A DNA stretch of 64,000 nt. It comes from Eubacteriales bacterium. Its GTDB lineage: Bacteria; Bacillota; Clostridia; Oscillospirales; CAG-272. The notes below the pieces were generated by a model that was not told where the DNA came from, searched no databases, and saw only the letters and a list, made by a program, of their open reading frames with translations. The translations under genes and the position numbers were made by a program. Positions 1 to 64,000 of this stretch are shown piece by piece. The DNA is taken from assembly GCA_045587445.1 (NCBI GenBank), contig JAZNCH010000036.1:41490-105489 (forward strand), read 5' to 3'. Within the stretch, counting starts at the first letter, position 1. Every line of letters starts with the position of its first letter.

Positions 1-441
1 ATTATGAAGATTCAGAACGAGTATGCTCCAAATTATATGATGGATATTATATCTGTTAACTCAAAATCGGGGCTTGCGGGTTCAAATAAGAATTTTGCTT
101 ATGCAGGCAGTAAGTTCGGCGGAATTGGATTAACTCAGAGTTTTGCTCTTGAGCTTGCTCCCTTTAATGTCAAAGTAAACGCTGTATGTCCCGGAAACTT
201 CCTTGACGGACCGTTGTGGTCAGACCCCGAAAAAGGACTTTTTGTTCAATATCTTAATGCAGGTAAGGTTCCCGGTGCGAAAACAGTCGAAGACGTACGA
301 CGTTTCTATGAGAGCAAGGTTCCCATGAACAGAGGTTGCTTGCCAAAAGACGTTGCTTGTGCAATCACTTATCTTGTTGAACAAAAGTATGAAACAGGTC
401 AGGCTCTTCCGGTAACAGGCGGACAGGAAATGCTTAACTGA
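1..441 (+). CDS. srlD: short-chain dehydrogenase/reductase, C-terminal part (sorbitol-6-phosphate dehydrogenase-like); 5' end lies left of the window
   Basis: Frame is open from base 1. The NSKSG..GS..N..Y..SKFGG.GLTQS block (Y-x3-K catalytic pair) and C-terminal TGGQ resemble SrlD/GutD-type SDRs. Confidence 0.7.
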   Translation: MMKIQNEYAPNYMMDIISVNSKSGLAGSNKNFAYAGSKFGGIGLTQSFALELAPFNVKVNAVCPGNFLDGPLWSDPEKGLFVQYLNAGKVPGAKTVEDVRRFYESKVPMNRGCLPKDVACAITYLVEQKYETGQALPVTGGQEMLN

Positions 442-456
442 GGCAGGAGAAAAGTT

Positions 457-1647
457 ATGACTTTAGAACAGCTTAAAATAATAAAAGAAAAAACTGAGAA
501 AGGGGAGCTTGAAGCTCCTCGCGAAACGGTTTATGTGAATAATCATATTCATACAACGTATTCTTTTTCGCCGTATTCGCCAACAAAAGCGTTGTATATG
601 GCTTGGCAGAACGGCTTAAAAACCGCCGGAATAATGGATCACGATTCAGTCGGCGGAGCAAAAGAGTTTCTTGAAGCGGCTGAAGTGATCGGTATGCCTG
701 TAACTTGCGGCGTTGAGTGTCGCGTGGATATGTCGAAAACTGTTTTGGGCGGTAAACGCATTAACAATCCCGATCAAAAAGGTATAGCGTATGTTGCTAT
801 GCATGGAATACCTCATCAAAATATTGATGCAGTACAGGAATTTTTTGCGCCATATCGTGAAAAGAGAAACGTCAGAAACAAAAAAATGTGTGAGAATATA
901 ACAGCATTAGTAGCTCCGTACGGTCTTTCGCTTGATTTTGAAAAAGATGTCTTACCGATTTCAAATTATGCGATAGGAGGTTCTGTAACGGAGAGACATA
1001 TTTTGTTTGCGCTTACTAAAAAAATAACAGCGCGTTATACTACTCCCGAAGCCGTAATAAAGTTTTTATTGGAAGAAATGAGACTTGAGCTTTCCGATAA
1101 GGTATGTAATCAGATACTCGGCGGCAGAGAAACGCCGGATTATTATGAATACGATATATTGGGAGCTTTGAAAAGCAATCTTGTTGAAAAGTTTTATATT
1201 GATGCTACCGATGAGTGCCCGGATGTTAAGGATTTTGTTGAAATGGTGCATAAAAACGGAGGCATTGCGGCTTATGCCTATCTTGGAGATGTGGGCGATT
1301 CTGTAACGGGAGATAAGAAAGCACAAAAATTTGAGGATGATTATCTTGATTTGCTTATAGATGTCTTGAAAGAGATAGGCTTTGATGCAATAACGTATAT
1401 GCCTACCAGAAACACGTTGGAGCAATTACAAAGGCTTATGAAGCTCTGCAAAGACAACGGATTTTTTGAAATAAGCGGAGAAGATATAAATTCTCCCAGA
1501 CAATCGTTTGTTTGTAAAGCCTTAGATGATCCTAATTTCGGTCATTTAATTGATGCTACGTACACGCTTATAAACTATGAAAATTCTGCAACCAAAGATA
1601 TGAAGCAGGCAAAGAAGGATTATTCTTTTATATTTTCAACAAAGTAA
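457..1647 (+). CDS. PHP (polymerase/histidinol-phosphatase) domain metal-dependent phosphoesterase
   Basis: N-terminal HIHTTYS and MDHDS metal-ligand motifs typical of PHP domains. GGAG RBS upstream of the ATG. Confidence 0.65.
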   Translation: MTLEQLKIIKEKTEKGELEAPRETVYVNNHIHTTYSFSPYSPTKALYMAWQNGLKTAGIMDHDSVGGAKEFLEAAEVIGMPVTCGVECRVDMSKTVLGGKRINNPDQKGIAYVAMHGIPHQNIDAVQEFFAPYREKRNVRNKKMCENITALVAPYGLSLDFEKDVLPISNYAIGGSVTERHILFALTKKITARYTTPEAVIKFLLEEMRLELSDKVCNQILGGRETPDYYEYDILGALKSNLVEKFYIDATDECPDVKDFVEMVHKNGGIAAYAYLGDVGDSVTGDKKAQKFEDDYLDLLIDVLKEIGFDAITYMPTRNTLEQLQRLMKLCKDNGFFEISGEDINSPRQSFVCKALDDPNFGHLIDATYTLINYENSATKDMKQAKKDYSFIFSTK

Positions 1648-1760
1648 TAATGCCAAATGATAAGTGGTATAAAAGGTGCAAGAAGATTTTACTTCTATTT
1701 AGCTGTGGAGTAAAATTTATCAAGAGCCTTTAGAAAACGAAGAATAATGCACAAGTGAAA

Positions 1761-1791
1761 ACACCTTCTCTGATGGGAGAGGGTGTTTTTA
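1761..1791 (+). terminator. rho-independent terminator after the PHP gene
   Basis: 10-bp stem ACACCTTCTC/GAGAGGGTGT (one G-U pair), 6-nt loop, then TTTTT. Confidence 0.6.
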
Positions 1792-1964
1792 TTCGTACAA
1801 ACAAAGTCTCGGGCAATTATTGAATTTCCTTTACTGCTGTCATGTATACGTTTTTTTGTACTGTTTGCAGGATGGGCAAAAAACAAGGTGCAAATTTGCT
1901 TTTAATAGTTATAAAATATATTTTTAAAATGTAAAAAAATATGGAGAAATATTTTACTCCGGTA

Positions 1965-1993
1965 TTGACACGGTGGTTAATATGTGGTAGAAT
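1965..1993 (+). promoter_or_regulatory. sigma-A promoter of the giant surface-protein gene
   Basis: TTGACA (1965-1970), 17-nt spacer, TAGAAT (1988-1993), preceded by TGg (extended -10). A second TG-TATAAT lies at 1998-2005. Confidence 0.6.
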
Positions 1994-2174
1994 AAAGTGT
2001 ATAATTTATCATAGTGTACTATACCCTGACGAGAGTGTATTGAATGGTTGAGCTTTCGGTGTGGGGCGGCAAAACGAAACCGTATTTTCCGTTATTGGTT
2101 AGCAGCAACGACGGAAGATTTTATATATAACAATACGGTCAATAAAAAATTTTATTTTATGGAGGGTATATTTT

Positions 2175-5100
2175 ATGAAAAAGTTTTCAAAACTTTTTTG
2201 GGTTGCTTTAGTTGTAGCAGCAGTACTTGCTTGTACAGCTATTGGCGTATTCGCTGCAGAGACTGTGTCTACTGCTGTTGTTTACGGTACATCGACTGAA
2301 GTGGCTGAAAACGAAAACTTTAGTGTTGATTTCGATTTTAGAAACAACAACACTAAGGTTGAATGTGGTAAAATCACATTGACATGGAATTCGAACAAGA
2401 TGACCGCAACAAACATCAGCAAAGCTGATGCGTTGAATGGAGCACAGTTCGGTTTCAAAATCGAAGAGGGTAAAGCTGTTATAGCTTGGGCAGGTTCTAA
2501 TATTACTGCCGCAGAAGGCGAACTCTTTACCGTAGACTTTGCAAACAAGGGCATAGCTAACGATGGTTATGCAACAGTTGACATTACTGTTGACAACTTT
2601 GGTTACACAGAAGGCTTTGTTGCAAAGGAATTGAAGAAGGACGTTAAGGCTAATACCGTTTTTGCTACAGGCGAAGGATTTTCCGGTGATATGCCTTATA
2701 ACGGAACTGATCCTGTTGAGTTCTTGAACGGTGCACTTGAATATGCAGCTACAACAGGGCTGGACGTAAATGTTACTGTAAATTCTGAAATGGCATTTAC
2801 GCAGGATGCTACAATTGGTAATGCTGAAACATACACAGAAGAGGCAGGTACGGTTTATATTTCCGCAACTCTCGGACAAGACGGAGAGCCTGTTACCGGC
2901 ATAAAGATTTATGCTGACGTTATTGTTGATTTCTATGGTAAAGTAAACTTCAACAATATCTTAATTGGTAACACACAGTATAAATATGGTGAAACGCCTG
3001 CTACAACTCCCGAAGAGTTTAATAGCACAGAGAATAAGATTAAGATGCAGGATATTAATACCGGTGGTTGTCTCCAGTTTACAAAGGGTATGGGTACTTT
3101 TGGTCATGCATATAATGAAAGTACGGGCTATGGTTATATTGATATATATCCCGATACATACGCTCTTAAAGTAAGTGCTGACGGTCAAACATTAGAAACA
3201 TATAGTGAGACTTACGCTATTCATCTTGCAGGTCACGTTACAACTTATACAGGTTACTATTATACTGCAACAGGTAACTACTACGACAGTAACGTTACTG
3301 TAGAGACACCTGAGCTTATAATTCGTGGTAATTCAACAGTTACCAGAGTTTTCGGCGGTGTGTGTTATGCAAAAAACAACCCCTTGAGTGGACCTACAAA
3401 CATAGACATTCTTGATGGCGCTAAAGTATCGGAGAATTTGAGAGGCGGAAGCTTTAATGCTCCTACGCATGTAAACGGTGTTGATATTGAAATTAATACA
3501 ACGGGTAGTGTAAAAAATTTCGTTTTGGGACACGAACAAGAAAACGTTGAAACAAATTACAATAACGTTGAATATAAAGTAACTATAATTAAAGGAACTA
3601 TTGGTGAAGCCACCAGCGGTTTTTGTGGTTACAAAGCTAAGGCCGGTACCGCAAGAAATTGTAACTTTGTATATGACATTCAGGGCGGAACCATTCAATC
3701 TTTAGTATGTACAGGAATGTATACCAATAACTCAATGAATTCTATGGCTATTGAGGGTGAAGTGGAGATAAATATATCCGGTGGTATATTTACAAATAAT
3801 GTATATTTGGGAAGCTATCTTAACTACGACTATAAGACTGAACCTACAAATTCACATCAGGTTATAGATAAACTTGTAAGAGATATTGATATTACAGGTG
3901 GTCAGTTCAATGCAAGATTGTACTTTGGTTCGTGTATCAATGCTCCCGACAATTCTAAACACGCGGGTGCTTCCGATATAACAATTACGAATGGTACTTT
4001 CTGTGCTGGTGTATATGGCGGTTCGCGCTTTATGGGTTCTGACGGAGAGCATACCGGTGAAACAACAATCACATTTCAGGGTAAAAACGGAAGTTTGATT
4101 GACTTGCGCGGTAGCCAGGTTGCGGGAGGTTCAACATTCGAATACGAGTATACCGGAGCTAACGGTACCACTAATTGCCAGCGTAACTACCACGTAGGTA
4201 ACACAACTATTTATCTTAAAGATATTGTAAACGCAAATACATTTGGATGGACAGACAATATGAGCATCGTAGGCACATTCTTTGGAGGCTCCATTTTGGA
4301 CGGTGTTACCGGAAGTGCAGACGACAGACATGAGCACAAAGGTCATTCAAAAATTATTGTTCAGAGATCTATAATCGGCGACAATGCAAAAAGATTCTAC
4401 GCGGGTTCCAGACTTGACGGTGACTACAACGTACATAGCGGAAATTCCACGTTTATTGTTGATGCAAATACAGGTTATGATGCAACAACAGGAGAAGAAA
4501 CTCCCGGAGAAAATGGTTGGGCAAGAATCGTCGACTATATATTCGGCGGTTGTCTTGTGAACGGTTATCTTGAAGAAGCATATGCAAAATACACAGATAT
4601 TACAAGTTCAAAGGTAGCTCAGCTTGGTAAGTCTGCAGTTCGACTCATTGGACCTGAAGACTATATTGCTACTGACTATAATCACGCGTTGAATCTTGTA
4701 GCTGGAGTTACTTGTGGCGGTGCTAACCATTATGGTAGCTGGGTTCCAAGACTCCGTCATACCTACGACTCTGAAGTTTATATTGAAAATACAGTAAAGG
4801 GTTATGCAAGATTAGTTGCCGGACCTTACCACAGTAATCGTCCCCCATCAGGCGAAGTTGACCGTGTTCCTACATCAAGAATGATTGTAAACGGAACTTA
4901 CGACAGTGATTATGATGTTTATGCCGGCGGTGAAGTGAATGTTAATAACAAAGAAGCGGCAACATACATTACTAATACTGCCCTTATATTGATGCCCAAA
5001 TCTAATTTGGCAAGAACTCCTTATATTGGTCTGGCTAATATGGGAAATCCCGCTTCACTTACACAACAAGGTGATCAGTTGGTTGAAGTTCATTCCGGAT

Positions 5101-6944
5101 CAGCCGAATTTGGTGATAGCGTATATTCCGGAGTGTCTGATTCCTCTACTCTTGTTGGAGAAAAATGTGTGAAGCTTGTTGGTGAATTTGAAGACCAACA
5201 GTATAATGATAATAAATATTTTATTTACACAAACTACCAGGTAGATTATTATGATCTAACTCAAGCTACTGGATGTCCGGTCATAGAATATTATAAATCA
5301 GGTTCGAGTAACGAGAGATATTATTCTACTATATTTGAGAGAATTATGGGAGGAACTTCTCCGGATAAGTATATTAAATTCGTAGAAGCAGGTGCTACAA
5401 CCTCCAACTATACAGAAATTAAAGTAAGACCCGGTATGAAGTTTGCAGATCTTCTTGCTATAGAAGGTTTGATGTTCCATACTGATTACTCCCTTACCGG
5501 GTATTACCCAAAAGTTCTTGATTACGATTTATTTACAAAATTCGACTACGCTTCTGAATCTCCCAATGCTTTTGAATTTTATCTTGCAAAAGAAGATGGT
5601 ACTGCCGGCGAGAAGATAGAAACAGTTCCCGCAGACCGCAATCAGAAGATCGTAGTTAAGTCAGGCGTAGTTGAGCAAGGCGTTGTTTACTCTAAGGCTT
5701 CGTTGCTCAGCTTTGAAGGCGTCGAAGTAAACGGTACAGTAACAAATGCAGCATCTGACGTAACAGTTCAGCTTATTAGGGACGGTGAAACAGAAGCAGC
5801 ATTCGAAAAAACAGTAACACCTGGAGATGACGGTACTGCAACATATGCAATCGACTTCGTAACCGCAGGCACATACACATTGAAAGTTACATCTGCAGGT
5901 CGCGTACCTTATACAAAGGAAATTACTGTAGCAGCAGCGGCTGTAACAGAAAATGTTGAGCTTGTTAAACCCGTACTTGACGTCAAGTTTGGACACAACG
6001 TTTCATTTGGTAATAGCTTCTCTTTAGTCTACGCAGTTCCTGTTGAGATGCTTGAAGGCTATAGCAACATTCAGCTTGTTGTAGAAAAAGATATATATGA
6101 TGAAAAGATCAGTAACAGTGTAATTGTAGGAACAGAAGTTACCACATTGTCTCCTACTTCCAACAACTATGATGCCGGTGGTAAAATCTGTTACAGATTC
6201 GAATATACTGGTCTATATGCGAGAATGCTAAGCGATGGTATTCGTGCAATATTAAAGGCAGAAAAAGACGGTATAGTATACGAAAGTGCAGTGGATGAAT
6301 ACAACCTTAAGACGTATGCATATAACCAGTTAGATAAATCTAACTCGAATACGTTCAAGAGACTTCTGGTAGATGTATTGAATTACTGTTCAGCAGCGCA
6401 AATTAGAAGCGAGTATAGAATAGATGCACTTGTAAATGCAGACTTAACAGAAACGCATTTGTCTTATTCAACAGGTACGTATAACCCAGTAACAGCAGAG
6501 GCTGATAAAAAGAATACTCTTGAAGTAGGCAAAACTATAGAAACATTCGGAAAGAATATTACATTTGGTAACAGTATTGTGGCAATGTTTGCAATGGATC
6601 TTGGTGCTTATGGCGATGATTTAAGCGGACTTGTGCTTAACATACAATACGTGGATAAGGATGATGTTCCTCAGAATGTCAATATAACAAGCGATAAGTT
6701 TGAATATAGAGAAGATTTAGAAATGCATTGTGCATACTTGGATACCTTGAAAGCGGCTGAACTTAGAAATGTAATGACTATAAAAGTTCTACATAATGGT
6801 GTTCAGGTAAGTGATGAGTTAACGTATAGTGTTGAAGCCTACGTTGCAAAAAAACTTTCATCAACTGACCAACAATTTGTTGACTTGCTAAAAGCTATGA
6901 TGGCTTACAGTGATAGTGCGGTTGCATATTTCTCAGAAAAATAA
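2175..6944 (+). CDS. giant secreted protein (1589 aa): signal peptide, cohesin-like N-terminal module, beta-helix-like GGxF repeat core, Ig-like domain, duplicated C-terminal module
   Basis: Signal peptide MKKFSKLFWVALVVAAVLACTAIGVFA/AE. Repeats ISGGIFTNNVYLGS, ITGGQFNARLYFGS, ITNGTFCAGVYGGS. GGAGGG RBS. No LPXTG, SLH, dockerin or TM anchor seen. Confidence 0.85.
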   Translation: MKKFSKLFWVALVVAAVLACTAIGVFAAETVSTAVVYGTSTEVAENENFSVDFDFRNNNTKVECGKITLTWNSNKMTATNISKADALNGAQFGFKIEEGKAVIAWAGSNITAAEGELFTVDFANKGIANDGYATVDITVDNFGYTEGFVAKELKKDVKANTVFATGEGFSGDMPYNGTDPVEFLNGALEYAATTGLDVNVTVNSEMAFTQDATIGNAETYTEEAGTVYISATLGQDGEPVTGIKIYADVIVDFYGKVNFNNILIGNTQYKYGETPATTPEEFNSTENKIKMQDINTGGCLQFTKGMGTFGHAYNESTGYGYIDIYPDTYALKVSADGQTLETYSETYAIHLAGHVTTYTGYYYTATGNYYDSNVTVETPELIIRGNSTVTRVFGGVCYAKNNPLSGPTNIDILDGAKVSENLRGGSFNAPTHVNGVDIEINTTGSVKNFVLGHEQENVETNYNNVEYKVTIIKGTIGEATSGFCGYKAKAGTARNCNFVYDIQGGTIQSLVCTGMYTNNSMNSMAIEGEVEINISGGIFTNNVYLGSYLNYDYKTEPTNSHQVIDKLVRDIDITGGQFNARLYFGSCINAPDNSKHAGASDITITNGTFCAGVYGGSRFMGSDGEHTGETTITFQGKNGSLIDLRGSQVAGGSTFEYEYTGANGTTNCQRNYHVGNTTIYLKDIVNANTFGWTDNMSIVGTFFGGSILDGVTGSADDRHEHKGHSKIIVQRSIIGDNAKRFYAGSRLDGDYNVHSGNSTFIVDANTGYDATTGEETPGENGWARIVDYIFGGCLVNGYLEEAYAKYTDITSSKVAQLGKSAVRLIGPEDYIATDYNHALNLVAGVTCGGANHYGSWVPRLRHTYDSEVYIENTVKGYARLVAGPYHSNRPPSGEVDRVPTSRMIVNGTYDSDYDVYAGGEVNVNNKEAATYITNTALILMPKSNLARTPYIGLANMGNPASLTQQGDQLVEVHSGSAEFGDSVYSGVSDSSTLVGEKCVKLVGEFEDQQYNDNKYFIYTNYQVDYYDLTQATGCPVIEYYKSGSSNERYYSTIFERIMGGTSPDKYIKFVEAGATTSNYTEIKVRPGMKFADLLAIEGLMFHTDYSLTGYYPKVLDYDLFTKFDYASESPNAFEFYLAKEDGTAGEKIETVPADRNQKIVVKSGVVEQGVVYSKASLLSFEGVEVNGTVTNAASDVTVQLIRDGETEAAFEKTVTPGDDGTATYAIDFVTAGTYTLKVTSAGRVPYTKEITVAAAAVTENVELVKPVLDVKFGHNVSFGNSFSLVYAVPVEMLEGYSNIQLVVEKDIYDEKISNSVIVGTEVTTLSPTSNNYDAGGKICYRFEYTGLYARMLSDGIRAILKAEKDGIVYESAVDEYNLKTYAYNQLDKSNSNTFKRLLVDVLNYCSAAQIRSEYRIDALVNADLTETHLSYSTGTYNPVTAEADKKNTLEVGKTIETFGKNITFGNSIVAMFAMDLGAYGDDLSGLVLNIQYVDKDDVPQNVNITSDKFEYREDLEMHCAYLDTLKAAELRNVMTIKVLHNGVQVSDELTYSVEAYVAKKLSSTDQQFVDLLKAMMAYSDSAVAYFSEK

Positions 6945-7008
6945 TTTAGATTAAATCATTTTATTATATTTCCAACAAGTGCTTAAATTAGACAGGAGGT
7001 GTAGCATT

Positions 7009-7110
7009 ATGAAGGAATTATTTGAAGAACCTATCGTTGAAGTAATTGAAATTAAGAATGATGTTATTTTGACAGGTAGTAATAAAGACGAGGGTGAATG
7101 GGACTGGTAA
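7009..7110 (+). CDS. small ORF, 33 aa, acidic Trp-terminated peptide MKELFEEPIVEVIEIKNDVILTGSNKDEGEWDW
   Basis: AGGAGG (6994-6999) lies 9 nt before the ATG. The ORF sits between the giant gene stop and the terminator at 7194-7226, so it would be co-transcribed. Below the ORF-track size cutoff. Confidence 0.5.
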   Translation: MKELFEEPIVEVIEIKNDVILTGSNKDEGEWDW

Positions 7111-7193
7111 AGTAGATTCAATTGATTTGCCAATACTCCCAAGATAGGTTAGTATTGATTATATAATAGTAATCTATCCCAAACACAAAAACT

Positions 7194-7226
7194 GCTCCCG
7201 AGAGAGAAATCTCTTGGGAGCTTTTT
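7194..7226 (+). terminator. rho-independent terminator of the giant gene / small ORF unit
   Basis: 12-bp perfect stem GCTCCCGAGAGA/TCTCTTGGGAGC, loop GAAA, then TTTTT. Confidence 0.8.
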
Positions 7227-7235
7227 GTGTACAAA

Positions 7236-7268
7236 AGAGAGGATATGGGCGAAGCCCATATCCTCTCT
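7236..7268 (-). terminator. terminator of rnr; member of the GGGCGAAGCCC hairpin family
   Basis: 15-bp stem AGAGAGGATATGGGC/GCCCATATCCTCTCT with loop GAA. On the minus strand it is followed by TTTTGT. Confidence 0.7.
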
Positions 7269-7291
7269 TTGCTTGTATAAAAAATAACGAA

Positions 7292-7339
7292 TTAGTAAAG
7301 TTTTTGAGGGTGTGGAAACTTTTTTCAAAAAGTTCCCAC
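7292..7339 (-). repeat. dispersed 3'-region repeat, copy A (gene-sense form CTTTTTGAAAAAAG-N12-CAAAAACTTTACTA)
   Basis: Plus strand reads TAGTAAAGTTTTTG-AGGGTGTGGAAA-CTTTTTTCAAAAAG-TTCCCACG. Lies immediately downstream of the rnr stop. Near-identical arms at 47975-48031 and 54329-54361. Confidence 0.7.
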
Positions 7340-7346
7340 GAAACAA

Positions 7347-9494
7347 TTAAACAATTCTCATATCTGTCTTACGTGTTATAATGTCCACATCTTCGATAAG
7401 AACTTCGACTTCCATACCGAGACTGAATTTTTCAAAACCGTTTGAAAGAGTATAATTCCTTTCATCAAATTCATAGTAGCCGTCGAGTGAAGAAACAGGC
7501 ACAAGTCCTTCGCAAGTATTCTCAAGCTCAACAAAAAAGCCGAATGACGTTACGCTTGTGATAACCCCCTTGAATGTTTCTCCGATATAGTTCATCATAT
7601 AAACCGACTTGTAGAGGTCTTCAATATCTCTTTCTGCCATCTGTGCCTTAACTTCATTTTCGCTTGAATTAATAGCGGCTTGAGAAGCAAACGCAATATA
7701 CTTACCGATATTCTTATCGGTTATTTCATTTCTTAAAACCTTTTTTATGATTCTGTGCGTTGCAAGGTCGGGATAACGTCTTATTGGGGAAGTGAAGTGG
7801 CAGTATTTATCTATTGCCAAGCCAAAGTGAGCAGAACAGCTTGAAGAATATTTTGCTTTCATAAGCGAACGGAGCAATATATTTGAAAGGATAGAATCAA
7901 GATTCTTTTCTCTTGCATCTGACAAAACTTTACGGAGGGCTGTCGGGTGTATCTTTTTTGAATGAAGAGGAGTTGTGTTGATACCAAGATTGTGTGCGAA
8001 AATATCAAAGCTTCGCATCTTTTCGGGGTCAGGCTCTTCGTGTATACGGTATACGCACGGCATATCTCTCCACGACAGCCAATTCGCCACTCCCTCGTTT
8101 GCACAGAGCATAAACTGTTCAATAAGCATTTCCGCAACACCGCGCTCTATCTTAATTATATCCGTAGGCTCGTTATACTCATTAACAATAATCTTTGCTT
8201 CGCTCGTTTCAATATCAAGTGCACCACGCTTCGCTGATTTTTTGCTCAAGATTTCATAAAGCTCAAGCATTGTCGGCAAAGTATTGTTTAAAACAGAAGA
8301 ATATTTTTCAAAATATGCGGACTTATTCTTGTTTTTGATAACATCATTTAACTCGGAATATACACCTCGTATTTTTGAGTTAATTACACTTTCTTTAATA
8401 TCAACGTCAAGTATATCGCCATTTTTACTTAAAGAAACAAATGCTGAAAGAGTATATCTGTCCACTCCTGCATTAAGCGAACAAATGCCGTTTGACAATG
8501 CCTTAGGCAGCATGGGAACTACCTTGTCTGCAAAGTAAACACTTGTTCCTCGTACCATAGCTTCTTCGTCAAGACAAGAATTTTCCGTTACGTAATTCGA
8601 CACGTCGGCAATATGAACGCCGAGAATAAAGCCCTCTTCTGTCTTTTCTACAGATATAGCATCGTCGAGGTCTTTTGCATCTATTCCGTCTATTGTAAAT
8701 ATTGTCTTATCTCTGAGGTCAAGTCTGTTTTCTGTAATAATTTCGGTTTCTGCTAATCTATCTGCCTCTTCAAGTACGTTTTTAGGGAAGAGTGTCTTTA
8801 TATTGTGGCTATGCAAAACAGCATTATAGTTAGCGTACAGTGAATCGCTTTCGCCGAATACGGTAATAATTTTACCCTTACCTGCATTTCTGCCTGTCGG
8901 ATATTTTGTTATCTCCACTTCAACCTTATCGCCCACGTCGGCGTCGGCAAGGTCAAATTTTTCAATAATAATATCTATATTCAGCTTCTTGTTGTCGGGA
9001 ACTATATAGTAAATAGGTCTTGCCTTATTTCTGCCTCTTGCGATAAGAAGAGTGCCGGTAAAGGTTTTGAGACCGTGCGAAACTATTTTAATTACCTTAC
9101 CTTCTTCGCTTTGACCGTGTGTTATTTTGTTTCTCGGTTTGGTAAGACTTACAAGTACGGTATCACCCTCTATAGCATCAAAGGTGCTGTCGCGGGATAT
9201 AAAAATATCGCGTTCCTTGGTTAAAGCTCCATCGGGGGTAACAAAACCGAAGCCTCGTGCCGAAGCTCTGAAAATACCCTTTACAACACCCGAGAATTTT
9301 ACCGCCATTATCTTGCCTTTTTTGGTATAAACAATCTCGCCCTCTTTTTCGAGTGCACCGAGTGATTTGTAGAATACATCGTATTCGTTTGTATCGTCTC
9401 CGCAAATAATCGAATATAATTCATACGGTTTGTATGCCAAATCTTCTTCATTCAATAAATCTTTTATTTTTTCTTTTAATTCTGTTAATTCCAT
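7347..9494 (-). CDS. rnr: ribonuclease R
   Basis: 715 aa. RNB catalytic region (DAKDLDDAISVEK), N-terminal cold-shock-like region and C-terminal S1 domain. The secG-rnr neighbourhood is typical. Confidence 0.9.
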   Translation of the reverse strand: MELTELKEKIKDLLNEEDLAYKPYELYSIICGDDTNEYDVFYKSLGALEKEGEIVYTKKGKIMAVKFSGVVKGIFRASARGFGFVTPDGALTKERDIFISRDSTFDAIEGDTVLVSLTKPRNKITHGQSEEGKVIKIVSHGLKTFTGTLLIARGRNKARPIYYIVPDNKKLNIDIIIEKFDLADADVGDKVEVEITKYPTGRNAGKGKIITVFGESDSLYANYNAVLHSHNIKTLFPKNVLEEADRLAETEIITENRLDLRDKTIFTIDGIDAKDLDDAISVEKTEEGFILGVHIADVSNYVTENSCLDEEAMVRGTSVYFADKVVPMLPKALSNGICSLNAGVDRYTLSAFVSLSKNGDILDVDIKESVINSKIRGVYSELNDVIKNKNKSAYFEKYSSVLNNTLPTMLELYEILSKKSAKRGALDIETSEAKIIVNEYNEPTDIIKIERGVAEMLIEQFMLCANEGVANWLSWRDMPCVYRIHEEPDPEKMRSFDIFAHNLGINTTPLHSKKIHPTALRKVLSDAREKNLDSILSNILLRSLMKAKYSSSCSAHFGLAIDKYCHFTSPIRRYPDLATHRIIKKVLRNEITDKNIGKYIAFASQAAINSSENEVKAQMAERDIEDLYKSVYMMNYIGETFKGVITSVTSFGFFVELENTCEGLVPVSSLDGYYEFDERNYTLSNGFEKFSLGMEVEVLIEDVDIITRKTDMRIV

Positions 9495-9522
9495 AAATTA
9501 TTACTCCGAAAAAATAGGATAT

Positions 9523-9545
9523 GGTTGAGTCATTAACTCAGCCCC
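9523..9545. repeat. palindromic repeat GGTTGAGTCATTAACTCAGCCCC
   Basis: 8-bp hairpin (one G-U pair on the plus strand) between secG and rnr. A near-identical copy is at 22398-22424 and a half copy at 22293-22306. Confidence 0.6.
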
Positions 9546-9656
9546 ATCTATTATCCTAAAAAATATAAGACGTTTATAAGTTTAACGAGTGTCTATTATA
9601 TTATCAAAAAATAATCCGCCTTCAAGGGAAGGCGGATTGAAATAGTCATTAAAAAC

Positions 9657-10046
9657 TTACTGAGCTGTTGTTGATGCTGTAGTTTCAGCAGTTGTTTCAT
9701 CTTTTGTAACTTCTGCACTTTCTTCGGGATCGTTCTTTACAGTTTCTTCAACAGTTGTGTCGGGAGCGTCAATGTTTTCGTTGAAGTGGTCATCGGGGTC
9801 GATGTCCTTCTGGATAACGAACATAACAAGTACTATAACAACAAAAACTATACCAACGATTGTTGTAAGTTTAGCGAGAGTCTTCTCCCAAGTCTTGCCC
9901 TTTGTTTTGCCAAAGAAAGTATCAGAGCTGCCACCGCTAATAGCGCCCATACCCTTTGTTTTGCCTTCCTGCATAAGTACTGCAATTACGATAAATACGG
10001 CGGCTACTAAAAGTATAACCCCCAAAATAGTTTCCAATACAGTCAT
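9657..10046 (-). CDS. secG: preprotein translocase subunit SecG with an acidic C-terminal extension
   Basis: Two TM helices flank a GGSSDTFFGK loop, which is typical of SecG. GGAGG RBS. Confidence 0.8.
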   Translation of the reverse strand: MTVLETILGVILLVAAVFIVIAVLMQEGKTKGMGAISGGSSDTFFGKTKGKTWEKTLAKLTTIVGIVFVVIVLVMFVIQKDIDPDDHFNENIDAPDTTVEETVKNDPEESAEVTKDETTAETTASTTAQ

Positions 10047-10103
10047 TTATATATCCTCCGAATAGTAAAAACTTTTTTAAACATAATTTTAGACAGTAGG
10101 AAT

Positions 10104-10132
10104 ATAATACCACAAATTTAAGCTAATTGCAA
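10104..10132 (-). promoter_or_regulatory. sigma-A promoter of secG
   Basis: Minus strand reads TTGCAA, 17 nt, TATTAT, preceded by TGg. Confidence 0.55.
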
Positions 10133-10183
10133 TAGTATTTTTAACATTTTTTGCAAAAAAAGTGAAAAATTTGAGGATTACTC

Positions 10184-11857
10184 TTACACGTTCATAATCA
10201 AAGGCAGAATCATAGGTTTTCTGTTGGTTTTGTCCACAAGATATCTGCTGACCTTATCTTTAACGCGGTTCTTCATATGTGTCCAATCGGTTATATCGTC
10301 CTCAAGGCAATCCCAAAGCGCGTCTGTTGCAATCTCTTTAACGGTTTCAAGCAACTCCTCAGACTCTCTTACGTAAACAAAACCTCTTGATATTATATCG
10401 GGGCCCGAAATGACCGTACGTTCTTCAATATCTACGGTGGCTACGACTACGATAAGTCCGTCGAGTGCCAAGTGCCGTCTGTCTCTAAGTACGATATTTC
10501 CTACGTCGCCGACACCATAACCGTCAACAAGTATTTTTCCCGAAGGAACGGTGCCGTTAAAGCGTATTCCTTTTTTATCCACTTCAATAACCTTACCAAT
10601 GTCGCTGACGAGTATGTTTTCGGGAGACATACCCATTTGCAATGCTAAATTTCTATGCTGCATAAGGTGTCTGCATTCGCCGTGAATCGGTACGAAGTAT
10701 TTTGGTTTTGTGAGTGCGTGCATCAATTTTAATTCTTCCTGACAGCCGTGTCCCGAAACGTGAACCTCAATAAGGTTGTCCTGAAATACCGAAACACCCT
10801 TTTTCATAAGCTCGTTAATAATTTTGTTTACAAGTTTTTCATTACCCGGAATCGGGTGCGCACTGATAACAACGAGGTCGTTTGAGTCGAGTATAACTTT
10901 ATCGTGGTCTGAAAAAGCCATTCTATAGAGCGCAGACATAGGTTCGCCCTGACTTCCCGTTGTAACGAGCGTTAATTGGTCGGGGCGGAAACGTTTTATT
11001 TCGCTTATATCAATGAGAGTTCCCTCGGGGATATTCATATATCCGAGTTCGTTTGCTGCACGAACAATATTTACCATGCTTCTGCCGAGGACAGCGACTT
11101 TACGACCGTACTTTTCACTGGTATTGATTATCTGTTGAACGCGGTGAACGTTTGAGGAAAACGTTGCAATGACGATTCTTTTGTCGGTATGGTGCATAAA
11201 AATGTTTTCCAATGATGCGCCTACCGTTTTTTCCGACATGGTGTATCCGGGTTCTTCGGCATTGGTTGATTCGCAGAGAAGCAGAGTAACACCCTTGTTT
11301 CCCAGCTCTCCCAATCTTGTTATATCCATTATATCGCTGTCAACAGGGGTAAGGTCAAGCTTAAAATCTCCCGAATGAATAACCATTCCCAAAGGTGTTT
11401 TTATAGCCAAACAGCAAGCATCGGCAATAGAGTGGTTAACGTGGATAAATTCAACGCTGAATACCCCCGCTTTAACAATATCTCCCGGTTTTACGCATAT
11501 AAGCTCGGGTTCAATGTCGAGAACGTGCTCTGTAAGCTTGTTTTCAATAATACCCAAAGTAAGCTTTGTTCCATATATGGGGGGATTAATGGTACGCAAA
11601 ACGTAGGGGATAGCTCCTATATGATCCTCATGACCGTGAGTAAGAAAAATTCCTTTGATTTTTGAAGCGTTTTTTTCAAGGTATGAAATGTCGGGAATAA
11701 CCAAATCTACTCCGAGCATTTCGTTGTCGGGAAAACCGAGACCGCAGTCGACTATAATTATGTCGTCTTGATATTCGAGTACGGTAATATTTTTGCCAAT
11801 TTCGTTCAGTCCGCCAAGGCTTATAACACGAAGCTTGGCGTTATTTTTTTTCTGCAT
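10184..11857 (-). CDS. rnj: ribonuclease J
   Basis: Metallo-beta-lactamase HGHEDHIG motif, beta-CASP region and C-terminal domain. Start moved to MQKKNNAKLRVISLGG (ATG 11857, GAAAGGAA RBS). The 23-aa ORF-track extension lacks an RBS. Confidence 0.9.
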   Translation of the reverse strand: MQKKNNAKLRVISLGGLNEIGKNITVLEYQDDIIIVDCGLGFPDNEMLGVDLVIPDISYLEKNASKIKGIFLTHGHEDHIGAIPYVLRTINPPIYGTKLTLGIIENKLTEHVLDIEPELICVKPGDIVKAGVFSVEFIHVNHSIADACCLAIKTPLGMVIHSGDFKLDLTPVDSDIMDITRLGELGNKGVTLLLCESTNAEEPGYTMSEKTVGASLENIFMHHTDKRIVIATFSSNVHRVQQIINTSEKYGRKVAVLGRSMVNIVRAANELGYMNIPEGTLIDISEIKRFRPDQLTLVTTGSQGEPMSALYRMAFSDHDKVILDSNDLVVISAHPIPGNEKLVNKIINELMKKGVSVFQDNLIEVHVSGHGCQEELKLMHALTKPKYFVPIHGECRHLMQHRNLALQMGMSPENILVSDIGKVIEVDKKGIRFNGTVPSGKILVDGYGVGDVGNIVLRDRRHLALDGLIVVVATVDIEERTVISGPDIISRGFVYVRESEELLETVKEIATDALWDCLEDDITDWTHMKNRVKDKVSRYLVDKTNRKPMILPLIMNV

Positions 11858-12076
11858 AAAAATTCCTTTCAAAAATAGTATTTTAAAAAATCTAAACGAA
11901 AAGACAAAGCATGTACAAAAAACCACGCTTTGTTTTTCTTAATATGTACATAAGAAAACGTATTGCAACGGGCGATCTATGCAATGTTTTCTTATGCCTT
12001 TGAAACGCACAATTTAATTTAAGAATATTATAACAAATAATTGTGAATACAGTATGAATAAAATGATTTCTTATGC

Positions 12077-12361
12077 TTATTTTAACAAAAGAAAGAAGAA
12101 CGTACACAAAACAAAAGACAAAAAAGCTCCCAAAAGAAAGTAAATCAAACTATTCTTTTGTGTTTTGCTTTGTTCATTTTTTCCATTTTCAAAAAAGTAA
12201 CTTCCTACTATATTATTGTTCAGTATTTTGTTTGCTTCTCTAATCATTTCTGACTCTTTAATGTTCGAAAAATCGTCCTTAATAATAAAGTACGCTTCTT
12301 CGATTATACTGTTTACACCGGGTTTCAAAACTACGGCTTTTTTCTGTGTTCCCATATACAT
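12077..12361 (-). CDS. hypothetical tail-anchored membrane protein (94 aa)
   Basis: GGGAGGA RBS 7 nt before the ATG. Soluble N-terminal domain, then a single C-terminal TM helix (LIYFLLGAFLSFVLCTFFFLLL). Family not recognised. Confidence 0.55.
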   Translation of the reverse strand: MYMGTQKKAVVLKPGVNSIIEEAYFIIKDDFSNIKESEMIREANKILNNNIVGSYFFENGKNEQSKTQKNSLIYFLLGAFLSFVLCTFFFLLLK

Positions 12362-12492
12362 AGCTAAATCCTCCCTTTTTTGTGATTATTGTTTTGCATA
12401 CACCAAATTAATCAATATTAAGAAAAAATTATTTGAATAAATCAGTAATCTGTAGTCAATAATTCAAAACAGAAAGAGGTGATTTAAAATAT

Positions 12493-13095
12493 ATGAAAAC
12501 AAGAATTACATTTTGCGTATCCGTTGTTCTACTTATGTTAATTATGCCGTTTTTGCCGGTGAGAGACGAGGGGGAAATATACGAAAACACACTGCGTTTG
12601 CACGTGCTTGCTAACTCTGACAGCACCGAAGACCAAACCCTAAAGCTGCTGGTACGAGATGCTTTGGTTGAAGAGACGGCACGTTTGTCGGTTGGGTGTT
12701 CAAACCTTTCCGATGCCAAAAAAGTTTACGCCGAAAACCTTGATGATTTGCAAACTGTTGCCGAATCCGTTATACGTAATGAGGGCAAGACGGACAAGGT
12801 TAAAGTAGAACTCAGCGAGGAATACTACCCGGAAAGACAATACGGCAACATCAGACTTCCGTCGGGCAGATATAACTCCTTAAAAGTCAGTATTGGCGAA
12901 AGCGACGGGCAAAACTGGTGGTGCGTTCTGTTTCCTCCTCTTTGCGTAGAAGCGGCAGAGGCAGAGGAAGAATTGGTTGCAACCGGATTTACTCCAAATC
13001 AAATAAAAGTGCTTACCGATTCTGAAACCCCGAAATACGTTATACGTTTTCGCATACTTGAATGGTTTGAAGATTTGGCGGATTTGTTTAGTTAA
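12493..13095 (+). CDS. spoIIR: stage II sporulation protein R (forespore signal that activates SpoIIGA)
   Basis: [17 protein letters not shown] and [11 protein letters not shown] signatures of SpoIIR. N-terminal signal/anchor. Confidence 0.9.
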
Positions 13096-13811
13096 ATTTT
13101 GTTGCCGATTTCCTTTTTGAGTTTTTCAATAATTCTTTTTTCGAGACGGGAAATGTAAGATTGAGAAATTCCGAGGAGATCGGCAACTTCTTTTTGCGTT
13201 TTTTCCTTTCCCGATTCCAGCCCAAACCGCAAGGTTATGATAAGCCTGTCTCTGTCGTTCAGTTCGGTTATGGCTTTTTTTACCGTCTTTCTGTCTTCGT
13301 CTATTTCAAGATCGCTGTATACCGAATCTCCGTCAGAGCCTAAAATATCGGAAAGTAATAGTTCGTTTCCGTCCCAATCAATATTGATAGGCTCGTCTAT
13401 GGATATTTCAAATTTGTGGTTATTGATTTTTCTTATGTACATAAGTATTTCGTTTTCGATACACCGACTTGCATACGTAGCAAGTTTAATGTTCTTTTCG
13501 GGGTTGAACGTGTTTATCGCTTTGATAAGCCCGATAGTACCTATTGATATAAGGTCTTCAAGCCCGACTCCCGTATTTTCAAACTTTTTCGCTATATATA
13601 CAACAAGCCTCAAATTATGCTCGACAAGCTTGTTTTTGGCATCGCTGTCGTTTAACAAAAGTTTTTTCAGACATTCGTTTTCTTCTTCGGTATCAAGCGG
13701 CGGCGGAAGCGTTTCGGGACCGTTTATGTAATATATTCCGTTCTCTTTTTTGAGAATGATTTTTTTTACGTATTCTAAAAATTTTGAGAGGGTTTTAAAC
13801 ATTTTTTTCAC
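13092..13811 (-). CDS. sigE: RNA polymerase sporulation sigma factor E (pro-sigma-E)
   Basis: Pro-peptide plus [13 protein letters not shown] and [54 protein letters not shown], nearly collinear with B. subtilis SigE. Directly downstream of spoIIGA. Confidence 0.92.
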
Positions 13812-13825
13812 CTTTTCATTAAAAT

Positions 13826-14707
13826 TTATTGTGTTATTTCAAGAGGAACGACGGCGGGGAAACCGCCGAAATCATTAGACTCGGGCGTTATGGCAATATA
13901 GACGTCAACATCTTTTTCGTTAAGATTAACTTTGTCCGCCAAAAGCCCAAACAATATACTGTTACCGCCTACTGTGGATATAGGTATTATTCTGATTTTT
14001 GCAGAAAAAATACTGTTTTCAAGACAGCTTGTATCTTTGTTTTTAAAAAGGGGAATAAGCTCGATAGGAATAAGTTTTCGTATTCCGCTATATGAAACGA
14101 TTATAACAGGCTTTCCGCTTAATGGCTCTCGTAGGAGATTTCCCGAATCAACAAGGGCTTCAAGCGTGGTTGAATTCTGATTAAAGGAAATAAAAAGGGA
14201 ACAAGTCTTTTCAGCACTCTTTTTCTTTATAAGCTTTCCCGATACAAGAGAAAAAATACCGCATAGCAGAGCAAGTAAAGCTAAAATACCAAACGGCAGG
14301 TCGCCGTAAAGGACGTCAAACGTGCCGTTTATCATAAGGTTCCTTTTGTTTTGCCAAATATTAAGCAGATTACATATCGCGGTTATTCCGCCGCCAAGAG
14401 CAAAATTGACTATGTAGAATACAACTGTATTTTTTAAAAATATAGATATTTTCTGTTTTCCGTATGCGGTAAACGTAAGCAAAAATGCCATTCCGATGCT
14501 TATAAAACCGCTTATGATTTGGCGCAAATTTAACGACAGAATTACAAGGGAGTATATAGCTCCGATAAGACTCGAGAGGGTTATTCTTTTTGAACTAAGT
14601 TTTATGTGCATTATTTTTGCGGTAATGAAGAGGGCAAGGAAATCCATGCTGAAATTAATGATAATAAGCACGTCGCCGTATATTATTCTTTCAATAGAGC
14701 AAATCAC
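13826..14707 (-). CDS. spoIIGA: sigma-E processing peptidase SpoIIGA
   Basis: Five N-terminal TM helices and an aspartic-protease motif [20 protein letters not shown] start as in the ORF track; exact start uncertain. Confidence 0.88.
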
Positions 14708-14814
14708 CCGCCTTGCTGTTTTTTGTAAGATTTATGGTATCACAAACCTTGTAAGGATTTTGTCGGTTTTGGATAGGCAAAAATAATTTTTTTATAAAAA
14801 GATACATTAATACA

Positions 14815-14843
14815 TTAACAAACAACATAAATTAATGTATAAT
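14815..14843 (+). promoter_or_regulatory. promoter-like element about 420 nt upstream of nagB
   Basis: TTAACA (14815-14820), 17 nt, TATAAT (14838-14843). Embedded in a TACATTAA/TTAATGTA inverted repeat. Confidence 0.35.
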
Positions 14844-15270
14844 GAATATGATAGATGATATTATATTGTATTTGTAAGAGTATGTAAAATTCAGTAGAAC
14901 GCTTTATGAATTGGTGAGATAACCGGCAAAGTACTTGTTTTTCAAGCAAGATAGTTGATAGAAATGAAAAACAGATAAGCAGTTATGACTGAGGCGAGGT
15001 GTTTGATGCCAAGGGTGGAATAATTACGCCGGTACCTATATACCTGCATATTCACGGATATGTGGGATAGGATTCTTCAGATGAAATTGAAAAGTGTTTG
15101 AATGATATTTTAAAGGCGATAACGAAAAACTCCGATGCTGTAATATCAATAAGTTATACAGTGGCGACATTTGTACAAGTGATAACGGTTACAACGTTGC
15201 AAAGACGGTTTGTAAATGGTAAAGAGGCATAAACTAATAAATAAATTATATAAACGCAGAGGTAATGAAG

Positions 15271-16026
15271 ATGAAAAAAGAAATGCAATTCAACAAAATT
15301 AAAGTAATCGTATGCGATACATACGAAGAACTTAGCGCTGAAGCAGCAGAAATAGTAGCTGCAGAAATGAAAAAGAAGCCGGAATTTGTACTCGGTCTTG
15401 CTACAGGTTCCTCTCCCGTTGGCTTGTATACAAGACTTGCTGAAAAGAATCAGGCAGGGGAGATTGACTTTGCGAAGGTGCGCACGTTTAATCTTGACGA
15501 GTATTATCCTATTGACCCAAGTAACGACCAGAGCTACCGTTATTTTATGAACAAGAACTTGTTTAATAAGACTAACATTAAGCTTGAAAATACAAGAGTG
15601 CCCGACGGTACGGCGGAAGATACAGATAACTTCTGTGAAAGCTATGAAGCTGATATTAAGGCTGCAGGCGGCATTGACCTTCAGGTTCTCGGTATAGGTA
15701 ACAATGGTCATATTGGTTTTAACGAACCCTGCGATAAGTTCTACAACATTACTCACGTTGTCGAGCTTACTGATAATACAATCGAAGCAAACTCCAGATT
15801 CTTTGAATCTGCAGACCTTGTTCCCAAGAAGGCTATTACAATGGGCGTTGGTACTATTATGAATGCTAAGAAGATAGTACTTGTTGCAAACGGAAAGAAC
15901 AAGGCACAGGTGCTTTACGAAGCTCTTTGCTGTGACGTAACACCTAACAATCAGTGCTCCGTTCTTCAGTACCACAACGACGTAACAATGATTCTTGACA
16001 AGGACGCAGCTTCTCTTTTGAAGTAA
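15271..16026 (+). CDS. nagB: glucosamine-6-phosphate deaminase
   Basis: LGLATGSSP and GIGNNGHIGFNEP signatures. ATG 15271 preferred, since AGAGG is 8 nt upstream. ATG 15265 is only 2 nt from the RBS. Confidence 0.9.
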   Translation: MKKEMQFNKIKVIVCDTYEELSAEAAEIVAAEMKKKPEFVLGLATGSSPVGLYTRLAEKNQAGEIDFAKVRTFNLDEYYPIDPSNDQSYRYFMNKNLFNKTNIKLENTRVPDGTAEDTDNFCESYEADIKAAGGIDLQVLGIGNNGHIGFNEPCDKFYNITHVVELTDNTIEANSRFFESADLVPKKAITMGVGTIMNAKKIVLVANGKNKAQVLYEALCCDVTPNNQCSVLQYHNDVTMILDKDAASLLK

Positions 16027-16038
16027 TACATAGAAAGT

Positions 16039-16075
16039 AAAGGAACGGCTCCACAAAAGCTGTTCCTTTTTATTT
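16039..16075 (+). terminator. terminator of nagB
   Basis: 10-bp stem AGGAACGGCT/AGCTGTTCCT (one G-U pair), then TTTTTATTT. Confidence 0.65.
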
Positions 16076-16221
16076 ACAAGACGAATAAGCGTATAAATGC
16101 AATTTACTACCTTGAGTGAGAGTGAATCGTTGTTTTGTCCAGTGGAAATTATATTGTACAATATTCACTGTAAAAATATATTTTTTGTGCTTTTAGAGCA
16201 TAAATATTTGAAAAAAATTTA

Positions 16222-16250
16222 TTGACAACTATATTTGCAGATGATATAAT
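16222..16250 (+). promoter_or_regulatory. consensus sigma-A promoter of the DegT-family gene
   Basis: TTGACA (16222-16227), 17 nt, TATAAT (16245-16250), preceded by TGa. Confidence 0.7.
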
Positions 16251-16299
16251 TAATATAGATAAAGATATTTAATTTCTTTTATAAAAGGAGATTTTTACA

Positions 16300-17619
16300 A
16301 TGAAAAAGAAAGCATCGGATTTCCGTTATAACACCGGTGAAACCAGAGTTCCGTGGCCTGCAGTAGGTGAAAACTACAATGCAGCTGACCTTATGAAGGT
16401 TATTGAATTTATGATGCAGGGACAGGGAGAAGAGTATGACAACGCACTCAAGGCTGTTGCTGACAAGATCTATGATCTTGACAAGGTATCAAGTGCTCCC
16501 GGTAAGCTCTCTCTCGACGTACACGTTCAGGCTGCTGAAGAAGCTTGTGATAAGTACCTTGAAACAGAGAACTCTCTCTTCGTAACAAATGCTACAGCAG
16601 GTTTTGAAATTGCTTACAAGTATGCAAACATCGGCCCCGGCGATGAAGTTATCGTTCCCGCTATCACATTTATCGCTACAATGGCTTATCCTCTTTCTGT
16701 TGGTGCAAAGATCGTTATCTGTGACGTTGCTCCCAACACAATAAACATGGACCCCGAAGACCTTAAGAAGAAGCTTTCTCCCAAGACAAAGATGGTAGTT
16801 CCCGTACATATCGGTGGTTACCCCTGTAACATGGAAGAGATCATGAAGGTTACTAAGGAATACAACAAAGACATCGTAGTTCTTGAAGACGCTGCACACG
16901 CATTCGGTGCTATCTACAAGGGCAAGAGAATTGGTACAATCGGCGACTTCGGTTCATTCTCATTCCACGAAGTTAAGAACGTTACATCTTTCGGTGAAGG
17001 CGGTATCGTTTGCACAAACGTTGAAGAAATGCGTCCTTTGATGCCTCGTTGCAGATTCTTCGGATCTGACTTCGGCGTAAATCCCATTGACAATTGGTTC
17101 TACAACGTTGACGCTATGCCCGGTAAATACGGTCCTTTCGTAGCTCTCAACAGCTCTACAACAGAAATTCAGGCTATCGGTCTTAAGCTTCAGGTGGCTC
17201 GTAACGAAGAAATTATTGCTAAGAGACGTGCTAACGCTGCATACCTTACAGAAAAGTTTAAGGCTAACGACGCTATTATTCCTCAGGATATTGGCGGAGA
17301 CGATGTTCTTCCTACATTCCACCTCTATTTGCTCCAGATCGATCCCGCAAAGGCCGGCGGCGACGTTCAGGTACTCAGAAAGAAACTCGAAGCTAAGGGC
17401 GTTACAAACCTTCCTCACTTCGGTCCTCTTTACAGATTCAACATACTCAAGCAGCTTGGTTATGATGTAGAAGCTATGTCTGCATCTTGCCCCGTGGCTA
17501 ACGAAGTATTTGACCACAGATTCACACACCTTCCTCTCTACGGTATTGATGATGAACAGGTTGAATACATGGCAAATGCTGTTCTTGAAGCAGTTGAAGA
17601 AATGCAGAAGGGTCTTTAA
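16300..17619 (+). CDS. DegT/DnrJ/EryC1/StrS-family PLP-dependent aminotransferase
   Basis: DAAHAFGA...GDFGSFSFHEVKN (PLP lysine) motif block. AAGGAG RBS. Codon usage visibly biased (AAG over AAA, CTT/CTC, GCT, GGT). Confidence 0.8.
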   Translation: MKKKASDFRYNTGETRVPWPAVGENYNAADLMKVIEFMMQGQGEEYDNALKAVADKIYDLDKVSSAPGKLSLDVHVQAAEEACDKYLETENSLFVTNATAGFEIAYKYANIGPGDEVIVPAITFIATMAYPLSVGAKIVICDVAPNTINMDPEDLKKKLSPKTKMVVPVHIGGYPCNMEEIMKVTKEYNKDIVVLEDAAHAFGAIYKGKRIGTIGDFGSFSFHEVKNVTSFGEGGIVCTNVEEMRPLMPRCRFFGSDFGVNPIDNWFYNVDAMPGKYGPFVALNSSTTEIQAIGLKLQVARNEEIIAKRRANAAYLTEKFKANDAIIPQDIGGDDVLPTFHLYLLQIDPAKAGGDVQVLRKKLEAKGVTNLPHFGPLYRFNILKQLGYDVEAMSASCPVANEVFDHRFTHLPLYGIDDEQVEYMANAVLEAVEEMQKGL

Positions 17620-17660
17620 TTTCTGAATAAGAAATAATAAGATTAAATAAAGCAAAGATA

Positions 17661-17691
17661 AGAACCGTCGATTTTGACGGTTCTTTTTTTG
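17661..17691 (+). terminator. terminator of the DegT-family gene
   Basis: AGAACCGTC/GACGGTTCT stem, 6-nt loop, T7. Confidence 0.8.
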
Positions 17692-17710
17692 GTGTGATAA
17701 TATGTTTTGG

Positions 17711-17742
17711 AAAATAAAACACCCTCGGAAAACCGAGGGTGT
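17711..17742 (-). terminator. terminator of the ABC ATPase gene
   Basis: ACACCCTCGG/CCGAGGGTGT stem, loop of 4. On the minus strand it is followed by TTTATTTT. Confidence 0.75.
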
Positions 17743-17762
17743 AATTATGTTCGTTTTTCAGA

Positions 17763-18881
17763 TTAATGAACGATGCATCTTTCTGTATCTTTATCGAAGA
17801 AGTGCATTCTGTCGATTTCGATAGCAATCTTAACTTTGTCGCCTGCTCTAACCTTTGAACGAGAAGATACACGAGCTGTAAGCTTCTGTTCGTAAGATGT
17901 GAGGTAGAGGTATATTTCAGCACCCATAAGTTCTGTAACTTCAACGTCTGTTTCAATAACAGTTTCAGCAAACTTAGCGAGGTTTTCTTCATCATCGTAC
18001 AAGCATTCGGGACGGATACCTGCGATAATTTCTTTGCCGATGTATTCATTAAGGTTGGAGTCTTCAAACTTAGCCTTCGGAACCTTAAGTCTGTTTTCGC
18101 CAAATACGAAATAAACGTCTTCTTCGTTCTTCTTCTTTTCGAGAGTGCCTTCGATGAAGTTCATAGGAGGTGTACCGATAAAGCCTGCAACGAAGAGGTT
18201 AACAGGAACATCATAGAGATTTTGAGGAGAGTCAACCTGCTGAATTATACCGTCTTTCATAACAACGATTCTGGTAGCCATTGTCATAGCTTCTACCTGG
18301 TCGTGAGTTACGTAGATAAATGTAGTACCCAGCTTCTTATGAATCTTTGTAATCTCGGTTCTCATGGTTGCACGGAGTTTAGCGTCAAGGTTTGAGAGAG
18401 GTTCGTCAAGAAGGAATACGCGGGGTTCACGAACGATCGCACGACCCAACGCAACACGCTGCTTCTGACCACCGGACAATGCCTTAGGACGTCTGTCGAG
18501 AAGGTGGCTTATATCAAGGATACGAGCAGCTTCTTCAACGCGGCGCTTGATTTCTTCTTTGGGAGTCTTTCTGAGCTTAAGACCGAATGCCATGTTGTCA
18601 AATACTGTCATGTGGGGATAGAGAGCGTAGTTCTGGAAAACCATCGCAATATCTCTGTCCTTAGGAGCAATATCGTTAACGAGCTTATCACCTATAAAAA
18701 GCTCGCCCTCTGTAATTTCTTCAAGTCCCGCTACCATACGGAGTGTTGTGGATTTACCGCAACCGGAAGGACCAACGAAGATAATGAATTCCTTGTCTTT
18801 TACTTCAAGACAAAAATCGGATACAGCTGTAACGCCGCCCGGATACTTTTTGTAAATGTGTCTAAATGATAAGCCTGCCAT
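17763..18881 (-). CDS. msmX: sugar ABC transporter ATP-binding protein, MsmX/MalK/UgpC type, stand-alone
   Basis: Walker A GPSGCGKST, signature LSGGQKQR, Walker B FLLDEPLS, C-terminal MalK-like regulatory domain. No permease or binding-protein gene adjacent. Confidence 0.85.
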   Translation of the reverse strand: MAGLSFRHIYKKYPGGVTAVSDFCLEVKDKEFIIFVGPSGCGKSTTLRMVAGLEEITEGELFIGDKLVNDIAPKDRDIAMVFQNYALYPHMTVFDNMAFGLKLRKTPKEEIKRRVEEAARILDISHLLDRRPKALSGGQKQRVALGRAIVREPRVFLLDEPLSNLDAKLRATMRTEITKIHKKLGTTFIYVTHDQVEAMTMATRIVVMKDGIIQQVDSPQNLYDVPVNLFVAGFIGTPPMNFIEGTLEKKKNEEDVYFVFGENRLKVPKAKFEDSNLNEYIGKEIIAGIRPECLYDDEENLAKFAETVIETDVEVTELMGAEIYLYLTSYEQKLTARVSSRSKVRAGDKVKIAIEIDRMHFFDKDTERCIVH

Positions 18882-19100
18882 TTATAAAATCCTCCTAAGA
18901 TTAATTCAGAGTACGGTTATGTCTGCCGCACTCGAAAACATACTTTTTTATCTACAATATTCTAACAAATTTCTTGCGATTTTTAAAGATGTTATTTCCC
19001 CAAATTTACACTATATCATTTGTGCAAGTTGCATAATTTAAAATAATAAACTGTGAATACATAATTTGAAAGAATGTTGCTGAATTCTAATAAATTAGAT

Positions 19101-21257
19101 TTATATTGTATCTTTCATAGTGAGAGCGATACGTTTCTTGTTTAGGTCAACGCTTTTTACTTTAACGTTTACCACGTCTCCTACCGAGAGAACTTCGGAA
19201 GGGTGCTTAATAAATCTGTCCGAGATTTCCGAAATATGTACGAGACCGTCCTGATGAACACCGATGTCAACGAATGCACCGAAGTCGATAACGTTTCTGA
19301 CAGTTCCCGTAAGCTGCATACCGGGGGTAAGGTCGCTCATATCCATAACATCCGTACGGAGTATAGGCTGGGGAAGGCTGTCTCTTACGTCTCTTCCGGG
19401 CTTTTCAAGTTCGTTTACTATATCTACCAAGGTTGGTTCGCCGACTTCAAGTTCTTCGCAAACTTTCTTTTGACCTTCCATATCTATCTTTATACGAAGG
19501 AGTTTTATCTTTTCGTTACCTATATCCGATTCGTCAAGACCGAACTTTTTGAGAAGTCTTCTTGCAATGCCGTAAGATTCGGGGTGAACGCCTGTGTTAT
19601 CGAGAATTTCATCAGAACCGGATACACGCAAAAAACCTGCGCACTGTTCAAATGCTTTTGCTCCAATTTTTGGAACCTTAAGTATTTGCTTTCTGTTTGT
19701 AAATTCGCCGTTTTCTTCTCTGTACTTAACGATATTCTTTGCAGAAGTCATATTAATTCCCGAAATATATGAGAGCAGAGAATAGCTTGCGGTATTTACG
19801 TCAACTCCTACTGTGTTAACGCAGTCTTCGACGACACCTGTCAATGCCGCGTCAAGTCTTGCGGGTTTCATATCGTGCTGATACTGACCTACACCTATTG
19901 ACTTCGGGTCTATCTTAACAAGCTCTGCAAGGGGGTCTTGAAGTCTTCTTGCAATAGATACGGCACTTCTTTGGGTTACGTCAAAATCGGGGAATTCTTC
20001 TGTACCTAACTTTGAAGCCGAGTAAACGGATGCACCAGCCTCGCTGACCATAGCGTATTTTACGTCTTCGGGAATGTCCTTTAGAACGTTTGCGATAAAT
20101 ATTTCACTTTCTTTTGATGCTGTACCGTTGCCGATAGCAATTGTATCAACACCGTATTTTCTTATAAGCTTTTTAACCTTTTCAGCCGATTCTTCTATTC
20201 TTTCCTGCGGCTTTGTGGGATAGATAACAGCCGTATCAAGCACCTTACCTGTTTTATCTACAACAGCTAATTTACAACCTGTACGGTAACCGGGGTCATA
20301 ACCCATAACCGTCTTACCTTTCAAGGGGGCAGACATAAGCAAGTTTTTAAGGTTTTCTTCAAAAAGCTTTATAGCGCCTTCGCTTGCATCGTCAAAGAGG
20401 GCTGAACGTATCTCTCTTTCTATAGAAGGTGCGATAAGTCTGTCGTAGCTGTCCACTATAGCACCGGAAATGTATTTCTTTGCGGGGCTGTTTATATCGG
20501 TTATAACTTGATTAAAGAGGTAGTTAAGAATAATATCGCTGTCGATGTCTATATCGGCTTTAATAAATTCTTCTTTTTCTGCACGGTTGATAGCCAAAAT
20601 TCTGTGGTCGGGTAAGTCTTTGAGACTACCAGAGAAATCATAATACTGCGCATAAACAGAATCTTCTTCCTTGGTTTGTTTTGTAGTAATTTTTCCGTAA
20701 CCGAAGGTAAGGCTTCTAATGCTCTTTCTGTATTCTGCGTTGTCGGAAACGTCTTCTGCAATAATATCACAAGCACCTGCTAATGCTTCTTCAACGGTGC
20801 TCACGCCTTTTTCTTCGTTTATGTATTCTTCGGCAAATTCTTCAAATGATTTTTCGTATGAAGACTTTTGTTCCATAATTAGCGCAGACAAAGGTTCGAG
20901 GCCCTTTTCTCTTGCAACCGAAGCTCTTGTTTTTCTGTGGGGCTTATAGGGACGGTAAATATCTTCGACTTCAGTAAGTATTTTTGCATCAGCCAAGGCT
21001 TTTTCAATCTCGGGTGTCATTTTGCCTTGCTCTGAAATAAGATTGAACACCTCTTCCTTTCTCTTTTGCAGATTGCGCAAATAGTTCAATCTGTCAAAGA
21101 GGTCTCTTAGTATCTCGTCGTCAAGAGAGCCTGTAAGCTCTTTTCTGTAACGAGCAATAAAGGGGATAGTGTTACCCTCGTCGATAAGCTTAACCGTATT
21201 ATCTACCTGTGTTTGTTTAATACCGAATTCCTCGGCAAGTGTCTTGTTGATATCCAT
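19101..21257 (-). CDS. tex: Tex-like transcription accessory protein (S1 RNA-binding domain protein)
   Basis: IPFIARYRKE N-terminal signature, YqgF/HhH central region, C-terminal S1 domain (GTVRNVIDFGAFVDIG). Start moved to ATG 21257 (AAGGAG RBS). Confidence 0.88.
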   Translation of the reverse strand: MDINKTLAEEFGIKQTQVDNTVKLIDEGNTIPFIARYRKELTGSLDDEILRDLFDRLNYLRNLQKRKEEVFNLISEQGKMTPEIEKALADAKILTEVEDIYRPYKPHRKTRASVAREKGLEPLSALIMEQKSSYEKSFEEFAEEYINEEKGVSTVEEALAGACDIIAEDVSDNAEYRKSIRSLTFGYGKITTKQTKEEDSVYAQYYDFSGSLKDLPDHRILAINRAEKEEFIKADIDIDSDIILNYLFNQVITDINSPAKKYISGAIVDSYDRLIAPSIEREIRSALFDDASEGAIKLFEENLKNLLMSAPLKGKTVMGYDPGYRTGCKLAVVDKTGKVLDTAVIYPTKPQERIEESAEKVKKLIRKYGVDTIAIGNGTASKESEIFIANVLKDIPEDVKYAMVSEAGASVYSASKLGTEEFPDFDVTQRSAVSIARRLQDPLAELVKIDPKSIGVGQYQHDMKPARLDAALTGVVEDCVNTVGVDVNTASYSLLSYISGINMTSAKNIVKYREENGEFTNRKQILKVPKIGAKAFEQCAGFLRVSGSDEILDNTGVHPESYGIARRLLKKFGLDESDIGNEKIKLLRIKIDMEGQKKVCEELEVGEPTLVDIVNELEKPGRDVRDSLPQPILRTDVMDMSDLTPGMQLTGTVRNVIDFGAFVDIGVHQDGLVHISEISDRFIKHPSEVLSVGDVVNVKVKSVDLNKKRIALTMKDTI

Positions 21258-21271
21258 ATATGTGAACTCCT

Positions 21272-21979
21272 TTATTTTGTCTGTCTTAAAAGAATGTCGA
21301 TTTCTTCTTGTGTCAGATACCGCCATTGGCCTCTGTTAAGCGTAGTGTCAAGCGGAAGAGTTCCGAATTCCACACGTTCAAGAAAAATAACTTTATTATT
21401 TACCGCTTCGAGCATACGTTTTATCTGGTGGTACATACCCTCAACAATTGTAATATAAAGCTCATTTTCGCCGACTTGTTGTACTTTTGCGGGACGGGCA
21501 ACGTCGCCCTTATCCAATTGTACACCGTTTTCGAGCATTTTTATGTCGTTTTCTGTAACGGGAAAAGCGGTTTTTACGTGATAAATTTTGCTGACGTGCC
21601 TCTTAGGCGATAAAAGATAATGGGAAGTCGCACCGTCGTTTGTAATAATAAGAAGTCCCACCGTATCTTTATCAAGTCTGCCGCATGGAAAGAGACCGCA
21701 TTTTTGCAGTTCCTCGGGCAAAAGAGAAATAACGGTATCGCCGTCTTTTCCGTCGGTCGATGACACAACCCCTGCGGGTTTATTCATCATTATATATATG
21801 TTCTTTTTATAAGAGACGTTTTTTCCCATATATTCAATAACGTCAACGTCGGGGTTAATTTTTACATCAGACTTGGAAATGATATTTCCGTTGACCTTAA
21901 TTAACCCAAGTTTTGCCGCTTTAGCCGATTCCGTTCGGGAGGCGAGTCCCATGGATGACAGCAGCTTATCGATTCTCAT
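21272..21979 (-). CDS. rRNA pseudouridine synthase, RsuA/RluB family
   Basis: S4 domain MRIDKLL..G.ASR and catalytic GRLDKDTVGLLIITNDG. Start ATG 21979 or 21994. Confidence 0.8.
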   Translation of the reverse strand: MRIDKLLSSMGLASRTESAKAAKLGLIKVNGNIISKSDVKINPDVDVIEYMGKNVSYKKNIYIMMNKPAGVVSSTDGKDGDTVISLLPEELQKCGLFPCGRLDKDTVGLLIITNDGATSHYLLSPKRHVSKIYHVKTAFPVTENDIKMLENGVQLDKGDVARPAKVQQVGENELYITIVEGMYHQIKRMLEAVNNKVIFLERVEFGTLPLDTTLNRGQWRYLTQEEIDILLRQTK

Positions 21980-22001
21980 ACTCAAAATAATCACCGTTTT
22001 T

Positions 22002-22100
22002 TTAATATTGTAGATAAGACATAAGCATCAGAGCCATTATTCCGAAAAAAAAGACACCGAGAATAAATCCTAATCCGAATTTGTTAAGGTTGTTGTTCAT
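22002..22100 (-). CDS. possible small membrane peptide (32 aa) MNNNLNKFGLGFILGVFFFGIMALMLMSYLQY
   Basis: GGAGGAAATAGGTATT precedes the ATG. Single hydrophobic helix. Below the ORF-track cutoff. Confidence 0.35.
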   Translation of the reverse strand: MNNNLNKFGLGFILGVFFFGIMALMLMSYLQY

Positions 22101-22397
22101 AATACCTATTTCCTCCTTTTTTAGAATTAGTATGGAGGAAAATACTGTAATATATACAAAAATAAACAACGACTTATTCTAACATAAAATGCTTAATATT
22201 TCAACAGTTTTTGTCAAAACCTTGATGTTATTGAATAGATACGTTAAAATACGAATGTAGAAAAATGACATGAAGATATTAAAATAATATAAACAGGGGT
22301 TGAGTCAAATTGAAAAAGTAGTAAATATTAAACAATTCTATTTTTATTGTTTATTATGCATTCTTTAGTTCATTTATTAGTATTAACCAATAAAATT

Positions 22398-22424
22398 GAG
22401 GCTAAGTTAATGACTCAGCCCCTG
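22398..22424 (-). terminator. probable terminator of the SEDS gene; copy of the GGCTGAGTCATTAACTTAGCC palindromic repeat
   Basis: On the minus strand GGCTGAGT/ACTTAGCC (one G-U pair), followed by AATTTTATT, 11 nt after the stop codon. Confidence 0.5.
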
Positions 22425-22435
22425 TTTTAATGTTA

Positions 22436-23560
22436 TTAAGTAGGTTCTCTTTCAAAGAAATATTTACTTCGGTAACGGTATATGCTGAGCACTAACCCCA
22501 GTGATATAAACAAGCTTAATACAGAAGAGCCGCCGTAGCTCATAAAGGGAAGTGTTATTCCGATTATTGGCAGAATGCCGAGCGACATACCGATGTTTTC
22601 AACTGTTTGCGCTACTATCATTGCGGCAACACCGCCGCATATTGCAGAACCTATATCTTTACGTGCGATAAAGGCTACGGATATTATGCGGAAAACGAGA
22701 AAGACGAGTAAAAACATAAGTAATGCGGTGCCGATGAGTCCAAGTTCTTCGGCAGTTACTGCAAATATCATATCTGTGTGATTGTAGGGAATGGTTGGTG
22801 CAATGCTCGAATCCATATATCCGGTGCCGAAAATTGAACCTGCGGATATAGCCTCCTTTGAAAGTATCTGCTGATACCCATATCCTAATGGGTCCGATTC
22901 CGGGTTGAATCCTACAAGAATACGTTGCTGTTGATAGGGCTTTAATAATTGCCATAGATAAGGTGATGCAAGAACTACTGCCGCCGAACCGCCGAGCAAA
23001 TAGAAGATGCTTAACCCTTGAGTAAAACACATTACAACTGCAATAAACATAAATACAAGAGCAGAACCGAGGTCTCCTTGCAGAATTATAAGACCTGTTA
23101 CCGTACCCGCGTGAAGTATAAGTAATAAAATGTTTAGAGGCTTATTTATCTTTCCTTTTATCGAGTCGAGGTGTTTTGCAAAGGTTATGATAAAGCATAC
23201 TTTTACAAATTCCGACGGCTGAACGTTAAGTGCTATACCCTCAAACTCTATCCAACTTTGATTTCCTTGCCCAACACCGATAAAAAGTGTTAAAACAAGT
23301 ACGGCAACCGAGGCCGAAAACAAAGCTATGCAGAGTTTGGTGTTAAGGAAGATTTCATAATTAATAAATGATAAAATAAGCATAAAACAAATACCGAGAA
23401 AAACCGCAAAGGCTTGCTTGGTAACGTAGGAAGTGTTTCCCCCTCTCGTCGCGCTTGCAACCATAAAAACGCCGAAGATTGACAATACTATTGCAATAAC
23501 TGCCGTAGTATAGTCGAACGATGTTTTGTTTTTGCCGAATTTTTTTCGGTATTTGAACAT
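22436..23560 (-). CDS. SEDS-family peptidoglycan glycosyltransferase (FtsW/RodA/SpoVE)
   Basis: About 10 TM helices with conserved LPFMSYGGSS near the C-terminus. Confidence 0.85.
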   Translation of the reverse strand: MFKYRKKFGKNKTSFDYTTAVIAIVLSIFGVFMVASATRGGNTSYVTKQAFAVFLGICFMLILSFINYEIFLNTKLCIALFSASVAVLVLTLFIGVGQGNQSWIEFEGIALNVQPSEFVKVCFIITFAKHLDSIKGKINKPLNILLLILHAGTVTGLIILQGDLGSALVFMFIAVVMCFTQGLSIFYLLGGSAAVVLASPYLWQLLKPYQQQRILVGFNPESDPLGYGYQQILSKEAISAGSIFGTGYMDSSIAPTIPYNHTDMIFAVTAEELGLIGTALLMFLLVFLVFRIISVAFIARKDIGSAICGGVAAMIVAQTVENIGMSLGILPIIGITLPFMSYGGSSVLSLFISLGLVLSIYRYRSKYFFEREPT

Positions 23561-23583
23561 AATTATTTCCTTTTAATTAAAAA

Positions 23584-25023
23584 TTAATATGCTTTACCCC
23601 AGTAAACCATATGTGTTGCTTTTTTACCGCAGCATACACAGGTATCGCTGAAGTGTTCGCCGTCCATAGGGATACATCTTGAGCCAACGCCGGTAAGCTC
23701 TTTAACCTTGTCTTCGCAAGCTTCGTCTCCACACCACATAGCTTTTACGAAGCCGTCGCCGTTTTCAGCAAGTTTAGCATTGATTTCGTCGATAGATTTA
23801 CATTCGTAAGTGTGCTTTTCGCGGTTTTCAAGAGCTTTCTGGAATATACCGTCACGTACCATTTGGAGCTTTTCTGCAACTTCTGCTTCAAGGTTATCGA
23901 GAGAAACGATATATTTCTGTCTATCGTGTCTTGTGACGAGAACGCACTGATTATTTTCAATATCGCGAGGGCCCATTTCGAGACGTACGGGAACACCTTT
24001 CATTTCGTATTCCGAGAATTTCCAACCCGCAGAATTGTCGGTATCGTCGAGCTTAACTCTAAACTGTTTTGCAAGTCTGTCGCGTACCTCTGCGCATTTT
24101 TCAAGTACCCCATCTTTATGCTGTGCTATAGGAATGATAACAGTCTGAATAGGAGCGACTGCAGGCGGAAGAACGAGACCGGAATCGTCGCCGTGAGTCA
24201 TAATGATAGCACCGATAAGTCTTGTTGTAACGCCCCAGCTTGTCTGGTGAGGATATACTTTTTTGTTTTCCTTGTCGGTGTACATAATATCAAATGCTTT
24301 AGCAAAGCCGTCGCCAAAGTAGTGGGAAGTGCCTGCTTGAAGAGCTTTTCCGTCATGCATCAAAGCTTCGATAGCATAGGTGGAAACAGCTCCTGCAAAC
24401 TTATCGCTTTCTGTCTTTTTACCTTTTACTACCGGCATAGCAAGATATTCTTCGCAGAATTTTGCATATACGTTGAGCATCTGTTCTGTTTCGGTAATTG
24501 CTTCTTCAGCTGTTGCATGAATGGTGTGCCCCTCCTGCCAGAGAAATTCTCTTGAACGGAGGAAAGGTCTTGTTGTCTTTTCCCATCTTACAACGCTTAC
24601 CCACTGATTGTAAAGCTTAGGCAAATCTCTGTATGAATGAATAATATTGGCATAGTGTTCGCAGAAAAGTGTTTCGGAGGTAGGACGTACGCAGAGTCTT
24701 TCTTCGAGTTGTTCCTTGCCGCCGTGAGTAACCCAAGCGACCTCAGGAGCAAAGCCTTCAACGTGGTCTTTTTCTTTGTTTAGCAGACTTTCGGGAATGA
24801 ACATAGGCATACATACGTTTTCGTGGCCGAGTTCTTTGAACATAGTGTCAAGAGTTTTCTGTATGAGCTCCCAAATTGCGTATCCGTAAGGTCTAATTAC
24901 CATACAGCCCTTAACGCTGGTGTATTCTATAAGCTCCGCCTTTTTGCAGATGTCTGTATACCACTGGGCGAAGTCAACGTCCATAGAGGTTATGTCCTCT
25001 ACCATTTTCTTGTCTTTAGCCAT
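23584..25023 (-). CDS. proS: prolyl-tRNA synthetase, archaeal/eukaryote-like type
   Basis: 479 aa without the bacterial INS editing insertion. N-terminus FAQWYTDI...[14 protein letters not shown] and a Cys-rich C-terminus ending WGKAY. Confidence 0.88.
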
Positions 25024-25063
25024 AATTTGAACCTCTTTAAATAAAAATAATTCTATCCTTATT

Positions 25064-25092
25064 ATTATGCATTAAATGACAGCAATTGTCAA
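25064..25092 (-). promoter_or_regulatory. sigma-A promoter of proS
   Basis: Minus strand reads TTGACA, 17 nt, CATAAT. The resulting leader is about 45 nt, too short for a T-box. Confidence 0.5.
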
Positions 25093-25174
25093 GCGGTTTT
25101 CGGTATTGACTTTTATTATAGGTGTGATAAAATAAAAAATAGGAATAAACAACGCAAAAAGAGAGGAAACCCAT

Positions 25175-26308
25175 ATGGCAAAAGAAAAGAAAACAATCGA
25201 AGACGATATAGCTAAGGTGGATAAAAACCTTGAGGTTAAGACCGCTCTTGAAGAGAAAGATATAGTATTTTATGATGTAAAGAAGCCGCCTTTTGATTTG
25301 TACGGAATTTATCTTGAAGAACTTGACGTATTCAAAAGAATGCCCGAAAAGGTTGCGGAATCGGTGAGCAAAAGCGTTGCTTCATTGAATTTTGATACAG
25401 CAGGCGGAAGAGTGCGTTTTACGACTGATTCAGATTATGTTGCCATAAAGTGCATACTTCCAATGGTGAGAAACTTTTCTCATATGCCGAGAACAGGTAC
25501 CTCGGGATTTGATCTCTATGAAGTTGAAGATGGAACGTGTACTTACGTAAACACTTTCGTCCCGCCGATGAATATGACAGACGGATATGAGTCTATTGCA
25601 TATTTAAAGGGTAAAAAGAGACGTTGCTTTGAAATAAACTTTCCTTTGTATAATAGAGTAGATGAACTTTATGTAGGGCTTAGAGAAGGTTCGTATGTCG
25701 AAAGCGGTGATAAGTACAAATACGCAAAACCGGTGCTTTACTATGGTTCGTCGATAACACAAGGCGGATGTGCTTCAAAGCCGAGTAACAGTTATCAAGC
25801 AATAATTTCCCATGACCTTGATTGCGATTATATTAATCTCGGTTTTTCGGGGAGCGCAAAAGGCGAAAAAAATATTGTTGATTATCTTGCAAGTCTTGAC
25901 GCATCCGTATTTGTATGTGACTACGATTATAATGCGCCCGATTCAGAGCATTTGAAGGCGACGCATTTGCCCCTTTATAAGTTGTATAGAGAAAAGAACC
26001 CCAATACTCCGATTATCTTTGTTACGGGGGTAAAGGTTCACTATTCAAGCGGGGACCTTATAAAACGTAAGCAGATAATATTGGATACTTATATGTACGC
26101 CCTTTCTCATGGTGATAATCTTGTAAGTTATATCGACGGAAATACTATGTTCGGAGGAAGATACGGAAACGTTTATACTGTTGATGGGTCACACCCGAAC
26201 GATGCGGGATTTTTAAGGATGGCGGATATAATCGGCAGAGAAGTAGAAAAGATGCTTAAGGTTGCATACTCAAAATCGGGCGGAGGCAATAGAACGAAAT
26301 ATATATAA
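25175..26308 (+). CDS. SGNH/GDSL-family hydrolase (esterase)
   Basis: Block I YYGSSITQGG and block V DGSHPND. No signal peptide. Confidence 0.7.
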   Translation: MAKEKKTIEDDIAKVDKNLEVKTALEEKDIVFYDVKKPPFDLYGIYLEELDVFKRMPEKVAESVSKSVASLNFDTAGGRVRFTTDSDYVAIKCILPMVRNFSHMPRTGTSGFDLYEVEDGTCTYVNTFVPPMNMTDGYESIAYLKGKKRRCFEINFPLYNRVDELYVGLREGSYVESGDKYKYAKPVLYYGSSITQGGCASKPSNSYQAIISHDLDCDYINLGFSGSAKGEKNIVDYLASLDASVFVCDYDYNAPDSEHLKATHLPLYKLYREKNPNTPIIFVTGVKVHYSSGDLIKRKQIILDTYMYALSHGDNLVSYIDGNTMFGGRYGNVYTVDGSHPNDAGFLRMADIIGREVEKMLKVAYSKSGGGNRTKYI

Positions 26309-26321
26309 GGAAAGTTTTATT

Positions 26322-26417
26322 ATGAAAAACCTTGTAAAACTTAGAATTTTGTCGTTATCGGTAGCTATGGGTGTATCTTGTTGCAGTTGCAGTAATTGTA
26401 GGCGTAGTAGTTGTTAG
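26322..26417 (+). CDS. possible small ORF (31 aa, Cys-rich tail MKNLVKLRILSLSVAMGVSCCSCSNCRRSSC); may be a frameshifted small membrane-protein gene
   Basis: AAGGAAAG RBS 7 nt upstream. The +1 frame from 26371 to 26442 encodes a clean TM helix (YLVAVAVIVGVVVVSVGVWNIK). Confidence 0.25.
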   Translation: MKNLVKLRILSLSVAMGVSCCSCSNCRRSSC

Positions 26418-26597
26418 CGTTGGGGTTTGGAATATAAAATAAGTTTAACCTACAAAGACGTTATATGTTAAACGGCATTAAGAAATTGAGGGCGTTTTTG
26501 TCTATTTATAACAAAAATATATGTACAATTTTAACATATAGTGGTCTTTAAAAGATAAAAAAAGTAAAAAAAATATCCACAAAATGCAAAATATATA

Positions 26598-26626
26598 TTG
26601 CAAAAATCAAATTCATGGTGTATAAT
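26598..26626 (+). promoter_or_regulatory. sigma-A promoter of the 490-aa surface-protein gene
   Basis: TTGCAA (26598-26603), 17 nt, TATAAT (26621-26626), preceded by TGg. Confidence 0.65.
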
Positions 26627-26687
26627 ACCAATAGTTATAAAAACAAGATAACTGTTATAACAAAAAATCAAAAGGAGATTTATAACG

Positions 26688-28160
26688 ATGAAAAAATTTG
26701 CAAAACTTTTGGTTGTAGCTCTTTCAGTTGCAATCATCGCATCCTTGTTTGCAGTAAGCTCTTCAGCTGCAGAACTTGTTGACCCCAACACACTCCAGCC
26801 CGGAAGTGAAAATGTTTATTTTATCAAGGATGCTCCCAGAGACGAAAACAATAAGATTGTTGGAAAACTCGAAGGTGACGGAACAGGTTCCGATGCTGAT
26901 AACCCCTTACAGCCTGTGGACCACCAAGACTTCGATGTCAATGCTACGTATCCTAAATGGCATCTCCAGACAGCTTTCTATCAGGCAACAGAACTTTTGA
27001 AGGATACAGGCGGAACAATCGTTATCTGCGGTCCCGTATTTTTCGGTATTGACGAAAGCTACGGCTCCGGCCCTTCTACAAGAGACGTATTCACAGCTAA
27101 ATTTGGCAAAAATACAATCAAGATTACTTCTGTTTACAATGGTGTTGACTACCGTGAAACAGCAGGTGCTAAGATTATTCTTGAATCTCCCGCAGAAATC
27201 GGTATGTATGGTCAGTCGATTTGGGAAAACGTTGATATAGCTACAGCAAGTACAACTCGTGTAATTTCTTTCAGTAACTATGCTACACTTATCGGTGAAG
27301 GCGTTAACTGCTATCCTACAGACGAAGCATTTGAGGGTGTTGCAGCAAACTACGTAAGCCTTTCGGCAGGTCACAGATATGAAGGTGGTGTTGACCTTAC
27401 AACAAACCTTGTTGTTAAATCCGGTACTTACAACGTAATTGCATCAGGTATATGGGGCGTTAACAACCAGAAATCTGTTGCAGATGACGGTACAATTAAA
27501 TGGACTAATAACCTTGAGGGTAATACAAACGCTAACGTGGTAATCGAAGGCACAACAACCGTATACGGTGAAATCCTCGGTACAAACAAATATGTAGCTG
27601 ATTTCTCAGGTGATTCTACAATTACAATTAACGGCGGTAAGTTTGAATGTGATATCAACATGGTTGGCAAGAGTGGTATGTTGAACACAGATGGTAAAGT
27701 TACTCTTAAGATTAACGGCGGTGATTTCGCAGGTGCATGGTCTATCAATAATGCTGTAGCAGGTGCTACAAACAATATGCCCGCATTGTCCGTACTTGAC
27801 TTCTCAGGTTGGACAGGTGAACTTTCCGATCTTGCAAATGCATACGGTGTTATTGCAACGGAATTTTCTGAAATTAAATTGCCTGCAGGTGTGACAGCCG
27901 AACAGGTATTGGCAGCAGCTACAACAGCTACTGAACCTGCAGATACAGAGCCTGCAGAAACACCCGCAGAAACAACTCCTGCAGAAACACCTGCAGAAAC
28001 AAAGGCTCCTGTTGTTGATGAAACAAATGCTCCTGTTGTTGATGACGGCGAAGAAGGCGGCTCTAACATGACAATTATTATTATTGCAATCGTTGCAGTA
28101 GTAGTAATCGCAGGTGTAGTAGTTGGTATCGTTCTTGCAAAGAAAAAGAAATCAGTTTAA
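26688..28160 (+). CDS. membrane-anchored surface protein (490 aa), paralogue of the beta-helix-like core of the giant protein
   Basis: Signal peptide MKKFAKLLVVALSVAIIASLFAVSSSA/AE. INGGKFECDINMVG and INGGDFAGAWSI repeats. PAET-rich stalk, C-terminal TM helix plus KKKKSV stop-transfer. Confidence 0.8.
   Translation: MKKFAKLLVVALSVAIIASLFAVSSSAAELVDPNTLQPGSENVYFIKDAPRDENNKIVGKLEGDGTGSDADNPLQPVDHQDFDVNATYPKWHLQTAFYQATELLKDTGGTIVICGPVFFGIDESYGSGPSTRDVFTAKFGKNTIKITSVYNGVDYRETAGAKIILESPAEIGMYGQSIWENVDIATASTTRVISFSNYATLIGEGVNCYPTDEAFEGVAANYVSLSAGHRYEGGVDLTTNLVVKSGTYNVIASGIWGVNNQKSVADDGTIKWTNNLEGNTNANVVIEGTTTVYGEILGTNKYVADFSGDSTITINGGKFECDINMVGKSGMLNTDGKVTLKINGGDFAGAWSINNAVAGATNNMPALSVLDFSGWTGELSDLANAYGVIATEFSEIKLPAGVTAEQVLAAATTATEPADTEPAETPAETTPAETPAETKAPVVDETNAPVVDDGEEGGSNMTIIIIAIVAVVVIAGVVVGIVLAKKKKSV
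27933..28045 (+). repeat. in-frame tandem repeats encoding the Pro/Ala/Glu/Thr stalk
   Basis: About five 12-15-nt units of CCTGCAGAAACA (EPADTEPAETPAETTPAETPAET), then two copies of GCTCCTGTTGTTGATGA (APVVD). Confidence 0.85.
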
Positions 28161-28186
28161 CTGATAAATAATTAAACTTAAATATA

Positions 28187-28218
28187 AAACAACCTCGATT
28201 AATTCGGGGTTGTTTTTA
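28187..28218 (+). terminator. terminator of the 490-aa gene
   Basis: Stem CAACCTCGA/TCGGGGTTG (one G-U pair) extended by A/T pairs, then TTTTT. Confidence 0.7.
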
Positions 28219-28298
28219 TGTTGTAGCACACATATAATAAGATTTTTTATAAATACATAGAGCTGAGAGCTTTGAAATCTAATTGTGTGTGCGGTTCA

Positions 28299-28336
28299 TA
28301 GTGATAAACAAATACCACCTCTATAAAGTAAATAGA
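28299..28336. terminator. bidirectional hairpin between the 490-aa gene and queH
   Basis: 15-bp perfect stem AAATACCACCTCTAT/ATAGAGGTGGTATTT with T-rich tracts on both strands, 14 nt past the queH stop. Confidence 0.7.
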
Positions 28337-28349
28337 GGTGGTATTTGTT

Positions 28350-28961
28350 TTACTTTTTCGAGTAGATACAACCACAGTAATTTTGTCTGTATAGGTTGTA
28401 TTTTTCTGAAAGTTGAATAGAGCGTTTGTATCCGTTTTTCTTTTTGAAATCGGAGTAGAGCCATTGTACAGCACTGGCTTCTGAAAGTTTTAAACCAATG
28501 TTGTTTAGTCTAACAGCATCTTTATGCGGACTTATTGAAAGTGTAGTTGAAAAGAAATTGAAATTATTTGCTTCGGCAAATTCAAATGCTTTTTGAAGTC
28601 TTAAAAAATAACAATCAGTACAACGCAGTCCTCGTTCCGGCAGGTCTTCTTTGCCGATAGATATTTCGGTAAATTTATCGGGGGTATATTCGGGAATAAT
28701 AATTTTTACTTTGTCGGAGAGATTCATTTCGGTTACAAGACGCGTCAGTTCGTTAGCGCGAAAAACGTATTCATCAAGAGGGGAAATATTGGGGTTATAG
28801 AAATAGAGAGTTATATCAAAACAGTTGCTGAGATATTCAAGAACATAGCTTGAGCAGGGAGCACAACATGCGTGAAGCAACAAGGTTGGTTTGTTTTTTA
28901 ATGATATAATCGTATTTAGTTGCTCGTCGAGCAATTTTTGATAGTTTGTTTTTTCTTCCAT
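28350..28961 (-). CDS. queH: epoxyqueuosine reductase QueH (DUF208)
   Basis: HACCAPCS and YCGCIYS cysteine motifs characteristic of QueH. Confidence 0.8.
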   Translation of the reverse strand: MEEKTNYQKLLDEQLNTIISLKNKPTLLLHACCAPCSSYVLEYLSNCFDITLYFYNPNISPLDEYVFRANELTRLVTEMNLSDKVKIIIPEYTPDKFTEISIGKEDLPERGLRCTDCYFLRLQKAFEFAEANNFNFFSTTLSISPHKDAVRLNNIGLKLSEASAVQWLYSDFKKKNGYKRSIQLSEKYNLYRQNYCGCIYSKK

Positions 28962-29126
28962 GCGATTTTGTCTCCCTGAGTATCGAAAATTATCTGTTCA
29001 ATATATATTATAGTATAGGTTTTTTAAAAATCAAGTCAAAATAAATCAGAAAATCACACAAAGTTCGTTGACAAGTTTTGAATAATATGGTAAAATATAT
29101 GTTGATTATGGATTTTTTGAGGTTAT

Positions 29127-29684
29127 ATGATGGATTGGTTGCTTGACATATTTAGATTTGACAGTTTGCAAGCAGGAATAGCGCAAGTAATAGGTTTTAT
29201 AGCACTTGTATTTTCTATGATTTCATACCAGATGAAGACTCAAAAGAGAATCGTACTTATCCAAATAATAAGCTGTACGTTTTTTGCAATTCATTTTCTG
29301 TTGTTAAATGCTTATACGGGTGCTTTGATGAATTTTATTGCAGCAGTTCGTTCGGTTATCTTTGCAAATAAAGATAAAAAATGGGGAAAGAGCAATTGGT
29401 GGATTGTATTTTTCTCGTTGGTTTGCGTTATTGCGGTGGGATTCACATGGGAAAGTGCGTTAAGCTTGATGCCTATGGTAGGTATGGTTTTGACATCGAT
29501 TGCTTGGGGAATAGAAAAGGCGAGTCTTGTCAGACTTGTATCTTTACCAAGCTCACCGTTATGGATCGTATATAACTTTATCTGTGGTTCGACGGCAGGA
29601 GTGCTTACGGAAGTGTTTGTTATGATTTCTATTATAACAGCTATGATAAGACTTGATTTGCCGAAGAAAAAGCAAAATAAATAA
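29127..29684 (+). CDS. YgjV-family inner membrane protein
   Basis: 185 aa, about 6 TM helices with internal duplication. N-terminal IGFIALVFSMISYQMKTQKRI resembles the YgjV family. Confidence 0.5.
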   Translation: MMDWLLDIFRFDSLQAGIAQVIGFIALVFSMISYQMKTQKRIVLIQIISCTFFAIHFLLLNAYTGALMNFIAAVRSVIFANKDKKWGKSNWWIVFFSLVCVIAVGFTWESALSLMPMVGMVLTSIAWGIEKASLVRLVSLPSSPLWIVYNFICGSTAGVLTEVFVMISIITAMIRLDLPKKKQNK

Positions 29685-29689
29685 AAAAA

Positions 29690-29764
29690 TGGAGCCGATG
29701 GTGGGGATTGAACCCACGACCTGCTGATTACGAATCAGCTGCACTACCACTGTGCTACATCGGC
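29690..29764 (-). tRNA. tRNA-Thr (anticodon CGU), CCA encoded
   Basis: Hand-folded cloverleaf. Acceptor GCCGATG/CATCGGC, D stem GCAC/GTGC, anticodon stem GCTGA/TCAGC with loop TTCGTAA, T stem GTGGG/CCCAC with TTCAATC loop. 75 nt. Confidence 0.9.
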
Positions 29765-29776
29765 AAACCACGAGGT

Positions 29777-29805
29777 ATTATAGCATAGGAAAACTACTTT
29801 GTCAA
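29777..29805 (-). promoter_or_regulatory. perfect consensus sigma-A promoter of tRNA-Thr
   Basis: Minus strand reads TTGACA, 17 nt, TATAAT, ending 12 nt before tRNA position 1. The -35 abuts the rsmA RBS on the other strand. Confidence 0.7.
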
Positions 29806-29817
29806 GAGGAAAAAACA

Positions 29818-30684
29818 ATGAGGCTTACAAATATCGGAACTGTAAAAGGTTTGATGGAAAAGCATGGTATAAAATTTCAGAAAAAGTATGGACAGAACTT
29901 TCTTATAAACGAAGAGATACCGATGCGAATAGCCGAGGAGTGCGGTGTCGGCGAAGCTGATTGCGTACTTGAAATAGGTCCGGGGATTGGGACATTGACA
30001 CGTGAACTTTGTTCTGTTGCAGGTAAAGTGGTTGCCGTTGAAATTGACAGTGGCTTGATGCCGGTGTTAAAAGATACTTTGGCTGATTTTGATAACGTAG
30101 AAGTTATTAATTCAGATATTATGAAAATTGACATAAACAAGCTTTATGAAGAGAAATTCAAGGGCAAAAACGTTTATGTTTGTGCAAATTTACCATACTA
30201 TATAACGACACCCATATTAATGATGTTGCTCGAAAGCAGACTGCCATTTAAGAAGATGACGTTTATGGTACAAAAAGAGGTGGCTGACAGACTTTCATCT
30301 AACTCAAAAGAGGGCGATTACGGTGCGGTTACGGCATCAGTAAGTTATTACGGCAAGGTTGAGAAGTTGTTTAATGTAAGTGCGGGCAATTTTATGCCGG
30401 CACCGAAGGTAGACTCGGCAGTGATACAGATAACCCTTTATGATGAACCTCCTGTTAAGGTGGTTGATGAAAAGTTGTTTTTCAAGGTTATAAAGGCGGC
30501 ATTTGAGCAAAGAAGAAAGACTTTGGTAAACGCACTGTCGGGAAAAATGGATATAAGCAAAGATGAAATAGTTTCTGCTGTTACAGAGGCGGGGCTTGAC
30601 CCGAATATAAGGGGAGAAAGACTTGATATAGCCGAATTTGCAAAATTATCAGATATAATCAAACGCAAACAAACGGAGAAATAA
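29818..30684 (+). CDS. rsmA: 16S rRNA (adenine1518/1519-N6)-dimethyltransferase
   Basis: KKYGQNFL and LEIGPGIGTLT SAM-binding motifs, NLPYYITTPI. Start moved to ATG 29818 (GAGGAA RBS). The ORF-track extension overlaps the tRNA. Confidence 0.9.
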   Translation: MRLTNIGTVKGLMEKHGIKFQKKYGQNFLINEEIPMRIAEECGVGEADCVLEIGPGIGTLTRELCSVAGKVVAVEIDSGLMPVLKDTLADFDNVEVINSDIMKIDINKLYEEKFKGKNVYVCANLPYYITTPILMMLLESRLPFKKMTFMVQKEVADRLSSNSKEGDYGAVTASVSYYGKVEKLFNVSAGNFMPAPKVDSAVIQITLYDEPPVKVVDEKLFFKVIKAAFEQRRKTLVNALSGKMDISKDEIVSAVTEAGLDPNIRGERLDIAEFAKLSDIIKRKQTEK

Positions 30685-30743
30685 ACTCTGTTTTATATAA
30701 AGAAAAAAATAAAAATAATTATATTTATTGGAGGCAAAACCAA

Positions 30744-32525
30744 ATGACAACCAACAAGTATGTAAACGAATGGATTAAGGAGATGGCTGAACTTACTTGT
30801 CCTGACAAGATCGTATGGATCGACGGTTCGGACGAACAGAGAGAGGCTCTTCGTGAAGAGGCATGTGCAACATCTGAAATGTATAAGCTTAACCAGGATA
30901 AGCTTCCCGGCTGCTATTTGCATCGTACAGCAATTAACGACGTTGCACGTGTAGAAAACAGAACATTTATTTGTACAGAAACAAAAGAAGAAGCAGGACC
31001 TCTCAACAACTGGATGGCTCCCGCTGAAATGTATGAAAAGCTTAGAAAGCTCTATAAGGGTTCATATAAGGGAAGAACAATGTATGTTATTCCTTATTCT
31101 ATGGGTATTCCCGGCTCTGACTTTGCAAAGATAGGTATTGAGCTTACAGACTCTATCTACGTAGTACTCAATATGCTTATTATGACAAGAGTTGGAACAA
31201 AAGTTTTGGCAGCTCTTAAAGATGACGATGCAGGCTTTATTAAGGGTCTCCATGCAAGAGCTGACCTCGACGAAGAGAACAGATACATCGTTCACTTCCC
31301 TCAGGATAACACAATCTGGTCAATTAACTCCGGTTACGGCGGAAACGTTCTTCTCGGTAAGAAATGCTTTGCACTTCGTATTGCATCCTACCTTGGCAGA
31401 AAAGAAGGCTGGATGGCTGAGCATATGCTTATTCTCGGTATTGAATATCCCAATGGCGAAATCAAGTATATTTCTGCAGCATTCCCCTCTGCATGCGGTA
31501 AGACAAACCTCGCAATGCTTATTCCACCCGAAATTTACGGTAAACAGGGCTACAAAGTATGGTGCGTAGGCGACGATATTGCATGGCTCCGTGTTGGTGC
31601 TGACGGCAGACTTTGGGCAGTTAACCCCGAAAACGGATTCTTCGGTGTTGCTCCCGGTACACACGACAAGTCTAACCCCAACGCTCTTAAGACAACAATG
31701 CGTGATACTATCTTCACAAACGTTGTACACAATCTTGATGATAATACAGTATGGTGGGAAGGTCTCGACAAGAATCCTCCCGCAAATGCTCTTGACTGGA
31801 AGGGCAATAAGTGGGACTTCACAAAGTTTGACAAGAAGGATAAGTCTACTTGCGGTGCTCACCCCAACTCCAGATTCACATCTATGGCAATTAACTGCCC
31901 CTGCATTTCTTCTGAATTCAACAATCCCGCAGGTGTTCCGATTTCTGCGATTGTATTTGGCGGCAGACGTGCGAAGACAGCTCCGTTGGTATATCAGTCT
32001 CGTAACTGGAACAACGGCGTATTCGTTGGCTCTATCATGGCTTCCGAAACAACAGCAGCTGCAGCAGGTGCTGTCGGCGTAGTTCGTCGTGACCCGATGG
32101 CTATGCTTCCTTTCGCAGGCTACAATATGGGTGACTACTTCAAGCATTGGATTGAAATGGGCACAAAGGTTACAAACAAGCCCCTTATCTTCAACGTTAA
32201 CTGGTTCCGTACAGATGATGAAGGAAACTTCATTTGGCCCGGCTTCGGCGACAATATGCGTGTTCTTCTTTGGATTCTCGCTCGTTGCGAAGGCAAGGTA
32301 GACGCTGTAGAAACAGCAATCGGTTACGTTCCGAAGGCCGAAGACATCAACATCGAAGGTCTTGATATTGACATTGACGTTGTTAAAGAGCTTCTTAACG
32401 TTGACAAGGCAGTATGGAGAGAAGAAATCGGCGGTATCAAAGAATTCTATGCAAAGATTGGCGACACAGTTCCCGCAGAACTTAAGGCTGAACTTGCAAC
32501 TCTCGAAGCTAACCTCGCAGAATAA
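30744..32525 (+). CDS. pck: phosphoenolpyruvate carboxykinase (GTP)
   Basis: 593 aa. Kinase-1a FPSACGKTNLAML and WWEG/PNSRFT blocks of GTP-PEPCK. Strongly biased codon usage. Confidence 0.9.
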   Translation: MTTNKYVNEWIKEMAELTCPDKIVWIDGSDEQREALREEACATSEMYKLNQDKLPGCYLHRTAINDVARVENRTFICTETKEEAGPLNNWMAPAEMYEKLRKLYKGSYKGRTMYVIPYSMGIPGSDFAKIGIELTDSIYVVLNMLIMTRVGTKVLAALKDDDAGFIKGLHARADLDEENRYIVHFPQDNTIWSINSGYGGNVLLGKKCFALRIASYLGRKEGWMAEHMLILGIEYPNGEIKYISAAFPSACGKTNLAMLIPPEIYGKQGYKVWCVGDDIAWLRVGADGRLWAVNPENGFFGVAPGTHDKSNPNALKTTMRDTIFTNVVHNLDDNTVWWEGLDKNPPANALDWKGNKWDFTKFDKKDKSTCGAHPNSRFTSMAINCPCISSEFNNPAGVPISAIVFGGRRAKTAPLVYQSRNWNNGVFVGSIMASETTAAAAGAVGVVRRDPMAMLPFAGYNMGDYFKHWIEMGTKVTNKPLIFNVNWFRTDDEGNFIWPGFGDNMRVLLWILARCEGKVDAVETAIGYVPKAEDINIEGLDIDIDVVKELLNVDKAVWREEIGGIKEFYAKIGDTVPAELKAELATLEANLAE

Positions 32526-32544
32526 AAATAGCTATATTTCAAAA

Positions 32545-32584
32545 GTGGCGTACTTCTTAAAAGAAGTGCGCCACATTTGTATTT
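32545..32584 (+). terminator. terminator of pck
   Basis: GTGGCGTACTTCTT/AAGAAGTGCGCCAC stem (one G-U pair), then ATTTGTATTT. Confidence 0.65.
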
Positions 32585-32641
32585 ATTATATATTGCATAC
32601 GGTATAATTATTTGATATAATGAAAATACGAGGTGATTTTT

Positions 32642-33040
32642 ATGACAGTATTTGTGTGTTTAGATGATAATAACGGAATGTTATTCAATAACAGAAGACA
32701 AAGCCGAGATTCAAAGGTGATTGAGCAAATAAAAGCTATATCTATGGGAAGAAAGCTTTATATGGACAGTTATTCGGCGAAGTTGTTTGAGGATTTTGAG
32801 GTTATAGTTGACGATAACTTCTTGGAAAAAATGACCGAAGAAGATTTCTGTTTTGTTGAAAAGGCATATTTAAAGGAATATGACGAAAAGATAAAAACAC
32901 TTGTGATATTCAAGTGGAACAGAATATACCCCTTTGACAAACAGCTTGATATAGGATTTAATGATAGAGAACTTAAAGAAAGCTATGATTTTGAGGGAAC
33001 TTCGCACGAAAAAATAACCTACGAGGTATGGGTTAGATGA
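32642..33040 (+). CDS. small DHFR-fold / RibD-C-like protein (about 132 aa)
   Basis: Layout VFVCLDDNNGM..N...R...GRKL.M...S...F......Y.FEG.SHEKITYEVW resembles short dihydrofolate-reductase-like proteins. AGGTGA RBS. The stop overlaps the next ATG (ATGA). Confidence 0.45.
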   Translation: MTVFVCLDDNNGMLFNNRRQSRDSKVIEQIKAISMGRKLYMDSYSAKLFEDFEVIVDDNFLEKMTEEDFCFVEKAYLKEYDEKIKTLVIFKWNRIYPFDKQLDIGFNDRELKESYDFEGTSHEKITYEVWVR

Positions 33041-33936
33041 AAAAAGTATATTTTGTTTTGGCGGTAATATTAATCGCTTTTGCGGTTGTTGCATATATGA
33101 ATATAGTTCCGCCGTATTCCGAGAGCGACAACGGGGAAGTTGAGCAGATTTCATTAGATTACTTTGATTACACAAAAATACCGGAATTCGACGGCAAAAA
33201 ACCTTACGTTGTCGTAAATGATAACAAGCCGTATTTTGACGAAAGAAGCTATACGACCAATTCCTACGAAGAGTACGGAAAACTTGACAATAAGGGAAGA
33301 TGCACCTATGCTATGGCAAGTATAGGCAAAGATTTGATGCCGACTGAAGAGCGAGGTTCCATAGGCTCGGTTAAGCCTACGGGTTGGCATATATCAAAAT
33401 ACGATTTTGTTGACGGAACCTATCTATATAACAGGTGTCATCTTATTGGATACCAGTTGACCGGTGAAAATGCGAATAAAAGCAATTTGATAACAGGTAC
33501 AAGATATATGAACGTGCAAGGAATGTTGCCGTTTGAAGATATGGTTGCAGACTACGTAAAAGAAACCGAAAACCACGTTTTGTATAGAGTAACGCCGATA
33601 TTTTTAGATAATGAATTGGTTGCAAGAGGCGTATTGATGGAAGCCATATCAATAGAAGATGACGGCGACGGAATATGTTTTAACGTATTTTGCTACAACG
33701 TACAGCCTAAAGTGCATATAAACTATATCGACGGTTCTAACTACAGTGAAGAGGGAATAAATACCTCTGTACAGGAAAATGCATCGTACATATTGAATAC
33801 GGGTTCACGAAAGTTCCATAAGGTTGACTGTTCTTCCGTAAAAGACATAGCTTCGGCGAACAAAAAAGGATATAAAGGTACTCGTGAGGAGCTTATACTT
33901 GACGGATATGCTCCTTGCGGTAATTGTAAACCATAA
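33037..33936 (+). CDS. membrane-anchored DNA/RNA non-specific endonuclease (EndA / DNA-entry nuclease-like)
   Basis: N-terminal TM anchor. YNRCHLIGYQLTGENANKSNLITGTRYMN active-site block. C-terminal Cys cluster (HKVDCSS...PCGNC). Confidence 0.8.
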   Translation: MKKVYFVLAVILIAFAVVAYMNIVPPYSESDNGEVEQISLDYFDYTKIPEFDGKKPYVVVNDNKPYFDERSYTTNSYEEYGKLDNKGRCTYAMASIGKDLMPTEERGSIGSVKPTGWHISKYDFVDGTYLYNRCHLIGYQLTGENANKSNLITGTRYMNVQGMLPFEDMVADYVKETENHVLYRVTPIFLDNELVARGVLMEAISIEDDGDGICFNVFCYNVQPKVHINYIDGSNYSEEGINTSVQENASYILNTGSRKFHKVDCSSVKDIASANKKGYKGTREELILDGYAPCGNCKP

Positions 33937-33937
33937 A

Positions 33938-33975
33938 ACAAGGCTATACACCATTAAAGTGTATAGCCTTGTTTT
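33938..33975. terminator. bidirectional terminator between the nuclease and LtaS-like genes
   Basis: 14-bp perfect stem ACAAGGCTATACAC/GTGTATAGCCTTGT with T-runs on both strands. Confidence 0.8.
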
Positions 33976-33984
33976 ATGTAATGT

Positions 33985-36030
33985 TTACTGTTCGTATATC
34001 GTATTCGGAATAAAGCTGTTAATTTCATACTCGGCACTTGTTCTGAGTTCTGTTCTGTCGTGGGTTATCTGTGCTATTTGGAGCGTTTCAAAATCGCTTA
34101 TATCAATATTTTCAACCATTATACTGTGCTCATCAACAAATACGGTTTCTTTAGTTTTTCCATCAAGCTTAATTTTTGTATATTCGTTAAATCTGTTTCC
34201 GCTTACCAAAAGGCTGTTTCCGTTATATTCAAGCGATGTAACATAAATATCATATACTCCCATTTCGATATTGGTGAAAGAATATGGGCTTACTCCATTA
34301 TACGTTATTCTGTCGCCGTAAAGAACGTCATATTCAAGCATTTCAAGCTTGTTTTGGTAGTTTTCAATGGTGTCGCACATTTGATGCAATTTTGTTGTAG
34401 TGCCGAGATTAGAGCCGAGCGTAGAGAGAAAATGCGACATAAGCTGATAGCTGTTTAAATTTTTGTTTACGCCTTTTATATCGTAATTTGCCCATATTGC
34501 CCAGTCAGTCTGATATTTAGACCCCTCTAAAAGCTTGTCTTCTTCGAGGTATATTGTCGGGAAATGATCTCCGTAAAACAAAACTGCGGTAGGTTCTTCA
34601 AAAGTTTTTAAGAAATTAATAATTTCGCCGATGAAAGCGTCCGTTTCATTAAGTTGTTCAACGTAATAACGGTAATTAGCTTTATTTTCCGCATCGGTAT
34701 TGTTTTGTAACTCAACTTGAATATCGTGTTCCGAAGGCAGTTCTTCATCGGGATATTTGCCATGAGCCTGAACGCTTACCGTAAACACAAAGTCACGGTC
34801 TTCCGTAGACAAAAGACAGTCCGTAATCTGTTCTGTAAGAATGTTATCTTTTGCCCAGCCGAGAGTGGTAAATTCGGGATTATGCATCATTTCAAGCGGA
34901 ATGAAAGTATCAAATCCCAAAGAAGAATATACGACGTTGCGGTCATAGAATGTGGCAGTATGATTGTGGATAGCGTGTGAGGAATAACCGTATTCTTTTA
35001 AGGTGAATGCCGGTGTTTCGCAGGTCGTTGACTGAAGAACGGTTTTATAAGGGTATTCCCCGGGACCGAAGTGGTCAAGATTCATACCGGTAAGTATTTC
35101 AAATTCGGTATTTGCAGTACCGCCCCCAATGGAGGGAACGGTAATGAGACCGTGCGGATAGTTTTTCTTTAGATATGTGAAATTTGGGATAAGGTTTGTG
35201 GTAGTAACAAGATTTGATACACGGTTTATATCAAAAAATGATTCAAGTTGCACGACAATAATATTTGGTTTTTTGGCGGGAGCAATATCGACGTTGTTGT
35301 TTATTTCTTCCAAAATGCTTTCAACGGTATCGTTGGCATATTCAGGCGGTTGGCTTATTCCTACATCAAAAATACTTAACGAGAAGCAGTAAGCAAAGCC
35401 GTAATCCTTGTAAGCCTCGGCAAGACTTGGGAATTTTTTGCCGAGCAATCCGGTTTGTGTACCAACAGCTCCGGATATAAGAATCGTTACTACTATAACC
35501 ACAACGAATACACTGTTTTTCTTGAAGTCAATTTTGGTTGAAGCGTTTTTCTTCCAGAAAATAACGAACAGGGTAATAAGCAGAAGCCCGCCGATTATTA
35601 TAAGTGAAAGCTGGAACAGATTGAGATAAATATCAATTATTCCAAGCATATTTATTGCGATAGAAAAGTCAATGGCTGAAAACGGTGTAATTCTGTAGGA
35701 AAGTACAATACAGTTAATAAGGGATAAAATTATCCATACAGATGATACGGTTGCCAGAGCAAAGGCCTTCTTTGGAAAAAAGAGTGCTGCCGAAAAAGTA
35801 AGCAAAATAATTATGTAATTATAAAAGAATGCGTAGGGGGAATTAAAAAGAAACGCAAAGGCTTCAAAGACGGAATGTCGGCATAATGACTCGGAGACGA
35901 TTAGTGTAAAAAAGGTAATGGAAAGACAGCGCCAGAAAGGGTGGGTGCGAAGAAAAGCCATTGCCTTTTTTGAAAAACTTACAAAAAATTTTAAAATGCA
36001 GTTTTCAGAAATCTTTTTAAATAAATTCAT
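33985..36030 (-). CDS. LTA synthase-family sulfatase-fold protein (phosphoglycerol transferase-like)
   Basis: Five N-terminal TM helices and an extracellular alkaline-phosphatase-superfamily domain (VVQLESF, GGGTANTEFEILTG). Start moved to ATG 36030 (AAAGGA RBS). Confidence 0.8.
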   Translation of the reverse strand: MNLFKKISENCILKFFVSFSKKAMAFLRTHPFWRCLSITFFTLIVSESLCRHSVFEAFAFLFNSPYAFFYNYIIILLTFSAALFFPKKAFALATVSSVWIILSLINCIVLSYRITPFSAIDFSIAINMLGIIDIYLNLFQLSLIIIGGLLLITLFVIFWKKNASTKIDFKKNSVFVVVIVVTILISGAVGTQTGLLGKKFPSLAEAYKDYGFAYCFSLSIFDVGISQPPEYANDTVESILEEINNNVDIAPAKKPNIIVVQLESFFDINRVSNLVTTTNLIPNFTYLKKNYPHGLITVPSIGGGTANTEFEILTGMNLDHFGPGEYPYKTVLQSTTCETPAFTLKEYGYSSHAIHNHTATFYDRNVVYSSLGFDTFIPLEMMHNPEFTTLGWAKDNILTEQITDCLLSTEDRDFVFTVSVQAHGKYPDEELPSEHDIQVELQNNTDAENKANYRYYVEQLNETDAFIGEIINFLKTFEEPTAVLFYGDHFPTIYLEEDKLLEGSKYQTDWAIWANYDIKGVNKNLNSYQLMSHFLSTLGSNLGTTTKLHQMCDTIENYQNKLEMLEYDVLYGDRITYNGVSPYSFTNIEMGVYDIYVTSLEYNGNSLLVSGNRFNEYTKIKLDGKTKETVFVDEHSIMVENIDISDFETLQIAQITHDRTELRTSAEYEINSFIPNTIYEQ

Positions 36031-36080
36031 AATCTTATCCTTTTCACAATAAAACATAAAGAAGGAATAATGCGAATTTG

Positions 36081-36109
36081 TTGACAAAAATATTTGAACA
36101 ATGTATAAT
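36081..36109 (+). promoter_or_regulatory. sigma-A promoter of the HprK-like gene
   Basis: TTGACA (36081-36086), 17 nt, TATAAT (36104-36109). Confidence 0.6.
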
Positions 36110-36217
36110 ATTCTGTGTATTAAATAAACCCATTAAAAGAAATATATCACTTTTCTTTTACAAAAATATTAACAAAACGCATTTTTTTGTTTTTTTAATA
36201 AAAAAACGGAGGATTGT

Positions 36218-36931
36218 ATGGCAATATATAAAATAGCAGACCTTTTTGTGGAGATGACCCCTTGTCATAACCGATTAAAAAAATATGCTGAAAAGTATTT
36301 ATATACCGGAAATGAAACACCCGAGAACGTGATGAAAGTTGAAATTTCCGAAGATATATTGAAGATGAAAAATGAAGAACATTCATATCTTTCGGCAGAA
36401 GAATGTGAATATATATTTTTCGGGGCTTGTTTTGCGGCGCGTCTTTTGAAATATAACGGTTTTGTACTTCACTCGTCGGCAATTGCCTATGAGGGAAATG
36501 CATATTTGTTTTCGGCAGATAGCGGAACGGGAAAATCAACCCATACACACTTTTGGCAAGATGTTTTTGGTAAAGACAACGTAACCTATATAAACGACGA
36601 TAAGCCTGCTATAAGAGAAATAAACGGTGTGTTTCATGCGGCTGGAACTCCTTTTTCCGGAAAAAGTAATTTGAGCAAAAATATTGTTGTACCGTTGAAA
36701 GCAGTATGCTTTATTCATAGATCTGAACAGAATGAAATAAAGAGATTAACTCCTTCCGAGGCTATGGAACTGTTGTTTGGGCAGATTTTAAGACCAAGCA
36801 AACCGCAGTCAATAAATTTATTGTTTGAAATATTGGACAGCTTTTTTAAGAAAGTACCCGTTTATTCATTAGGTGTAACGTACTCGTCCGACTCGGCAAA
36901 ATTTGCTTATGAAGCTCTGAATAAACAATAA
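36218..36931 (+). CDS. HPr-kinase-C-terminal-fold P-loop protein, orphan (237 aa)
   Basis: LHSSAIAYEGNAYLFSADSGTGKSTHT aligns with the HprK pattern H...V...G.G.LI.G.SG.GKS. No N-terminal HprK domain. GGAGG RBS. Confidence 0.55.
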   Translation: MAIYKIADLFVEMTPCHNRLKKYAEKYLYTGNETPENVMKVEISEDILKMKNEEHSYLSAEECEYIFFGACFAARLLKYNGFVLHSSAIAYEGNAYLFSADSGTGKSTHTHFWQDVFGKDNVTYINDDKPAIREINGVFHAAGTPFSGKSNLSKNIVVPLKAVCFIHRSEQNEIKRLTPSEAMELLFGQILRPSKPQSINLLFEILDSFFKKVPVYSLGVTYSSDSAKFAYEALNKQ

Positions 36932-36961
36932 AATGTGTGTGGAAAAACCACACACATTTTT
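36931..36961. terminator. bidirectional terminator
   Basis: AAATGTGTGTGG/CCACACACATTT stem, loop AAAAA, T-rich on both strands. Confidence 0.75.
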
Positions 36962-36964
36962 GCG

Positions 36965-37399
36965 TTAAAGATATTGTCTAATATCGTTTGCAAGATTGTT
37001 TTCGAGAGAGATAAGGTCTTTTGCAATATTTTTTGAATATTCGTCTGCCGCTTTGTATTGGTTGAGATAACGGCTAAGCGATTTAACACCCATATTACAG
37101 CCGTCTGTCATAAGGTCGGCAACCGTGTTGTCTGATTCGTCAACAGCTAATTTTGCGTTTGTTTTTATCCAGGACATACCTTTTGCGATTGGGTTGGGTT
37201 CTTTTCCGTCATCGCTGAAGCGGTTGAGTTGAAGTCTTATTTTACTTTCAAGCTCTTCGTGGTCTTTTTTACATTCGATAAGCTTTTCTTTAAACTCTCT
37301 GTTTTTTACCGTATCTACTACGTCTTCGATTGAGGAAACGCCCATTTTTACACCCGAATCACATTCTCGAAGCAGTCTTATTGTATCGTGTTCTATCAT
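36965..37399 (-). CDS. conserved hypothetical helical protein (144 aa)
   Basis: All-helical pattern with LLRECDSGVKMG and LMTDGCNMGVKSL repeats, suggesting a duplicated helix pair. Recalled as a widespread clostridial family of unknown function. Confidence 0.5.
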   Translation of the reverse strand: MIEHDTIRLLRECDSGVKMGVSSIEDVVDTVKNREFKEKLIECKKDHEELESKIRLQLNRFSDDGKEPNPIAKGMSWIKTNAKLAVDESDNTVADLMTDGCNMGVKSLSRYLNQYKAADEYSKNIAKDLISLENNLANDIRQYL

Positions 37400-37509
37400 T
37401 TTTGTTAATCCTTTCTTTTGTATTTGTATATACAGTATGCCCCGAAATTTAATTTAGTTGTATAGCCTTTTATGAAAGTATTTTAAATATAAAAATAATG
37501 TATTTTTTG

Positions 37510-37538
37510 TTGAATTGTAAAAGAATATATGATATAAT
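37510..37538 (+). promoter_or_regulatory. sigma-A promoter of the acyltransferase gene
   Basis: TTGAAT (37510-37515), 17 nt, TATAAT (37533-37538), preceded by TGa. Confidence 0.6.
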
Positions 37539-37571
37539 TTTTTTAGTATTTTAAATATTTGGAGGCTTTTT

Positions 37572-38846
37572 ATGAAAATAAAAACCAAAAGAATACAATA
37601 TGAAGAATTAAGCGAAATAAAGAGGCCGAAGCATTTTAATCCAAAGAAGCCGAATATATTTTTCAGAACGCTTGTAAGGCTACTGTCGCAGTTTGATATG
37701 TGGGCGACAAAATTTTCATATACGAAAACCGATATGGAAAAGGCGGGAAAAGGTCCGTATCTTATACTAATGAATCACTCAAGCTTTATTGATTTTGAAA
37801 TTGCGAATAAGATTTTGTACCCGACACCTTTTTGCTTTGTTGCAACAACCGATGCTTTTGTAAGCAAGGCTTGGCTTATGAGACAGATTGGATGTATACC
37901 GACACAAAAGTTTGTAAATGACGTTACGCTTATATCAGATATGGCTTACGCTTTGAATGAGCTGAAAACAAGTGTTCTTATGTATCCGGAAGCGGGATAC
38001 AGCTTTGACGGTTGTGCTACTACGTTACCTCGCGGCTTGGGAAGGCTTGTGAAGAAGCTTGATGTTCCGGTTCTAAGCATACACACTTTTGGAGCATTTT
38101 CACGCGACCCGCTTTATAATTGTTTACAGAAGAGAAAAGTTAAGGTGAGTGCCGATATTTCGTGTATTCTTTCTCTTGATGATGTAAGAGAAAAGTCTGT
38201 TGCCGAAATAGATGAGGTTTTGGAAAAGACATTTACTTTTGATAATTTTGAGTGGCAGTATGAAAACAAGGTCAAGATAGACGAGACGTTCCGTGCAGAC
38301 GGACTGAACAGAATATTGTATAAATGCGCCCATTGCCAAACAGAAGGAAAAATGGAGGGCAAGGGAACAAAGCTTATATGCCACGAATGCGGCAAGGAAT
38401 ATGAGCTTGACGAGTACGGTAAATTAAAAGCATTAGACGGAGAAACAGAGTTCGGTCATATTCCGGATTGGTACAATTGGGAGAGGGATTGTGTAAGACA
38501 AGAAATACTTGACGGCAGTTATAAGCTTGACGTTGACGTAGATATATGCGCACTGGTTGATTACAAGGCCTTATATAAAATAGGAGAAGGACACTTAGTT
38601 CACGATAAGAACGGTTTTTATTTGACAGGTTGCGACGGAAAGCTTGAATATACCCAAAAGCCGCTTGTTTCGCACAGTGTTAACTCCGATTATTATTGGT
38701 ATGAGATAGGCGACGTGATAAGTATCGGTAACAGGGAGACTTTATATTACTGTTTTCCGAAGACGAAGGGCGATTTTGTTGCAAAGACAAGACTTGCGGC
38801 TGAAGAAATGTACAGTCTTGTAAGACCTAAAAGAGGGAAAATATAG
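37572..38846 (+). CDS. PlsC-family lysophospholipid acyltransferase fused to a C-terminal zinc-ribbon-containing domain
   Basis: HX4D motif NHSSFID and a PEAG block. CAHCQ...CHECG zinc ribbon at about aa 250-275, followed by about 150 aa of unknown function. Confidence 0.7.
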   Translation: MKIKTKRIQYEELSEIKRPKHFNPKKPNIFFRTLVRLLSQFDMWATKFSYTKTDMEKAGKGPYLILMNHSSFIDFEIANKILYPTPFCFVATTDAFVSKAWLMRQIGCIPTQKFVNDVTLISDMAYALNELKTSVLMYPEAGYSFDGCATTLPRGLGRLVKKLDVPVLSIHTFGAFSRDPLYNCLQKRKVKVSADISCILSLDDVREKSVAEIDEVLEKTFTFDNFEWQYENKVKIDETFRADGLNRILYKCAHCQTEGKMEGKGTKLICHECGKEYELDEYGKLKALDGETEFGHIPDWYNWERDCVRQEILDGSYKLDVDVDICALVDYKALYKIGEGHLVHDKNGFYLTGCDGKLEYTQKPLVSHSVNSDYYWYEIGDVISIGNRETLYYCFPKTKGDFVAKTRLAAEEMYSLVRPKRGKI

Positions 38847-38961
38847 ATTTAGATACGATTATATTTATAAAAATCAGCTTGAAAGTTGTGTTGTATTAGC
38901 TTTTTTGGGTTATATTGTTGAATGTTTTTTTGAAAAATATAAAAAAAATTTCAAATACTTC

Positions 38962-38990
38962 TTGACTTTAGCACAGGAAAGTGGTAAAAT
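38962..38990 (+). promoter_or_regulatory. sigma-A promoter of the T-box leader
   Basis: TTGACT (38962-38967), 17 nt, TAAAAT (38985-38990), preceded by TGg. Confidence 0.65.
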
Positions 38991-38996
38991 GCTGAC

Positions 38997-39262
38997 ATAA
39001 TTTAAATGCGTTGACGAAAACAAGTAGATAACGTCGAGACTCTTACAGAGAATTGTCGGTTGGTGCGAGACAAAGACGACGATGTTATTGAATACATTTC
39101 CGAGCGGCTTGTCCGAATTTGTACAGTAGGGTAAGACGGGGACGCCCGTTACAGCGTAAGAGTCTAAGGATAAATATTGTCCCGGACTTAATGAGAACCA
39201 ACTGAGGTGGTACCACGGTGTAATAATCGTCCTCTGCGATTTTTTTTCGCAGAGGACTTTTT
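38997..39262 (+). promoter_or_regulatory. T-box riboswitch leader, specifier codon UAC (tyrosine)
   Basis: GA-motif region UGACGAAAACAAGUAGA. AG bulge AGAGA (39047-39051). Distal loop GGUGCGAGA. Specifier loop GAA-UAC-A (UAC 39093-39095). T-box core GGUGGUACCACGG (39206-39218). Mutually exclusive terminator. Confidence 0.85.
39229..39262 (+). terminator. T-box-controlled terminator
   Basis: 11-bp perfect stem GTCCTCTGCGA/TCGCAGAGGAC, T7 loop, then TTTTT. The CCTC of the 5' arm can instead pair with GAGG just upstream of the T-box core (antiterminator). Confidence 0.85.
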
Positions 39263-39277
39263 GTTTTGTAAAATTGG

Positions 39278-39304
39278 GAGAATATGGGCGGAGCACATAT
39301 TCTC
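39278..39304. repeat. degenerate member of the GGGCGAAGCCC hairpin family
   Basis: GAGAATATG-GGCGGAGCA-CATATTCTC. Compare 7236-7268 (GAGGATATGGGCGAAGCCCATATCCTC). Confidence 0.5.
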
Positions 39305-39362
39305 TATGGTTGTTTATTAAATTAGAAAAATATTAAGCTTTAGATATAGAAGGAGAAAGAAA

Positions 39363-41000
39363 ATGGTAATAGCGGATTTTTTGGAAAGAAATGCGCGTCT
39401 TTACGGAGATGAAACGGCATTGGTTGAAATAAACCCTTCCGAAGAAAGAGACAATGCGGTAACTTGGAGAGATTTTAGTCTTATTGAGAATACAAGCCCC
39501 GACCTTCCTTACAGAAGAGAAATAAATTGGAGACAGTTTGATGAAAAGGCGAACAGATTTGCAAACCTTTTGCTCAGCCGAGGTATCAAGAAAGGACAGA
39601 AAGTAGCGATACTGCTTATGAACTGTCTTGAATGGTTGCCGATATATTTTGGAATATTGAAATCGGGTGCTCTTGCTGTTCCCATGAATTTTAGATATTC
39701 GGGCGATGAAATTGAATACTGTCTTGATTTGGCTGACGTTGACGTTTTGGTATTTGGTCCCGAATTTACAGAGCGACTTGAGACTGTTCCGAATGCACTT
39801 GATAGACTTAAGTTTAAATTCTTTGTGGGAAGAGACGTTCCTGCATTTGCTGAAAGCTATCTTGAGCTTGTAACTTATACCTCAACAAAGGCACCTCCCG
39901 TAATGGTGGGAGAAAAAGACTACGCGGCAATATATTTTTCATCGGGTACGACAGGTAGACCGAAGGCTATTTTGCATAATCACAGAGCATTGGTTTGTTC
40001 TTGCGAAACCGAGCAGAATCACCACAGACAGTCGAGAGATGACGTGTTTTTGTGTATTCCTCCCCTTTATCATACGGGTGCAAAAATGCACTGGTTCGGA
40101 AGCTTGCTTTCGGGAAGCCGAGCAGTACTTCTAAGAGGTGTGAAGCCCGAGTGGATATTGCGTGCGGTAACAGAAGAAAAATGTACTATTGTATGGTTAC
40201 TTGTACCGTGGGCACAAGATTTGCTTAATGCAGTTGAAGCGGGTAAGATAAATATTGGCGATTATATGCTTGACCAATGGAGACTTATGCATATTGGTGC
40301 TCAGCCTGTACCGCCCAGTCTTATAAACAGGTGGAAGAAGAAATTCCCGAATCATGAGTATGATACGAATTACGGTTTGTCGGAATCTATTGGTCCCGGT
40401 TGCGTACATCTCGGTGTTGAGAATATTCATAAGGTAGGTGCAATAGGTAAGCCCGGATATAACTGGGAAGCGAAGATTGTTGACGAAAACGCTAATACCG
40501 TAGAACAGGGCGAAGTCGGAGAACTTGCTGTTAAGGGAGACGGCGTAATGCTTTGTTACTATAAAAACGAAAAGGCGACAAATGAAGTTTTGAAGGAGGG
40601 TTGGCTGTTTACCGGAGACGTTGCAAGAATGGACGAAGAGGGCTTTATCTATCTTGTTGACAGAAAGAAGGACGTTATTATTTCGGGCGGTGAGAATCTG
40701 TATCCCGTTGAAATTGAAGACTTCTTGAATACTAATACAAAAATAAAAGACGTTGCAGTTATTGGTCTTCCTGATGAGAGACTTGGTGAAATTGCAGCAG
40801 CGGTTATTGAATTTAAAGATGGAATGACGGCGACAGAAGAAGAAATAAACGAATTTTGTCATGCGCTGCCGAGATATAAGCGTCCCAAGAAGCTTATATT
40901 TGCAAAAGTTCCCAGAAATCCCACCGGTAAAATTGAAAAGCCGGTATTGCGTCAGATGTATGGCGCAGGAAGACTTGTAGAGGCGCAGACTACAAAATAA
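39363..41000 (+). CDS. AMP-forming acyl-CoA synthetase (class I adenylate-forming enzyme), substrate unknown
   Basis: YFSSGTTGRPKA (A3), YHTGA, GWLFTGDVARMDEEGFIYLVDRKKDVIISGGENLYP (A8) and PRNPTGKI (A10). GAAGGAG RBS. Confidence 0.85.
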   Translation: MVIADFLERNARLYGDETALVEINPSEERDNAVTWRDFSLIENTSPDLPYRREINWRQFDEKANRFANLLLSRGIKKGQKVAILLMNCLEWLPIYFGILKSGALAVPMNFRYSGDEIEYCLDLADVDVLVFGPEFTERLETVPNALDRLKFKFFVGRDVPAFAESYLELVTYTSTKAPPVMVGEKDYAAIYFSSGTTGRPKAILHNHRALVCSCETEQNHHRQSRDDVFLCIPPLYHTGAKMHWFGSLLSGSRAVLLRGVKPEWILRAVTEEKCTIVWLLVPWAQDLLNAVEAGKINIGDYMLDQWRLMHIGAQPVPPSLINRWKKKFPNHEYDTNYGLSESIGPGCVHLGVENIHKVGAIGKPGYNWEAKIVDENANTVEQGEVGELAVKGDGVMLCYYKNEKATNEVLKEGWLFTGDVARMDEEGFIYLVDRKKDVIISGGENLYPVEIEDFLNTNTKIKDVAVIGLPDERLGEIAAAVIEFKDGMTATEEEINEFCHALPRYKRPKKLIFAKVPRNPTGKIEKPVLRQMYGAGRLVEAQTTK

Positions 41001-41024
41001 GCAACAAAAACAAGGTGATACAAA

Positions 41025-42563
41025 ATGTTTATAAAAATTGCAATGCTGGTAATATTTTTTGGTACGATGATAGGTATCGGTTTATATTGCATGAAACATT
41101 CAACAGACGTTAATGGTTTTGTACTGGGCGGACGAAGCGTAGGTCCTTGGTTGACAGCTTTTGCTTACGGTACATCGTATTTTTCGGCTGTTGTGTTTGT
41201 TGGATATGCAGGGCAGTTTGGCTGGAAATACGGTATTGCAGCGACATGGGCAGGAATAGGAAATGCGATACTCGGTTCATTGCTCGCGTGGATGATACTT
41301 GGCAGACGTACTCGTATTATGACACAGCATTTGGACAGTGCAACGATGCCTCAGTTTTTTTGTAGCCGTTACAACAGTCAAGGGTTAAAACTACTGTCAT
41401 CGGCGGTAATATTTATATTTTTAATTCCGTACACGGCATCGCTTTACAACGGACTCAGCCGTTTGTTCGGCATGGCTTTTGATATACCGTATGAGGTGTG
41501 CGTAATAGTAATGTCGATATTGACTGCGATATACGTTATAGCGGGTGGATATATGGCAACTGCTATAAATGATTTTATACAGGGAATCATTATGATAGTC
41601 GGTATTATAGCCGTAATAATTGCAGTACTTAATACACAGGGCGGATTGACTGCCGCTATGGACAGTTTAAGCCAAATATCAAGCGAAGCGGAGGGAATAA
41701 AACAGGGGGCGTTAACTTCATTCTTTGGTCCCGATCCGATAAATTTGGCCGGTGTAGTTCTTCTTACCTCACTTGGTACATGGGGACTTCCGCAGATGGT
41801 GCAAAAGTTTTATGCGATAAAGAATGAAAAGGCGATAACCAAGGGCACTATTATTTCGACCATATTTGCGCTGATAGTTGCGGGTGGTTGTTATTTCCTT
41901 GGAGGCTTCGGCAGATTATTTACACCCGATACGACGGCAGAAGGTGCGATTATTTTTGACTCAATAGTACCGAATATGCTCAAAGGATTGCCCGATGTTT
42001 TGATAGGGGTAGTAATAGTTCTTGTTCTTTCAGCTTCGATGTCAACACTTTCTTCACTTGTTTTGACTTCAAGCTCTACTCTTACGCTTGACTTTATAAA
42101 AGAAAGAATCGCAAGAAACATGAATGAGAAAAAGCAAGTATTTATTATGCGTGTTTTGATAGTTATATTTATTGCTGTATCTGCAGTAATTGCGATTATT
42201 CAGCATAAGGGAAGTGTTTCATTTATAGCTCAGCTTATGGGTGTATCATGGGGAGCTTTGGCAGGAGCGTTTTTAGCTCCGTTCTTATACGGTTTGTACT
42301 GGAAGGGCGTAACAAAGGCGGCGGTTTTGGTAAATATAATATTTTCTACAATTGTTATGATTGCGAACATATTGGTAAGAGGTGTATTTCCGTCTATATT
42401 GCAGTCTCCGATAAATGCGGGTGCATTTTGTATGCTTGCGGGACTGATAATAGTACCCATAGTAAGTAGATTTACAAAGAAGCCCGATAAAAAAATGGTA
42501 GAAGAGGTATTCTCTTGCTATTCACAGAGTGTTACGGTATCCGTAAAAGAGCATATGGGTTAA
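41025..42563 (+). CDS. sodium:solute symporter (SSS) family permease
   Basis: 512 aa, about 13 TM helices, PutP/PanF-like N-terminal pattern (GGRSVGPWLTAFAYGTSYFSA). Confidence 0.75.
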   Translation: MFIKIAMLVIFFGTMIGIGLYCMKHSTDVNGFVLGGRSVGPWLTAFAYGTSYFSAVVFVGYAGQFGWKYGIAATWAGIGNAILGSLLAWMILGRRTRIMTQHLDSATMPQFFCSRYNSQGLKLLSSAVIFIFLIPYTASLYNGLSRLFGMAFDIPYEVCVIVMSILTAIYVIAGGYMATAINDFIQGIIMIVGIIAVIIAVLNTQGGLTAAMDSLSQISSEAEGIKQGALTSFFGPDPINLAGVVLLTSLGTWGLPQMVQKFYAIKNEKAITKGTIISTIFALIVAGGCYFLGGFGRLFTPDTTAEGAIIFDSIVPNMLKGLPDVLIGVVIVLVLSASMSTLSSLVLTSSSTLTLDFIKERIARNMNEKKQVFIMRVLIVIFIAVSAVIAIIQHKGSVSFIAQLMGVSWGALAGAFLAPFLYGLYWKGVTKAAVLVNIIFSTIVMIANILVRGVFPSILQSPINAGAFCMLAGLIIVPIVSRFTKKPDKKMVEEVFSCYSQSVTVSVKEHMG

Positions 42564-42602
42564 AAAATATACAAAAATGTAAAAAAGAACTTTAATATAT
42601 TA

Positions 42603-42631
42603 TTGAATATATTTTATATTTGTGATATAAT
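42603..42631 (+). promoter_or_regulatory. sigma-A promoter of the iorAB operon
   Basis: TTGAAT (42603-42608), 17 nt, TATAAT (42626-42631), preceded by TGa. Confidence 0.6.
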
Positions 42632-42694
42632 ATCAATATTATTTTTTGATAGTTCCTCCGTGGTTTAGCGGAAAGAAAGAGAGGAAAAATATAG

Positions 42695-44434
42695 ATGAAA
42701 CAGCTAATGTTGGGGAATGAGGCTGTTGCAAGAGGTTTGTTTGAGGCAGGATGTTCGTTCGTTTCAAGCTATCCCGGCACTCCCAGTACGGAAATAACCG
42801 AATGCGCGGCGAAATATGCTGAGATTTATGCAGAATGGGCACCTAATGAAAAGGTAGCTATGGAGACTGCGTTTGGCGCGGCTTTGGCAGGAAAGAGAAG
42901 CTTTTGCGGTATGAAGCACGTTGGACTTAACGTTGCGGCAGACCCATTATTCACTATATCGTATACAGGTATTAATGCAGGAATGGTTATCGGCGTGGCT
43001 GATGACCCCGGTATGCACAGCTCACAGAACGAACAGGATTCAAGACATTACGCAAAGGCGGCAAAACTGCCTATGCTTGAGCCCTCTAACTCAAAAGAAG
43101 CACTTGAGTTTGCAAAGGCGGCTTATGAAATATCCGAAGGCTTTGATACCCCTGTACTTTTGAAGATGTGCACACGTGTTGCTCATTCGCAGAGTATTGT
43201 TGAAACATCTGACCGTGTTGAAAAGGAACAGGTTGAATACGTTAAAAATCCGTCAAAATACATAATGATGCCCGGATTTGCAAAGAAAAGACACCCCATT
43301 GTTGAAGAAAGAATGGCAAAATTAGCTGAATATGCTGAAACTTCTACACTCAACAAGTGGGAAAAGGGAACCGATAATAAGATAGGTATTATTACCGCCG
43401 GAACTTGTTATCAGTACGTAAAGGAAGTTTGCGGAAACGACGTAAGTATTTTGAAGCTCGGTATGGTTTGGCCCATTTCCGAGAAGATGATAAAAGACTT
43501 TGCATCTTCCGTTGAAAAAGTGATAGTAGTAGAAGAGCTTGACGGTTTTATCGAAGAATTTTGCAATGCACTCGGTATTGTAACCGATGGCAAGAACTTG
43601 TTCTCGAACATTGATGAATTGTCTCAGAACAAGGTTGCAAAGGGACTTGGTATAGAATATACCGAGGGAGAGGCTGTAGATGCCGTTATTCCCAACCGTC
43701 CCCCCGTTATGTGTGCAGGTTGTCCTCACAGAGGGCTTTACTACGTTTTGTCAAAATTGAAGCTTAACGTTATCGGTGATATAGGCTGTTATACACTCGG
43801 TGCAGTTGCTCCGCTTAACGCAGTAGACAGCGTAATTTGTATGGGTGCTTCTATATCTGGAGCACACGGATTTAACAAGGCGAATGACGGTAAGAGCGAT
43901 AATAAGACCGTTGCAGTAATAGGCGACTCGACGTTTATGCATTCGGGAATGACGGGACTTGTTAATATTTCATATAACAATTCCAACAGTACCGTTATTA
44001 TCCTTGACAACTCAATTACGGGAATGACAGGACATCAGCATAATCCCACCACAGGATTTAACCTAAAGGGAGACCCTGCGGCAAAGGTTGACCTTGAAGC
44101 TTTGTGCCGTGCTATCGGTATTAATTCTGTAAGAGTTGTAGATCCATATAATATTGCCGAATGTGAAACAGTTATTAAAGAAGAATTGGCAAAAGAAGAG
44201 CCCTCTGTTATTATATCGAGACGTCCCTGCGCACTTCTTAAATACGTAAAACATAATTCTCCCGTAACCGTTTCGGCAGACAAGTGTAAGAGCTGTAAGA
44301 TGTGTATGAAGATAGGCTGTCCCGCGATAAGTATGGTTGACGGCAAGGCAGTAATAGATGCAACACTTTGTACGGGTTGCGGAGTATGCACACAGCTTTG
44401 CAAATTCGGAGCAATGCAGGAGGCAGAAAAATGA
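42695..44434 (+). CDS. iorA: indolepyruvate (arylpyruvate) ferredoxin oxidoreductase, alpha subunit
   Basis: MLGNEAVARG..EAG....SYPGTPSTEI N-terminus, TPP-binding GDSTF.HSG, and C-terminal 2x[4Fe-4S] motifs (CKSCKMC..GCP, CTGCGVC). Confidence 0.88.
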   Translation: MKQLMLGNEAVARGLFEAGCSFVSSYPGTPSTEITECAAKYAEIYAEWAPNEKVAMETAFGAALAGKRSFCGMKHVGLNVAADPLFTISYTGINAGMVIGVADDPGMHSSQNEQDSRHYAKAAKLPMLEPSNSKEALEFAKAAYEISEGFDTPVLLKMCTRVAHSQSIVETSDRVEKEQVEYVKNPSKYIMMPGFAKKRHPIVEERMAKLAEYAETSTLNKWEKGTDNKIGIITAGTCYQYVKEVCGNDVSILKLGMVWPISEKMIKDFASSVEKVIVVEELDGFIEEFCNALGIVTDGKNLFSNIDELSQNKVAKGLGIEYTEGEAVDAVIPNRPPVMCAGCPHRGLYYVLSKLKLNVIGDIGCYTLGAVAPLNAVDSVICMGASISGAHGFNKANDGKSDNKTVAVIGDSTFMHSGMTGLVNISYNNSNSTVIILDNSITGMTGHQHNPTTGFNLKGDPAAKVDLEALCRAIGINSVRVVDPYNIAECETVIKEELAKEEPSVIISRRPCALLKYVKHNSPVTVSADKCKSCKMCMKIGCPAISMVDGKAVIDATLCTGCGVCTQLCKFGAMQEAEK

Positions 44435-45009
44435 GCAACAATACGAAAAATATAATGATTGTCGGTGTAGGCGGTCAAGGGTCGCTTCTTGCAAGTAAGC
44501 TGCTCGGAAGATTGCTTCTTACCAAAGGATATGACGTAAAGGTTTCAGAGGTTCACGGCATGAGCCAGAGAGGCGGTTCTGTTGTAACGTACGTTCGTTT
44601 CGGAGACGAAGTATATTCACCGGTTATTGACGAAGGTGAAGCGGATTTTGTAGTATCATTTGAACTTCTTGAAGCGGCAAGATGGACGAAGTTCTTGAGA
44701 GAAAACGGAAAGATTATAACCAATACCCAGCAGATTAATCCTATGCCGGTTGTTACGGGAGCGGCAGAATATCCTGCGGAGCTTGTTGTAAAAATGAAGG
44801 CTGACGGATTTAATGTTGACGCGATAAACGCACTTGAACTTGCAGAGACGGCAGGTTCATCAAAGGCCGTTAACCTCGTGCTTATGGGCAGACTTTCAAA
44901 GTATTTTGACTTTACCGAAGAAGAATGGATGAAGGCAATCGAGGAAAGCGTTCCTCAAAAATTCTTGGAAATGAACAAAAAGGCATTTGCACTGGGAGCA
45001 AATGCGTAA
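44431..45009 (+). CDS. iorB: indolepyruvate ferredoxin oxidoreductase, beta subunit
   Basis: The ATG overlaps the iorA stop (ATGA). IVGVGGQGSLLASK..G.......EVHGMSQRGGSV signature. Confidence 0.85.
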   Translation: MSNNTKNIMIVGVGGQGSLLASKLLGRLLLTKGYDVKVSEVHGMSQRGGSVVTYVRFGDEVYSPVIDEGEADFVVSFELLEAARWTKFLRENGKIITNTQQINPMPVVTGAAEYPAELVVKMKADGFNVDAINALELAETAGSSKAVNLVLMGRLSKYFDFTEEEWMKAIEESVPQKFLEMNKKAFALGANA

Positions 45010-45027
45010 AAAAGGGGTTTTGTATAA

Positions 45028-46335
45028 ATGGAAAAATACTATCAGCCGGAGATAGAAACAGCTACTCGGGAAGAAATGAAAGCGCTTCAAAGTGAGCGTC
45101 TTATAAACACAGTAAAAAGAGTGTATGAAAAGGTTCCCCATTACCGTAAGAAGATGGAGGAGATGGGTGTTACTCCTGATGACATTAATAGTGTATACGA
45201 CCTCTGTAAGCTTCCGTTTAACTATAAGCAAGATTTGCGCGATACATACCCTTACGGAATGTTTGCAGTACCGATGAAGGACGTAGTAAGACTTCACGCG
45301 TCAAGCGGTACGACAGGAAAGCAGATAGTTGTTGGCTATACGCAGAACGATATGGACTTGTGGGCTGACTGTTGTGCCAGAGCGTTTACGGCGGCAGGCT
45401 GTACTGATGAAGACTTAGTTCACGTTTCATACGGTTATGGATTGTTCACCGGCGGACTTGGCGCTGACGGGGGCGCGAGAAGAATAGGCGCGACGGCAAT
45501 ACCCGTATCAAGCGGAAATACCCAGAGACAGATAACTATTTTAAAAGATTTCGGTTCGACTATACTGTGCTGTACTCCCTCTTATGCATTGCATATAGCA
45601 GAGACACTTCACGATATGGGTTATACGAAGGACGATATAAAGTTAAAGGCGGGAATATTCGGAGCTGAACCTTGGACAAACGAGATGCGTCATCAGATTG
45701 AGGAAATGCTCGGACTTAAGGCTTTTGATATATACGGCTTGACTGAGATAATCGGTCCGGGTGTCGGCTTTGAATGTGAAGAACAGACGGGGATGCATAT
45801 AAACGAAGACCACTTTATCGTTGAGGTAATTGACCCCGATACAGGTGAAGTACTTCCCGAGGGGACACAGGGCGAGCTTGTATTCTCTTGCATAACTAAA
45901 GAAGCATTTCCGATACTCAGATACAGAACGAGAGATATAGGGGTTATTACAAGAGAGAAATGCTCTTGCGGCAGAACGCTTGTGAAAATGACAAAGCCGA
46001 GAGGCAGAAGCGACGATATGCTTATTATCAGAGGTGTTAACGTATTTCCATCGCAGATTGAGACCGTTCTTATTGAAAAGGGATATACTGCAAACTATCA
46101 GATTGTTGTTGACAGAGAAAACAACTTTGACAGCATTGAAGTGCGCGTAGAGCTTTCACCCGAAAACTTCCGCGATACAGTTAAGGGACTTGATAAGCAG
46201 GCAAAAGAGCTTGCAGAGGGACTTAAGGTTATTCTCGGTATTAACGCTAAGGTAATATTGATGGAGCCTAACTCACTTCCTCGTTCCGAAGGCAAGGCCG
46301 TTAGAGTAATTGACAAGCGTAAGCTTTTAGACTAA
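45028..46335 (+). CDS. paaK: phenylacetate-CoA ligase family protein
   Basis: [28 protein letters not shown] and [19 protein letters not shown] blocks typical of PaaK. Confidence 0.85.
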
Positions 46336-46356
46336 AATATAGGGGTGTTAAGTAAA

Positions 46357-46785
46357 ATGGTAAAACAGTTATCGGTATTTATTCAAAATAAATCGGGTAA
46401 AATAGCATCCGTTACAAGAACTCTTTATGAGAATGGAATTGACATTCGCGCTCTTTCTATTGCGGATACGGCAGATTTCGGAATATTACGTATGCTTGTA
46501 AGCGATGTTGAAAAAGCGAGATTGGCTTTGGCAAAAGAAAACTGTATCGTAAGCGTGAACGAAGTTGATGTTGTGTTAGTTCCCGACAGACCCGGCGGTC
46601 TGGCAGAGGTTTTGCAGAAGATGTCAGACGCGCATATAGATATTGAATATATGTATTCTCTTATAGACAGAGGAACAGAAGATGCATATATGGTATTCCG
46701 TTTTGCTGACGATGCCAATGTGCTTGACGTTCTTGAAGCGAACGGATTAAAGACCGTTCCCGGAGCAAAACTCGGACTTAACTGA
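46357..46785 (+). CDS. ACT domain-containing protein
   Basis: Two ACT-like halves (LSVFIQNKSGKIA..., VVLVPDRPGGLAEV...). The position after paaK is a recurrent arrangement. ATG 46357 preferred over GTG 46345. Confidence 0.7.
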   Translation: MVKQLSVFIQNKSGKIASVTRTLYENGIDIRALSIADTADFGILRMLVSDVEKARLALAKENCIVSVNEVDVVLVPDRPGGLAEVLQKMSDAHIDIEYMYSLIDRGTEDAYMVFRFADDANVLDVLEANGLKTVPGAKLGLN

Positions 46786-46807
46786 TTATAAATTGAGGTG
46801 AAATAAA

Positions 46808-47974
46808 ATGCAGGAATTAAGCAGAAAAACAAAACATTTTACAGATTCTGTTATACGCCGTATGACAAGAATCGCTATAGCGAATAACGCGATTAACTTG
46901 GCGCAGGGGTTCCCCGATTTTGATCCGCCCAAAGTTTTGACAGACAGACTTGAGGAGATTAGTCAACTCGGTCCTCACCAGTATCCTATTACTATGGGCG
47001 CACCAAACTTTAGACGTGCTTTAGCTGAAAAGTGCGGAAGATTTATGGGTAGAAAGATTGACCCCGAAACAGAGGTAGTTGTTACTATAGGTTCGACGGA
47101 AGCGATGGTAGATACTTTGTTTGCCATTACTAACCCCGGCGACAAAATAATTATGTTCTCACCTTATTTCGAGAATTATCGTGCGCAGACTCTTCTGGTT
47201 GACTGCGAGCCCATATTCGTACCCCTTATTCCCCCTGCATTCAACTACGATGCAAATGTACTCGAAGATGCTTTTAAGCAGGGTGCAAAGGCAATTCTTA
47301 TTTGTAACCCTTCAAACCCCAGCGGTAAGGTTTTTACAGAGGCTGAACTTAAGCAGATAGCAGACCTTGCTATTAAATATGATACTTACGTTATTATGGA
47401 TGAAGTTTATGAGCATATCGTATACGAGGGTCATAAGCACATCTATATGAACAGTCTTCCGGGAATGTGGGAGAGAACAATTTCTTGTAGTAGCTTGTCA
47501 AAGACCTATTCGATAACAGGCTGGAGACTTGGTTATGCTATAGCTCCTCAGCATATTATGGAAAGAATTAAGCAATACCATGACTTTAATACCGTTGGTG
47601 CGCCTTCTCCTCTTATGGAAGCGGCAGTTGTCGGACTTGAGCTTCCCGACAGCTACTATGACGAATTCGGTCAGCACTATGCTCATATGAAGAAGATATT
47701 TACCGAAGGTCTTGACAGACTCGGTATTGAATATTCCGACCCGCAGGGAACGTATTTCGTATTGGCGAATATCGGTCAATTTATGAAGAAGGGACAGAAC
47801 GACGTGGAATTCTGTGAACAGATGGCTGCCAAGGTAGGCGTTGCCGCAGTACCCGGAACTTCATTCTTTATGGAAGACGTAAGAGATATTGTAAGACTTC
47901 ACTATGCGAAGAAAGACGAGACGCTTTACGAAGCACTCGAAAGACTTGCTACAATCAAACAGAAATTAGGTTGA
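46808..47974 (+). CDS. class I/II PLP-dependent aminotransferase (YbdL / kynurenine-aminotransferase-like)
   Basis: INLAQGFPDF start motif, NPSNPSGK, and SLSKTYSITGWRLGY (PLP lysine). Confidence 0.85.
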   Translation: MQELSRKTKHFTDSVIRRMTRIAIANNAINLAQGFPDFDPPKVLTDRLEEISQLGPHQYPITMGAPNFRRALAEKCGRFMGRKIDPETEVVVTIGSTEAMVDTLFAITNPGDKIIMFSPYFENYRAQTLLVDCEPIFVPLIPPAFNYDANVLEDAFKQGAKAILICNPSNPSGKVFTEAELKQIADLAIKYDTYVIMDEVYEHIVYEGHKHIYMNSLPGMWERTISCSSLSKTYSITGWRLGYAIAPQHIMERIKQYHDFNTVGAPSPLMEAAVVGLELPDSYYDEFGQHYAHMKKIFTEGLDRLGIEYSDPQGTYFVLANIGQFMKKGQNDVEFCEQMAAKVGVAAVPGTSFFMEDVRDIVRLHYAKKDETLYEALERLATIKQKLG

Positions 47975-48031
47975 TTTTTTTCAAAAGAACTTTTTGAAAA
48001 AAGCTCTCTTGACTCTCAAAAACTTTAACTA
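47975..48031 (+). repeat. dispersed 3'-region repeat, copy B
   Basis: TTTTTTTCAAAAGAA-CTTTTTGAAAAAAG-CTCTCTTGACTCT-CAAAAACTTTAACTA, directly after the aminotransferase stop. The first part forms a 12-bp A/T palindrome. Confidence 0.7.
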
Positions 48032-48065
48032 AAAACGGCAGAGGTATTGTTCCTCTGCCGTTTTT
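48031..48065 (+). terminator. terminator of the ior-paaK-aminotransferase operon
   Basis: CGGCAGAGG/CCTCTGCCG stem flanked by A5 and T5. Confidence 0.8.
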
Positions 48066-48150
48066 GTAACAAAAATGATTACTTGTTTTAAAATACAATT
48101 TGTGCTATAATGATAGAAAGTGTTACAAAAGTATACAGTGGAGCGTTTGT

Positions 48151-49854
48151 ATGAGTAATTTTGCCGAAATTTATACCGAAGAGGGATTGAATATGCCCGA
48201 TATTCCTTGGAATATTTACCCGAGACCGCTTATGAAAAGGGATTCGTTTTATTGTTTGAACGGAGAATGGGATTTTTGTGTGTGCAAGGGTGATGAATAT
48301 ACCGAAAATGAAAAAATAACCGTTCCTTTTGCCCCCGAAACTTTGCTGTCGGGAGTGGGAATAAATTTAGACGAGGACTGTTATGATTCTTTTGTTTATA
48401 AGAAGCAATTTGTTTTACCCGAAGGGTTTAACGAAGGGAAGGTTTTGCTTCATTTTGGAGCAGTGTCGAATTATTCCGAAATAATACTGAACGGAAAAAC
48501 AGTTGGTATACACAGAGGCGCATACGATTCGTTTTTCTTTGATATAACAGACTACTTAAAGAGTGATAACACGCTTGAAGTATATGTGAAGAACATACTT
48601 CGAGACAATCTTTTGCCATACGGAAAGCAGAGCCGAAAACGCGGCGGTATGTGGTATACGCCAACCTCGGGAATTTGGCAGACGGTATGGCTTGAAAGCG
48701 TACCTGCCGAATATATAAAGAGTATTAAAACGGAAACGAAAGATAACAAAGTAATAATAAAGGCTGACGGCACAGAAAATGCAAAAGTTAAGCTGACTAC
48801 AGAAAATGGCATATCCGTGTTTGATATGTGTAACGGCGTATGCGAGATAGAGATAGACGAGCCGAGATATTGGTCGCCCGAATCCCCTTATTTATATTAT
48901 TTTTCTGTTGAGACAGAGTGTGATAAGGTTGAGTCATATTTTGCATTTAGAACTTTGGAAATAAAGAATATAGACGGATACGAAAGACTTTGCTTGAACG
49001 GTAAACCCTACTTTTTTCATGGACTGCTTGACCAAGGATATTGGAGTGACGGAGGTCTGACACCGCCGTTGCCTACGTCTTATGAAAAAGATATAATGGC
49101 TATGAAATTGTTAGGCTTCAATATGCTGAGAAAGCATATAAAGATAGAGCCTCCACAGTTCTATTATGATTGCGATAGGCTCGGTATGGTTGTTTTTCAG
49201 GATATGATAAACAACGGCGACTATAACTTTTTGAGAGATACCGCATTGCCAACGATTGGGGTAAAAAGACTTAACGATAAATATATGCACAAAGATGAAG
49301 CACCGCGAGAGATTTTTGCCGAATATATGGAAAACACGGTTGAAGTGCTGAAAGGCTACCCCTCTATTTGTTGTTGGACTATATTTAACGAAGGCTGGGG
49401 ACAGTTTTGCGGTACGGAAATGTATAAAAAGCTTAAAGAGATTGATAGTACGAGGTTTATAGATACTGCGTCGGGCTGGTTTAAGGGCGTTGAATCCGAC
49501 GTTGATTCGGAGCACGTATATTTCCGTAAAGTTAAGCTGAAAGCAGGGAAAAAACCTCTTGTGCTTTCGGAGTTTGGCGGATATTCATATAGGGTGGAGG
49601 GGCATATTTTTAATCCCGATAACGAATATGGTTACGGTAAATATAAAACGCGCGAGGATTTTGTAAAAGCGTTTTGCAATTTGTACGAGAAAGAGATAAT
49701 GCCCCTTGTAAAGCAAGGACTTTGCGCATCGGTGTATACGCAGGTATCCGACGTAGAGGACGAGACTAATGGACTGTTTACCTATGACCGCCGAGTGCTA
49801 AAGGTCAAACCCGAGGAGTTTGCACACATATCGCAGAGGCTGAAGGAGATATAA
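48151..49854 (+). CDS. glycoside hydrolase family 2 protein
   Basis: Sugar-binding, Ig-like and TIM-barrel order with WTIFNEGWG (acid/base Glu) and a later SEFGG block. Start moved to ATG 48151 (GGAG RBS). Confidence 0.75.
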   Translation: MSNFAEIYTEEGLNMPDIPWNIYPRPLMKRDSFYCLNGEWDFCVCKGDEYTENEKITVPFAPETLLSGVGINLDEDCYDSFVYKKQFVLPEGFNEGKVLLHFGAVSNYSEIILNGKTVGIHRGAYDSFFFDITDYLKSDNTLEVYVKNILRDNLLPYGKQSRKRGGMWYTPTSGIWQTVWLESVPAEYIKSIKTETKDNKVIIKADGTENAKVKLTTENGISVFDMCNGVCEIEIDEPRYWSPESPYLYYFSVETECDKVESYFAFRTLEIKNIDGYERLCLNGKPYFFHGLLDQGYWSDGGLTPPLPTSYEKDIMAMKLLGFNMLRKHIKIEPPQFYYDCDRLGMVVFQDMINNGDYNFLRDTALPTIGVKRLNDKYMHKDEAPREIFAEYMENTVEVLKGYPSICCWTIFNEGWGQFCGTEMYKKLKEIDSTRFIDTASGWFKGVESDVDSEHVYFRKVKLKAGKKPLVLSEFGGYSYRVEGHIFNPDNEYGYGKYKTREDFVKAFCNLYEKEIMPLVKQGLCASVYTQVSDVEDETNGLFTYDRRVLKVKPEEFAHISQRLKEI

Positions 49855-49857
49855 AAA

Positions 49858-49889
49858 ACACGCTGTAAGATTTTTAGCTTACAGCGTGT
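49858..49889. terminator. hairpin between the convergent GH2 and spoVAF-like genes
   Basis: 12-bp perfect stem ACACGCTGTAAG/CTTACAGCGTGT. Strong T-run on the minus strand, weak on the plus strand. Confidence 0.7.
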
Positions 49890-49896
49890 TTGCGTA

Positions 49897-51300
49897 TTAT
49901 CTTAATTTCACCCTAAAGAACAGTCTTTTGAGAGCTTTTGCATTAAATGGAATAAGAGGATAGAGGTAAGAGCGTTTTCCGTTAACCGTCTTGTTCGAAG
50001 CAATTAGAACCAAAGAGAGAACAATTCCCACGAAAAAGCCGATTATATTGAAGAAGGCGGTCAAGATAAGCAAAAGAACGCGCAGGAATTTAAAGGCATA
50101 TCCAAGCTCGTTACTTGGTTGCGCAAAGTTTGCAAGTGAAACAAAAGCCATATACAGTATAACTTCGGGAATAAACCAACCGCTTTGTACCGCGTATTCA
50201 CCGAGAATAAGACCGCCGATAACGCTGAGCGAATTATTGAGTGCATTCGGCGTATTGAGCGAGGCAAGTTTAAGTCCGTCTATAGCAAGTTCAAGTATAA
50301 ATAGCTGAATAATTATGGGAAGTCCACCTGTATATGATACTTTTATAAATTCAAGCCAATTGGGCAAAAACTGAGGATTACTGATAAGCAGATACCAAAG
50401 AGGTGTGAGAATAACAGTAAGCCCAAAGATAAAAACACGTAATAAACGCATATAGGTTCCCACTAACGGGGGGTGATAATAATCACCCGTTTCTTGCATA
50501 AAATCAAAGATTGAAGTAGGGAGAATCATAGCCTCGGGGGAATTGTCGCAAAGAATGATGACACTGCCTTCAAGCAGCATAGCCGTTGCGGCGTCGGGGC
50601 GTTCGGTATATCTTATTTTGGGAAAAGGATTATACCATTTTCGTGTAATAAGACATTCAGCCAAGCTTTCATGGCCCATAGAAAGTCCGTAGACTTTAAT
50701 GTTATTTAGTTTGTCCGTTATATATTTGACAAAATTTTTGTCGGCTTTATCTTCCATATAGACTACAGCGATGTCAGTCTTTGTGTTTTCTCCTATAGAA
50801 AAATGTGAAAAAGTCAGTGCGGGATTTCTTATTCTGCGGCGTATTATAGCGGTATTTTTTAAAATAGCTTCAACAAAGCCGTCTCTTGAGCCTCTTATAA
50901 CTCTCTCGTTTTCGGGTTCATCTACTTCTCTTGCAGGAAACATACGTGCATTGATGTGAATACCTGCACCTACACCGTCAACGAGCAAAACCGTTTCGCC
51001 GTTGAGTACCGCTTCAACTAATTTTTGCATATCTGTAGTTTGCATAACTTCAATATATGGAATATTTGCATTAATAAAATCGGCGGGCGACGTATTATCG
51101 GGAATAGCGTAGGTGCGGTTTTCCATAAAGAATTCGACGAGTCTTTCGAGTAAGTCGCTTCTGACACAACCGTCGATGAAATACATACAAGCTTTTTTGT
51201 TGTAAAGAGTGAGTTCTCGCTTTTTTATATCAAAGCTGTCGTCTACCCTTAGCGTTTTATCAAACTGTGTTACAAAATCCTTAAAATTAATATTTGACAT
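49897..51300 (-). CDS. spoVAF: GerA-family spore germination protein (SpoVAF / GerAA-like), stand-alone
   Basis: Soluble N-terminal domain (VIRGSRDGF...) plus about 5 C-terminal TM helices, typical of GerA-family A subunits. Start moved to ATG 51300. Confidence 0.75.
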   Translation of the reverse strand: MSNINFKDFVTQFDKTLRVDDSFDIKKRELTLYNKKACMYFIDGCVRSDLLERLVEFFMENRTYAIPDNTSPADFINANIPYIEVMQTTDMQKLVEAVLNGETVLLVDGVGAGIHINARMFPAREVDEPENERVIRGSRDGFVEAILKNTAIIRRRIRNPALTFSHFSIGENTKTDIAVVYMEDKADKNFVKYITDKLNNIKVYGLSMGHESLAECLITRKWYNPFPKIRYTERPDAATAMLLEGSVIILCDNSPEAMILPTSIFDFMQETGDYYHPPLVGTYMRLLRVFIFGLTVILTPLWYLLISNPQFLPNWLEFIKVSYTGGLPIIIQLFILELAIDGLKLASLNTPNALNNSLSVIGGLILGEYAVQSGWFIPEVILYMAFVSLANFAQPSNELGYAFKFLRVLLLILTAFFNIIGFFVGIVLSLVLIASNKTVNGKRSYLYPLIPFNAKALKRLFFRVKLR

Positions 51301-51368
51301 AAAAAAACTCCGTACTGTTGAAAATAATGATAATATAATTATTTCCAAAAATACGGAAAGTATAACAT

Positions 51369-51399
51369 TAGAGTTCACGGGCGAAGCCCGTGAACTCTA
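51369..51399. repeat. member of the GGGCGAAGCCC hairpin family
   Basis: 14-bp perfect stem TAGAGTTCACGGGC/GCCCGTGAACTCTA with loop GAA. Overlaps the stop codon of the CNNM gene. Confidence 0.65.
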
Positions 51400-52731
51400 T
51401 ATTTCTTCTTCGGTTTCAACAACAAGCTTTGAAACGAGAGCCGATTCAATTTTGAGGTCAACGATTTTTTCGACTTTGATTTTCAGTCCCTTTATTTCAA
51501 CTTCGGGAAGAGCGCCGTTGTCAGGGATAGAGGGCATTTCGGAGAATACCATACCGCCCAAGGTTTTATATTCTTCTGTTTCATAGTCAATGTCAATATC
51601 AAGAGTGTCGCAAATATCGTCAAGTTGTGTTGTACCCGCAATTCTCCAAAGGTTATCTTCAAGCTGTGTAATATCGGGTTTGTTTTGCTCATCATATTCG
51701 TCGTAGATATTACCGACGATTTCTTCAAGTAAATCTTCAAGAGTAATAATACCCGAAGTACCGCCGAATTCGTCAACGACAATAGACATATGAACGTGAG
51801 TTTTTTGCATATCCTTGAAAAGAACGTCGGCTCTTACCGATTCGTGAACAAACTTTGCGGGTTTAACTAAGGTTTTAATATCAATATTATCGTTTTTCTT
51901 TGTTTGAAGCAAGTATTCACGTGCTCTTAAAATACCGATTATGTTATCTGCGTTTTCTTCGTAAACAGGGAAGCGTGAGAAACCCGACTCTTCAATTATT
52001 TGCATAATTTCATCGTGTGTGCTTGAAACGTCGATAAACGTAACGGTAGTACGGTGAATCATAATTTCATTTATGGTAGTATCACCGAACTCAAAAATAT
52101 TTTCAATCATTTCTTTTTCATCGGCATCGATAGTGCCTTTCTCTTCACCAATGTCGATCATAAGTCTAATATCGTCTTCGGAGATAGTTTCCTCTTTTTC
52201 TTTGGGATTAATACCGCAGACACGAAGAACGCCGTTTGTAGACACGGTCATAAACCAAACTATAGGTTTAAGGACGGTAGCAAGACCGTTAATAAAACCA
52301 CATACGGTACGTGCAAACTTTTCCGAATTTTTCATAGCTATTCGTTTAGGTACAAGTTCACCGAGCACAAGCGTAAAGTACGAGAGAATAAGCGTAATAA
52401 CGATAACCGCAACAGCATCGAGGGTAGGTCTTGCGGATTCAGCGAGGTTAAAGAGCTTTATCAGCCAATTAACGAGCCTGTCCGAGAAGCTGTCGGCCGC
52501 GAAAGCGGAGCCGAGGAAGCCGGCTAAGGTAATGCCGATTTGGATAGTTGAGAGGAAGCCTGTAGGTTCCTGAACCATTTTGAGCATTTTCTTGGCTTTT
52601 TTATCGCCGTCCTCTGCCTGATGTTTAAGTTTATTTTCGTTTAGTGAAACAAAGGCAATCTCCGTTGCCGCAAAAAAAGCGTTAAGTAAAATAAGCAAAA
52701 GTTGTAAAAACAATTGCGGTAAGATGTCCAT
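51397..52731 (-). CDS. CNNM/DUF21 - CBS pair - CorC_HlyC transporter-associated protein (hemolysin/TlyC family)
   Basis: N-terminal DUF21 TM domain, tandem CBS, C-terminal CorC domain. Confidence 0.8.
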   Translation of the reverse strand: MDILPQLFLQLLLILLNAFFAATEIAFVSLNENKLKHQAEDGDKKAKKMLKMVQEPTGFLSTIQIGITLAGFLGSAFAADSFSDRLVNWLIKLFNLAESARPTLDAVAVIVITLILSYFTLVLGELVPKRIAMKNSEKFARTVCGFINGLATVLKPIVWFMTVSTNGVLRVCGINPKEKEETISEDDIRLMIDIGEEKGTIDADEKEMIENIFEFGDTTINEIMIHRTTVTFIDVSSTHDEIMQIIEESGFSRFPVYEENADNIIGILRAREYLLQTKKNDNIDIKTLVKPAKFVHESVRADVLFKDMQKTHVHMSIVVDEFGGTSGIITLEDLLEEIVGNIYDEYDEQNKPDITQLEDNLWRIAGTTQLDDICDTLDIDIDYETEEYKTLGGMVFSEMPSIPDNGALPEVEIKGLKIKVEKIVDLKIESALVSKLVVETEEEI

Positions 52732-52758
52732 TTTTTTCTCCCGGTAATTTTTATAGTG

Positions 52759-53607
52759 TTAATTTATAATCGAGTTATAATATTTTTTCATAGCCAAAGC
52801 ATCTTCTGCCATAGTACCGTCGGATTCGCAAATAATTCTCGGCGAAACGTTTTCTTTAACAATAGCTTCCATAAGGGGCTCAAATGGGGGACCGAAAACC
52901 GAATCTTCAAATGTGAGATGCTTTTTTTCACCTGCATTTGTAAACTCGATTTTTGAAAAGTGGCAGTGAAGAGTATCGGCATAGCTGTCGCCGAGTTTTT
53001 CTGCGATAGTGTTGAATACATGTCTGTAATCGTCAACAGAGACGAACAGATTACCGATATTTCTTGCATTCAGATGACCGAAATCAACAACAGGGCAGAG
53101 ACGCTTATCTATCGAGCAAATATCAAGAACCTCGTCGAGAGTGCCGAGCTGATTGAGTTTACCCATAGTTTCAAGCGCAAGAGTAACTTTAGTATCATTT
53201 ACAGCTTCAAGAGCTTTATACATAGTATCTTTAGCAAGATAAACAGCCTCTTCTCTGGAAATTTTTGATGCGCTTCCGGTGTGTATAACAATAAGCTCAG
53301 CGTTCATAAGCTCAGCCGCTTTAACGCTTTTGGTTATATAATCAATACTTTTAAGGCGTTTTTCAGTTTCAATTCCCGAAAGAGAGATATAGTAGGGTGC
53401 GTGAAGAGACATACGGATATTATGTTTTTTTGCTTCATCGCCGATTTTTCTAAAAGTTTCATCGCTTCCGAAAAGCCCTTTGCCCGCTTGATATTCGTAG
53501 CAATCAAGCCCAAAGTTTGAAACCCATTCGGGTGCTTCGACAGTACTTTTTTTACCGGATGCGTAAAAGGAAAGGGAGTTGCCGCCCGGACCAAATAATG
53601 CGCTCAT
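52759..53607 (-). CDS. endonuclease IV-like / xylose-isomerase-like TIM-barrel protein
   Basis: SLHAPYYISLSG and LIVIHTGS resemble Nfo metal-binding strands. Assignment within the superfamily is uncertain. Confidence 0.55.
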   Translation of the reverse strand: MSALFGPGGNSLSFYASGKKSTVEAPEWVSNFGLDCYEYQAGKGLFGSDETFRKIGDEAKKHNIRMSLHAPYYISLSGIETEKRLKSIDYITKSVKAAELMNAELIVIHTGSASKISREEAVYLAKDTMYKALEAVNDTKVTLALETMGKLNQLGTLDEVLDICSIDKRLCPVVDFGHLNARNIGNLFVSVDDYRHVFNTIAEKLGDSYADTLHCHFSKIEFTNAGEKKHLTFEDSVFGPPFEPLMEAIVKENVSPRIICESDGTMAEDALAMKKYYNSIIN

Positions 53608-54116
53608 ATATTTTTCTTCGCCTTCTTATTGTAATAATATTTAATAAATGGCTTCTCAATAGCCGACTTGCATCTGAAGAAAGGTGTTTCGACTTTTTTT
53701 ATAGTGGGCACCCAAACTGACGTGATACCCGAAACTCTTGCCGTAATGACGTCGGTTAAAAGCTGGTCGCCTACCATAACTGCGTTTTTCTTTTCGTCGT
53801 TAAGTATGCGTAATGCATTTTTTACGGTACGGCGCGACGGTTTCCCTGACTTATATAGATAGGGCAAATTTAATTTTTCGTTAAATTTTTCTACTCTTTC
53901 TTTTTCGTTATTGGAAACAAGAATAAGCTTTATTCCCGCATCGGTTATAGTTTTGACCCACATACATACGTCGTCGGTAGGGGCGGCAACATCATAGGGA
54001 ACGAGTGTGTTATCAATATCGCAAAGTACGCAAGTTTTTTCTATACTTTTTAAAAAATCGGGAGAAATATCTTTGTATGAATCAAAATCATAATCGGGAA
54101 GTAAAGGATGCTTCAT
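53604..54116 (-). CDS. yqeG: YqeG-family HAD-IIIA phosphatase
   Basis: DIDNTL (motif I), LVSNN (II), MVGDQLLTD (IV). 170 aa. Confidence 0.8.
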   Translation of the reverse strand: MKHPLLPDYDFDSYKDISPDFLKSIEKTCVLCDIDNTLVPYDVAAPTDDVCMWVKTITDAGIKLILVSNNEKERVEKFNEKLNLPYLYKSGKPSRRTVKNALRILNDEKKNAVMVGDQLLTDVITARVSGITSVWVPTIKKVETPFFRCKSAIEKPFIKYYYNKKAKKNI

Positions 54117-54210
54117 TTATTATACCTCTTATTAATGTACTCCAACTATTTTAACACAAAACTATGCTCTTAACAAGAGGTAATTTAAAAAATCATTTCA
54201 TAAGACTAAA

Positions 54211-54361
54211 ATGTGAGGCACAAACCCGAGAGGCAAGGTTTTTGCCAAGCTTTTCAAGAAGAAAAAACGTAACGATGTTGTGGAAATTATAATTATGTGA
54301 TAAGTCTATGGGAAAGTACAAACCCATATAGTAAAGTTTTTGCCAAGCTTTTTTCAAAAAG
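54211..54361. repeat. imperfect tandem duplication (period about 84 nt) whose units end in the dispersed-repeat motif (copies D and C)
   Basis: Unit 1, 54211-54261: ATGTGA..ACAAACCC..AAGGTTTTTGCCAAGCTTTTCAAGAAG. Unit 2, 54295-54361: ATGTGA..ACAAACCC..AAAGTTTTTGCCAAGCTTTTTTCAAAAAG. Confidence 0.7.
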
Positions 54362-54370
54362 CGAGCATAC

Positions 54371-54401
54371 AAAAAAGCCGTGAGGGGAACACGGCTTTTT
54401 G
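54371..54401. terminator. terminator of spo0A (bidirectional hairpin)
   Basis: AGCCGTG/CACGGCT stem flanked by A6 and T5. Confidence 0.7.
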
Positions 54402-54448
54402 TTTTTAAAGCTTATGTAGCTTTAAATGGGAATAATAGGGATAAAAAA

Positions 54449-55216
54449 TTAGGAGAATTTATTTTTCAAACGCAAATTATCGGCAATCATGGCGATAAAT
54501 TCGCTGTTTGTGGGCTTACCTCGGTTATTTTGAATAGTGTAGCCGAAATAGGAATTAAGGGTGTCGATATCTCCTCTGTCCCAAGCGACTTCAATAGCGT
54601 GTCTTATAGCGCGTTCAACTCTTGAGGAGGTAGTAGAGTATTTTTGTGCTACCGACGGATAGAGGATTTTTGTAACCGAGTTTATAATATTATTGTCTTC
54701 AATAGCCATCATAATGGCGGTGCGAAGATATTGATAACCTTTGATGTGTGCGGGGACGCCGATTTGGTGAATAATTTTGGTAATTTGAGTTTCCATATCG
54801 GCATGGGAAGCTTTTTGAGAATAGGTGTTTTGAGTCGGGCGTTTATTTTTAGATGCAATTCTGATTATGCGTTCTTTTAACGTTGCATAATCGAGAGGCT
54901 TAACGAGGCAGTATTCAGCACCGGCTTCAGTAGCCTCGGAAAAGATATTAGGATTATTTACCATAGAAACGACGATAAAGGCAGGGGGATTGTCCATATC
55001 TTTGACTTTAGTCATTACTTTAATGAAATCGAGCTTTGACAGCCAAGCGTCAAGTATAACAATATCGGGACGGAAAAGTCTGATTTTGTTTTCAGCATCT
55101 TCGCCGTTAATTGCAAGTTCTATTGATTTAAAGCCAAGCTTTGAAAGGTTGTCCTTGCAGCCGATACGAAAATCAACACTCTCGTCTGCAATAAGAATTT
55201 TTATTGATTGTTCCAT
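54449..55216 (-). CDS. spo0A: sporulation master regulator Spo0A
   Basis: Receiver domain (ILIADES, DIVILD, VKPL) plus the Spo0A-specific C-terminal DNA-binding signature [15 protein letters not shown]. Confidence 0.92.
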
Positions 55217-55260
55217 TTTCCACACACTCCGTATTATTTTGTTCTGTATTCTATGAATTT

Positions 55261-55289
55261 ATATTACCATAAATTTCCAATTATTGCAA
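55261..55289 (-). promoter_or_regulatory. sigma-A-type promoter of spo0A
   Basis: Minus strand reads TTGCAA, 17 nt, TAATAT, preceded by TGg. No convincing sigma-H promoter found by eye. Confidence 0.5.
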
Positions 55290-55323
55290 TAGTTTTTTTA
55301 ATAAAATACTAACTAAAAAATTT

Positions 55324-55330
55324 TGTCGAT
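55324..55330. promoter_or_regulatory. candidate 0A box upstream of the spo0A promoter
   Basis: TGTCGAT matches the TGTCGAA consensus at 6 of 7 positions, about 35 nt upstream of the -35. Confidence 0.3.
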
Positions 55331-55440
55331 ATGTGGTTAAATCTACCAAAATTTACCAAATAACGAAATTAAGAGTTGGGAAATAGATATTTTAGGGGAT
55401 AAAACAACAAACGTAAGTTCAACTAATAAAGAAGAATTGA

Positions 55441-55582
55441 CGACCTTATCCGTCACGCCGCTTGTAGAATAATATATATAAGGATAATGGCGACGCGACA
55501 CCTTCTCCCGCCGGAGAAGGTGTCGAGGCAGTGTACAAACTTTACTTATTATATTACCTTGCTGCCGAGACGGATGAGGTTG
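55441..55582. repeat. GC-rich inverted-repeat element (about 142 nt) in the AT-rich spo0A upstream region
   Basis: Outer arms 55441-55461 and 55562-55582 (14 contiguous pairs including 2 G-U). Central 13-bp perfect hairpin CGACACCTTCTCC-CGCC-GGAGAAGGTGTCG (55496-55525). Confidence 0.7.
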
Positions 55583-55649
55583 TTTATAATAATCATTTTA
55601 ATTTAGTGTATATTATGAAATTGACAGTTTGTTTATTGGTTTTGAACTG

Positions 55650-55681
55650 AAAAAAAGGGACTAAGTTTACACTTCAGTCCC
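55650..55681 (-). terminator. terminator ending the long lon-to-rluB array
   Basis: Minus strand reads GGGACTGAAGT-GTAA-ACTTAGTCCC, followed by T7. Confidence 0.75.
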
Positions 55682-55690
55682 ATATTGTTA

Positions 55691-56410
55691 TTATGCTTTT
55701 TTTAAATAATCTACCTGTGATTTAGTGAGATGACGCCAATTCCCCGGGGGAATATCACCGAGCTTTATGTTACCGATAGCGACACGCTGTAACTTTGTGA
55801 TTTCGAGTTCCGTTTGTTCGCACATTTTACGTATCTGTCTGTTTCTGCCTTCATAGAGCTCCATACGTATAACCGTGTAATTATCTTTTCTTGTAACAAT
55901 ATCACAAGCTACAGGTAATATTTCATAGTCGTCTATAATCATAGGCTTTCCCAATGCTTTTAGCTGTTCGGGAGTAATTTCGCCTTTGACTTTAACGTGA
56001 TATATTTTCGGAATACGGTGGCGTGGGTGCATAAGCTTGTTTGCAAGGTCGCCGTCGTTAGTGAGGAGAAGCAAGCCTTCGGAATCCATATCGAGTCTGC
56101 CTATGGGGTAAACTCTTGTTCCCACGTCTTCAACAAGCTCTGCAACGCATTTTCTTGACTTATCGTCGGATAGGGTGGTAACGTAACCGCGCGGCTTATT
56201 GAGCATAATATATACTTTTCGGTCGTTTTGTTTGATTTCAATAGTCTTTCCCTTATATGTAACCCGGTCTTTACCGGGAATAACCTTTTGACCGAGCTCG
56301 GCAGGCATATCATTAACTTTTATTCTGCCTGCTTCAATTTCTTTTTCTGCAGCGCGTCGGCTCATAATACCTGCTGTTGATAAAAATTTTTGAAGACGGA
56401 TTTCTTCCAT
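55691..56410 (-). CDS. rluB: 23S rRNA pseudouridine synthase RluB-type
   Basis: S4 domain (RLQKFLS..G..SRR) and catalytic GRLDMDSEGLLLLTNDG. Confidence 0.85.
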   Translation of the reverse strand: MEEIRLQKFLSTAGIMSRRAAEKEIEAGRIKVNDMPAELGQKVIPGKDRVTYKGKTIEIKQNDRKVYIMLNKPRGYVTTLSDDKSRKCVAELVEDVGTRVYPIGRLDMDSEGLLLLTNDGDLANKLMHPRHRIPKIYHVKVKGEITPEQLKALGKPMIIDDYEILPVACDIVTRKDNYTVIRMELYEGRNRQIRKMCEQTELEITKLQRVAIGNIKLGDIPPGNWRHLTKSQVDYLKKA

Positions 56411-56412
56411 AA

Positions 56413-57522
56413 TTATATAATACTCCTGAAAAAGTCTAAAATAGATTTTTTGTATTTTCTCTGATTTACATCATTTTGAGCCAACAAATCAACTCTGCCG
56501 ATTTCCTCGCCGTTATTGTAATAGACAACGTATCCAACAACGTCATTTCGTTTTATAGGGGCAAAAAGAAATCTGTCAAGAATAAATTCACTTGTAATAT
56601 TTGCTGTTTGTTTGTCGCACGTATAGCTTAGACCGCTCGGGTTTGTAACAGTTACGTAATCGGTATTTCCGCCGACTACGGGAACCTTAAGAGATATGCC
56701 GTTCGGCGAAGCAAGGTGGTATGTCTTGACTTTTTCAAAACCGAGGTCGAGCATAGATATATGGTCGTTCCAATCGTTTGGCGCGTTAAGAGTAACAGCA
56801 ATAACGGTGGTACCGTCTTTTTCTGCGGCAGATACAAGACAACGCCCTGTTTTCTTGGTGAATCCTGTTTTTACACCTATAGCGTCATCATATATTTTGA
56901 GTAACTTGTTGTGATTAACGAGAAGCCGCGTTCCGTCTCCGTTATTAAGCGGAATAGTTTGTTTAAAAGTAGAAACTATTTTACGAAACGTTTCGTTTTC
57001 GAGCGCATTTTTGGTTATAACGGCTAATTCAAAAGCGGTAGTGTAATGGTTGTCGTCGTATAGACCGTGCGGGTTGGTAAAGTGTGTATCTTTAAGTCCA
57101 ATACTCGCCGCTTTTTCGTTCATAAGAAGAGCGAACTCATCGACACTTCCCGCAACCTCAATGGCGATTGCCGTTGCGGCATCGTTTGCACTTTGAAGAA
57201 GCAGAGCGTAAAGTAACTGCTCCATTGTAAGCGTTTCGCCATGTTTAAGATAAATTGAAGAGCCTTCAATTCCTACAGCGTCATCGGCAATCCGGACCTG
57301 TTTTTGAAGAGGGCATTTTTCGATTGCGACAAGAGCTGTCATTATTTTTGTTGTACTTGCCATACCCATTCTTGAGTGTGCATTCTTTTCATAGATTACA
57401 GAACCTCCGTGTCCGTCAATCAATACAGCACTTTGCGCTGACGTTGACAAAGCGTAGGTATTTACACACAAAATTGAGGCAAATAATACCGTTATAATCA
57501 ATAATATAATTGTTTTTTTCAT
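56413..57522 (-). CDS. D-alanyl-D-alanine carboxypeptidase (PBP5/DacB/DacF type)
   Basis: Signal peptide. SxxK (ASTTKIMT), SxN (SANDAA), KTG (KTGFT). Confidence 0.88.
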   Translation of the reverse strand: MKKTIILLIITVLFASILCVNTYALSTSAQSAVLIDGHGGSVIYEKNAHSRMGMASTTKIMTALVAIEKCPLQKQVRIADDAVGIEGSSIYLKHGETLTMEQLLYALLLQSANDAATAIAIEVAGSVDEFALLMNEKAASIGLKDTHFTNPHGLYDDNHYTTAFELAVITKNALENETFRKIVSTFKQTIPLNNGDGTRLLVNHNKLLKIYDDAIGVKTGFTKKTGRCLVSAAEKDGTTVIAVTLNAPNDWNDHISMLDLGFEKVKTYHLASPNGISLKVPVVGGNTDYVTVTNPSGLSYTCDKQTANITSEFILDRFLFAPIKRNDVVGYVVYYNNGEEIGRVDLLAQNDVNQRKYKKSILDFFRSII

Positions 57523-57612
57523 AAAATACTCCGTTGAAAATAAATATCTTTATTAGTATTTATTTCAAATGAAGAGTATTTGTATGCAAAAAAGACAGAG
57601 GAAAGAGTTTAC

Positions 57613-58020
57613 TTATTCGCCTTTATTTTCTTTTGTAAAGACGTTTTTAATTTTTTCCAAAATATCGGGGGATTTTTCGATGATATTGCCTACAGTTGCA
57701 ATTTTGTTTGTTGTTGTATCGGGGGTAGACATACTGAGAAGTTCAACGGTAGAATCAGGTTTGATTACCAAAAATGCCATAGGTGTAACCGAGACGCCCG
57801 TACCGGAGCCACCGCCGAAATTGTTGTTTTTTTCGGCCTGTTCTTTTTTTGACGCGTAGTCAAGACCGCCCGAAGCGAAGCCGAGAGATATTTTTGATAC
57901 GGGGATAATAGTAACACCGCCCGAAGTTGTAACAGGCTCACCGATAACCGTGTTAGCTTCAACAATTCCTTTTAGGCTGTCGAGAGTAGTTCTGATAATA
58001 TCATTTTGTTTGCTGTCCAT
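57613..58020 (-). CDS. ytfJ: sporulation protein YtfJ/GerW
   Basis: GEPVTTSGGVTIIPVSKISLGFASGG and GGGSGTGVSVTPMAFLVI are typical of the family. Confidence 0.85.
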   Translation of the reverse strand: MDSKQNDIIRTTLDSLKGIVEANTVIGEPVTTSGGVTIIPVSKISLGFASGGLDYASKKEQAEKNNNFGGGSGTGVSVTPMAFLVIKPDSTVELLSMSTPDTTTNKIATVGNIIEKSPDILEKIKNVFTKENKGE

Positions 58021-58056
58021 AGTTAATCCTCCTGATGAAGAGATATATTTAATATT

Positions 58057-58707
58057 TTAATTATTTGCTGTTGTATTTTTTTGATTTTTTCTTTTTATAT
58101 ACGCCATAAAAAATTTGAAAGCGATGGATAGGCTATGCCATACTCTTAAACCTAAAGTAATATTGATTTTGGCATTCGTTTTACCCTCCAAAAAATCGGG
58201 CTTGACAATGATGCTGTTTTTCTTTTTTACGTCAACGTTAGTTAAGTTTGATAGCAATTCGACAATATATGAAGTAAGCTGACAAATTCCACCGTAAACA
58301 ACCGCCGTTTTGGCAGGGTCATCTGTTCCTACCGTTATATGCATTTTGATTATTTCGACTTTTAGATAACGACCGAAGGGCGACATAACGTTTTTGAGAA
58401 TAATTTTTATAAGTTCAAGAATTTCTTTTATTTTGGTTGCCTTATCTTTTTCGGGGGAAGCGTTGGGGGCTGGTTGGCTTTTTTTTGTTTTGTTTTTACC
58501 AAGCTTTTTTTGCTTTTTTTGTAATGCTTTTATTGAGTATTTTTTAGGATTAGGTTTTTTTACCGAACGCGGATATATATTAATATTAAAAAGCAGTACT
58601 TTTATTTTTACCGAAAAATCGTCTTCGTAAGCAAGACAAAGTCTTACTTTTAAAAACATAAGGAGAACAAGCAATATAATAGGTATAAGAAGTATAAGCC
58701 ACCACAT
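58057..58707 (-). CDS. DUF2953-like membrane-anchored protein (usual partner of ytfJ)
   Basis: N-terminal TM helix, Lys-rich linker, position directly upstream of ytfJ. Confidence 0.55.
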   Translation of the reverse strand: MWWLILLIPIILLVLLMFLKVRLCLAYEDDFSVKIKVLLFNINIYPRSVKKPNPKKYSIKALQKKQKKLGKNKTKKSQPAPNASPEKDKATKIKEILELIKIILKNVMSPFGRYLKVEIIKMHITVGTDDPAKTAVVYGGICQLTSYIVELLSNLTNVDVKKKNSIIVKPDFLEGKTNAKINITLGLRVWHSLSIAFKFFMAYIKRKNQKNTTANN

Positions 58708-58746
58708 ACAAGTATCCTCCTTTTTTAAATAATTATTTTTATTGAA

Positions 58747-59346
58747 TTATTCGGTTACAGTCGCTTCTGCGTTAGTTACTTCTTCTGCTTGTTCGTCGTC
58801 GTTTACGTCAAAGGTCAGCATTTCGACCGAGGGGAGCTGGTCGAGGGAGGTAAGACCGAAGCAACGGAGAAAGTCAAGAGTAGTACCGTAAAGTGAGGGT
58901 CTTCCGGGAACGTCAAGCCGTCCTTTTTTTTCAATAAGATTTTTTTCAAGAAGAAGAGCGACGGAATACGAGCTGTCGAGTCCTCTGACTTGTTCTATGT
59001 ATGCACGAGTTACCGGCTGGTGATATGCGATTATAGCGAGAACCTCAAGAGATGAGTTTGAGAGATTACCTCTGCCTTGCTTAATACCGAGTGCCATTTT
59101 TACGTAGGATTCGTATTCGCTCTTGGTGCAAAGCTGACACGCCTTGTCAAACATAATGAGCTGAACGCCTCTCGGAGTATCGCTGTTGTTGTATTTTTCG
59201 CTGTACTCTTCAACCATTTTTTTTGCAATAGCAGGAGTGGTTTCAAGAATATCGGCAATTTTATCGTATGAAACAGGGTGTCCTGCGGCATAAAGCACAG
59301 CTTCAATTATTTCAAAACTTTTTGAAATGTCAAGTTCATTCTGCAT
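58747..59346 (-). CDS. scpB: segregation and condensation protein B
   Basis: IEAVLYAAG.PVS...IA and LEVLAIIAYHQPVTRAYIEQVRG winged-helix repeats. Confidence 0.88.
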   Translation of the reverse strand: MQNELDISKSFEIIEAVLYAAGHPVSYDKIADILETTPAIAKKMVEEYSEKYNNSDTPRGVQLIMFDKACQLCTKSEYESYVKMALGIKQGRGNLSNSSLEVLAIIAYHQPVTRAYIEQVRGLDSSYSVALLLEKNLIEKKGRLDVPGRPSLYGTTLDFLRCFGLTSLDQLPSVEMLTFDVNDDEQAEEVTNAEATVTE

Positions 59347-60094
59347 TTTCGTTTACTGCCTTTCGGTTAGAGTGAGTGTTGAGGATAATATCGAGTTCTC
59401 CGTTATCCGTTTCTTCAAGCTCGATTCTTCTTGCCTTCGCCAATTCCAAAATAGCCATAAAAGATGCGACAAGCTCGGAACGGTTTTCGCAGAGGAGCAT
59501 AAGATTGTCAAACGAATCTCTGCCTTGTTTACGAAGTCTTTTCATAATAGAAAGTATCTTTTCAGATACCGAAACCATTCGTCCGCGAAGAAGGGGCGCA
59601 AATACCTTTTCGGGCGGAGCCGAATAGAGCTTACTTCTGTTTATAAGTCTGACAAAGGCTTTTTGAAGAAGTGTTGAATCCATATCTGTCGGCTGTTCGT
59701 CTCGTCGAATGGGGAAAACGTCGCTTTCTTTTGCGAATCTTCCCGAATATTCCGAAAACATACCGTTAAGCAAAACTGCGGCTTCTTTTGCTTTTTTATA
59801 TTCAAGCAACGCGGCGGCAAGGGCGGCTCTCGGGTCCTCTTCGTCTTCCTCTTCTTGCTTGGGGAAGAGCATACGGCTTTTTATAAGCATAAGCTCCGAT
59901 GCCATAGCGATAAATTCACCCGCAATATCCATATCCATTTTTTCCATCATGGACAGATATTCCATATACTGATCGAGGATAAGTGCAATTGGAATATCGC
60001 AAATATCTATTTTGTTTTTAGCGATAAGTGAAAGCAAGAGGTCAAGAGGACCTTCAAATACTTCCAGCTTATATTTCGGTGTTATTTCTGTCAT
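59336..60094 (-). CDS. scpA: segregation and condensation protein A
   Basis: FEGPLDLLLSLI.KNKIDI.DIPI kleisin N-terminus. Overlaps scpB by 11 nt. Confidence 0.88.
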   Translation of the reverse strand: MTEITPKYKLEVFEGPLDLLLSLIAKNKIDICDIPIALILDQYMEYLSMMEKMDMDIAGEFIAMASELMLIKSRMLFPKQEEEDEEDPRAALAAALLEYKKAKEAAVLLNGMFSEYSGRFAKESDVFPIRRDEQPTDMDSTLLQKAFVRLINRSKLYSAPPEKVFAPLLRGRMVSVSEKILSIMKRLRKQGRDSFDNLMLLCENRSELVASFMAILELAKARRIELEETDNGELDIILNTHSNRKAVNENAE

Positions 60095-60774
60095 ACAAAT
60101 ATTCCTATAATCAAATCAATAATATATTGCATACCGTTAGATAATCCTGATACGATAAGAGTAAGAGGTTTATCAAGCAATCCGGTAAAGAGTGATACCA
60201 TAATAATTATCTGAATAATCTGCTCGTACTTCATAAATTTGAAATAAACATTATCGGGCAAGAATATAAATGCCAAGCGTGAGCCGTCAAGAGGCGGTAC
60301 GGGAATAAGATTAAATACCGCGAGGGAGAGATTCATATAGTGAAGACTCAAGAAAAAGACCAGCAATACGTAATATAAATCAGCGGCAAATTCTGAACCT
60401 GCAAAGAGAGTATAGTTTTGTAGAATGATATTGTAGACGATAAGTCCCACCAAAGAGAGTAATACGTTGGATATAGGACCTGCAGCCGCAGTGAGAGCCA
60501 TACCTTTTTTGGGATTATTAAATCTTCTTGCGTTTACGGGAACAGGCTTTGCCCAACCGAAGCCGAACAGAAACATACATATAGTTCCCAATATATCAAG
60601 GTGTTTTAAGGGATTTAAAGTAATTCTGCCGAACATTTTTGCCGTAGGGTCCCCCATTTTGTATGCTGCATATCCGTGCGCGCATTCATGGAGCGAGAGG
60701 GATAGAAGAACTATGGGAATACGTAACAGCAAAAGGATAGGGTCAAAATCACCCGAAAGAATACTTGTAATCAT
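60091..60774 (-). CDS. site-2 protease family (M50) membrane metalloprotease
   Basis: HECAHGYAA (HExxH) and a downstream NLIPVPPLDG motif. Multi-pass membrane protein. Confidence 0.8.
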   Translation of the reverse strand: MITSILSGDFDPILLLLRIPIVLLSLSLHECAHGYAAYKMGDPTAKMFGRITLNPLKHLDILGTICMFLFGFGWAKPVPVNARRFNNPKKGMALTAAAGPISNVLLSLVGLIVYNIILQNYTLFAGSEFAADLYYVLLVFFLSLHYMNLSLAVFNLIPVPPLDGSRLAFIFLPDNVYFKFMKYEQIIQIIIMVSLFTGLLDKPLTLIVSGLSNGMQYIIDLIIGIFV

Positions 60775-62066
60775 AAATCGTTCCTTATTAAGTCTTCGTA
60801 GCTTTCTTTTGTTACTGCAATATATTTTTTATCCTTTGATACCATAACTACGGGCGGACGAGGAAGCTTGTTGTAGTTTGATGCCATAGAATAGTTGTAT
60901 GCACCGGTGCAAAGAACGGCGAGGGTATCGTTTCTTGCAGGATATGCAATCTTCGTATTTTCTGCGATAAGGTCTCCGCTTTCACAGCAACGTCCCGCAA
61001 TCGTACAAGTATAATCCGCATTATCTCCTGCTTTGTTTGCGAGTATACAGGTGTAGATTGATTGATAGAGTGCGTATCTCGGGTTGTCGGGCATACCGCC
61101 GTCGATTGATACGTATTTTTTAAATCCCGGAATCTCTTTTACACTGCCCACAGTGTAGAGCGTAAGTCCCGCCGCCGCAACGAGCGAACGGCCCGGTTCC
61201 ATAAGAATGATAGGCATTTTTATGCCGTTAGCCAATGCGTAGGTTTTAATCTTTTCAGCGATAGTATCAATATTTTTGCCGTAGTCGATAACAGGGTCTT
61301 CTTCGATATATCGAACACCCATACCGCCGCCAAGATTTAGTATTTTTGTTTCGTAACCCGTTTCGTCTTTTATCTGTTTTATGAATTTTATCATAATTTC
61401 AGCCGCATCGGTAAAGGGTTCACATTCAAATATCTGTGAGCCTATGTGGCAATGAAGACCGCAAAGGTCAATGTTAGAAAGAGAGAGTGCGTGCTTTACA
61501 ATAGCCATAGCTTGTCCGGTTTCAATGGCTGAGCCGAATTTAGAATCAACGCTGCCGGTAACGACTGCTTTGTGCGTATGGGGGTCGATTCCGGGGGTTA
61601 TGCGGAGGAGAATCTTTTGCTTAATATTTCTTTCTCCCGCTTGTCTGTTAACTTCAACGAGCTCTTCGTTATTATCGACAACAAAATAGCCCAACTTGCA
61701 GTTTATTGCAAATTCAATATCTTTTTCCGTTTTGTTGTTTCCGTGAAAGAAGACGTTTTCCATATCGAAACCTGCTTTGTAAGCGGTGTATAATTCTCCG
61801 CCCGAAACAACGTCGCAGCCGAGTCCTTCATCCTTTGCAATTTCATATATTTTCTTACAAGAAAATGCTTTGCTTGCATAGAGGGGCATACTGCCTTTTC
61901 CGAAATTTCTTTCAAGAGCTGTTCTGTATATTCTGCAGTTTTCTCTTATAAGATCCTCGTCCATAATATATACGGGAGTACCGTATTCTTTTGCAAGTTC
62001 TACTGTATCGTAGCCGCAAAAGGTAAGATGATTGTTTTCATTTTTTCCTAAGTTTTTGTGTAACAT
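60771..62066 (-). CDS. lysA: diaminopimelate decarboxylase
   Basis: YASKAF (PLP Lys), HCHIGSQ, GGGMGVRY, CESGD. Start moved to ATG 62066 (GAGGAT RBS). Confidence 0.9.
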   Translation of the reverse strand: MLHKNLGKNENNHLTFCGYDTVELAKEYGTPVYIMDEDLIRENCRIYRTALERNFGKGSMPLYASKAFSCKKIYEIAKDEGLGCDVVSGGELYTAYKAGFDMENVFFHGNNKTEKDIEFAINCKLGYFVVDNNEELVEVNRQAGERNIKQKILLRITPGIDPHTHKAVVTGSVDSKFGSAIETGQAMAIVKHALSLSNIDLCGLHCHIGSQIFECEPFTDAAEIMIKFIKQIKDETGYETKILNLGGGMGVRYIEEDPVIDYGKNIDTIAEKIKTYALANGIKMPIILMEPGRSLVAAAGLTLYTVGSVKEIPGFKKYVSIDGGMPDNPRYALYQSIYTCILANKAGDNADYTCTIAGRCCESGDLIAENTKIAYPARNDTLAVLCTGAYNYSMASNYNKLPRPPVVMVSKDKKYIAVTKESYEDLIRNDL

Positions 62067-62084
62067 AATTATCCTCAAACAGTT

Positions 62085-62696
62085 TTATTTAGACGTGTCG
62101 CAAAAATTCATTATTTGTGCCCATACGTCGTCTTTACCTTCGTTTTTTAATGAAGAAAAGGGGATTATGGGAGAATTTTCCTTTACAGAAGGGTGGTTTT
62201 TTATGAATTCAAGCATTTTGTTTCTGTCTGTTTTATTAGTTTTATCCGATTTTGTAACGACTATAAAATAGGGAATATTTACGGCATTGAGATAGTCAAG
62301 CATCATTATGTCATCGGAGGTAGGACCCGCTTTCATATCGATAAGCTGTGCTACAGCCTTGAGAGAGGTATCTCCCTCATTCCGTGCGGTAAAAAATCCG
62401 TCAGTAAGTGCTGACCATCTTTTTTTGTCCTCTGCACTTCGCTTTGCATAACCATAACCCGGAAGGTCAACAAGATAAAGCTTTTTGTCTACCGAGTAGA
62501 AGTTAACGGTAATAGTTTTACCGGGAGCAGAGCTGACTCGGGCAAGCTTTTTTCTGCCGAGCAGAGTGTTTATAAGCGAGCTTTTTCCGACATTTGACCT
62601 GCCTGAAAAAGCTATCTGCGGCATAGAGAACGCGGGGAACTGTTTTGTTGTTCCCGCAGTTATTTCAAGATTAGAGTTTTGAATATTTAATTTCAT
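62085..62696 (-). CDS. engB: ribosome biogenesis GTPase EngB/YsxC
   Basis: [12 protein letters not shown] (G1), DLPGYG (G3), TKSDK (G4). The lon-engB neighbourhood is typical. Confidence 0.9.
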
Positions 62697-64000
62697 ACCG
62701 ACCTCGTTGTGCGTGGTTTATTTTCGGGAATGTCCAAACAAGTCGTATTTTTAAGATTTTCAAGAACCGTGTTTTTGGAAATCTTTTCATTTGCAAATGC
62801 GTTTTTTATTACGTCGTCAAGAGTTGAACAAAGTATTATTTCAAGCCCATCTCTTGCATTTTTGTCAAGCTCTTCAAGGTCTTTTGCGTTATCGGCGGGA
62901 ATAAGTACCGTTTTTACCCCCGCTTTGTAAGCCGCCATAGTTTTTTCTCGAAGACCGCCTATTGCAAGAACTCTGCCGTGCAAAGTGATTTCGCCTGTCA
63001 TAGCAATATCGCGACGTACTTTTCTTTGCGTCAGTTCGCTGAGAAGAGCAGTTGTAAGAGAAACACCTGCCGAAGGACCGTCTTTTGGAACTGCACCCTC
63101 GGGTACGTGGATATGTATATCTTTAGTTTTATAAAAATCGGGGTCAACGCCCAAAGATTCACAGTTACTTCTGATATAACTTACAGCCGCTTTAGCTGAT
63201 TCTTTCATAATATCACCGAGCGAGCCTGTAAGTTCAATTTTACCGGTTCCGAGCATAGTGGTTGCCTCAATTCTTAAGAGGTCGCCGCCGACTGAAGTGT
63301 ATGCAAGTCCGTTTACCGTTCCTATTTCATCGTGCTCGTATATAGCATCGGGAATAACCTTTCTGCCGCCGAGATAATCGACGATGTTTTTATCGGTAAG
63401 TCGAATGGATGTAATACCGTCCTCGACGATTTTCTTTGCAGCTTTACGGCATACAGATGCTATTTCTCTTTCAAGATTACGGACGCCCGCTTCTCTGGTA
63501 TAAAAATCAGCAATTTCCAAAATTGCGCTGTCGTCAAAACGAAGCTGTTTTTTTGTAAGACCGTGTCTTTTAAGCTGTTTTGGGACAAGGTGATTTTTGG
63601 CAATTGACAACTTTTCCGTGCGCGTATATATCTGAAGTTCAATAACTTCCATTCTGTCGAGCAAAGGCTTAGGAATAGTGTCAAGCGTGTTTGCGGTTGC
63701 AATAAATACACATTCGGAAAGATCGAAAGGAAGTTCAATAAAATGGTCGCGGAAATTCTTGTTCTGTTCGCCGTCAAGCACTTCAAGAAGTGCGGAAGAG
63801 GGGTCTCCGTGACTGTCGCGTGTAAGTTTGTCTACCTCGTCAAGAAGAATAAGCGGATTACGCACCTTTGCCTGACTTATTGCATTTATAATTCTGCCGG
63901 GCATAGCGCCGACGTACGTTTTTCTGTGTCCTCTTATATCTGCCTCGTCTCTGATACCGCCGAGTGCAACGCGAACGTATTTACGGTTCATGGCCGTAGC
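62693..64000 (-). CDS. lon: Lon protease, C-terminal two-thirds; N-terminus lies right of the window
   Basis: Frame open to base 64000. AAA+ sensor region ([18 protein letters not shown]) and protease domain PKDGPSAG (catalytic Ser). Confidence 0.9.

Follow-up and report, generated by a model that had tools for sequence, protein, structure and literature searches.

A tyrosine T-box before acyl-CoA ligase, symporter and indolepyruvate oxidoreductase genes in a member of the Clostridia: a probable arylacetate salvage route to tyrosine

Described T-boxes and aryl-acid routes

The T-box is a bacterial device, and the one described here, which was found in a 64 kb stretch of DNA from a member of the Clostridia (the window, meaning the whole stretch that was analysed), is canonical in itself, while its cargo was not found described in the searchable literature. 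The founding Tyr T-box is the tyrS leader of Bacillus subtilis (Grundy and Henkin, cited in PMC2494555). The leader in the window resembles it in carrying UAC in the Stem I specifier loop within a GAA...A context, an AG bulge, a distal loop, the conserved T-box sequence with its UGGN bulge, and a competition between terminator and antiterminator. Unlike in tyrS, the cargo is no aminoacyl-tRNA synthetase but a CoA ligase plus a symporter, probably together with indolepyruvate oxidoreductase (IOR) genes.

In the Bacillus cereus group, Tyr T-boxes control NhaC-family transporters, a tyrosine biosynthesis operon and phenylalanine-4-hydroxylase (PMC2494555). There, uncharged tRNA-Tyr induces genes by which more tyrosine is taken up, made de novo or obtained from another compound; the same end would be served here, but by a different route, which would lead from an arylacetate through a CoA thioester to a ferredoxin-dependent reductive carboxylation. 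The ANL ligase, SSS permease and IOR families are absent from that survey, where no gene related to CoA, ferredoxin or phenylacetate is named. Likewise, a second T-box survey (PMC3766115) gave nothing when searched for indolepyruvate, CoA ligase, phenylacetate, aromatic or oxidoreductase.

With regard to the pathway, Methanococcus maripaludis has an aryl-acid route to aromatic amino acids via indolepyruvate oxidoreductase (Porat et al., cited in PMC4162585), and rumen bacteria convert phenylacetate to phenylalanine by reductive carboxylation (cited in PMC7356843). The route proposed here would run in the same way from arylacetate to aryl-acetyl-CoA, then through IOR to arylpyruvate and on to the amino acid. 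It differs from those routes in its T-box regulation and in the extra, unrelated 545-aa ANL ligase and SSS permease.

The 2-oxo acids of the aromatic amino acids Tyr and Phe are IOR substrates, and where Bacteroides and methanogens have IOR genes next to one for an AMP-forming arylacetate ligase, a biosynthetic role has been proposed for the oxidoreductase (PMC13285125, 2026). The window shares this neighbourhood with Bacteroides, for which the authors suggested the biosynthetic direction, and its PaaK-like gene is the counterpart of the Bacteroides ligase by its position next to IOR. Unlike Bacteroides, the Clostridia locus has a symporter, a T-box and, as its second ligase, one from another ANL subfamily; the T-box provides a regulatory argument for the direction that is absent in the Bacteroides case. 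A PaaK-like protein here, and PaaI-like proteins in related loci, also recall the aerobic paa catabolon; however, ring-oxygenase genes are lacking, the setting is an anaerobic one that depends on ferredoxin, and the flow is proposed to lead to the amino acid and not to start from it.

The T-box leader

The leader (Table 1) matches the Rfam T-box model RF00230 over its full length (model positions 1-219) with 122.8 bits and an E-value of 1e-26, well above the curated gathering score of 93, and the same search revealed no second T-box in the 64 kb window. The specifier codon is preceded by GAA (39090-39092) and followed by A39096, directly 3' of which the strand UUUC (39097-39100) of the closing helix pairs with GAAA (39017-39020). 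The earlier note had called the leader a T-box on the strength of its motifs and had read the specifier as UAC (Tyr); both readings hold, as the named motifs were located in the sequence and the covariance model puts UAC in the specifier position.

Table 1. Features of the T-box leader and of the genes that follow it (positions are those of the window)
Feature	Position	Strand	Basis or remarks
Candidate sigma-70-like promoter	38962-38990	+	TTGACT-17-TAAAAT with upstream TG; 10/12 consensus matches
T-box leader	39002-39237	+	full-length RF00230 match
Stem I	39008-39105	+	covariance-model structure line; GA/K-turn region, S-turn, AG bulge, distal loop, specifier loop
S-turn AGUA	39023-39026		read from sequence
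AG bulge AGAGA	39047-39051		read from sequence
Distal loop GGUUGGUGCGAGA	39058-39070		read from sequence
Specifier codon UAC (Tyr)	39093-39095	+	aligned to specifier position by RF00230 covariance model
Stem III hairpin CGGG / CCCG	39137-39148	+	RF00230 structure; nearly invariant in alignment
T-box core GAGGUGGUACCACGG	39204-39218		UGGU at 39208-39211
Antiterminator	39204-39234	+	helix A1 GAGG/CCUC, bulge UGGUACC, helix A2 ACGGU/AUCGU; RF00230 structure
Intrinsic terminator	39229-39266	+	11-bp stem, 7-nt loop, U-run; overlaps antiterminator 3' strand
Class I adenylate-forming acyl-CoA ligase, 545 aa	39363-41000	+	AMP-binding and AMP-binding_C domains
Sodium:solute symporter, SSF family, 512 aa	41025-42563	+	family match; 24 nt after ligase
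Candidate promoter-like site	42603-42631	+	TTGAAT-17-TATAAT with upstream TG; consensus match only
IorA, indolepyruvate (arylpyruvate):ferredoxin oxidoreductase alpha subunit	42695-44434	+	TIGR03336, 726 bits
IorB	44431-45009	+	NF005325, 275.7 bits
PaaK-like phenylacetate-CoA ligase (arylacetate-CoA ligase)	45028-46335	+	TIGR02155, 560 bits; AMP-binding_C_2
ACT-domain-pair protein	46345-46785	+	ACT_8 and ACT
Class I/II aminotransferase	46808-47974	+	family match
Closing intrinsic terminator CGGCAGAGG / CCUCUGCCG, then UUUUU	48036-48065	+	sequence and fold

In an alignment of 33 leaders, compensatory changes were found at 36 of the 44 predicted pairs. Such changes occur in the helices of Stem I and in the terminator; Stem III appears as columns 153-156 paired with 162-165, and in the specifier column the middle base alone differs (UAC or UUC). 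For the antiterminator, 97.6% of the cells are paired and covariation is seen at 7 of 9 pairs, a level that none of 500 shuffles reached, with slid controls only 51-62% paired. The terminator hairpin, GUCCUCUGCGA / UCGCAGAGGAC at 39229-39257 followed by UUUUUGUUUU, has a fold of -26.4 kcal/mol (z = -5.6 against shuffles), and its 5' arm includes the CCUC (39231-39234) that the antiterminator requires. The two structures are both present and mutually exclusive, and the competition between an 11-bp terminator and a GAGG/CCUC antiterminator that had been described earlier is borne out by this shared CCUC and by the covariation of both structures in the 33 leaders. The further argument that the UGGU bulge fits a tRNA with discriminator A73 is consistent with the UGGU present in the core, but it is weak, since most tRNAs have A73; a tRNA-Tyr gene was sought for the discriminator comparison and none was found.

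These data bear on whether the leader could be a decayed or non-functional T-box, with the genes driven by another promoter. A weak promoter-like match (9/12) does lie over the terminator at 39246-39274, but promoter-like matches in the region are at chance level (19 observed against 15 expected), and the full-length match well above threshold, the intact functional motifs and the conservation of the leader, compensatory changes included, across 31 other species make this explanation very improbable. Sequence and comparison show the leader to be a canonical T-box of the transcription-attenuation type, which has UAC as its specifier and stands before the ligase gene. The candidate promoter at 38962-38990, a consensus match, is placed such that transcription could start just 5' of the leader. 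With charged tRNA-Tyr, the 11-bp terminator would form and end transcription near 39266. If uncharged tRNA-Tyr builds up, its anticodon would pair with the UAC of the specifier loop in Stem I and its free NCCA end with the UGGU in the antiterminator bulge, which would stabilise the antiterminator and let RNA polymerase proceed into the ligase and symporter genes.

The genes downstream of the T-box

The first two genes encode an adenylate-forming CoA ligase and an SSS permease, in agreement with the earlier note, although the cargo listed there ended at 42563 and missed iorA, iorB, paaK and the ACT and aminotransferase genes. The ligase gene has a ribosome-binding site (AGGAGA) 8 nt 5' of its start codon, and relatives of its product occur in at least 594 species. 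All NCBIfam matches of the ligase are under cutoff, the best being generic fatty-acyl-CoA ligase models, and among solved structures the nearest are those of FadD13, FadD5 and feruloyl- or coumarate-CoA ligases. For the symporter, the best family matches are PutP (215 bits) and PanF (177 bits), both under cutoff.

Farther downstream, IorA and IorB both exceed their NCBIfam equivalog cutoffs (650.9 for TIGR03336 and 230 for NF005325), and the Pfam domains of IorA agree with the assignment. Translation of iorB probably begins not at the mechanical ORF start (44368) but at the ATG at 44431, which has GGAGG upstream and overlaps the stop codon of iorA. The PaaK-like protein remains under the TIGR02155 equivalog cutoff of 646. 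Amino acids are the typical ligands of ACT domains, and the ACT protein, which is kept 3' of paaK in related loci, may thus be a feedback sensor. The aminotransferase, 75-87% identical in the related loci that have it, would convert arylpyruvate to the amino acid.

No terminator was found between the symporter and iorA, nor anywhere from the ligase gene to the strong closing terminator (fold of -23.8 kcal/mol, z = -7.7), and read-through would therefore probably continue through iorA-iorB-paaK-ACT-aminotransferase. The 131-nt AT-rich gap between symporter and iorA contains the good promoter-like site at 42603-42631, given which the expression of the IOR genes may be mainly independent of the T-box.

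Related loci in other species

The comparison set comprised 80 loci from other species with the same ligase (68-83% identical), and iorAB adjacency was counted in the 50 loci whose downstream DNA extends for 3.6 kb or more. In many gut bacteria the ligase and the symporter are linked to enzymes able to rebuild aromatic amino acids out of arylacetic acids. By tblastn of the window proteins against the ligase loci, iorAB adjoins the ligase in 36 of these 50, with the recurring order lig-(sss)-iorA-iorB-paaK-ACT-(aminotransferase) and a ligase-iorA gap that is often 20-70 nt; the ligase stands without adjacent iorAB in the other 14. The orthologous ligases were also checked for Tyr or Phe/Trp T-boxes, as had been proposed earlier, and a T-box was found directly 5' of ligase or sss-ligase in 31 of the 80 species' loci, which share ancestry in their leaders and are not independent observations. 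The specifiers are UAC (Tyr) in 25 and UUC (Phe) in 6, with none other. The reading of the specifier is validated by one locus (L024) in which tyrS, directly after the cluster, has a Tyr T-box with the same GAAUACA context. Since 49 of the 80 loci have no T-box, T-box control of the ligase is one option among several; other Rfam elements were not found in the 11 of these 49 loci that were scanned. Five loci without a T-box have a hotdog thioesterase of about 135 aa 5' of the ligase, with hydroxyphenylacetyl-CoA thioesterase PaaI as its best match (63-85 bits, under cutoff).

The T-box drives just the ligase or sss-ligase in eight loci (L036, L038, L042, L044, L045, L053, L055 and L060), and the ligase is thus its core cargo. 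This has consequences for the idea that the T-box serves the transporter, in which case the SSS permease would be a sodium/tyrosine (or aromatic amino acid) symporter and the ligase a co-transcribed passenger with an unrelated role. Amino-acid transporters are commonly T-box-controlled (PMC2494555), and the PutP and PanF matches, though under cutoff, are to amino-acid or vitamin carriers. Nevertheless, the T-box tracks the ligase, with six loci (L038, L042, L044, L053, L055 and L060) having a Tyr T-box on the ligase and no symporter, the symporter adjoins the ligase, upstream or downstream, in just 24 of the 80 loci, and the ligase itself is linked to iorAB, so that a transporter-centred role seems quite unlikely. 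The symporter could still carry an amino acid instead of an arylacetate.

Another explanation would be that the ligase activates an acid that does not feed IOR, such as a fatty acid, a hydroxycinnamate or benzoate, and is coupled to the tyrosine status for another reason. The best family and structure matches, all of them fatty-acyl, feruloyl or coumaroyl-CoA ligases, fit this idea, as do the separate PaaK-type arylacetate ligase already in the cluster and the 14 loci without adjacent iorAB. It is set against the adjacency to iorAB, often close, in 36 of the 50 loci, the restriction of the specifiers to Tyr and Phe and the PaaI-like thioesterase 5' of the ligase in several loci; moreover, no route is known from a fatty acid, hydroxycinnamate or benzoate to tyrosine. 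On balance it is unlikely, and the gene families and conserved linkage suggest that the 545-aa ligase activates an arylacetate, most likely 4-hydroxyphenylacetate.

A probable route from arylacetate to tyrosine

The overall reading, that a Tyr T-box induces an arylacetate salvage route to tyrosine, appears reasonably likely, with its substrates and steps deduced from gene families and conserved linkage. The SSS permease would import the arylacetate, most likely 4-hydroxyphenylacetate and possibly phenylacetate too, and the 545-aa ligase would convert it to aryl-acetyl-CoA with ATP going to AMP. IOR, operating reductively on CO2 and reduced ferredoxin, would then carboxylate this thioester to 4-hydroxyphenylpyruvate, from which the aminotransferase would form tyrosine. 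Such gene families remain unusual under T-box control, but with the downstream genes included the seemingly atypical cargo becomes a plausible route of amino-acid supply, in line with normal T-box logic; if true, the cargo would be a salvage-type aromatic amino acid biosynthesis induced by shortage of its end product.

The supply direction is favoured because a response to uncharged tRNA is sensible only where the induced route provides the amino acid, and AMP-forming ligases favour thioester synthesis. The opposite, catabolic direction would lead from an aromatic amino acid through arylpyruvate and aryl-acetyl-CoA to arylacetate, with the T-box merely tuning it. In Bacteroides thetaiotaomicron, IOR does have a part in turning phenylalanine into phenylacetate, and pathways that oxidise arylpyruvates are widespread among Clostridia (PMC13285125). 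However, a pathway that consumes tyrosine would be counter-productive if it were induced while tRNA-Tyr is uncharged, characterised catabolic clusters conserve ATP through phosphotransacylase and kinase or ADP-forming ligases, not AMP-forming ones (PMC13285125), and an uptake symporter with two AMP-forming ligases points inward, which leaves the catabolic direction with hardly any likelihood.

Within the salvage route, the PaaK-like ligase would serve a parallel branch from phenylacetate to phenylalanine. Stand-alone ligase T-boxes are Tyr in 9 of 9 cases against a background of 26 of 32, a difference that is not significant (hypergeometric p ~0.11). The idea of the 545-aa ligase for the Tyr branch and PaaK for the Phe branch is suggested mostly by one locus (L011), in which a Tyr T-box drives the ligase alone and a second T-box, with a Phe specifier (Rfam, 107 bits), drives iorAB-paaK-ACT-aminotransferase.

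The tyrosine T-box leader

The leader preceding the 545-aa ligase gene is almost certainly a tyrosine T-box. In an Rfam scan of the whole window it was the sole T-box found, matching RF00230 over the full length of the model with 122.8 bits against a gathering score of 93 (E 1e-26). The covariance model also aligned the codon UAC to the specifier position, and the hallmark motifs that the earlier note had picked out by eye were all recovered where it had placed them. Stem I contains a GA/K-turn region, an S-turn and a codon followed by a purine beside the closing helix. The antiterminator carries a UGGU bulge, which would fit the discriminator base A73 of tRNA-Tyr; neither the window nor any of 60 loci searched yielded a tRNA-Tyr gene in which to read this base.

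Downstream of the core lies a terminator with an 11-bp stem and a U-run (-26.4 kcal/mol, z = -5.6). A CCUC stretch is common to the terminator and the antiterminator, which makes the two structures mutually exclusive and bears out the competition between them that had been proposed. Both structures are kept in an alignment of 33 leaders, comprising that of the window and T-box leaders from related loci. In this alignment RNAalifold predicted 44 pairs, 36 of them with compensatory changes, including pairs of the terminator and of the Stem I helices that flank the specifier loop, while the antiterminator, with its pairing set by hand, had 97.6% of cells paired and covariation in seven of nine pairs (0 of 500 shuffles matched it, and slid controls reached 51-62%); given the common ancestry of the leaders, these counts refer to sequences and not to independent events. 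The minimum-free-energy fold of the whole leader recovered the terminator and parts of Stem I and missed the T-box architecture, with a z of only -2.15, and the structure was thus taken from the covariance model and the alignment. As judged at the sequence level, where all the defining features examined are present, the leader RNA is an ordinary canonical transcriptional T-box.

Features of the window and of related loci. L-numbers denote loci from other species that carry the orthologous ligase, with coordinates within that locus; all other positions are those of the window.
Feature	Position	Strand	Remarks
Promoter-like TTGACT-17-TAAAAT	38962-38990	+	Consensus match
T-box RF00230	39002-39237	+	Rfam
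S-turn AGUA	39023-39026	+	Sequence reading
AG bulge AGAGA	39047-39051	+	No variation across 33 leaders; sequence level
Distal loop GGUUGGUGCGAGA	39058-39070	+	GGUGCGAG within loop; predicted elbow platform, sequence level
Specifier loop GAA-UAC-A	39090-39096	+	Closing helix UUUC/GAAA directly after
Specifier codon UAC	39093-39095	+	Aligned by covariance model
T-box core GAGGUGGUACCACGG	39204-39218	+	Antiterminator with UGGN bulge
Leader terminator	39229-39257
Shared CCUC	39231-39234
545-aa ligase	39363-41000	+	AMP-binding 251 bits, AMP-binding_C 45.7 bits, both over cutoffs
512-aa symporter	41025-42563	+	Pfam SSF 196 bits (cutoff 22.8); TIGR00813 186.9 bits (cutoff 184)
Promoter-like site	42603-42631
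iorA	42695-44434	+	TIGR03336 726.1 bits (cutoff 650.9, equivalog)
iorB	likely start 44431	+	Overlaps iorA stop; NF005325 275.7 bits (cutoff 230)
PaaK-like phenylacetate-CoA ligase	45028-46335	+	TIGR02155 560.4 bits, under cutoff of 646.3; AMP-binding_C_2
ACT-domain pair protein	46345-46785	+	Always follows PaaK-like ligase, in window and related loci
Class I/II aminotransferase	46808-47974	+
First strong terminator past leader	48036-48065
GH2-family glycosidase	48100-49854
Palindromic hairpin	49856-49891
Prolyl-tRNA synthetase	23584-25023	-	ProRS-C_1 domain
tRNA-Thr (CGU)	29690-29764	-
Hotdog thioesterase	L001:7445-7852; L002:4418-4822; L024:7339-7854; L026:3843-4271; L032:7459-7866		Upstream of ligase
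Tyr-type leader CAA-UAC	L011:7704-7990		Before ligase
Phe T-box	L011:9724-10004		Before iorAB
Tyr T-box	L024:15810-16105		Before tyrS
tyrS	L024:16261-17484
T-boxes in Spirochaetia-labelled bins	L038:7587-7876; L042:2558-2850		Over Rfam threshold
Azaaromatic (yjdF) riboswitch	L003:2713-2813		Rfam
tmRNA; Gut-1 sRNA	L041:3800-4145; L041:4177-4250		Rfam

The genes downstream of the leader

The T-box had been described as controlling an atypical cargo, a ligase and a Na+/solute symporter. The identity of both proteins and their spacing of 24 nt were upheld, but the description stopped at the end of the symporter gene and overlooked that the gene set extends into the genes of an indolepyruvate:ferredoxin oxidoreductase (IOR). 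The ligase belongs to the ANL (class I adenylate-forming) enzymes and reaches no NCBIfam subfamily or equivalog cutoff, the best match being PRK06187 with 416 against 476. Its closest structures in the PDB are FadD13, FadD5, feruloyl-CoA and coumarate-CoA ligases, and since PDB and NCBIfam offered only generic fatty-acyl-, feruloyl-, coumaroyl- and malonyl-CoA ligases, no substrate was assigned from them. Members of the family are annotated today as "acyl-CoA ligase" or "class I adenylate-forming enzyme". For the symporter, the nearest models were PutP and PanF, and assignment as a PutP, PanF or ActP equivalog was rejected with scores far under the cutoffs.

With regard to the genes that follow, IorA carries TPP and 4Fe-4S domains and is accompanied by the beta subunit IorB, both over their equivalog cutoffs. 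The PaaK-like protein scores under the cutoff of its equivalog model and is therefore classed among the arylacetate ligases of the PaaK family. Because amino acids are the usual ligands of ACT domains, the ACT protein encoded next to it may add to the T-box control a protein-level feedback on arylacetate activation.

The gaps among iorA, iorB, paaK, the ACT gene and the aminotransferase gene range from -4 nt (iorA-iorB, with the start at 44431) to 22 nt. The symporter and iorA are separated by an AT-rich gap of 131 nt in which no terminator was found. As the first strong terminator past the leader (-23.8 kcal/mol, z = -7.7) lies only beyond the aminotransferase gene, a transcript that reads past the leader terminator probably extends over all seven genes. 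A good promoter-like site lies in the 131-nt gap, and the IOR genes may thus have an additional promoter of their own, in which case T-box control in this genome may fall mainly on the ligase and the symporter.

Conservation of the ligase locus

Relatives of the ligase were confirmed in at least 594 species (one genome per GTDB species), and the best 80 of these loci formed the comparative set. The ligase family is tightly conserved, and the proteins of these loci are 68-83% identical to that of the window, across bacterial families. Gut and rumen Clostridia (Oscillospiraceae, Acutalibacteraceae, Lachnospiraceae and Ruminococcus) account for most of the loci, alongside a few bins labelled Spirochaetia, Victivallales, Thermoguttaceae or Smithella. 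Among the matches listed, the nearest relatives by ligase sequence are metagenome-assembled genomes of Oscillospiraceae and Faecousia.

Searches of the 80 loci with the window proteins (tblastn) revealed a recurrent order lig-(sss)-iorA-iorB-paaK-ACT-(aminotransferase), where lig and sss stand for the ligase and symporter genes. At 50 loci the sequence downstream of the ligase extends for 3.6 kb or more; 36 of these have iorA within 3.5 kb of the ligase, often after a gap of only 20-70 nt, and 14 lack adjacent iorAB. The symporter gene lies beside the ligase gene, on either side, in 24 of the 80. Genes found 3' of stand-alone ligases include folP, cdaA, an ABC-2 transporter and M42 peptidases, all of them unrelated.

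In 31 of the 80 loci the ligase gene, or the sss-ligase pair, is immediately preceded by a T-box, as established by a regular expression for the T-box core, an nhmmer profile and Rfam. The regular expression missed the core variants GGUGGUAAC and AGUGGUAAC, and the profile added five loci (L041, L044, L055, L071 and L080). The Rfam gathering score was passed by 12 of the 14 related loci scanned. The remaining 49 loci lack a T-box, and in the 11 of them scanned with Rfam the region upstream of the ligase showed no other element. Among the related loci, Rfam further matched an azaaromatic (yjdF) riboswitch in one case and, in another, a tmRNA followed by the Gut-1 sRNA. Two Spirochaetia-labelled bins (L038 and L042) encode ligases that are about 72% identical and preceded by T-boxes, with a specifier loop, GAAU-UAC-C, that has one extra U and a C replacing the A after the codon. 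These could reflect horizontal transfer of the ligase and T-box as a unit, or mis-binning.

Tyrosine and phenylalanine specifiers

The suggestion that orthologous ligases in related genomes might also carry aromatic T-boxes was borne out, and only tyrosine and phenylalanine are specified. The specifier column reads GAA-UAC in 25 loci and in the window, and GAA-UUC in six (L016, L017, L021, L027, L028 and L080); no other specifier codon was found among the 31 T-box loci and the window. The middle codon base alone varies, a change that turns Tyr into Phe. The Rfam alignments concur, with UUC in L027 and L016 and UAC in L042, L055 and L040.

Two loci are particularly informative for the reading of these codons. 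In L024 (Lachnospiraceae), a Tyr T-box drives tyrS directly 3' of lig-sss-iorAB-paaK-ACT and presents the same GAAUACA context, thus serving as a positive control for the specifier reading; the ligase gene of this locus has no T-box itself and is preceded by a PaaI-like thioesterase gene. In L011 (Pseudoflavonifractor), a Tyr-type leader before the ligase (under the Rfam threshold, 188 bits with nhmmer) is followed by a further T-box, this one specifying Phe (107 bits with Rfam), that drives iorAB-paaK-ACT-aminotransferase, so that control appears to be divided naturally between the two amino acids. On the basis of this locus, the tyrosine branch (4-hydroxyphenylacetate) might tentatively be assigned to the 545-aa ligase, and the phenylalanine branch to PaaK. 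Where a T-box controls only the ligase or sss-ligase, it specifies Tyr in nine of nine cases; as proof of a Tyr-specific ligase this was rejected, since with 26 Tyr among 32 the hypergeometric p is about 0.11, which leaves the pattern only a hint.

A proposed arylacetate salvage route

What is observed is a Tyr T-box before a ligase-symporter pair that is conserved beside IOR, a PaaK-type ligase, an ACT protein and an aminotransferase. The initial interpretation is supported and can be extended, the cargo most likely being the start of a salvage pathway from arylacetate to tyrosine that continues into the IOR genes. The full model, a salvage route from arylacetates to tyrosine alongside phenylalanine, appears reasonably likely. 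As predicted from the leader sequence, uncharged tRNA-Tyr would induce read-through into the genes; the SSS permease would take up an arylacetate, which the ligase would activate to a CoA thioester at the expense of ATP; IOR would then carboxylate the aryl-acetyl-CoA reductively to an arylpyruvate, whose transamination would give the amino acid.

That the ligase is a 4-hydroxyphenylacetate/arylacetate-CoA ligase is suggested by its linkage with iorAB, by the T-boxes for Tyr and Phe, and by a PaaI-like neighbour. The neighbour is a hotdog thioesterase of about 135 aa, encoded directly upstream of the ligase in five T-box-less loci, whose best NCBIfam match is the hydroxyphenylacetyl-CoA thioesterase PaaI with 63-85 bits, under the cutoff of 118.9. 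Together with the restriction of specifiers to Tyr and Phe, it hints that the thioester is an aryl-acetyl-CoA.

There are precedents for the synthetic direction. Aryl acids feed aromatic amino-acid synthesis via IOR in Methanococcus maripaludis (Porat et al., as cited in PMC4162585), and rumen bacteria make phenylalanine from phenylacetate, according to references in PMC7356843. In Bacteroides, IOR adjoins an AMP-forming arylacetate-CoA ligase and may be biosynthetic, given that AMP-forming ligases favour thioester formation; characterised catabolic clusters use instead a phosphotransacylase and a kinase, or ADP-forming ligases (PMC13285125, 2026). That study left open whether, in gut anaerobes, clusters of IOR and AMP-forming ligases synthesise aromatic amino acids or degrade them. 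The T-box brings regulatory evidence to this question, as induction by uncharged tRNA would be sensible only for a supply route and is thus an independent argument for synthesis.

A broader reading joins several claims: a widespread, unannotated salvage of Tyr and Phe in gut and rumen Clostridia, a new ANL subfamily of 4-hydroxyphenylacetate-CoA ligases, a new SSS subfamily of arylacetate importers, and an IOR that is reversed on demand when tRNA-Tyr or tRNA-Phe is uncharged. Taken jointly, these seem evenly poised between holding and failing.

Novelty and implications

No link of T-boxes to IOR, PaaK, arylacetate or acyl-CoA ligases was found in the literature searched, and a prior database listing (TBDB) is possible. 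In the two T-box surveys searched, CoA, ferredoxin and phenylacetate genes are not mentioned (PMC2494555) and the five pathway terms sought were not found (PMC3766115). The mechanism and the chemistry are known, and it is the regulatory link and the functional hypothesis for two unassigned protein families that appear to be undescribed.

The specifier codon of a T-box is a built-in label for the purpose of the genes downstream, and here it provides a testable functional hypothesis for a ligase family present in at least 594 species and for an SSS permease family. If the salvage route is real, common gut Oscillospiraceae, Lachnospiraceae and their relatives would, under a shortage of aromatic amino acids, absorb phenylacetate and 4-hydroxyphenylacetate. 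Such commensals would be regulated sinks for these two compounds, which are released by other bacteria and are precursors of phenylacetylglutamine and p-cresol, with relevance for cross-feeding and for the pools of aromatic metabolites that matter to the host.

Other features of the window

The GH2-family glycosidase gene that follows the aminotransferase gene was considered as a member of the unit and rejected, as it lies behind the strong terminator and is not conserved in related loci. Its product of 584 aa has the size of a beta-glucuronidase/galactosidase, and the gene has a promoter-like site of its own. Between this gene and the convergent GerA gene lies a palindromic hairpin of 14 bp, bordered by runs of A and of T, which looks like a bidirectional terminator. 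The window also encodes a prolyl-tRNA synthetase without a T-box leader and a tRNA-Thr, and the presence of Spo0A and GerA genes identifies the organism as a spore-forming Firmicute.

Follow-up and report, generated by a model that had tools for sequence, protein, structure and literature searches.

An ior operon of Clostridia behind a tyrosine T-box: a probable route from arylacetates to tyrosine and phenylalanine

Does the indolepyruvate:ferredoxin oxidoreductase (IOR) gene cluster that follows a tyrosine T-box in a gut bacterium of the Oscillospirales belong to the same operon as this riboswitch, and does it make aromatic amino acids or break them down? Labelling work has established reductive carboxylation of phenylacetate, 4-hydroxyphenylacetate and indoleacetate in rumen anaerobes. 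IOR-dependent use of aryl acids for aromatic amino acids is also reported for Methanococcus maripaludis (Porat et al. 2004, as cited in PMC4162585). The window analysed here is a stretch of 64,000 nucleotides. The original prediction described an ior module with its own promoter, lying next to a separate T-box unit whose response to tRNA charging would gate the entry steps of an anabolic arylacetate route. Profile matches confirmed iorA, iorB, a PaaK-like ligase, an ACT-domain protein and a class I aminotransferase, and the region contained the following features.

38962-38990, + strand: operon promoter, TTGACT, 17 nt, TG-n-TAAAAT (10/12 match plus the TG)
39002-39267, + strand: T-box leader (Rfam RF00230 match at 39002-39237, 122.8 bits, E = 1e-26, full model)
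39363-41000, + strand: FadD-like class I AMP-forming acyl-CoA ligase, termed lig, at the head of the operon (PF00501 and PF13193)
41025-42563, + strand: sodium:solute symporter family (SSF) permease (PF00474, 196 bits)
42603-42631, + strand: internal promoter from a promoter scan, TTGAAT, 17 nt, TG-n-TATAAT, lineage-specific
42695-44434, + strand: iorA, indolepyruvate (arylpyruvate):ferredoxin oxidoreductase alpha subunit (TIGR03336, 726 bits against a cutoff of 651)
44431-45009, + strand: iorB, IOR beta subunit (NF005325, 276 bits against a cutoff of 230; PF01558)
45028-46335, + strand: PaaK-like arylacetate-CoA ligase, AMP-forming (TIGR02155, 560 bits, below the equivalog cutoff of 646; PF14535)
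46357-46785, + strand: ACT-pair protein, 142 aa (PF19571, 82 bits; PDB 2F06, E = 1e-22)
46808-47974, + strand: class I aminotransferase (PF00155, 203 bits)
48036-48065, + strand: intrinsic terminator at the operon end (stem 48036-48060 plus T run)

The seven genes follow the tyrosine T-box in the order lig, SSF permease, iorA, iorB, PaaK-like ligase, ACT-pair protein and aminotransferase. Assignment of IorAB was at the equivalog level; iorA contained POR_N, TPP_enzyme_C and Fer4 domains, and the ATGA start/stop overlap expected between iorA and iorB was present at 44431-44434. The PaaK-like ligase matched Burkholderia PaaK1 (PDB 2Y27, E = 1e-135) and 4R1L (E = 3e-118). The lig product passed no curated family cutoff (top NCBIfam match PRK06187, below cutoff) and was nearest to fatty-acyl and feruloyl/4-coumarate ligases, a homology that gives no substrate call; we propose that it is a putative (hydroxy)arylacetate-CoA ligase. 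Similarly, the permease resembles PutP/PanF, scoring under both cutoffs, and is proposed as a putative arylacetate importer, with an amino acid as a cargo that it could carry instead. The ACT-pair protein probably starts at the ATG at 46357 rather than the GTG at 46345. The aminotransferase falls in the KAT/YbdL/glutamine-phenylpyruvate transaminase group; its nearest solved relatives (Rv0858c, KAT3, YbdL, KAT1, 1DJU and 1V2D) include enzymes acting on aromatic 2-oxoacids, 1DJU being the P. horikoshii aromatic aminotransferase and 1V2D the T. thermophilus glutamine aminotransferase.

The region from 38962 to 48065 is probably a single transcription unit running from promoter to terminator. The upstream promoter sequence was also kept in the related loci L007-L013. 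At the other end, the strong terminator predicted after the aminotransferase was recovered as CGGCAGAGG-7-CCTCTGCCG followed by TTTTT, with a folding energy of -23.8 kcal/mol (z = -8.3) that was equalled in 0 of 200 shuffled sequences. Folding of the 131-nt spacer between the SSF gene and iorA (42564-42694) detected no terminator (z = -1.5), and T-box read-through should therefore carry on into iorA. The promoter predicted ahead of the ior genes does exist as a sequence, and its -35 and extended -10 boxes were kept in three relatives (L001, L002 and L004) while the spacer flanking them diverged. It was not seen in L005, L006 or most other loci of the comparison, and on this evidence it is restricted to the sub-lineage of the window. 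A promoter-like site alone is weak evidence, because the scan found 51 such sites against 35 expected. If active, this promoter would provide basal, tRNA-Tyr-independent expression of the ior-paaK-ACT-aminotransferase part.

Gene order was compared across 68 related loci for which enough sequence was available; these came from Oscillospiraceae, Acutalibacteraceae, Butyricicoccaceae, Lachnospiraceae and other groups. This survey of co-occurrence, proposed together with the original prediction, found lig followed by iorAB in 66 of the 68 loci, with or without the SSF symporter gene in between. The SSF gene separated lig from iorA in 49 of these 66, and lig abutted iorA in the remaining 17; the gap before iorA was about 20 to 65 nt in most loci. 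Across at least 80 species lig was 74 to 97% identical and nearly always located ahead of iorAB. A PaaK-like ligase was present downstream of iorAB in 49 of the 56 loci with room for it, nearly always alongside the ACT-pair protein, whose 142- to 143-aa ACT_8 reading frame came after paaK in nearly all loci. The aminotransferase was found in 11 loci and is an accessory member of the operon. Reduced arrangements included T-box-lig-iorAB only (for example L077) and a minimal set of tyrosine T-box, lig, SSF, iorAB and aminotransferase (L004), which lacks paaK.

These comparisons indicated one conserved operon rather than a T-box unit and a neighbouring ior module. The T-box might instead govern only a tyrosine-related uptake and activation pair, the ligase and an SSF tyrosine transporter, with adjacency of the ior genes being incidental. 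Tyrosine T-boxes ahead of transporters are common (PMC2494555), a PutP-like SSF protein could carry an amino acid and the window has a promoter-like site ahead of iorA. This explanation is nevertheless very improbable, as lig-iorAB synteny extends over several families, includes the 17 loci with no SSF gene and gaps of about 25 to 70 nt and the operon of L077, and is accompanied in the window by the absence of a terminator before iorA. Because lig abuts iorA in these loci, gaps are short and the internal promoter is limited to a sub-lineage, T-box gating probably spans the whole pathway, beyond the entry steps to which it had been assigned.

The predicted tyrosine specificity of the leader was upheld. 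The specifier was UAC at 39093-39095 (context GAA-UAC-A), the T-box sequence GGTGGTACCACGG was located at 39206-39218, and a terminator hairpin at 39229-39257 was followed by a T run, the segment folding at -26.4 kcal/mol. A full T-box was present upstream of lig in 33 related loci as well as the window. The specifiers of these 33 were tyrosine (n = 19), probable tyrosine (n = 3) or phenylalanine (n = 11, as in L014, with 117 bits to the Rfam model and a GAA-UUC specifier); inclusion of the window gave 20 UAC and 11 UUC. At least five independent switches between tyrosine and phenylalanine were detected on the ligase tree, and leaders with 88.6% identity carried differing specifiers. This natural UAC/UUC alternation in orthologous leaders mirrors the classic UAC-to-UUC swap that Grundy and Henkin reportedly made in the B. 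subtilis tyrS leader, to which PMC2494555 alludes. Two observations weigh against the overall reading given below. In most relatives the nucleotide 3′ of the specifier was a C and not the usual purine. About half of the related loci, notably those of Lachnospiraceae, had no T-box, and some had a decayed or truncated one. Like the specifiers, two arrangements of neighbouring units point to amino-acid supply: a tryptophan T-box directly upstream of the operon in L057, where it accompanies trpS and a TrpB-like gene, and a tyrosine T-box with tyrS after the operon in Lachnospiraceae loci.

Most likely, the operon regenerates tyrosine and phenylalanine, starting with 4-hydroxyphenylacetate and phenylacetate, under the control of uncharged tRNA-Tyr, a reading to which we assign a probability of roughly 65%. 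Since the T-box is intact, uncharged tRNA-Tyr would pair with the UAC specifier and stabilise the antiterminator, allowing polymerase to read through. Arylacetates from the gut or rumen would enter, probably through the SSF permease, and be converted to CoA thioesters by both AMP-forming ligases, whose family is clear and whose substrates are predicted. IorAB would then combine arylacetyl-CoA, CO2 and reduced ferredoxin to yield 4-hydroxyphenylpyruvate or phenylpyruvate, a direction suggested by the regulation and the gene partners, and the KAT/YbdL-type aminotransferase would produce tyrosine or phenylalanine. The ACT-pair protein is probably an amino-acid-sensing regulatory partner of PaaK, a role suggested solely by its strict pairing with paaK.

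The same enzymes could run the other way, with IorAB oxidising arylpyruvates formed from tyrosine and phenylalanine by the aminotransferase, arylacetyl-CoA being hydrolysed or otherwise released, the internal promoter bypassing T-box control and the ligases serving only to recapture leaked acids. IOR-type enzymes are oxidative in gut anaerobes (bioRxiv 10.64898/2026.01.29.702580), and the window has the separate promoter before iorA, kept in three relatives. In 33 loci, a gene for a 4HBT hotdog thioesterase was located just upstream of lig; this enzyme could free arylacetate from its CoA ester, providing a catabolic outlet, and counts against a biosynthetic role. The window, however, has no thioesterase. 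The window cluster and L081-L083 contained no PF01515, PF00871 or PF13607 protein, and without a Pta/kinase pair or an ADP-forming synthetase the oxidative route would conserve no energy, while two ATP-hydrolysing AMP-forming ligases would be futile. In most species, moreover, iorAB has no space for its own promoter and lies behind a tyrosine or phenylalanine T-box, so that starvation for an amino acid would induce its own destruction. A catabolic or bidirectional role is therefore unlikely, and induction by tyrosine or phenylalanine starvation, the two AMP-forming ligases and the lack of ATP-conserving partners in the window argue for the biosynthetic direction. The minimal gene set of L004 and the aromatic 2-oxoacid enzymes among the nearest solved relatives of the aminotransferase fit this direction as well.

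Reductive assimilation could also serve mainly as a sink for ferredoxin electrons and CO2, or to detoxify arylacetates, with amino acids as by-products. The reaction does use up CO2 and reduced ferredoxin, a T-box is missing from many loci and the operon is widespread among fermentative gut and rumen Clostridia. Against this, the riboswitch, where present, was always an aromatic aminoacyl-tRNA sensor (tyrosine or phenylalanine in 33 of 33 readable leaders), tyrS or trpS-trpB units adjoin some loci, and arylacetate supply limits the stoichiometric yield, which would make for a poor general redox sink. Such a role is quite unlikely. The anabolic route originally predicted thus agrees with the synteny in dozens of species, the specifiers and the missing ATP-conserving partners; its restriction of gating to the entry steps does not.

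Parts of this scheme have precedents. The M. maripaludis and rumen route likewise proceeds from arylacetate via arylacetyl-CoA, IOR carboxylation and arylpyruvate to transamination, with the same two-subunit IorAB. The present system differs in being bacterial (Oscillospirales and other Clostridia), encoded by a single operon and known from sequence alone, and it adds a FadD-type second ligase, an SSF permease, an ACT-pair protein, an aminotransferase and a T-box riboswitch. The iorA-iorB-paaK core is shared with a Bacteroides cluster encoding IOR and an assayed AMP-forming arylacetate-CoA ligase (PMC13285125) and with a Geobacter operon filed under tryptophan biosynthesis (PMC2700814), both of which, unlike the window, lack a T-box, FadD-like ligase and SSF permease. 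The argument that IOR beside an AMP-forming ligase suggests biosynthesis (PMC13285125) applies here too; in B. thetaiotaomicron, experiments have tied the IOR to phenylacetate production (as cited in PMC13285125), so that its direction there is still debated. Catabolic clusters combine the oxidoreductase with Pta/kinase or with an ADP-forming ligase, as for arylpyruvate oxidation by HpdDEFG-HpdJ-HpdK of C. scatologenes (PMC13285125); the C. difficile CD2382-iorAB-butK cluster (aminotransferase-iorAB-butK) is SigL dependent (PMC7438776). Like the window, these two clusters bring an arylpyruvate:ferredoxin oxidoreductase (IOR in C. difficile) together with an aromatic aminotransferase. They gain ATP through a phosphate acyltransferase and acyl kinase or an ADP-forming ligase, and are controlled by SigL with an activator or by tyrosine induction, whereas the window has AMP-forming ligases and a starvation-sensing T-box.

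Aromatic T-box regulons of the B. cereus group comprise tyrS, a tyrosine biosynthesis operon, Phe hydroxylase and NhaC/NSS transporters (PMC2494555), and share with the window the riboswitch class, the tyrosine specifier and the induction of supply genes by uncharged tRNA. A CoA ligase, IOR or PaaK-like ligase was absent from the T-box targets in the published surveys searched (including PMC2494555), and neither T-box control nor a second ligase family of an ior operon was found in the searchable literature. Hence, the aryl-acid route and the IOR-plus-AMP-ligase argument are already published, while the tRNA control, extra ligase and wide distribution of the operon appear to be undescribed.

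The presence of two ligases had been attributed to possible substrate specialisation, for which the evidence is suggestive. All paaK-less operons with a readable T-box had a tyrosine specifier (L004 and L077, and probably L071), while paaK was present in 10 of 10 phenylalanine-specifier operons with enough sequence. In L061 and L068, a stand-alone paaK-ACT unit was located behind its own phenylalanine T-box.

The five genes predicted to lie downstream of the lig ligase gene and its permease, encoding IorA, IorB, a PaaK-type ligase, an ACT-domain protein and a class I aminotransferase, were all present as described, and the strong terminator placed after the aminotransferase gene was borne out by folding. 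The features of this region of the window (38962-48065) were as follows.

39002-39237, T-box leader, a tRNA-sensing riboswitch (RF00230, 122.8 bits against a gathering threshold of 93; model positions 1-219)
39363-41000, lig, FadD-like AMP-forming ligase
41025-42563, SSF, symporter-family permease and proposed arylacetate importer
42695-44434, iorA (TIGR03336, 726.1 bits against an equivalog cutoff of 650.9)
44431-45009, iorB (NF005325, 276.2 bits against an equivalog cutoff of 230; PF01558, POR gamma-like)
45028-46335, paaK, PaaK-like ligase of ~435 amino acids (PF14535, 102 bits)
46357 (likely ATG start), ACT-pair protein of 142 amino acids (PF19571, ACT_8)
46808-47974, class I aminotransferase, the fifth gene
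48036-48065, terminator (-23.8 kcal/mol, z = -8.3)

The iorA product carries PF01855 (POR_N), PF02775 (TPP-binding) and a C-terminal 2x[4Fe-4S] domain (PF00037), and iorB lies directly 3' of iorA with the predicted ATGA start/stop overlap at 44431-44434. With both subunits above curated equivalog cutoffs, the pair is assigned as a two-subunit IorAB (EC 1.2.7.8); a search for a close solved structure of IorAB found none. The third product scored 560.4 bits against TIGR02155, the PaaK equivalog, and is termed PaaK-like rather than PaaK because this score is under the cutoff of 646.3. Residues 3-432 matched solved PaaK enzymes (2Y27, Burkholderia PaaK1, E = 1.3e-135; 2Y4O, 5e-131; 4R1L, 3e-118), identifying the product by homology as a PaaK-type (short, AMP-binding_C_2) adenylate-forming ligase. 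The nearest solved relatives of the aminotransferase were Rv0858c, kynurenine aminotransferases I and III, E. coli YbdL, the P. horikoshii aromatic aminotransferase and the T. thermophilus glutamine aminotransferase. Searches of NCBIfam and PDB for the substrate of the SSF permease were uninformative, the sole structural matches being SGLT/vSGLT. Rates of change were very uneven across window positions 46357-47974 and the related loci L001, L002, L004 and L005: the aminotransferases were 97 to 98% identical, the ACT proteins 44 to 72% and the SSF permeases 81 to 92%.

The distribution of these genes was examined by using lig to scan one genome per species, which detected at least 576 relatives, the best 80 of which are 73 to 97% identical (loci in other genomes found through lig homology bear L numbers, with locus-internal coordinates). 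These 80 came from gut or rumen metagenome-assembled genomes (MAGs) labelled Oscillospiraceae, Acutalibacteraceae, Butyricicoccus/Agathobaculum, Lachnospiraceae/Acetatifactor, Christensenellales and Anaerovoracaceae. Close homologues of the window lig lie in MAGs labelled Faecousia, Oscillospiraceae or Clostridia. A look-up of the exact sequence of the window lig returned no record, and a homology search for cultured carriers yielded mostly metagenomic proteins. Gene order was counted by tblastn with the window proteins in the 68 loci whose sequence extends far enough 3' of lig. The order lig-(SSF)-iorA-iorB was found in 66 of these, with SSF present in 49 of the 66 and missing in 17. A PaaK-like gene came next in 49 loci and was missing in 7 with room for one; a 142- to 143-amino-acid ACT_8 reading frame followed paaK almost everywhere, the window protein having the same length as its relatives, and an aminotransferase came next in 11 loci. 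Loci without SSF had a lig-iorA gap of ~25 to 70 nt, and the SSF-iorA gap was ~20 to 65 nt in most SSF loci. The short gaps and the synteny therefore place lig and the ior genes in one operon. The original prediction had treated the T-box unit and the ior module as separate neighbours; two independent units were ruled out by the survey of gene order that it had called for.

A separate promoter for the ior genes had also been proposed. No terminator was found by folding in the window's 131-nt SSF-iorA spacer, and the site TTGAAT-17-TGnTATAAT is present there and kept in L001, L002 and L004 but is missing in L005 and L006. This conservation ruled out a chance match for the window's sub-lineage; the promoter is not general among relatives. 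We read the site as a real internal promoter, probably specific to this sub-lineage and acting on top of T-box read-through.

The window leader has the specifier GAA-UAC-A (Tyr) at 39090-39096, the T-box sequence GGTGGTACCACGG at 39206-39218 and a terminator at 39229-39257. By these elements it is a full-length Tyr-class T-box, with antitermination by tRNA-Tyr predicted. A 128-amino-acid reading frame on the minus strand (38910-39296) overlaps the leader and was rejected as almost certainly spurious. A leader-profile search detected full-length T-boxes directly 5' of lig in 33 loci and one more cut by a contig end; loci from MAGs labelled Agathobaculum and Butyricicoccus (L037, L038 and L052) are among those whose T-box is intact. 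The specifier was UAC (Tyr) in 19 loci and the window, UUC (Phe) in 11 and probably UAC in 3, which have one extra base after GAA; hence, Tyr and Phe were the only tRNAs sensed by leaders before lig. Phe specifiers occurred at five or more separate places on the lig tree. Leaders 88.6% identical to one another differed at the middle specifier base (L014, with UUC, versus L016, with UAC, and L037 versus L052), and the Rfam alignment of the L014 leader (117 bits) gave GAA-UUC in the same register. The base after the specifier is usually a purine; it was A in the window and its closest relatives and C (UAC-C or UUC-C) in most relatives, for example L016 and L021.

Leaders of other types were also observed. 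In L007 to L013, the promoter of the window's T-box is kept ~150 nt 5' of lig (e.g., L010 9870-9990), but the leader is only ~90 nt long, with Stem I and Stem II missing and the terminator kept; L011 and L013 retain GAGGTAGTACCACGG. These leaders are truncated T-boxes, and their termination would seem to be constitutive. A decayed T-box-like leader with a mutated T-box motif (40 to 49 bits against the leader profile) lies between a 4HBT thioesterase gene and lig at 9750-9973 of L081 to L083, which belong to a species abundant in the human gut (185 blocks of the collection list its protein P0140). The leader-profile search found no T-box before the operon in Lachnospiraceae loci; four of these (L060, L063, L075 and L080) have a Tyr T-box, tyrS and an HMGL-like gene 3' of the operon (e.g., L063 17548-20204, after the ACT gene). 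In L057, a Trp (UGG) T-box, the tryptophanyl-tRNA synthetase gene trpS and a gene for a TrpB-like PALP enzyme (6434-9160) lie directly 5' of the Tyr T-box operon, and the two together form, by gene content, a putative small island for aromatic amino acid supply.

Uncharged cognate tRNA is the signal by which a T-box switches on its genes. The Tyr and Phe T-boxes of the window and the 33 loci thus point to a tie between the operon and aromatic amino acid limitation, at the cis-regulatory level only. Targets in T-box surveys are synthetases, transporters and enzymes of biosynthesis or conversion (PMC2494555). The window combines genes for CoA activation, IOR and transamination, and minimal variants of the route consist of a Tyr T-box, lig, SSF, iorAB and an aminotransferase gene (L004) or a Tyr T-box, lig and iorAB (L077). 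The opposite direction, in which IOR would generate arylacetates during amino acid catabolism, has precedents: IOR-type enzymes work oxidatively in some gut bacteria (bioRxiv 10.64898/2026.01.29.702580), and C. difficile has an aminotransferase-iorAB-butK cluster under SigL control (PMC7438776). In catabolic clusters that have been characterised, the oxidoreductase is accompanied by an ADP-forming ligase or by both Pta and a kinase (PMC13285125). Neither Pta with a kinase nor an ADP-forming synthetase, which would mark an oxidative Stickland cluster, lay beside the oxidoreductase here; searches for PF01515, PF00871 and PF13607 among window genes 37572-49854 and the called genes of L081 to L083 found none. 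The operon instead has two ligases of the AMP-forming type and lacks an ATP-conserving exit, and a Bacteroides IOR accompanied by an AMP-forming arylacetate-CoA ligase was read by its authors as suggesting biosynthesis (PMC13285125). IOR-dependent aryl-acid use in M. maripaludis, cited in PMC4162585, is a further precedent, and Geobacter iorAB-paaK has been put under tryptophan biosynthesis (PMC2700814). Three independent lines, namely, the T-box logic, the AMP-forming ligases without an ATP-conserving exit and the minimal closed-route variants, favour a reductive, biosynthetic direction, in which the operon would run toward Tyr and Phe.

A gene for a 4HBT/hotdog thioesterase lies immediately 5' of lig in 33 loci (e.g., L063 9369-9887, L010 9452-9865 and L014 9279-9674); it is the first operon gene in Lachnospiraceae and lies 5' of the T-box in several Oscillospiraceae. 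The window lacks this gene, its slot being taken by a PlsC-type acyltransferase gene (37572-38846). The protein PaaI protects the CoA pool, and the linked thioesterase may, by analogy, have the same role or may be a catabolic outlet.

Substrate specialisation had been suggested as a possible reason for the presence of two ligases. The lig product scored 416.4 bits against PRK06187 (long-chain fatty-acid-CoA ligase), under the cutoff of 476, and far under the cutoffs of all other NCBIfam models; the best matches (FadD13, FadD5, feruloyl-CoA synthetase and 4CL) were all remote, and neither NCBIfam nor PDB indicated a substrate. Operons with lig as the only ligase and a readable T-box had a Tyr specifier (L004 and L077; probably L071). 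Conversely, the stand-alone paaK-ACT unit had a Phe specifier, the order in L061 and L068 being lig, terminator, promoter, Phe T-box and paaK-ACT. A paaK gene was present in 10 of 10 Phe-specifier operons with enough sequence and 14 of 17 Tyr-specifier operons, numbers too small for significance and uncontrolled for lineage effects. The trend is in the direction expected from specialisation and gives a weak hint of a candidate split, with lig acting on 4-hydroxyphenylacetate and the PaaK-like enzyme on phenylacetate.

The aryl-acid pathway and the association of iorAB with paaK are already known. The most far-reaching reading, to which we give a probability of roughly 0.4, is that lig is the first member of a new family of (4-hydroxy)arylacetate-CoA ligases; that T-box-lig-(SSF)-iorAB-paaK-ACT is a widespread system (at least 576 species-level genomes) returning phenylacetate and 4-hydroxyphenylacetate to Phe and Tyr under tRNA control in gut and rumen Clostridia; that changes of a single specifier base have repeatedly retuned this control from one of the two amino acids to the other; and that such bacteria would remove significant amounts of the precursors of phenylacetylglutamine and p-cresol. 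A literature search found no report of IOR or CoA ligases being controlled by T-boxes, although a prior description is possible in one key survey outside our reach; nor did a search find lig and the SSF permease as conserved members, strict PaaK-ACT pairing or repeated natural switching of Tyr/Phe specifiers. Whether IOR makes or consumes arylacetates in gut bacteria is currently debated, and a T-box sensing uncharged tRNA-Tyr or tRNA-Phe is a natural signal that answers this question directly and testably for a large group of uncultured Oscillospirales. If the biosynthetic reading is right, phenylacetate and 4-hydroxyphenylacetate would be built back into protein by many of the abundant Clostridia of gut and rumen, affecting predicted amino acid auxotrophies, models of cross-feeding and the pools of phenylacetate (the phenylacetylglutamine precursor) and 4-hydroxyphenylacetate (the p-cresol precursor). 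For enzymology, the system offers a candidate new ligase specificity and a conserved PaaK-ACT pair; for riboswitch evolution, it offers a set of Tyr/Phe specifier switches that arose in nature.

The window has a G+C content of 39% and carries Spo0A, GerA and SpoIIGA genes. A search of the rest of the window for aromatic biosynthesis genes found none, the genes there being of housekeeping and sporulation types; the reading frames at 2175-6944 (1,589 amino acids) and 26688-28160 (490 amino acids) had no Pfam match at E <= 1e-5. In L068, a LysR regulator, a divergent SSF paralogue (41% identical), a GH3-family acyl-acid amido synthetase and a condensation-domain protein are encoded beside the stand-alone lig copy (3714-9787), a gene set that may belong to a different aryl-acid pathway.
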